IMG/VR virus record: IMGVR_UViG_3300042556_003278
DNA length: 20,839 nucleotides
Origin: an uncultured virus (IMG/VR IMGVR_UViG_3300042556_003278)
Lineage: Duplodnaviria > Heunggongvirae > Uroviricota > Caudoviricetes
Strand: one strand, 5' to 3'
Shown here: piece after piece, positions 1-20,839 of the stretch
How the letters are laid out: the number at the start of each line of letters is the position of its first letter
How positions within the stretch are numbered: the stretch's first letter is position 1
Program-made: the position numbers and the translations under genes
Notes under the pieces: generated by a model
The model's input: only the letters and a program-made list of their open reading frames with translations
Told to the model about the DNA's origin: nothing
Databases searched by the model: none

Positions 1-907
1 AAAAGGAGACAAGGCTTTTGAGAAAGCAAAGTCTGAGGGGTGGGAACTTTATGAAGAAGGAAGTTTCCCGACTGGCTACAAAGCAGGCGAACGTGCAGCC
101 GACGGGCCGGACGACGAACAGCTAGTTACTATACAAACACCATCTGGAGGAAGTATAGTCGCTAAAGGAAAAAACATAAGTGATAATTTGTATGGCAGCA
201 ACAGGCGGGATATAGATCGCGCGGAGGCCGCTGAGGAATTCCAGCAACGTCTGGCCGAGAGGCGAAGAGATCGTAAGTTTGCCGAGGCCGAGCAACTTTC
301 CTCACGTCTTGCAGACAAAGGAATAGATCAGACGCCAACCAAGAAAGACGGCACCCCGGACGTCGACAGAATGCGGGGCATGCTGTCGGCGGCGACCTTC
401 CAAGAATGGGACGAAGCGGACCGAATGTTGGCGCAAGGACGCGCCCAGCAAAAATCTGACCGGCAGCGGTTGCGCCAAGTGAACATCGCACTCCGTGAGG
501 GCGGCGGCCGTGGGGGCCTGATGAGCAACGCGGAGCGTGCGGCTCTTGAATCGGAAGCAGCTAACTTACGCAACGCCACACAGTATATGAACGACGAGGC
601 TTTGCGCAGCTACGGCAGAGACTCCGAGCAAACCCGACTGGCGGAAATCCGCAAAGCCAACGAGATCGCCGAGGCGCAACGCAAACAGGCCAACGCTTTG
701 GCGACCAAAGCCGAGTCGGCGGGTTTTGTGATGTCCGACCAAGAACTGAGCGGCATGGGGCTTCCTTCACTGAGCGACGACAAGGCGTGGGAAGAAGCGC
801 TTAAAAATAATCCGATGTTGGAGCCGCTCTATAAAGCTCTCAAATCCTCCAAGAAAATTTCCCGCACCGGCAGAACTATGGCCGACGCGTTGACTGCACT
901 GACTTGA
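1..907 (+). CDS. 5'-truncated charged helical protein, probable internal virion/ejection protein
   Basis: The frame of ORF 188..907 is open back to base 2 (KGDKAFEKAKSEGWELYEEG...), so the true start lies upstream of the window. It is E/R/A-rich and helical-looking, and is followed after 1 nt by the next gene. Confidence 0.6.
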   Translation, partial: KGDKAFEKAKSEGWELYEEGSFPTGYKAGERAADGPDDEQLVTIQTPSGGSIVAKGKNISDNLYGSNRRDIDRAEAAEEFQQRLAERRRDRKFAEAEQLSSRLADKGIDQTPTKKDGTPDVDRMRGMLSAATFQEWDEADRMLAQGRAQQKSDRQRLRQVNIALREGGGRGGLMSNAERAALESEAANLRNATQYMNDEALRSYGRDSEQTRLAEIRKANEIAEAQRKQANALATKAESAGFVMSDQELSGMGLPSLSDDKAWEEALKNNPMLEPLYKALKSSKKISRTGRTMADALTALT

Positions 908-908
908 T

Positions 909-2309
909 ATGAAATACCGCCCTTACCGTTCGGTCTACAACGAAGAAGAAGATGAAGACAAATCTGTGTTTTCGTTCGAAGACGAATTTGGTTCGGACCC
1001 TTTGCTGCGCCGGTATGGGGTGACGCCGACTGCCGTCCGCGCGGCCACCGCCAATGCCGAGCTGGCCACGGCCAAGCGCTTGAACGCCGAGGCCGATCTT
1101 GAAGTAGCCCAAGCCGAACAAGAGGCCCGGATTGCCCCCCTGCGTGCGGTGGCGGACCGCTTCAAAATGATCAACGAGTTGTCTTCGCAGAAATACCAGT
1201 TGGAACAAGACGCTCGGACTAGAACGGCCGCTACCAGCATCAATGACTTGTTGCCGAAGATTGGCAGCGCCACGGAATTGGAGGAACTTATAGCCAATAA
1301 CTCCGACGGTCTTTTGGATAAAGAAACGAGCTTGCGGGTTGACGCCAGGCGTCTGCAACTGCGGACAAGGGACAAAGCCGAGCTGCGTTCCAAGTTGCCC
1401 AAGGCGATGTCCACCGCAGAGATCAATGATTTCAAAATGTGGGCTGGAGAGCGGCAGCTATTGGGCGATCCCGAAGTCACCAGTTTGTTTGACACTTGGA
1501 GTCAAGTTGCCGGGGAGAAGGAATCCTTGATGGAAGGTTTGCGCAATAAGGGCGTGCAGCAAATGCCAGTGACTCCAAGCTTGGAGTTCGATGTCGCTAC
1601 GGCAAGGGACGCACTGCGTGGGGAATACACCCGCCAGGATGTCTCTACAGATCGCACCATTCTGGAGAATCTTAATAGACAGCGCACGAGTATTCTGGAC
1701 CCGGATGCGCCTGAAGCTCAGGAACTGGACGAACAGATCAAGATGGTCACGGACCGTCTGTTGGCTGCGGGCAACCAGGGCTCGACCGAGCGGGCCCGTT
1801 CGCAGGAGATATTAAGCGGTCTAGGGGGAGCCGGTGAACAATTCGAGTCGGAGTCCGATAGTTTCATCTATGGTCCATCAAAACCCAAAGCCCCGGCCGC
1901 CGACCAGCCAACCGCGCCGCCTGCCCCCACGGAACCAACGCCAACACCCGCGCCGCCTGAACCTGAGTCGGAAGCTGAAGTCGCCCGAAAAGCCGAAGAG
2001 GAAAAAGTTACCGCCCAATCAGACCGTGCGGCCAACGATGTCGAGACTCTTACCGAAGAGCGTGATCGTCTCTACAAACGCGGTTATAAATTCTCTCCGA
2101 GCAAAGACCAACGTGAGACTTATGCCAGAGTTGACCAAGCGGTCAGCGATGCACGTAACGAAGAGGCTGACGCACGCCGTCAAAGGCGGGCCGAGATCGA
2201 CTCTCGTTTGAAAGAGATTGGCAAGTTCCCAAATGACCCTCAACTACGTGAAGAAGCTCAGGCTTTGATTGAAGAAAAACGCCGGTTGACTGGCGCTAAG
2301 ATTTTCTAA
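909..2309 (+). CDS. 466-aa probable internal virion/ejection protein (coiled-coil, Pro-rich linker)
   Basis: Long ORF packed between the previous gene and the giant gene. Charged helical composition with a PAPTEPTPTPAPPEP linker. Position parallels podoviral ejection-protein clusters; function is inferred from context. Confidence 0.6.
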   Translation: MKYRPYRSVYNEEEDEDKSVFSFEDEFGSDPLLRRYGVTPTAVRAATANAELATAKRLNAEADLEVAQAEQEARIAPLRAVADRFKMINELSSQKYQLEQDARTRTAATSINDLLPKIGSATELEELIANNSDGLLDKETSLRVDARRLQLRTRDKAELRSKLPKAMSTAEINDFKMWAGERQLLGDPEVTSLFDTWSQVAGEKESLMEGLRNKGVQQMPVTPSLEFDVATARDALRGEYTRQDVSTDRTILENLNRQRTSILDPDAPEAQELDEQIKMVTDRLLAAGNQGSTERARSQEILSGLGGAGEQFESESDSFIYGPSKPKAPAADQPTAPPAPTEPTPTPAPPEPESEAEVARKAEEEKVTAQSDRAANDVETLTEERDRLYKRGYKFSPSKDQRETYARVDQAVSDARNEEADARRQRRAEIDSRLKEIGKFPNDPQLREEAQALIEEKRRLTGAKIF

Positions 2310-2315
2310 TTAACC

Positions 2316-5300
2316 ATGCTGCGGAAACCACGCTCATGGGTTGAGATCGAGGAGGACGAAGAGTTTCAAAGTCTTGCTCCCGATCGCAAACTCAAAATCC
2401 TCAACGACTGGTCGACCGCCGTCCAAGACTACGGACTGAGCACGGGAGCGACCCCGGACAATGCCGGGTTCGGCAAGATCCGTGGTTTCCGGGACCAGAA
2501 GGCCCAGGAATACGAGACGCTGCTAAACCCGCCAGCGGAACCGGATAAACCGTTTTTCCGTTTGGGGGATGTGGCATCCGCGCTCGGGGGCGTGCCGAAG
2601 GATTTATATTACGGAGTGCCGGTGGCGGCCCGCCGGTTAGGTGAGGGTCTGGTGCGTCCCGACCAATATTCGGCCGAGTCCCAACAGGCCTTTGCCGAGG
2701 AGCGCCGACGGCTGGAGGAGGAACAAAAACTCCAGCAGGAACGCGAGTTGCGCGGGGAGTCTTCGACGATGGGCGATTGGATTCGGCAAGCCAGCGACAG
2801 CGCGGCGTTCTCGATCGCGAACATGGGCGTCGCGCTCCCGGCATCGGCAGCAGCCGGTGCGGCTGTCAGCGCGGCGTTTCCCCCGGCGGCACCGATCACC
2901 GGTCCCCTAACCACGGCGGCAGCGGCCGGTGCGGCCATGCTCACTTCGGCTCCGGTAGCTTACCGGATCGCGGGCAACCAGTTTTTGGATGACGCGTTCA
3001 ATGAACTGACCAAACAAAAAGGCGAGCCTTTAACCGAAGAGGAGCGTGACAAAGCATACAATGAACTTTTGCCGATCGCGCAAAATACTGCTTTGTGGGA
3101 AGCGGGTCCAGAAGCCGTGGGCAACGCCGTCACTTTAGGCGTCGGTAAATTTGTTTTTGGGTTCGGAAAAGACGCGGCAGTCGACTTGGCGGCCAAAGCG
3201 CTGGGCAAAGCCGGTCAGACCGCGAGCAAAGATTTTGCGGCAGGCGCGGCGTTAAAATCCTTGCAGGCGGCAGGGGTCAAGGCTCCGTCGGCCGAGCTGA
3301 TTGAAGCCACGGCCGATAAGGCCATGAAGGAGGCGGCCAAGACCGGCATTCGCAGGGCTGTCGAAAAGAGCGCGGCTGTGTTGGGCGATGTGGGGGTAGA
3401 GACGACCACTGAAGCCATTACCCAGACACAGCAGGGGTATGATCAGGGCCGGATGCAGCAATACGTGCAGACAGGGTCGACGGAGGGTGCGGTCAACGAA
3501 TACGAGGGGCTGGCCGGATTTGGCAAAGCCTACAAAGAAGTGTTCGGCCCCACGATCGCCACGCTTGGGATGTTCGGGGCCACGGCGGGCGGGATCAAGG
3601 CGGCCTCGATGGCTTTGCCCGGCAACAACCAGAAAAAGAAAGAAGAGACGATCGACAACATTGTGGCCGGTGCGGCTGCTATTGCCGACAACCTCAATAA
3701 AAGCGGCGCACCGCAAACGGCCAAAGCCATGTCTGACGTGGCGGCCAAACAGGCGTCGGCTGTTTTGCGGACTCAGCAAAATGAAGAAGATCTTGTCGAC
3801 GAGACGACCAGGGAACTTCTCGACGATCTGGAAGCCAAAGCTGCAGAGGAGAAAAAGAATCAGCCGGGTAAACCGACCGCAACTTTCGATACTCCCGAGG
3901 CGGAGTCGCTTGACGCTTTGGAACGCTACCGCCGGGGCGAGCTTACCATGGACCAACTGGCGGCGACCAATGCCCGTCTGCAAATCCAACAGCGCAACGT
4001 GGCACGGGGCGAGGGCGACAATCCGCTTCAGCAATACGTTGATAAATCCAAGCTCTATTCCAACGACGTCCTTAATCTTCTTTCCCAATACGGCGGCATC
4101 GAGGCCGAGACCCTGGCTGATGTCTCCAATCCCGAGGCGGTCGTAGCTTGGCTGCAGCGCAACGACATCGGACCCCGGAACCGGGCGTGGCGCGGACGCG
4201 AGCTGACGCCATTCGGGGACCAGGGAGCCGGGACCCCGCTCTTCGATCAAGCTCCCAAGCCCGCAGCAGTAACTCTGACACCGGCACCGGCCCCTGCGCC
4301 CGAACCTGTGGTTGAGGAGCCACCGGCCGCCGTCAAGATTCCGGACCAGTTTACTCCCGATGCTCTGGCCGCCCAACCCGATGACGAGTTCAACGAGAAC
4401 GAACGGGTCGTGGCCGGGGCGGTCGAGCGTCTGCCCGAGGGTGACCCTCGTCGCGTGGCGGCCCAGCAGGCATTGTCGAATATCCAAGCTGAGCGCGCCC
4501 GTCGCACTCCGGCTCCTGCGGCGGCAACACCTGCACCGGCAGCGGTAACACCGACACCGGCACCCGCTACTCCTGCGTCCGCAGCACCAGCTCCCGCACC
4601 TGCACCTGCACCAGCACCGGCACCTGAAACTCCGGACGTCGATCCTTACTCGCCCGAGGAACTAGCCAAACTGACCGACGATGAACTGGACGAGGAGGCC
4701 ACGTTGGCCCAGCGCCGGGCCGAGTTGGTCGGCACGTTCGGGAACATGGGCGTGGGCGTCGAGGCCGAAGCAGCCGAGGCCAATGATGTGTTGGGCAAGG
4801 TTACGGCGGAGATTAACCGGCGTAAGCAACCGGCAGCACCGGGGGCTACCAATCCTTTTGAGCAGTCGGGCGTGGTAGTGACTGGGACCGGAGGAGTTCC
4901 TACTGATCCGAACAGGCTGGACGCCACAACACTTGAGCAAAAAAATCCGCTGGGTTTGCGAGTCGCCGCAAAAGCTCCAAGCGGTGAAGTCGTCGTCGGT
5001 AAAACTGGCGAAGCGCATTTTAATCTTGAATACCCTGAAGGGTCAGATCTGGGGTTTGTTGATAGGGATGGCAACTACCTAACTCGCGCAGAAGCAGCTA
5101 AAGCCCAGACCCAAGCTCTAAGTAGTGCTATGGCACCCGCATCACCTACACCCGCTTCTTCTGCGTCAGGGGTGACAACCACCCAGCCCAAACCCACGGC
5201 CACAGCACCCAAACCTGCAACCCAAGAGGGCGACTTGGTCCTGACCAATGATCCGCTACCGGAAGCGCCCAAGAACCAGCAGCCCAAGCCCCGTCAACAA

Positions 5301-8300
5301 GTCGGCCCGTCTCCGGACCAACCGGAACTTTCTTTGCCGGAGGGAACCGAGGGTGCACCGCGCGATGCGGGCCTGACCCAGGGACTCAGGGCCCAAGGAA
5401 CTAAAGTTACCAAACCTTCCGAGGCCGAGGCTCAATACCGTGAGCAGCTCATGGCCGAGGCCCGTGCCGCCCGCCGGATCAGCCCGGTGCGTTCGGTCGA
5501 CCAGGTGGCCGAAGAACTTAAAGGCAAGTTCTGGGTGCCTGCGACGTTTCGTTCAGAAGTGCGTCGTCGCGCCTATGCCCGCCAGCTTCTTGATGCAGCT
5601 CGTGATGCGCGTTTTGCCGAGGCGGGCGTGACGCCGCAACGCGTCAATCCTGAGAGCGCGACCGAGAACGAGATCTACGAGAAAGCCCTGGCCCGCCGCA
5701 GCGTGCCGTCGCTCAAGACTATTTACGGACGTCTGACCAAAGAGGCCGGGGTCTCCACTAAAAAATCAGGCAACCTGCAACAGGACGCGGCCAACCAAGC
5801 CAAAACCGACCAACTGCGCGATCAGGCCCGTGCTGTCTCGACCGAGGCCAATCGGGTTGCGGCGGCTTCGCTGGGTATCCCGAATCCCGAGGCTATTACG
5901 TTCGCCCCGGACTACACGGGCAAAACCAACAACCTGCCGCAGCGCAACACTGTGCGAGAGGACGGCGTGTCGGTTGTGGAGAACGTCTTTGTCAACGACC
6001 CCGAGATCACCGCGCGTCAGATCGACCGGGGCATGGAAGTCACCGTGCCCAAGGAGATGCGCGGCAGTGTGATCGACGGCATTACTTTTAACCGCAAGAC
6101 CGGCAAGGTCACGGCTGCCGCCAGCACGATGGGCGATGGCATCATCGTCTCCAAGCCGGGGCAACTGGAGTCTTACGCAGGAGACGTCAGGACCAAACTC
6201 GAAGAGAATTTCACTATTCCCGAGGAAGGTCGCGGCGATGCGTTGGTCGAGCGAGTCCGCAACTTCGAGCCGAAGAAGCAAGAAGAGTTCCGCCGAATTC
6301 AACGCGAGATTTCCGAAGCCACAGTCAACCTGCCGGGCGAATACGACGGACGGGTCAAATACGCCGCCATGATCATCGCCGGGGAGGCACTCGACAAAAA
6401 TGTGTCGATTAACGCCACCACGGCCCTCAAGCAATCTTTCCGCAAATTCTTTGACAAGATCAAACGTCGCGAAGGGGTCTTCAAACTGTCGCTTGACGCC
6501 GGAGTCAACGCTGATGACGACACCACTTGGATTGACTTGACCCCTGATCCAACGGGCGATGCTGCCGATACCAGGTCGCCCGGAGGCCGGGTCGGTGCGC
6601 AGACCAAACGCGTGGATAAGCGGGGCACGGATCGCCTGCAGCGCGTCATGACAGTGGCCGAGGCCGAGAAGACCGTGGCTGGCATCAACAGCAAATTGGA
6701 GTTTGGTGAGCAACTGACCGAGGCCGAACAGGCGTTGTTTGACCCCGCGCGGCGCATGCTCATGACGCGCGACACACTGCAAGCCCAAGGGGCTCTCAAC
6801 AAAATACCCGCAAACCGCAGGCGCGGTTTGACCATGTCCGAGTTGGAGGAACTAGGGGGCCAGGGGATCAGGGGATTTGCGGAGGAGCAGACTCAAGACT
6901 TACGCACTGATTTGCCGGATGACGCAGTCCAGTCGGCGGACTCTTTGGTCAACCCCGACGATGAGCGCACCGAGGTATCACAGGATGCAATTCGTCGGAC
7001 CATCGAACTGATCGAACAAGCGGCCCAGGAATTTTTAGGGATCAACAATATACAAGACACCCGCGTGGCCAGCACGCGGATGTACGTGACACCGGGCGAA
7101 CCGAACACAGTGTTCATCAACGCCGAGAACTTGGCGCGTGATCTTGACGGCGTCGATCCCGATGCGGCGTTGGCCTATCTCAAAAAACTTTTGAACCACG
7201 AGCACCGGCACCTGGGTCTGTTTCGTGGAGTAAGTCGTATTACGCTGGATGAGATCGGGGTTTCTTTAACAAAGAAGCAACTGCGTGAGATCGCGGAGAC
7301 TTACTACGCCAACTACACATTCAACAGCGAGGAGCTGCGTGAGCAGGCGATCCAGAAGTTTATCGGCGTGGCTGGAATGAGCGATGCTGAATTGAGAGGC
7401 ATTGTTAACGGCACTAATGGGTTGCTTATTATACCGACGAATGCGTCACGGAACCCGCGCTATGGTTTAACAGAGACACAACTTCGCGATTTTGGAAACC
7501 AAACTATAGATACTATCCGCAAATTGTTGAGCCCTGCGCTCAAGGACAAAGCGTCTGTTCTGCAGGAATTCAAAAACAAAACAGAGTTTGTATCTACGAT
7601 ACCGAAATTGGATGCTATTAGAACTGCTGTTTCTTCAACAGATATTATAGATGCTTTTGTAAGATCTGGATTTGTTTATGAGTCTACAGTTGTAGAAAAA
7701 GACGTAGCTACCCAGTCTCGGCAAACGCTGTCTTCGAGTAAGTATACTTTAGCTGCCGTCGAATACATCACGATTCTTTCGGAACGGCTCCAGAGCGGCG
7801 AGTCGGTGCAGGACATCGGCGAAATTCCAAAGACGATCGTGGCCAAGGTCATCGCGGCTTTGAAGGCCGTGCTGCGCCAGTTACAGACCCGCCTGTTGCT
7901 TGTCCGCCAGCAGAACGCGGTGTTTTCTCAAGCCATCAAAAACCTGGAGAGCGGGATCAAGGCGCTGGAAATGGAGTCGCGGTTGGGCGAAGCCATCGAC
8001 GCGGCGACTGCGGGCGACCAGGCGGCGTTGGACGCGATCTACCAGTCGGAGGCTGGACTTACGGCACCACAGGATGATGTGACTCCGCAAATGGACGCCG
8101 ACTACCTAGCAGCAGTCGAGCGCGGCGACATGGAGACGGCGCAGCGGATGGTGGATGAGGCGGCGAGGGCTGCGGGTTATACAGTCGAAGCGTGGCACGG
8201 AACTAAAAAGGATTTCGAAGTATTTGAGCGTTCCAAAACAGGTTCTTTAGGCCCTGGCATTTATTTCTTCTTAACGGAAAACGCCGCTCAAGAGTGGGCA

Positions 8301-11300
8301 AAATCAAATCGTTTAAGCGGCGGGCAATCGAGAGTAGTGAAAGTGTTGCTCAACACAGGAAATGTATTTGACGTTGACGCAATAAATAGTGGAGACGTTG
8401 CTGTCTCTGACAGTTTTAACCCTAATGCCACAACTCTAAGGGCGGGGAACGAAATTGTTATTCAGGATTCTAGTCAGGCTAAATCTGCGGACCCCGTCGC
8501 CCGTGACGCCCAAGGCAACGTCATCCCGCTGAGTCAGCGGTTTAACGCGGAGAGCGACAACATTTTTATGTCCGAAGCCGACTTCGGCGTGGACGACAAT
8601 GGCGAAGTCCGTCCTGTCGGACCGCTCGACCGGATCAGCTACAGCGTCAAGATCAACGGCATTCGGGTAGAGACAACGGCCAAGGACCCACAAATTGCCG
8701 CGCGTAACGCGGTCTTCCGCATGTTCAAGGCGCGGGAGGCTGTGCCGTTCGAGGGCCAGACTTACCGCAGTCCTCAAGCTCTGATCAAAGCGATCACGGC
8801 CAGTGGATCGCGGGTCTTTGGCGCGGCCAACTGGGGCCGCAAGTTCTCCAAGCCGACGGTGCGCAAAGCCGTCGATGGCACTGCGATGCTCCCGGCTCGT
8901 CCGTCCGAACAGGCCGAGTTGCCCCTGATCTTTCCGTCCATGGCCCAGACAGCGCGAGTCCGCGTGGGCCAGGCCAGTCCGGACGGGCGGCCCAAGGGCG
9001 GGTTCTGGGACAATCTCAAGGCCATGGTGCGGGGACGTTACAGCGAGACCAAGCGCAAGGTGGGCGGCATCACTTCGTCCGGACGTGCGACTCCGTTGGA
9101 GCGCGAGGTCATCGCCAAGCAACAGGCCAAGATCCAGTCGCTCATGTTCAAAGTTGAGACGATCACCAAGAGCTTGGGGCGCGAGTTGAAGAAAGTCCGC
9201 AAGGCCAACAAGGAGGCGGTCCCGCCCGAGTTAATCAATACGGCGTTGGGTACAACAGAGAACCCCTACACCGACGATCAGGTCAAACAGCTCAACAAGA
9301 CCAAGGACGCTAAGGCCCGCGCTAAGCTCCAGGAACAATTTCGCGCTGACAACGTGAAGGAGGCCCGGCGGATGAGCAACGAGGCTTTGGCTCAGCTCCC
9401 CGGATACAACCCCAAATACGACGGTGTCGACCAATTCCATACGGGCGTGGCTAAACACGTCCTCGACATGCGCAACTATGTGGACGAACTGAGCCGGTTC
9501 TTGATGGAGGGCGGCTACATTCCGGCCAATCTCAAGGCGGTGATCGAGACCAACCTGGGCGTGTATCTGCACCGTTCGTACACTATTTACGACAATCCTC
9601 TGTGGAAAAAATTTATGTTCGATCCGCAGACCGATGAGCATCTCCGTATTCGGGCAGATGCAATGCGGCTGTTTAATCGTTACGCGGTGGCTGAGATTGC
9701 CCGTGAGTTGCGGGATGAGGCTCAAAAAAGCGGGGCTCCTATCTCCCAACGCGACGCGTTACGCTTGGCTTCACGTCAACGCGACAAGATCGCCGATCGG
9801 GCCAGCAATTTGTTGACCGAGTATCTCAGTGTTGCCGACGACAAGAGCTACAACTTCTTCGTCACGGGCGAGCTGCCGGGTGAGCGCAAGCTGGACATCA
9901 TCAAAGTGCGCGGCCAGATCCCCAAGGAGATCCGAGAGCTGTGGGGCGAGATCAAGGACGCCGAGACCAACTTCACCAAGACGATCGGCAAGATGGCCGG
10001 GTTCATCGCGGCGACCGACACGTCCCGAGAACTGGTTCGGATCGGCTTGGAGAACAACTACATGTGGAAAAAAGGCGTCTCCAAGGGCGAGCGCCCGGCC
10101 GGATTCCACCTGATCTACAAAAAAGGCGAGGTAAACCCGAGCGCGGTCAGTCCGCTGGACGACGTTTATGCGCCTGAGGAAGTCGGAGCTTTTATGCGCT
10201 CGTTCCGCGACCGTAAGACCCTGGACGGCTGGGCCAAGTATTTCTCGTTTTTCACAGCTCAAACCATGGCGATGAAGACAATCGGCAACCCGCCACAATC
10301 CTATGTAAGAAACTTTTTGGGTAACATATTGCTAATGATTAACGCGGGCTACGTTATGCCCACTGCGCCGGGACAGATGTGGCAGTCCATGAAGAAGGCC
10401 GCCAAAGTGGCGTTGTCTAGCTCTAATCTCAGGCTCGATGAAGCGATGACTCAGACGGTGCAGGAGGCTATTGCTCGTGGATTAGTGGCTGACAACGTAG
10501 AGTCCAGCCTGATGAAAGAGATGGTCGACGAAAGCGTCGGCGAAGCCGGATTCAAACAACTTTACGAGGCCAGGGCTTTTGAAACGGCTTTTGAAAAAGC
10601 AAAACGAAAAAGCACGGGGGCCATTCGCACTTCGTTTAACGCATTGGCGAAAGTTTACCAAGGCGTTGACGATTTTTGGAAAATCTTTGCTTTTGAAATG
10701 GAGAAATTTCAGCAGCGTAAAGCACATCCGAAGTGGTCCGCCGAGCAACTGGCGGACGAAGCGGCTCGCCGGGTGCGCGACAAAATCCCCACGTATAGCC
10801 TTTCGCCGGAGCTGACCAAAGAGATCCGGCGGATTCCGTTTCTGGCCCCGTTCATCACGTGGACGAGTGAAGTAATACGCACCAGTGCCAACAATCTTGC
10901 GATTGCGCGTGAAGACATTCGGGTTGGCAACGAGACCGGGAATAGGCAAATGAGGCAAAACGGCTACCGAGCTATCTACGGGGCGGGAGCGGCCTATGCG
11001 TTTTTCCCGGTGCTGGCGGCGATTACTAAGTCAATGTTTGGCTACGATGAGGAAGACGAGGACGCGTATCGCCGGGGGCTACCAGAGTACGAGCAAAACG
11101 CGACTTTGATATTTTATGGTCCAAGAGAAGACGGCAGAGCTTCACACTTTAATGTAAGCTATTTAGACCCGTTTCAGATGCGGTTGGAAGGACCGACGGC
11201 ATTTTTCCGGGCGTTGCGCAACGAGGAGCCGCTGACGGATGCGTCAATAGCGGCTTTGCGCGAAGTGTTGCGTCCGGTGTTTTCGGAACAGTTGTTTTTC

Positions 11301-12008
11301 GGGGCTATTATGGATTTGTCTCGCAACCAGACGGCGCAAGGGCGGCCGATTTACAACGAGCAAGATACCGCATACAACAAAACTACGGCTTCGATTGGCC
11401 ATCTTTGGCGCGTCATGGGTCCGGGGGTGCTCGTCGGTTCGGGCAACCGGATCATGCTGGCGGCCGAGGGCACGGTGCTGCCCAGTGGCCGGTCATTTGA
11501 TTTAAGCAACGAAGTTACGGGCATGTTCGCGGGCCAACGCCTTTCGGAACAAGACTTTCGTATGAGTCTTGACGACAAGGTCAAACAATACATAGCGGCC
11601 AGGGCGGACGCCACGCAGTTGTTTTCGCGAGTGTTCTCAAGCCAAGGAACGGTGGACCTGAAAGATATCGGTCCGGCCTACGACAACGCCGAGCGGGCGC
11701 ATCGCGAGCAATTTGAAATGATATCTCAGGCGTTTGAAGACGCCCAACTGATGGGCGTCCCCCGCAAGGATGCGATTCAAATTTTATTGGGGTCGGGCGG
11801 GCGTGGGGTTTCCAAGGACGTGGTCCGTGAAGTCTTGGCTGGGCGTTACCAGCGCTGGATGCCGACGGATGTCCAGATGAAGGGCGCGGCTCGTGGGTTG
11901 GTGCCCGACGGACGGGCTCGCCTCAAAGCGCTGCAGGAGCACTTACAGCGCGTAAAGCAGTTTGATCGCCAGCGCAAAGAGGAGGAACGGGACTCCGCAG
12001 AGCAGTAG
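2316..12008 (+). CDS. 3230-aa large polyvalent virion/DNA-ejection protein with zincin-like (HEHRH) and ART-like domains
   Basis: Single 9.7-kb ORF. It has Ala/Gly-rich hydrophobic N-terminal segments, Pro/Ala linkers, HEHRH at 7197-7211, WHGT...GPGIYF...NEIVI at ~8193-8462, and a long helical C-terminal region (YLHRSY, VRNFLGN, DDFWKI, IPTYS, SYLDPF) of the type seen in large injected phage proteins. Confidence 0.8.
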   Translation: MLRKPRSWVEIEEDEEFQSLAPDRKLKILNDWSTAVQDYGLSTGATPDNAGFGKIRGFRDQKAQEYETLLNPPAEPDKPFFRLGDVASALGGVPKDLYYGVPVAARRLGEGLVRPDQYSAESQQAFAEERRRLEEEQKLQQERELRGESSTMGDWIRQASDSAAFSIANMGVALPASAAAGAAVSAAFPPAAPITGPLTTAAAAGAAMLTSAPVAYRIAGNQFLDDAFNELTKQKGEPLTEEERDKAYNELLPIAQNTALWEAGPEAVGNAVTLGVGKFVFGFGKDAAVDLAAKALGKAGQTASKDFAAGAALKSLQAAGVKAPSAELIEATADKAMKEAAKTGIRRAVEKSAAVLGDVGVETTTEAITQTQQGYDQGRMQQYVQTGSTEGAVNEYEGLAGFGKAYKEVFGPTIATLGMFGATAGGIKAASMALPGNNQKKKEETIDNIVAGAAAIADNLNKSGAPQTAKAMSDVAAKQASAVLRTQQNEEDLVDETTRELLDDLEAKAAEEKKNQPGKPTATFDTPEAESLDALERYRRGELTMDQLAATNARLQIQQRNVARGEGDNPLQQYVDKSKLYSNDVLNLLSQYGGIEAETLADVSNPEAVVAWLQRNDIGPRNRAWRGRELTPFGDQGAGTPLFDQAPKPAAVTLTPAPAPAPEPVVEEPPAAVKIPDQFTPDALAAQPDDEFNENERVVAGAVERLPEGDPRRVAAQQALSNIQAERARRTPAPAAATPAPAAVTPTPAPATPASAAPAPAPAPAPAPAPETPDVDPYSPEELAKLTDDELDEEATLAQRRAELVGTFGNMGVGVEAEAAEANDVLGKVTAEINRRKQPAAPGATNPFEQSGVVVTGTGGVPTDPNRLDATTLEQKNPLGLRVAAKAPSGEVVVGKTGEAHFNLEYPEGSDLGFVDRDGNYLTRAEAAKAQTQALSSAMAPASPTPASSASGVTTTQPKPTATAPKPATQEGDLVLTNDPLPEAPKNQQPKPRQQVGPSPDQPELSLPEGTEGAPRDAGLTQGLRAQGTKVTKPSEAEAQYREQLMAEARAARRISPVRSVDQVAEELKGKFWVPATFRSEVRRRAYARQLLDAARDARFAEAGVTPQRVNPESATENEIYEKALARRSVPSLKTIYGRLTKEAGVSTKKSGNLQQDAANQAKTDQLRDQARAVSTEANRVAAASLGIPNPEAITFAPDYTGKTNNLPQRNTVREDGVSVVENVFVNDPEITARQIDRGMEVTVPKEMRGSVIDGITFNRKTGKVTAAASTMGDGIIVSKPGQLESYAGDVRTKLEENFTIPEEGRGDALVERVRNFEPKKQEEFRRIQREISEATVNLPGEYDGRVKYAAMIIAGEALDKNVSINATTALKQSFRKFFDKIKRREGVFKLSLDAGVNADDDTTWIDLTPDPTGDAADTRSPGGRVGAQTKRVDKRGTDRLQRVMTVAEAEKTVAGINSKLEFGEQLTEAEQALFDPARRMLMTRDTLQAQGALNKIPANRRRGLTMSELEELGGQGIRGFAEEQTQDLRTDLPDDAVQSADSLVNPDDERTEVSQDAIRRTIELIEQAAQEFLGINNIQDTRVASTRMYVTPGEPNTVFINAENLARDLDGVDPDAALAYLKKLLNHEHRHLGLFRGVSRITLDEIGVSLTKKQLREIAETYYANYTFNSEELREQAIQKFIGVAGMSDAELRGIVNGTNGLLIIPTNASRNPRYGLTETQLRDFGNQTIDTIRKLLSPALKDKASVLQEFKNKTEFVSTIPKLDAIRTAVSSTDIIDAFVRSGFVYESTVVEKDVATQSRQTLSSSKYTLAAVEYITILSERLQSGESVQDIGEIPKTIVAKVIAALKAVLRQLQTRLLLVRQQNAVFSQAIKNLESGIKALEMESRLGEAIDAATAGDQAALDAIYQSEAGLTAPQDDVTPQMDADYLAAVERGDMETAQRMVDEAARAAGYTVEAWHGTKKDFEVFERSKTGSLGPGIYFFLTENAAQEWAKSNRLSGGQSRVVKVLLNTGNVFDVDAINSGDVAVSDSFNPNATTLRAGNEIVIQDSSQAKSADPVARDAQGNVIPLSQRFNAESDNIFMSEADFGVDDNGEVRPVGPLDRISYSVKINGIRVETTAKDPQIAARNAVFRMFKAREAVPFEGQTYRSPQALIKAITASGSRVFGAANWGRKFSKPTVRKAVDGTAMLPARPSEQAELPLIFPSMAQTARVRVGQASPDGRPKGGFWDNLKAMVRGRYSETKRKVGGITSSGRATPLEREVIAKQQAKIQSLMFKVETITKSLGRELKKVRKANKEAVPPELINTALGTTENPYTDDQVKQLNKTKDAKARAKLQEQFRADNVKEARRMSNEALAQLPGYNPKYDGVDQFHTGVAKHVLDMRNYVDELSRFLMEGGYIPANLKAVIETNLGVYLHRSYTIYDNPLWKKFMFDPQTDEHLRIRADAMRLFNRYAVAEIARELRDEAQKSGAPISQRDALRLASRQRDKIADRASNLLTEYLSVADDKSYNFFVTGELPGERKLDIIKVRGQIPKEIRELWGEIKDAETNFTKTIGKMAGFIAATDTSRELVRIGLENNYMWKKGVSKGERPAGFHLIYKKGEVNPSAVSPLDDVYAPEEVGAFMRSFRDRKTLDGWAKYFSFFTAQTMAMKTIGNPPQSYVRNFLGNILLMINAGYVMPTAPGQMWQSMKKAAKVALSSSNLRLDEAMTQTVQEAIARGLVADNVESSLMKEMVDESVGEAGFKQLYEARAFETAFEKAKRKSTGAIRTSFNALAKVYQGVDDFWKIFAFEMEKFQQRKAHPKWSAEQLADEAARRVRDKIPTYSLSPELTKEIRRIPFLAPFITWTSEVIRTSANNLAIAREDIRVGNETGNRQMRQNGYRAIYGAGAAYAFFPVLAAITKSMFGYDEEDEDAYRRGLPEYEQNATLIFYGPREDGRASHFNVSYLDPFQMRLEGPTAFFRALRNEEPLTDASIAALREVLRPVFSEQLFFGAIMDLSRNQTAQGRPIYNEQDTAYNKTTASIGHLWRVMGPGVLVGSGNRIMLAAEGTVLPSGRSFDLSNEVTGMFAGQRLSEQDFRMSLDDKVKQYIAARADATQLFSRVFSSQGTVDLKDIGPAYDNAERAHREQFEMISQAFEDAQLMGVPRKDAIQILLGSGGRGVSKDVVREVLAGRYQRWMPTDVQMKGAARGLVPDGRARLKALQEHLQRVKQFDRQRKEEERDSAEQ
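4505..4626 (+). repeat. Low-complexity GCACCN-type repeats encoding an (AP)n/TPAPA linker
   Basis: gcaccagctcccgcacctgcacctgcaccagcaccggcacct translates to APAPAPAPAPAPAP, in frame within the giant ORF. Confidence 0.85.
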
Positions 12009-12086
12009 GATGCCGACGAAGTTCAGTGTCCCGACAATCACGAGGTTGTAAAATACTTCGATTAGGTTGGTTATTATTTTCATATT

Positions 12087-12680
12087 ATGTTGAGGCTAAT
12101 GCGTAGGGATGTGGTCCCGCATGGGGGGTGGGTTTACACCCAACTCCCCACGGGAACCGAAATTAAAGCGCCGACATGGCAGGAACTTCTGCGGCGCGTC
12201 CGCCGTTTTCGTATAGCGAACGGGATTCATATCGAAAGGGATTTCGAGGAGGCGCTCGGCCAGGAGATTTGTCGGCAACAGAACTGGCCCGAGGCGATCT
12301 GCCGGGAGGAAGCGCCGCCGACTGTCGAAAAACGACAGTTGGGCACAATGGACGTGGTCAATTTCCTCAAAGTCTTGAAGCACTGGGTCTTCCATACCCC
12401 TGCTTTGGTCGAGCCGGAGGAGGCCGACCGGCGCGCGGCGATTTGCGCGGCGTGTCCCTACAATGTGGACGCGGTCGGGTGTTTCGGCTGTGCCAACGTG
12501 GCTGGGATGATCTTCGACGTCGTCAACGACCGGTCGACGCCTCACGACGGACAACTCAAGAACTGCCAGGTGTGTGGTTGTGTGAATCGTGCTCAAGTGT
12601 GGGTGCCCAAGGAAACCCTGGACAAGGGTGTGACAGCGGAGATGCGGGAGGATTTTCCCGATCACTGCTGGAAGAAGTGA
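12087..12680 (+). CDS. Cys-rich putative metal-binding hypothetical protein (197 aa)
   Basis: Motifs CAACPYN, CFGC, CQVCGC and terminal DHCW. Follows an AT-rich leader and ends at the convergent hairpin. Confidence 0.75.
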   Translation: MLRLMRRDVVPHGGWVYTQLPTGTEIKAPTWQELLRRVRRFRIANGIHIERDFEEALGQEICRQQNWPEAICREEAPPTVEKRQLGTMDVVNFLKVLKHWVFHTPALVEPEEADRRAAICAACPYNVDAVGCFGCANVAGMIFDVVNDRSTPHDGQLKNCQVCGCVNRAQVWVPKETLDKGVTAEMREDFPDHCWKK

Positions 12681-12706
12681 GAAGGGGGCCTTGCGGCCCC
12701 CGTTCT
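12680..12706. terminator. GC-rich hairpin between convergent units, probable (possibly bidirectional) terminator
   Basis: agaa-gggggcc-ttgc-ggccccc-g-ttct is a 7-bp perfect GC stem extended by agaa/ttct. On the - strand the loop is GCAA and the tail is pyrimidine-rich (ttctcacttctt). There is no classic U-run. Confidence 0.7.
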
Positions 12707-13025
12707 ACCTTAGCGGCGCTTCTTGATCGAAGCTGGCTTGGCCGGTTTCGGCGTCATTTTGCTTTTGCCCATGTTGTTTCACCTCCTCTCGCAGTAGTTG
12801 CCCGAAGTCGGGCTGGTAAGTCCGCATGAGCGGATCGTAAATTTTTCCCGGCGGAGCCGTCATTTTTCGCCACGTATCTACAATGTTGATCCACGAAGTT
12901 TCCAAGGGCGCATTCCACTCGTGGACCGGGGGAAAGTTGTGCGGGGCGGTGTGTTTCCAGTTGGGGTTGGTGCAGGCTGTGAGCAGCAGGACCAGGGCTG
13001 TTGGTGCAGGGGACCAGGGGTTCAC
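12705..13025 (-). CDS. Putative lipoprotein (106 aa)
   Basis: Short hydrophobic N-terminus ending in the lipobox-like LLLTA-C, followed by a Pro/Trp-rich mature part. The GTG start overlaps the upstream stop. Confidence 0.6.
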   Translation of the reverse strand: MNPWSPAPTALVLLLTACTNPNWKHTAPHNFPPVHEWNAPLETSWINIVDTWRKMTAPPGKIYDPLMRTYQPDFGQLLREEVKQHGQKQNDAETGQASFDQEAPLR

Positions 13026-13222
13026 TCGGCGTTTTGGATGTCGAAGGTCGGGTTTTGCAGGACGCAGAACTGTTCGCTGCGGAAGTGGCGGATCACTCCG
13101 TCCTTCTCTAGCACCACGGCAAAGACGTCATTGGCGAACGTGCCGCCGTCGCGCACATACATAAGCCAGCCGTAACCGATGTCGGTTTTGACCGGCACAG
13201 GGTTTTTGAATTCGTGGATCAT
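13022..13222 (-). CDS. Small phage hypothetical protein (66 aa)
   Basis: ATG start, 4-nt overlap with the next gene, and a beta-rich NPVPVKT..GYG...NPTF pattern resembling common aquatic-phage small proteins. Confidence 0.7.
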   Translation of the reverse strand: MIHEFKNPVPVKTDIGYGWLMYVRDGGTFANDVFAVVLEKDGVIRHFRSEQFCVLQNPTFDIQNAE

Positions 13223-13268
13223 AAAAAGTGCGGAACACAGACGAAGGGCCTCGGCTGTGTCCCTCGCA
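13223..13268 (-). terminator. Hairpin plus T5 tract, possible intrinsic terminator/attenuator
   Basis: The minus strand reads tgcga-gggacacag-ccgaggcccttcgt-ctgtgttcc-gca-cttttt-ATG. Confidence 0.5.
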
Positions 13269-13306
13269 TGAGCGTCGGTCTCGCGTTAAGTCCCATCCCG
13301 CTCCTG

Positions 13307-14011
13307 CTAAATTGTTTCCGGCACCAAAGTGCGAAGTTCATGTTCGTGGTTCTCCAGGCCGTCCCAGGACCGGAACTGGCGGACGAAGACCTGACCGTTG
13401 TGCGGGTCCATCCAGGCGAACTTGTCGCGGTGTTTCTCGTAGGCGTAAGCGCCCAGGACATTGAACTCGGAGAAGCTGCGGTAGGGCCGGTTGGTGATGT
13501 ATTGTTCGAGCGACATGCTGTGCCGCTCTTCGAGAAAGAGCCGCACCTCGACGTGCAGCCAGCGCGGATACATAAACGGGTGCCGCCGCATGAACTCATA
13601 CTGGGGCTCCCAGCCCAGCACTTCGGTCACGATGGGCTGCCAGGGCTCGCGTCCCACCTTTTCGTAGGGCTCGTAGTAGACGATCGGTTTGCCATCGACC
13701 ATAAGCGAAAGCGGCGACATGGGTTTAGTCAGCACGGTGTCCGAGTCCCAATGCAAAATGTATTCGGCGTCGGAGTAGACGTCGGCCATGAGCTTGCTGA
13801 TTTGCTGACCCAGGTAGTCGTCGCCGTAGATCGGGCACTCGTGGACTTGCTCGGCGGTCAGGTGGGCCAACAGGTGACTGTCACCCGCAGGCACAATAAC
13901 ATGGTAGTTGCGGAGCCCCTTGGCATGGCGGTGCAGGGAGCGCAGGGCATAGGCGAGCCATCCGAAATCGCCGCGATAGGAGCGAAGGACTAAGTCTGTG
14001 ACGGGATACAT
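13307..14011 (-). CDS. GT-A-like nucleotide-sugar transferase (DUF6492-like), 234 aa
   Basis: N-terminal DLVLRSY...LRSL pattern, GYLGQQ-like 'YLGQQISKL' motif and a DxD motif in YILHWDSDTVL. Adjacent to an FkbM methyltransferase. Confidence 0.65.
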   Translation of the reverse strand: MYPVTDLVLRSYRGDFGWLAYALRSLHRHAKGLRNYHVIVPAGDSHLLAHLTAEQVHECPIYGDDYLGQQISKLMADVYSDAEYILHWDSDTVLTKPMSPLSLMVDGKPIVYYEPYEKVGREPWQPIVTEVLGWEPQYEFMRRHPFMYPRWLHVEVRLFLEERHSMSLEQYITNRPYRSFSEFNVLGAYAYEKHRDKFAWMDPHNGQVFVRQFRSWDGLENHEHELRTLVPETI

Positions 14012-14646
14012 AGGATGTCGTATTGAGGACCACGGTCTTCCGGGTAGCAGGTGACGTCGTAGCCGAATTCTTTTTCGATGAGCCAGTGAAGGTCGGCCGG
14101 GGTTTTTTTACGACCGGCCAGGGCGCTCTCGTTGACCTCGACCCAGAGGACCGGCTTGTGCTGCGAGATGGTCTGGTGCGCTCCGACCAGGGCTTCGTAT
14201 TCGCAGCCTTCAATGTCGAGTTTGAAGAAGTCCAGTCGCCGGAGGTTCAGGGAATCAAGGGTCGAGAGGGGGACTGAGCCGATTCCGCTGCCGATTCGGC
14301 TTGCTCCGGCGTTGGCATCGAAGTGGTAGTCGGCCAGGAAGTCATGATCGGAGAGCCCAGCGTTGAAGGTCACGGCCTGCGGGCAGTTGTGGCAGAGACA
14401 GGAGTAGGCGGCGGGGTTGGGTTCGAAGGCAAAGACCTTGCCTTGCGGGCCCACAGCCTTGAGATAGGCGATCGTGTGGTCGCCGATGAAGGCCCCGGCA
14501 TCCACGACCCAGTCGCCCGCTTTGATGTGCGGCAGGATCAGGCCGATCGAGTAAACGTCATGGTCCAGGCGGCGCTCCTCCTCGACCCATTTGGAGATGT
14601 GGGTGTCGCCCTCGATGACCGCGATGCCGTTGTCCAGGATCTTCAT
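13990..14646 (-). CDS. FkbM-family SAM-dependent methyltransferase (218 aa)
   Basis: Motifs VVDAGAFIGDHT, VFAFEPNP, TLDSL and DFFKLDIEGCEYEALVGA...KPVLWVE. Confidence 0.92.
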   Translation of the reverse strand: MKILDNGIAVIEGDTHISKWVEEERRLDHDVYSIGLILPHIKAGDWVVDAGAFIGDHTIAYLKAVGPQGKVFAFEPNPAAYSCLCHNCPQAVTFNAGLSDHDFLADYHFDANAGASRIGSGIGSVPLSTLDSLNLRRLDFFKLDIEGCEYEALVGAHQTISQHKPVLWVEVNESALAGRKKTPADLHWLIEKEFGYDVTCYPEDRGPQYDILCIPSQT

Positions 14647-14906
14647 ATCGTGTAACTGCTTAGGTAGATAGGTGTGCGCGGCCCGAGATAGGCGCAGGAG
14701 ATGTTGAAGTCGAAATACTCGACCGCTTCTTCGTAGGACATGTCGCGTTCGAGGACTTGAATAACTCGAACAGTATCGTAGACGACAACGTCGTTGCCGT
14801 CGGTTTTCTTGGCGACCCCGAGAATGGCCGCATCAAAGTCTTGATCGTCCAGGAACATAAGTTCTGGACCGAAGGTTTCAGATAACTTTTCACGAAGGTT
14901 GATCAC
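14643..14906 (-). CDS. Conserved acidic phage hypothetical protein (87 aa)
   Basis: The FDAAILG...VVYD...MSYEEAVEYFDFNI..AYLG..TP pattern is familiar from aquatic phage genomes. 4-nt overlaps on both sides. Confidence 0.8.
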   Translation of the reverse strand: MINLREKLSETFGPELMFLDDQDFDAAILGVAKKTDGNDVVVYDTVRVIQVLERDMSYEEAVEYFDFNISCAYLGPRTPIYLSSYTI

Positions 14907-15073
14907 TCAATACCGGCGAACTTGGCAAACTTGGTGGAGGCCAGGACACGGGCGCGGCGCTCCACGCGCTCTTCGTACTCGCGGCGGAACTCGCTCCACA
15001 CGAAACGAACAGCGACCGTAAGGACTATGCCGATAGTGACTCCGCAGATAAATGCTCCCATGGTTGCGCTCAT
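14903..15073 (-). CDS. Small single-pass membrane protein (~56 aa)
   Basis: Start re-called at ATG 15073 (ATGA overlap with the upstream stop). Hydrophobic GAFICGVTIGIVLTVAV is followed by a charged tail. Confidence 0.65.
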   Translation of the reverse strand: MSATMGAFICGVTIGIVLTVAVRFVWSEFRREYEERVERRARVLASTKFAKFAGIE

Positions 15074-15216
15074 CTGGTCGCAAGAAAATAGAGCCCGATG
15101 TTGCTGAAGGCATAGCCAGCGTAGGCCATGCACATGCTCGCGTTGCCCTTGACCCCCTGTTCCAGGGAGACATAGGCATAGATCAGGCCGGTCAGGATGA
15201 TGAGCGAACCCGACAC
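15070..15216 (-). CDS. Small two-helix membrane protein (~48 aa)
   Basis: Start re-called at GTG 15216. MSGSLIILTGLIYAYVSLEQGVKGNASMCMAYAGYAFSNIGLYFLATR resembles a widespread small phage membrane protein. Confidence 0.7.
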   Translation of the reverse strand: MSGSLIILTGLIYAYVSLEQGVKGNASMCMAYAGYAFSNIGLYFLATR

Positions 15217-15220
15217 GGCG

Positions 15221-15403
15221 CTAGACCAAGGCCTTGCCCCGCACGAGGACACTGATGGCGGCGCGCAGGAGCACTCCGGCCAGGATGAAACGCCCGCCAA
15301 CGGTCAAGGCTCTCGCATAGAAAGCCGACTCTTCGGGCTGGATCGGATAGGTTGATTTGGTTTTGCGGGATTTCCGCTTGGGTTTGGTTTTGGTGGTTGT
15401 CAT
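15221..15403 (-). CDS. Small protein with basic N-terminus and hydrophobic C-terminus (60 aa)
   Basis: ATG lies 3 nt after the upstream stop and the ORF fills the gap exactly. Confidence 0.6.
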   Translation of the reverse strand: MTTTKTKPKRKSRKTKSTYPIQPEESAFYARALTVGGRFILAGVLLRAAISVLVRGKALV

Positions 15404-15406
15404 AAA

Positions 15407-15769
15407 TTATTTGTCCAATTTCTTGTGCGCTTCGGCGTAGAGAAACTGGGTCAGGTTGGCGTGCGCTTCTTCGTCTTTGCAGCCGACGTGCTTGAGAAAC
15501 CCCCGTGTGACGTGCACCAGTTCATGGACCAGGGTGCCGAAGGTTCCGTCGTTGTGCGCTTCAGGCCAGGAGTCCAGCCAGATGAAAGCGTAGCAGTCAC
15601 AGACAATGGCCCAGCCGTTGGCGTTTTCGAGTTTGTTGGTGACTTCGACGTCGCAGTGCCGCGCACACTCGGCTTTGGCCGAACGGGTTGAGCCGCCGAC
15701 CTGGATACGGACTTCCAGACCGAAGGTCTTTTCGTTGAGGGTGACGCGGCGAATTTTCACAGCGGCCAC
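15407..15769 (-). CDS. Small zincin-like (HExxH) protein (120 aa)
   Basis: GTLVHELVH followed by DEEAHA, which supplies a candidate third Glu ligand. Confidence 0.75.
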   Translation of the reverse strand: MAAVKIRRVTLNEKTFGLEVRIQVGGSTRSAKAECARHCDVEVTNKLENANGWAIVCDCYAFIWLDSWPEAHNDGTFGTLVHELVHVTRGFLKHVGCKDEEAHANLTQFLYAEAHKKLDK

Positions 15770-15942
15770 TTCTTCAAATGACGAAAATCCCGTGGCTCGG
15801 TCACTTGAGCCGTTAGGTTGCAGATCCCGCAGGTATCCTCATGCCACGTGGAGACGTGTCCCTTGGGCATGCCGTGCCCGTGCTCCAACCCGCAGGTCAG
15901 GCAGATCCAGTCAGGATACGGTTTTTCTTCGTTTGTCTTCAT
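15757..15942 (-). CDS. Small Zn-finger-like protein (~61 aa)
   Basis: Start re-called at ATG 15942. Motif WICLTCG...TWHEDTCGIC...VTEPRDFRHL. Confidence 0.7.
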   Translation of the reverse strand: MKTNEEKPYPDWICLTCGLEHGHGMPKGHVSTWHEDTCGICNLTAQVTEPRDFRHLKKWPL

Positions 15943-16333
15943 GGATGAAGTGCCAGGCCTCCAGGCAGTCGTGGTGGTGCAGGGCCAGGTCCAGGTGCTG
16001 GGTGGCCAGGCGGTCCACCGGCACAATGAACCAGTGGTTCAGGGGTGTGACGTAGGCGGCGATGAGGTCACACTCTTCCAGCGTGTAGCTGTGTTTGACC
16101 TTGCGCCCGTGGTGCAAGTTGACGCGATAGCGACCCCGGCAATCGGCTTTGTGACAGCTCTTGATCTGGATACGCCGCAGGCCTTTGGGGGTGTCGACAA
16201 CCACGTCATAGCGGCAGTCTTCCCCGTAAGGCATGTTGACTTTCCAGCCGCGTTTCATGCACTCGGCCATGAAGAGGAGCTGGTTTTTCTCCCCCAAATG
16301 TTTCCAGTTGGTTTCATGGTCTTGCTGCCGCAT
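15911..16333 (-). CDS. PD-(D/E)XK endonuclease, group-I-intron-associated type (PDDEXK_5-like), 140 aa
   Basis: Motifs GE...F...C...GW.V..PYGEDCRYDVVVD...RIQIKS...Y...ECDLIAAY. Confidence 0.85.
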   Translation of the reverse strand: MRQQDHETNWKHLGEKNQLLFMAECMKRGWKVNMPYGEDCRYDVVVDTPKGLRRIQIKSCHKADCRGRYRVNLHHGRKVKHSYTLEECDLIAAYVTPLNHWFIVPVDRLATQHLDLALHHHDCLEAWHFIHEDKRRKTVS

Positions 16334-16342
16334 GGGGCTTTG

Positions 16343-16525
16343 TTACTTCTTCACGTAGCCGTGCGCGTCGCTGGGCCAGCCCCGGTTGAAGTCGTCGCAC
16401 TGCGCCAGGCTGAGCAGCGTTAAGCCCATGAGCAAAGCGCAGACGATGATAGTAGCGAACTTGTGCCGCGCCCGAGCCAGCTCGTGGTTCTCGTAGCGCA
16501 GGTAGTCGAGGTCTTCGGGTTTCAC
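16343..16525 (-). CDS. Small membrane/secreted protein (60 aa)
   Basis: ATGA-coupled to the upstream gene. Hydrophobic segment FATIIVCALLMGLTLLSLA. Confidence 0.65.
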   Translation of the reverse strand: MKPEDLDYLRYENHELARARHKFATIIVCALLMGLTLLSLAQCDDFNRGWPSDAHGYVKK

Positions 16526-16737
16526 TTCATGCTCCGGTTGGCCGACTTGGAGGTGACGCGCAGGTTGGTGGCCGCGTTGTGCAAGCCGCTGACATGATGG
16601 ACATCATTGCCGTCGCCCTTGCGGACGAGGCCTTTGGCTTCCATTTGTCGACGGGCGGCGTTGCGGATGGCCCGGCGCTTCTTTTGCTCCTCGGTCCCTT
16701 GGTAGGTTTTGTATTCGTTTTGGTAGTCTCTACTCAC
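16522..16737 (-). CDS. Minimal HNH-like protein (71 aa)
   Basis: RDY..EY...RAIRNAARR...KGDGNDVHH....N...NLRV....NR gives H-N-N spacing typical of small phage HNH proteins. Confidence 0.75.
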   Translation of the reverse strand: MSRDYQNEYKTYQGTEEQKKRRAIRNAARRQMEAKGLVRKGDGNDVHHVSGLHNAATNLRVTSKSANRSMK

Positions 16738-16972
16738 GAGGCAGAATGAGCTGGGGGTTGATGATGATGTTATTCTCGGGAGCCGGGGCTTCGGGCTCCG
16801 AGGTCAACTGCGGCAGTTCGGATTGCTCGCTGAGCAACAGAACCGTGTCGGCGAGTTTGAGAGACAACACCGCAACGGTGCCGATCTCAAAACTCTTGTC
16901 TGATGGTATGCTTGCCAGAATCCCGTTAAGGGCGTGCCCGGCCAGCATCAGTCTGTGGTCTTCTTTTCTCAT
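16730..16972 (-). CDS. Small helical phage hypothetical protein (80 aa)
   Basis: R..LAGHALNGILAS...A..S.KLADTVL resembles the common phage 'A..A.QG.LA...A...ADA.L' helical hairpin family. Confidence 0.7.
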   Translation of the reverse strand: MRKEDHRLMLAGHALNGILASIPSDKSFEIGTVAVLSLKLADTVLLLSEQSELPQLTSEPEAPAPENNIIINPQLILPRE

Positions 16973-16979
16973 AAAAATT

Positions 16980-17210
16980 TCAGCGGTATCGCGAGGTCTT
17001 GTCGGCGATCTTCGAGGGTTGCTTGACGAATTGTTTTCCGGCGCTGTCGCCCTTGGCCTTGGCCCGGTTGGTCGCGGCTTTTTCGGCCGGGCTCAGGGAC
17101 TTCCAGGCGGCGTCGGGCAGGTAGCGCTTCTTGCCTTCGGAAGGACTGCCGTCGGACGTGCGCCACATTTGGGCGGTCCAGTCTTTGAGGGATTGCTGGG
17201 AAGGTTTCAT
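16980..17210 (-). CDS. DUF5872-like protein, C-terminal half (76 aa)
   Basis: SQQSLKDWT.Q.WRT..G......RYLPDAAWKSLS.AEKAATNRAK....GKQFVKQP. Confidence 0.8.
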   Translation of the reverse strand: MKPSQQSLKDWTAQMWRTSDGSPSEGKKRYLPDAAWKSLSPAEKAATNRAKAKGDSAGKQFVKQPSKIADKTSRYR

Positions 17211-17383
17211 CGGTATCCTCCGCCCGCCTCCTTATAGGCCTTGGCCAATAGCTGTGCTTTGCGGGCGCTCCATTCCCCAGGGTCGCCGCCCTTGCCACCG
17301 GCCTTGATGCGTTCAAACTGGCGTTTGCGCATCTCGGGCTTGGTGTAGTTGCCTGCTTCGTTGACTGTTGATTTTGATTTCAT
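17207..17383 (-). CDS. DUF5872-like protein, N-terminal half (~58 aa)
   Basis: Start re-called at ATG 17383. NYTKPEMRKR....IKAG.KGGDPGEWSARKAQLLA..YK.AGGGY. ATGA overlap with the next gene. Confidence 0.8.
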   Translation of the reverse strand: MKSKSTVNEAGNYTKPEMRKRQFERIKAGGKGGDPGEWSARKAQLLAKAYKEAGGGYR

Positions 17384-17427
17384 GTTGTGGACGCGTGTTT
17401 TGCTTGGACCGGATGCGCGTCCCCCGG

Positions 17428-17523
17428 TCATCTATCGAGAGCTACGAGTGTTGATGAAGTCAGTAGAACCGTCGCCACGTAGTATGTAGCCACTAGTTTT
17501 CTGATTGTCGGAATCGGTAGCAT
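17428..17523 (-). CDS. Unannotated 31-aa hydrophobic peptide MLPIPTIRKLVATYYVATVLLTSSTLVALDR
   Basis: Translated by hand. It is preceded by AGAAAGGAGGTGAT ending 6 nt before the ATG and fills an otherwise empty gap. Confidence 0.55.
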   Translation of the reverse strand: MLPIPTIRKLVATYYVATVLLTSSTLVALDR

Positions 17524-17529
17524 GGAAGC

Positions 17530-17543
17530 ATCACCTCCTTTCT
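17530..17543 (-). promoter_or_regulatory. Extended Shine-Dalgarno sequence
   Basis: AGAAAGGAGGTGAT. The + strand reads ATCACCTCCTTTCT, which matches the canonical 16S rRNA 3' end. Confidence 0.7.
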
Positions 17544-17579
17544 AGGCCTGGTTGGCTTTGGTGTGTGGGAGGTTTGTTT

Positions 17580-18470
17580 CTAGGCAGCCTCCCTCTGCTG
17601 GGTAATTGGTTGGTTGAATCCCATCGCGGCCAGGATGCCCGCCGCCTTGCTCTTGAGGTCCTCGCGGACCGCTTCGTTCTCGCGCACGTCCTCGATGTCA
17701 AAGGGCGTGATGTCGCGCAGGACACGTTGGCGCAGGTTCTCTAGCTCTTGGTCCTTGGTCACGTTGAGTGAGGGGATGAGTTGGCAGAGTTCGGCCAGGT
17801 TGGTGAGGAGCGACGCGTGGATGCGGTTGCCCTCCTTCTTGGCGGAGACTTCGGTCATGCGCTTGACGATGTGATCGAGCCGCTCGGTGAGTCGGCGGTA
17901 CAGATCGTTGCGGGCGTCGTTGACCGCCTCGGCCACGCGCAGGTCGGCTTGAGCCCGGAGTTCGGACATGGCCTCTTCGGGCATGTCATCCAGGCGGAAG
18001 TCGCGGCTGTCAGGCATCGGCATGTAGCTGACGTCGACATAGAACTTGGTGCGAACCTCGGAGGCCGACGGGTAATCAGCGCGGTTGGCCAGGGCCCCGA
18101 GTTGCAGGATCGCGGTGTCGCGGTGCTTCTCGTAGTCGGCCATGAACTGGTCGAAGAGCGACTGCAGGGAGGTGATCCTTGCTCTCAACTCATCGGTGAA
18201 TTTCTCCCACTGGGCCACGGGGAGCAGACGCACAGCGTCGTCGCCCCAAGGCAGGGTTTGCTGGTTGACCCAGGTCCGGAGGGCCGAAGCGGCGCTCTGG
18301 ATGGGTTTGACGGACTCCTCGGGCAGGATGTTCTTGACGAACGCTCCGGCGTTGGAGTTGGCGTTTTTGCTGATTAAGACCTCACGGGTGACGTTGCGGT
18401 CGGTTTTCTTCGGGTTGAATAAGCCGATGTGCAGGCTTACCAACATTGCTTGATTGCGGATGGTGCTCAT
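17580..18470 (-). CDS. DUF3150-like protein (~296 aa)
   Basis: Start re-called at ATG 18470, downstream of a sigma70-like promoter. Motifs AMLVSLHIG....KK.D, TLPW.D...RLLP and DYPS..E.R.KF, with a helical C-terminus ending LNVTKD.ELE. Neighbours a DUF2201/vWA gene. Confidence 0.7.
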   Translation of the reverse strand: MSTIRNQAMLVSLHIGLFNPKKTDRNVTREVLISKNANSNAGAFVKNILPEESVKPIQSAASALRTWVNQQTLPWGDDAVRLLPVAQWEKFTDELRARITSLQSLFDQFMADYEKHRDTAILQLGALANRADYPSASEVRTKFYVDVSYMPMPDSRDFRLDDMPEEAMSELRAQADLRVAEAVNDARNDLYRRLTERLDHIVKRMTEVSAKKEGNRIHASLLTNLAELCQLIPSLNVTKDQELENLRQRVLRDITPFDIEDVRENEAVREDLKSKAAGILAAMGFNQPITQQREAA

Positions 18471-18520
18471 GGTGTGACTTTGTGTTGTTGTATTTGGGTG
18501 GTTGTCACCTGAATACGGGA

Positions 18521-18548
18521 ACAATATGTCCCCAGCTCAGGGTGTCAA
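18521..18548 (-). promoter_or_regulatory. Sigma70-type promoter
   Basis: Minus strand TTGACA (18548-18543), 16-nt spacer, TATTGT (18526-18521), in the intergenic gap upstream of the DUF3150-like gene. Confidence 0.7.
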
Positions 18549-18552
18549 GGGG

Positions 18553-18894
18553 TTATTTTTTGGTGGTTTTGCTACGGCGCTTCTTGCCGTGCTCCTCTTC
18601 CCAGAGGCTCTGGACAACGTCGATGCCCATCTCGACGTCGGTCATATCAGTTCCAGCGTAGGCTTTACGCAGCTTCTGCCGGTCCCGGCGCAACAGGTCG
18701 TTGAGCCCAGGGGCGGGGGTTTCGTAGCCCAGGATCTCGGCCAACTCGTGGGCACTGGCCAGCGTGGCTTCCCGCACCCCGAAGGGTTTTTTGAAAAGCT
18801 CGCGCTGCAGGGATTCGAGGTCGCCGAGGATCTTATCGGCTAGTTTGACTGGTATATTAACGGTCTTCTTTTGCGGTGTGGTTTTCTTTTTCAT
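18553..18894 (-). CDS. Hypothetical protein with basic termini (~113 aa)
   Basis: Start re-called at ATG 18894 (MKKKTTPQKK) after an A/C-rich leader. Codon usage resembles neighbouring genes. Confidence 0.7.
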   Translation of the reverse strand: MKKKTTPQKKTVNIPVKLADKILGDLESLQRELFKKPFGVREATLASAHELAEILGYETPAPGLNDLLRRDRQKLRKAYAGTDMTDVEMGIDVVQSLWEEEHGKKRRSKTTKK

Positions 18895-19013
18895 GTGGAT
18901 AGATTTGTAGTGTGTGAAATGGTTCCCGTCTACCGTGGTTTGCCAGCAACGGACGGGCACGCTGTCGAGAAACAACTGCATGGGCTCGGGGCACTCACGG
19001 CTTGCCCGATTGT

Positions 19014-20288
19014 TCAGTTGGCGGTGTTGACCCGGACGACCTCGCCCCAGGGATACTCGGCCCCGCCATAGTCGACCCAGATAACCGGGCAGTCGGGGGA
19101 CTCCTTGGGGAAGTCGCCGTAGCCGTCGGTGAAATAGACGATGGCCTCGGGCGGCTTGGTCATGTTACGGGCGTGGTCGAAGACCGGCTTGAAGTCGGTG
19201 CCGCCACCACCCTTGGGTCGGAAGGACGTGACGTCGTCGCCGTCGCCATACTCCTCGACCGTGTTGACCTGCGTGTCACAGTCGATGACGGTGATACGCT
19301 CGGGGCGCACGGTGTCCATGCAGTATTGCACCTCGCCAAGGAACTTGGTGAGGAGGCCGTCCTGAATGGAACCGGAGGTGTCGATGGCAACAACGAACTC
19401 GCCGACGCGTTCTGAATACAACGTAGGCAGGTAGATGTCGTCCTCCATGAACCGGCGGTCGGGGCGCTGCTCGTCGTAGTCGTCGGCGGCTGCAGCGGAC
19501 AAGAGATCACGCAGGATGTGACGCCAGTCCTGCTGACCCTTGAGGTGCTTCTCCACGATGCGGGCGATGTTGCCTGCGCCGCGTCCTTGCAGCTTGGCCG
19601 AGTTGTGGCCCTCGACGAGGCGGTTCTGCCACTCGCCCTCGCTGTTGCCGGGCGCGTCGGCGGGCTCCATGAAGTCGCCCATACCGCCGTCGCCGGGGGT
19701 CGGGTCGGGCTTGCCTTTGCCGGGCTGGTCGCCGGGCTCGTTTGTCGGAGTGTTGCCCTCACACGGGCCGTCGCCGTCTTGTGGCTCGCCCTCTTCCTCG
19801 CCGGGCGGCGGAGGAGGCGGGGGAGGTGGAGTGTCCTCGCCGAGCAGGGGATAGATCTCCTCGCCGACCATGTTGTTATACTTGGCGTCGATGAGCGCGC
19901 CCTTGGGCAACTTGAACGGAGCGACGCGACCGGCGGCCGACTCGTCCTCGTTGTATTGCACGAGGTAGTTGTTGATCTCGTAGTCGGTGGCCATGTTCCA
20001 CTTGCGCATCTCACGATCGCCCAAGCGCCAGAGATGTCCGAACGCGGGGTGCAGGACCTCGTGGCCCAGCACAGTGAACAGCTCCTGATCGTCGAGCGTT
20101 GCGGAGAACGCGGGGTTGTAGAACAGGGTCACTCCGTCGGTGCAGAAGGTCGGCACCGCCGTCGACGCTTTGAGGTTCATCTTGAGGATGAGCGTGGCGA
20201 AGAACGGATGGTCGACGACCATCCGCACGATCTGGCGCTCGATGCGGAGCGCCTCGTCGTTGGCGTTGAATGTAGGTTTAGATTTCAC
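19014..20288 (-). CDS. DUF2201-type metallopeptidase plus vWA domain protein (424 aa)
   Basis: HPFFA...CTDG..LFYNP.F, HEVLH...H, WN.ATDYEIN, an acidic/poly-Pro linker, then the MIDAS motif IDTSGS, GGGGTDF.PVF and YFTDGYG. Confidence 0.92.
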   Translation of the reverse strand: MKSKPTFNANDEALRIERQIVRMVVDHPFFATLILKMNLKASTAVPTFCTDGVTLFYNPAFSATLDDQELFTVLGHEVLHPAFGHLWRLGDREMRKWNMATDYEINNYLVQYNEDESAAGRVAPFKLPKGALIDAKYNNMVGEEIYPLLGEDTPPPPPPPPPGEEEGEPQDGDGPCEGNTPTNEPGDQPGKGKPDPTPGDGGMGDFMEPADAPGNSEGEWQNRLVEGHNSAKLQGRGAGNIARIVEKHLKGQQDWRHILRDLLSAAAADDYDEQRPDRRFMEDDIYLPTLYSERVGEFVVAIDTSGSIQDGLLTKFLGEVQYCMDTVRPERITVIDCDTQVNTVEEYGDGDDVTSFRPKGGGGTDFKPVFDHARNMTKPPEAIVYFTDGYGDFPKESPDCPVIWVDYGGAEYPWGEVVRVNTAN

Positions 20289-20290
20289 AG

Positions 20291-20503
20291 TTAGTATTTG
20301 GCTACTCGCAAGTTGTCGGCTCCGGACCAGTCACTGCTCCACTCATCGACTTCCGTATAAAACGGAGAGTCAAAGTTATCGTCGATGAACGAGTCAGAAA
20401 CGATGCGGTTAGCTTCTTTTTGCGACGTTGCTTCGACTTCAACTTCCGTGTAGTGCGGAACGTCGATGACAACAGTTACGCTGTATTTGGATTTTTTCTT
20501 CAC
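20291..20503 (-). CDS. Small acidic protein (70 aa)
   Basis: KY.VTV......EVEVEATSQKEA beta-beta-alpha pattern common in phage early proteins, with a D/E-rich C-terminus. GTG start overlaps the upstream stop. Confidence 0.7.
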   Translation of the reverse strand: MKKKSKYSVTVVIDVPHYTEVEVEATSQKEANRIVSDSFIDDNFDSPFYTEVDEWSSDWSGADNLRVAKY

Positions 20504-20697
20504 AGGGTTTTTCCTTTCGATGGTGCGCTGTGGAATATGCTTCGGCAGGCGGCGCGAGCTGCTGCTTCGACGCGGTCGACCGAAGACTGCCTAATGCGTG
20601 TGATGTGATACGCAGGGGGAAGGTGCTTTTGGTTTTCCTTCGCGTAATCGAGGATGAAACGTTTTACTTTGGATGGACTGACGATGTAGTTACTCAT
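20500..20697 (-). CDS. Candidate histone-fold protein (65 aa)
   Basis: Start re-called at ATG 20697, 2 nt after the upstream stop. IVSPSKVKRFI...TRIRQSSVDRVEAAARAACRSI.....KGKTL resembles short prokaryotic histones. Confidence 0.55.
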   Translation of the reverse strand: MSNYIVSPSKVKRFILDYAKENQKHLPPAYHITRIRQSSVDRVEAAARAACRSIFHSAPSKGKTL

Positions 20698-20699
20698 AG

Positions 20700-20839
20700 T
20701 TATTTGATGCCGAGGATGATGTTGCCGTTCTTGTTGGCCCACTGGGCGAAGGCCGGGGACTTGACCGGGGAGTCTGCGCCGGTCATGCGGCCACGGATGG
20801 CCAGCTTGACCGTGAGCACGTCGATCGGCTTGGGGAGCC
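20700..20839 (-). CDS. C-terminal 45 codons of a truncated gene, probably a MoxR-like AAA ATPase
   Basis: Hand translation gives LPKPIDVLTVKLAIRGRMTGADSPVKSPAFAQWANKNGNIILGIK*. The LP....L...AF..W...N..I ending and the proximity to DUF2201/vWA suggest the partner ATPase. No Walker motifs are visible in the window. Confidence 0.5.
   Translation of the reverse strand, partial: LPKPIDVLTVKLAIRGRMTGADSPVKSPAFAQWANKNGNIILGIK

Follow-up and report, generated by a model that had tools for sequence, protein, structure and literature searches.

The 20,839-nucleotide stretch of DNA analyzed here from an uncultured Caudoviricetes virus, referred to below as the window, carries a small gene whose 65-residue product represents a family of probable divergent homologues of the α3-truncated prokaryotic histones (Bd0055/HBb, HTkC and HLp), a relationship supported by profile comparisons and by predicted structures. 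The explanation that accounts best for the data, and which we regard as modestly probable, is that these are minimal histone-fold proteins of the form α1-L1-α2-L2, which have lost α3 and the RD clamp, form a DNA-binding dimer and serve as a phage-made nucleoid-associated protein.

A small conserved gene and its surroundings

The minus strand at the gene position given in Table 1 yielded exactly the 65-residue translation cited in the preliminary description. The longest open reading frame (ORF) in this frame spans 80 residues from a GTG at 20742, so that its first part overlaps the last codons of the upstream gene. Position 20697 offers an ATG 2 nt past the TAA of that gene (20700-20702), and the homologues begin at the equivalent site with MSN or MNN. 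Since the 80-residue ORF overlaps the upstream gene and the homologues share this start, ATG 20697 is taken to be the true start, and the earlier remark that the ORF track had been given a wrong upstream start was correct. The gene is tightly packed between both neighbours, its stop overlapping the GTG of the next gene (GTGA, 20500-20503). No obvious Shine-Dalgarno sequence was seen before the ATG, and no promoter-like or terminator-like site was found adjoining the gene.

Homologue searches returned 26 matches at first and then 658 clusters at E ≤ 1; the best 120 of the 658, which were the ones listed, all had E ≤ 3.3e-21. With a median dN/dS of 0.13 over 120 pairs, the family is under purifying selection, which together with the conservation of the homologues identifies the 65-residue ORF as a genuine gene rather than a product of chance. 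Family proteins are 59-60 residues long in 97 of 121 cases, 101 of the 121 finish with KGKTL, and 118 end one residue past the K-T motif, the other three having one extra residue. No longer forms were found; the search gave just two ORFs, both of which had been called with additional N-terminal residues. A repetitive protein of 2032 residues (P0030) was dropped from the family as a spurious multi-stretch match. Among 102 aligned members, conservation is high at S9 and K10 (81 each), K/R12 (101), the L1 serine (98), K61 (100), K63 (94) and T64 (99). The same 102 members are very basic, with a median pI of 10.4 and a net charge of +7, against pI 8.7 and +2 in a set of 38 Bd0055-type sequences. 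The window copy is an atypical allele with a five-residue insert in L1; it reads T-R-I-R where the family reads T-R-V-S, and departs from near-invariant positions by R23Q, V35I, S36R and V55F, so that it may behave unlike a typical member.

The family was found here in metagenomic and viral contigs only, and within this analysis it appears confined to uncultured phages, where its genome contexts are of at least two unrelated kinds. No match was obtained among 50,697 phage records, either by tblastn with the window protein and the 60-residue member P0021, for which the low-complexity filter may mask the alanine-rich helix, or by megablast with window positions 17000-20839. The nearest record (G001, 26 kb, 39% complete) matched neither the 65-residue protein nor PF00808. 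The genomes of 185,579 prokaryote species were scanned with A2 from two peptide patterns as seeds, on which the outcome hinges, and no relative was confirmed. Six-frame HMMER searches of 151 Bdellovibrionota genomes with the family profile gave weak, uninformative matches (best E 0.0028), mostly partial, with a few full-length in frames of 74-81 residues. PADLOC had no match for the window protein or P0021, NCBIfam returned nothing beyond chance-level rows, and PHROGs a single weak row (phrog_26803, E 0.022).

Table 1. Positions of the gene, its predicted structural elements and the neighbouring features in the window
Feature	Position	Strand	Basis or remark
Gene for the 65-aa putative minimal histone-fold protein	20500..20697	-	ATG 20697; stop TGA 20500-20502
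α1, residues 8-21, with the S9-K10-V11-K12 motif common to Bd0055/HBb	20635..20676	-	AF2 secondary structure; motif aligned
L1 loop, residues 22-36, including R34	20590..20634	-	AF2; alignment
Five-residue insertion LPPAY, residues 26-30, of this allele	20608..20622	-	In 2 of 102 aligned members (P0001, P0031)
α2, residues 37-57, predicted dimerisation helix	20527..20589	-	AF2; predicted dimer contacts
L2 and C-terminus, residues 58-65, APSKGKTL	20503..20526	-	Family alignment; predicted interface at 63-65
3′ end of upstream gene, ~350-aa P-loop protein, putative ATPase	20700..20839	-	Gene cut by the window edge
Downstream 70-aa ORF	20291..20503	-	Translationally coupled via GTGA; part of the swapped cassette
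DUF2201_N + DUF2201 gene (putative metallopeptidase + VWA-like)	19014..20288	-	Pfam E 3e-38 and 1.9e-24
Cassette in which phages that are otherwise almost identical differ: putative histone gene, codon ~19 onward, and the small ORF after it	20280..20641	-	Comparison with L002; run X5

The upstream fragment matches the C-terminal ends of ORFs from two related loci (L001 and L002) at 97.8% identity and ORFs of 348-360 residues from three others (L015, L016 and L019) at 56%. These homologous ORFs carry GVGKS, and the L019 copy had no Pfam match at E ≤ 0.001. Two Schitoviridae records have an ATPase gene at the equivalent place, a likeness of position. Downstream, the 70-residue ORF gave a weak DpnD/PcfM match (E 0.0011, 19.3 bits, under the cut-off of 25), and no homologue of it was found in 24 related loci. 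The DUF2201 gene is 92-95% identical in L001 and L002, while homologues at less than 60% identity occur in 314 phage records, with Schitoviridae among the best matches listed. In 14 of the 24 related loci, a gene for DUF932, for a DnaG-type primase or for both is found at a distance of 0.9-4.2 kb. No tRNA and no Rfam family was found in the window.

Comparison with L002 demonstrated flanks of 92% and 94.7% nucleotide identity and no alignment between window positions 20641 and 20280. In run X5, one contig joined position 20279 to 20642 with 577 other letters between them and another spanned 20214-20636. In the L002 allele, the co-swapped neighbour encodes an HTH_17 protein.

Sequence and structural relationship to histones

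The window protein had no Pfam match at E ≤ 1, and none of the 26 members first collected matched PF00808 (CBFD_NFYB_HMF), PF00125 (Histone) or PF09123 (DUF1931) even at E ≤ 10, leaving the family outside the gathering cut-offs of all three; as a positive control, Bdellovibrio bacteriovorus Bd0055 passed PF00808 with 23.7 bits against a cut-off of 21.4. Membership of the HU/IHF (DNABII) proteins was not indicated either, as neither the window protein nor the 26 members matched PF00216, and the models are all-helical, without the β-arm DNABII fold.

A statistically supported relationship to bona fide α3 histones emerged from comparison of profiles. The 102-sequence family alignment (A3) was compared by hhalign with an alignment of 38 Bd0055-type histones from Bdellovibrionota genomes (A5). 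The two aligned over 54 columns with a probability of 90.3% (90-92% when the local rerun is included) and E 1.5e-6. In the local rerun the score was 35.0, compared with a mean of 9.7 (sd 2.3, maximum 20.2) for 200 column permutations and with 8.8 and 9.7 for reversed-alignment controls. Removal of the shared SKVKK motif left a score of 22.0 (P 2.5e-4), still above all 200 permutations (maximum 18.1). A profile search of 177,635 PDB sequences gave nine matches at E ≤ 10, among which HTkC (9f2c), Bd0055 (8fvx) and HBb (8cmp) occupied ranks 3-5; the E-values of these histones, 0.46-0.74, are not significant alone. Bd0055 and HBb were colinear with query positions 3-57 and HTkC with 28-58, and the HMMER alignment set the R-V-S of the family L1 on the R-V-S of HTkC. 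An earlier PDB search with a 26-sequence profile found no histone.

The alignment places the K-T motif of L2 and the serine and lysines of the first α1 turn on their counterparts in the known proteins, the latter on S9, K10 and K12 of HBb. The Bd0055 pattern given in the preliminary description agrees with real sequences: 96 distinct Bdellovibrionota proteins read VVTSKVKK[LF]IKE...GRKTVMxRD. The suggestion of an extended L1 was likewise sound: the family has seven more residues than Bd0055 between α1 and the L1 serine, and the window copy five more again (LPPAY). The proposal of a Bd0055-like histone with a truncated α3 held in part. The relationship is supported by the profile-profile comparison, the fold, the PDB profile search and the dimer model, whereas "truncated" does not apply, because α3 is wholly absent; the RD clamp is missing as well, and both belong to the features by which the described α3 classes are defined. 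The family lacks the one-turn α3 of 3-4 residues expected after L2 (in the Bd0055 set, K-T is followed by 11 residues); as regards the clamp (RxTxxxxD, R51-D58 in HBb), the aspartate position has no residue and the arginine position is G or K depending on register. The full-length α3 of HMf-type nucleosomal histones, through which dimers join in a four-helix bundle, was likewise absent from models and sequences.

AF2 predicted the α1-L1-α2-L2 topology of the histone fold for both proteins modelled, with helices at residues 8-21 and 37-57 in the window protein (pLDDT 83.9) and at 8-22 and 32-52 in P0021 (pLDDT 91.2). The models and the alignment contain all the elements that had been described from the sequence, namely the first helix, R34 in the loop, the long second helix and the terminal KGKTL. 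When the models were searched against 48,161 chains by a method independent of Foldseek, histone folds accounted for 19 of the top 20 rows for the window protein and for ranks 1-17 for P0021. For P0021 the matches included HTkC (Z 5.2, rmsd 2.1 Å, 52 aligned residues, 33% identity), HBb (Z 4.6, 2.0 Å, 50 residues, 36%) and HLp (Z 4.8, 26%); Z-scores here were 4.3-5.5, and under about 8 a match may reflect merely a common arrangement. In the Foldseek comparison that had been proposed, HBb was aligned at TM 0.68-0.69 (rmsd 2.1-2.2 Å, 29-30% identity); E-values exceeded 1, and nothing was returned at E ≤ 0.001 for either model. BFVD also gave nothing at E ≤ 0.001. PF00808 is also the annotation of those named ESM Atlas clusters that lie closest to the window protein (score 0.86), and histone H3 and a PF00808 cluster from Bdellovibrionota (TM 0.58) are among the structural matches there, although the model of the window protein stored in the Atlas is of low quality (pLDDT 0.66, pTM 0.43).

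Predicted dimer, putative DNA contacts and alternative readings

A handshake-like homodimer was predicted with confidence, at an ipSAE of 0.79 against 0.00 for the best control, a score that may stem partly from the model's memory of solved histone dimers. Of 30 proteins solved as one-chain pairs, 20 attained that mark, as did one of 23 solved as single chains. Runs agreed in at least 94% of contacts, with partner pLDDT of at least 87. In the model, the antiparallel α2 helices cross at residues 46/47 (contacts 47-47, 46-46, 43-50/51 and 39-54), α1 packs against the partner α2, and L1 is paired with the partner L2, the predicted interface including residues 30-36 and 63-65.

According to PMC11317129, HBb contacts DNA through T8, S9, K10, K12, T23, S24, K52, T53 and R57. 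The family retains the positions corresponding to S9, K10, K12, the L1 serine and the K-T of L2, and R57 has no counterpart. Judging from these conserved contact positions and the positive charge, the dimer probably binds DNA. The same two features are the support for the role suggested in the preliminary description, in which the protein may shield or coat the phage genome or silence host DNA. In HBb, the contacts kept in the family all touch the DNA backbone, and the authors of PMC11317129 suggest non-specific binding.

We propose that the dimer would bind DNA without sequence preference, using the first turn of α1 (S9, K10 and K12) and the paired L1/L2 loops (R34, K61, K63 and T64) in an HBb-like manner. 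Because there is no α3, the four-helix-bundle tetramers needed for nucleosome-like wrapping could not form, and the protein would therefore bend, coat or bridge DNA as dimers. Being encoded among non-structural genes, it would most likely act inside the infected cell as a phage-made nucleoid-associated protein acting on phage DNA, host DNA or both. A bolder version, which we consider unlikely, is that a phage "mini-histone" polymerises on the genome of its phage during infection and shields it against restriction, CRISPR and other DNA-targeting defences, the swapping of L1-α2-L2 within one lake population being the trace of an arms race. The sheath of Bd0055 seen in vitro would be the model for such a coat.

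Two alternatives accept the histone fold and assign it another task. The protein might serve as a TAF-like protein-protein module, for instance docking on some factor of the host or the phage, and not bind DNA in general. The top structural matches are indeed TAF4/TFIID chains (Z 5.4-5.5), the family has no RD clamp, the element that gives L2 its structure in histones that bind DNA, and cassette swapping within a population would suit contact with a variable partner. We nevertheless find this improbable, since the positions of HBb's DNA contacts, as given in PMC11317129, are the best-conserved surface positions in the family, a net charge of +7 and pI of 10.4 over 102 members would be unusual for a pure adaptor, and sequence identity peaks at 33-36% with HBb and HTkC, which bind DNA, compared with 12-13% for TAF4/TFIID. 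Equally doubtful is a regulator specific for a DNA sequence or structure, active in middle/late transcription or at a replication origin, in place of an abundant architectural protein. The setting would fit such a regulator, the gene being a single small one in an operon, without a strong promoter of its own, and lying among genes of replication and DNA metabolism (the DUF932 and/or primase genes of 14 of 24 loci) and, in L002, swapped together with an HTH_17 gene. Against it, the conserved HBb contacts are all to the backbone, the authors of PMC11317129 suggesting non-specific binding, and an occurrence in two or more unrelated genome settings is easier to reconcile with a generic role than with a dedicated regulator.

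Still less probable is convergence, in which a basic helix-loop-helix dimer would be superficially histone-like without homology. That no curated histone model detects the family, that Foldseek E-values exceed 1, and that two-helix arrangements are common enough for Z-scores below 8 to reflect nothing else would agree with it. What speaks for homology is the profile-profile score, which exceeds the column shuffles by about 10 sd and persists once the shared motif is removed, together with structure-based identities of 33-36% to HBb and HTkC, the presence of α3 histones, each in register over its aligned stretch, as three of the top five matches among the 177,635 PDB sequences, and a predicted dimer geometry that fits the handshake. 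A chance ORF is extremely improbable, for the lack of an obvious Shine-Dalgarno sequence is outweighed by hundreds of homologues of equal length with the same start and stop, the dN/dS of 0.13 and the tight coupling to both neighbours.

Place among described histones

Work on bacterial and phage histones is recent and still sparse, and in the literature searched, phage histone-fold proteins are known as predictions only, from two surveys (Schwab et al. 2024; Liu et al. 2025) that both began from existing histone HMMs or InterPro. The present family escapes Pfam yet is large, and the phage genomes that carry it are of two or more different architectures; it appears that HMM-based censuses undercount viral histones. 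If the preferred reading of a DNA-binding dimer is true, the histone fold can do without α3 and the RD clamp, its lower limit would have to be redrawn, and a tractable protein of 60 residues becomes available for studying what phage histones do, whether they protect, compact or regulate the phage's own DNA or remodel the host nucleoid. Should the shielding version be true, bacteriophages would have an anti-defence strategy built on histones, and no smaller functional histone fold would be known.

Among the known systems, HBb/Bd0055 of B. bacteriovorus (8CMP, 8FVX, 9EZZ and 9F0E) is of similar size (64 residues, compared with 59-65) and has in common with the family the α1 motif [ST]-S-K-V-K-[KR], a similar α2 length, the K-T of L2 and a dimer-only state, which for the family is predicted; rmsd is 2.0-2.2 Å, identity 29-36% and hhalign probability 90-92%. 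After K-T, HBb continues with V-M-A-R-D-I-V-I-D-H-L, which provides the one-turn α3, the R51-D58 clamp and the contact R57, whereas the family stops one residue past K-T. The α1-L1 segment is seven residues longer in the family than in HBb/Bd0055, and 12 longer in the window copy. The family has an L1 arginine, in contrast to Bd0055, which is without the 'sprocket' arginine (Hocher et al.). HBb/Bd0055 is detectable with PF00808 and has a net charge of +2; the family goes undetected by PF00808, has a net charge of +7 and comes from phage and metagenome contigs only.

The best structural matches among α3 histones are HTkC of Thermococcus kodakarensis (9F2C) and HLp of Leptospira perolatii (9QT0). 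As described in PMC12701072, face-to-face histones of this kind tetramerise through the C-terminal part of α2, L2 and α3, and it is α3 that the family lacks.

Viral relatives have been described in both surveys. Schwab et al. (2024) named 'phage histones' such as A0A2E7QIQ9, and Liu et al. (2025) the VTTH cluster; these proteins resemble the family in being phage-encoded, with an α3-type fold, no RxTxxxD and a lysine near position 10; their C-terminal helix is a tetramerisation domain, for which the family was checked and found to end at L2. The BBVH, Bd0055-like viral histones (Liu et al. 2025), are likewise small dimeric histone-fold proteins in Caudoviricetes contigs, but four viral Bd0055 relatives keep [QG]RKTVMARD and a C-terminal extension, neither of which the family has. 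Fifteen of the 24 related contig identifiers were looked for in those tables of Liu et al. (PMC13681535) that were readable, and none was present; a control with the identifier prefix was found 75 times. Motif strings of the family gave no match in supplement files 1-3 of that source, where the alignments are gapped and the control GRKT also gave none, nor in the readable supplements of Schwab et al., which hold accession numbers only and likewise gave none for the control.

TAF4 is the top structural match, its histone-fold domain (1H3O chain C; Z 5.4-5.5) being aligned over all 49 residues of the chain, but this eukaryotic protein pairs with TAF12 as a heterodimer and shares no more than 12-18% identity with the family. 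Set beside every described histone class, the family is distinct in ending without α3, in dispensing with the RD clamp and in being far more basic.

Gene call and a swapped cassette

The minus-strand gene under study (see table) encodes exactly the 65 residues quoted in the preliminary description, which had also stated that a wrong upstream start obscured it in the ORF track. Indeed, the ORF-lister version of 80 aa begins at a GTG (20742) within the upstream gene; the ATG at 20697, 2 nt after the TAA of that gene, is at the start position shared by the homologues, which begin MSN or MNN. Its stop codon and the start codon of the following gene overlap in GTGA, which places the gene in a tightly coupled operon. 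Neither promoter-like nor terminator-like sites were found adjoining it. No Shine-Dalgarno-like sequence was seen ahead of the ATG (20698-20720), either in the window or in L002, a contig of an otherwise near-identical phage. Translation may rely on coupling to the upstream gene, or the host may not use Shine-Dalgarno sites.

The window copy is atypical for its family. It has a 5-residue L1 insert, common to only one other aligned member, and departs from near-invariant family positions (R23Q, K31H, V35I, S36R and V55F). When the window phage was compared with the phages of L001 and L002, flanking proteins were 92-100% identical and the window protein only 62%. DNA identity with L002 ends after approximately codon 18 of the gene (window 20642) and resumes at 20279, where the DUF2201 gene starts. 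The L002 cassette holds a 137-aa HTH_17 gene in place of the 70-aa ORF of the window, for which no homologue was found in 24 related loci. In the lake-water sequencing run X5, positions 20279 and 20642 are linked in one contig by 577 other letters, and a second contig carries the window-type segment, so both alleles coexist in that run.

Family distribution and genomic setting

In a single-sequence search with the window protein, 26 of 28 candidates had E<=0.01, and an exhaustive search of 1.84 billion cluster representatives gave 8 matches at E<=0.001. One of these eight, P0030, a repetitive protein of 2032 aa, was dropped from the family as spurious. Profile searching scored 8000 candidates, of which 658 matched at E<=1; the best 120 of the 658 all had E<=3.3e-21, and none of these 120 carried a Pfam domain. 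The family is compact, with lengths of 59-60 aa in 97/121 members retrieved and a C-terminal KGKTL in 101/121. The end position is the same in 118/121, the remaining three being one residue longer. Longer entries are N-terminal over-calls, and a search for longer forms returned only two of these and no fusions. Median dN/dS was 0.13 among 20 distinct viral-contig copies (120/190 pairwise comparisons, kept where dS was 0.05 to 3). The gene is real and is conserved in uncultured phages. Members of the family are present in 24 IMG/VR loci; none was found among 50,697 deposited phage genomes, or in a pattern-seeded scan covering the genomes of 185,579 prokaryote species. Near-identical DNA occurs in lake-water metagenome runs. 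One locus, L004, carries two paralogues separated by ~3 kb, with 40% and 49% identity to the window protein, so that heterodimers might form.

Small non-structural genes form a leftward block to which the gene belongs; this block diverges from a rightward one containing a 3230-aa ORF. The C-terminal part of this ORF has ~25% identity to Cellulophaga virion structural proteins (phages phi18:3, phi19:3 and phi13:2), and also to a Pseudoalteromonas phage protein annotated as an ADP-ribosyltransferase; the ORF product is probably a polyvalent virion protein that is ejected. The window arrangement of putative P-loop ATPase, family gene and DUF2201 protein recurs in 6 of the 24 related loci. Another 14 have a DUF932 gene 0.9-2.4 kb upstream, a DnaG primase gene 2.2-4.1 kb downstream, or both, frequently accompanied by GP88, and four are without ATPase/DUF2201, DUF932 or DnaG markers. 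Homologues of the DUF2201 protein (<60% identity) were found in 314 phage records, with Schitoviridae among the best rows. Two Schitoviridae records, Vibrio phage SBP1 (L163) and Erwinia phage Pastis (L164), have an annotated ATPase gene just upstream of the DUF2201 metallopeptidase gene. The gap is 12 nt in Pastis; in SBP1 an HNH endonuclease gene lies between the two, at the junction that holds the histone-like gene in the window phage group. This junction may be an insertion hotspot, and we therefore draw no function from the neighbours.

Coordinates of features in the window and in related or retrieved loci
Feature	Position	Strand	Remarks
Window-protein gene	20500-20697	minus	65 aa
70-aa ORF	20291-20503	minus	coupled to window-protein gene; weak DpnD/PcfM-like match, E 0.0011, below cut-off
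Polymorphic cassette	20280-20641		histone gene from ~codon 19 onward and next ORF; differs in L002 and in a run X5 contig
Leftward block	12705-20839	leftward	
314-aa gene	17580-18524		70-99% conserved in six related loci; no family match
PD-(D/E)XK_5 / homing-endonuclease-like gene	15911-16333	minus	same leftward block
FkbM-type methyltransferase gene	13990-14646	minus	same leftward block
3230-aa ORF	2316-12008	+	ART-PolyVal ADP-ribosyltransferase domain, residues 1957-2030
L004 paralogues	6600-6848; 9950-10183		
SBP1 (L163) HNH endonuclease gene	2989-3489		
L104 132-aa ORF	583-978		

Relationship to histones

Curated models are blind to the family: Pfam gave the window protein no match at E<=1, and 26 members that were searched had none at E<=10. 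A 26-sequence family profile found no histone in the PDB. With 102 sequences, the profile retrieved 9 of 177,635 PDB sequences at E<=10, and ranks 3-5 were the alpha3 histones HTkC (9f2c, E 0.46), Bd0055 (8fvx, E 0.68) and HBb (8cmp, E 0.74). Bd0055 and HBb aligned colinearly over positions 3-57, and HTkC over 28-58. None of these matches is significant alone, but their concentration on alpha3 histones is striking.

For a direct comparison, bacterial histones were obtained by scanning a genome collection with a back-translated Bd0055 alpha1 motif, which gave 120 Bdellovibrionota loci and 96 distinct Bd0055-type proteins; the B. bacteriovorus copy passed the PF00808 cut-off. A 132-aa ORF in a Bacteriovorax stolpii MAG (L104) consists of two tandem Bd0055-like histone folds, and 78-aa ORFs of L034 and L047 resemble the second half of similar doublets. 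Aligning the 102-sequence family alignment with 38 Bd0055-type histones by hhalign gave a score of 35.2 (Prob 90.3%, E 1.5e-6, 54 columns; 35.0 and 91.7% in a local rerun). Controls scored far lower, at a mean of 9.7 (sd 2.3, max 20.2) for 200 column permutations of the histone alignment and at 8.8 and 9.7 for reversed alignments. After removal of the N-terminus through SKVKK from both alignments, the score was 22.0 (P 2.5e-4), above the maximum of 18.1 from 200 permutations of the trimmed histone alignment, indicating that the signal extends beyond a single shared motif.

AF2 with the family alignment predicted a helix-loop-helix for the window protein (pLDDT 83.9, helices 8-21 and 37-57) and gave a better model for P0021, a typical 60-aa member (pLDDT 91.2, helices 8-22 and 32-52). 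Foldseek returned nothing at E<=0.001; histone chains made up 49/50 among the matches listed for the window model, and P0021 matched HBb at TM 0.68-0.69 (rmsd 2.1-2.2 A, identity 29-30%). In a Foldseek-independent search of 48,161 representatives, histone-fold proteins were 19 of the top 20 for the window model and took ranks 1-17 for P0021. Matches to P0021 included TAF4 (Z 5.5), HTkC (Z 5.2, rmsd 2.1 A, 52 aligned, 33% identity), the alpha3 histone HLp (Z 4.8, 26% identity) and HBb (Z 4.6, rmsd 2.0 A, 50 aligned, 36% identity). With Z-scores under the caution line of ~8, the fold match would be insufficient by itself; what lends it weight is the level of identity together with its consistency with the PDB profile and hhalign. 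As a lead, the ESM Atlas points the same way: PF00808 is found in the nearest named clusters (0.86), and one Bdellovibrionota cluster with PF00808 reaches TM 0.58.

The dimer model proposed as a check in the preliminary description was obtained. Two copies with the family alignment scored 0.79 in each of three runs, a mark reached by 20/30 proteins solved as one-chain pairs and 1/23 solved as single chains; the highest score among three controls was 0.00. Contact agreement between runs was at least 94% and partner pLDDT at least 87. In the model, the alpha2 helices form an antiparallel crossing at residues 46/47, alpha1 packs on the partner's alpha2, and the interface includes L1 (residues 30-36) and L2 (residues 63-65); these modelled contacts are those of the histone handshake. 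Since solved histone dimers exist, the prediction may partly reproduce these, and as a model it shows likeness, not binding.

Computation thus demonstrates homology to alpha3 histones, a fold of two helices and a dimer model resembling the handshake; support for the histone-fold reading is moderate to good. DNA would be bound via the first turn of alpha1 and the L1 and L2 loops, because these positions contact DNA in HBb (PMC11317129) and are conserved in the family. The gene's module suggests action within the infected cell, where the protein might bend, coat or bridge phage or host DNA.

Comparison with described histones

In HBb, the L2 K-T is followed by eleven more residues forming a one-turn alpha3, with R51-D58 as RD clamp and R57 as a DNA contact (PMC11317129), whereas the window-protein family ends one residue after K-T. 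The short, alpha3-truncated, Bd0055-like protein first proposed stands as regards the fold (hhalign and models), but alpha3 is absent rather than truncated, and the family would accordingly form no nucleosome-like tetramers. The extended L1 loop is likewise confirmed, the alpha1-L1 segment being 7 residues longer than in Bd0055, with the insert of the window copy in addition. An L1 arginine lies within T-R-V-S in 93/102 members, aligned with R-V-S of HTkC; Bd0055, in contrast, is without the "sprocket" arginine according to Hocher et al., and family R34 may take that role. The family is also much more basic than the Bd0055 set (median pI 10.4 and net +7, against pI 8.7 and net +2).

The "phage histones" of Schwab and the VTTH of Liu have a C-terminal tetramerisation helix, unlike the window-protein family, and the Bd0055-like viral histones retrieved here keep RKTVMARD and a C-terminal extension. 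Both surveys were based on InterPro or HMMs, and none of 15 family contig ids tested (of 24) was found in the readable tables of Liu et al. The family belongs to none of the published phage histone classes, and represents a new, large, phage-only variant of the alpha3 histones, one wholly devoid of alpha3.
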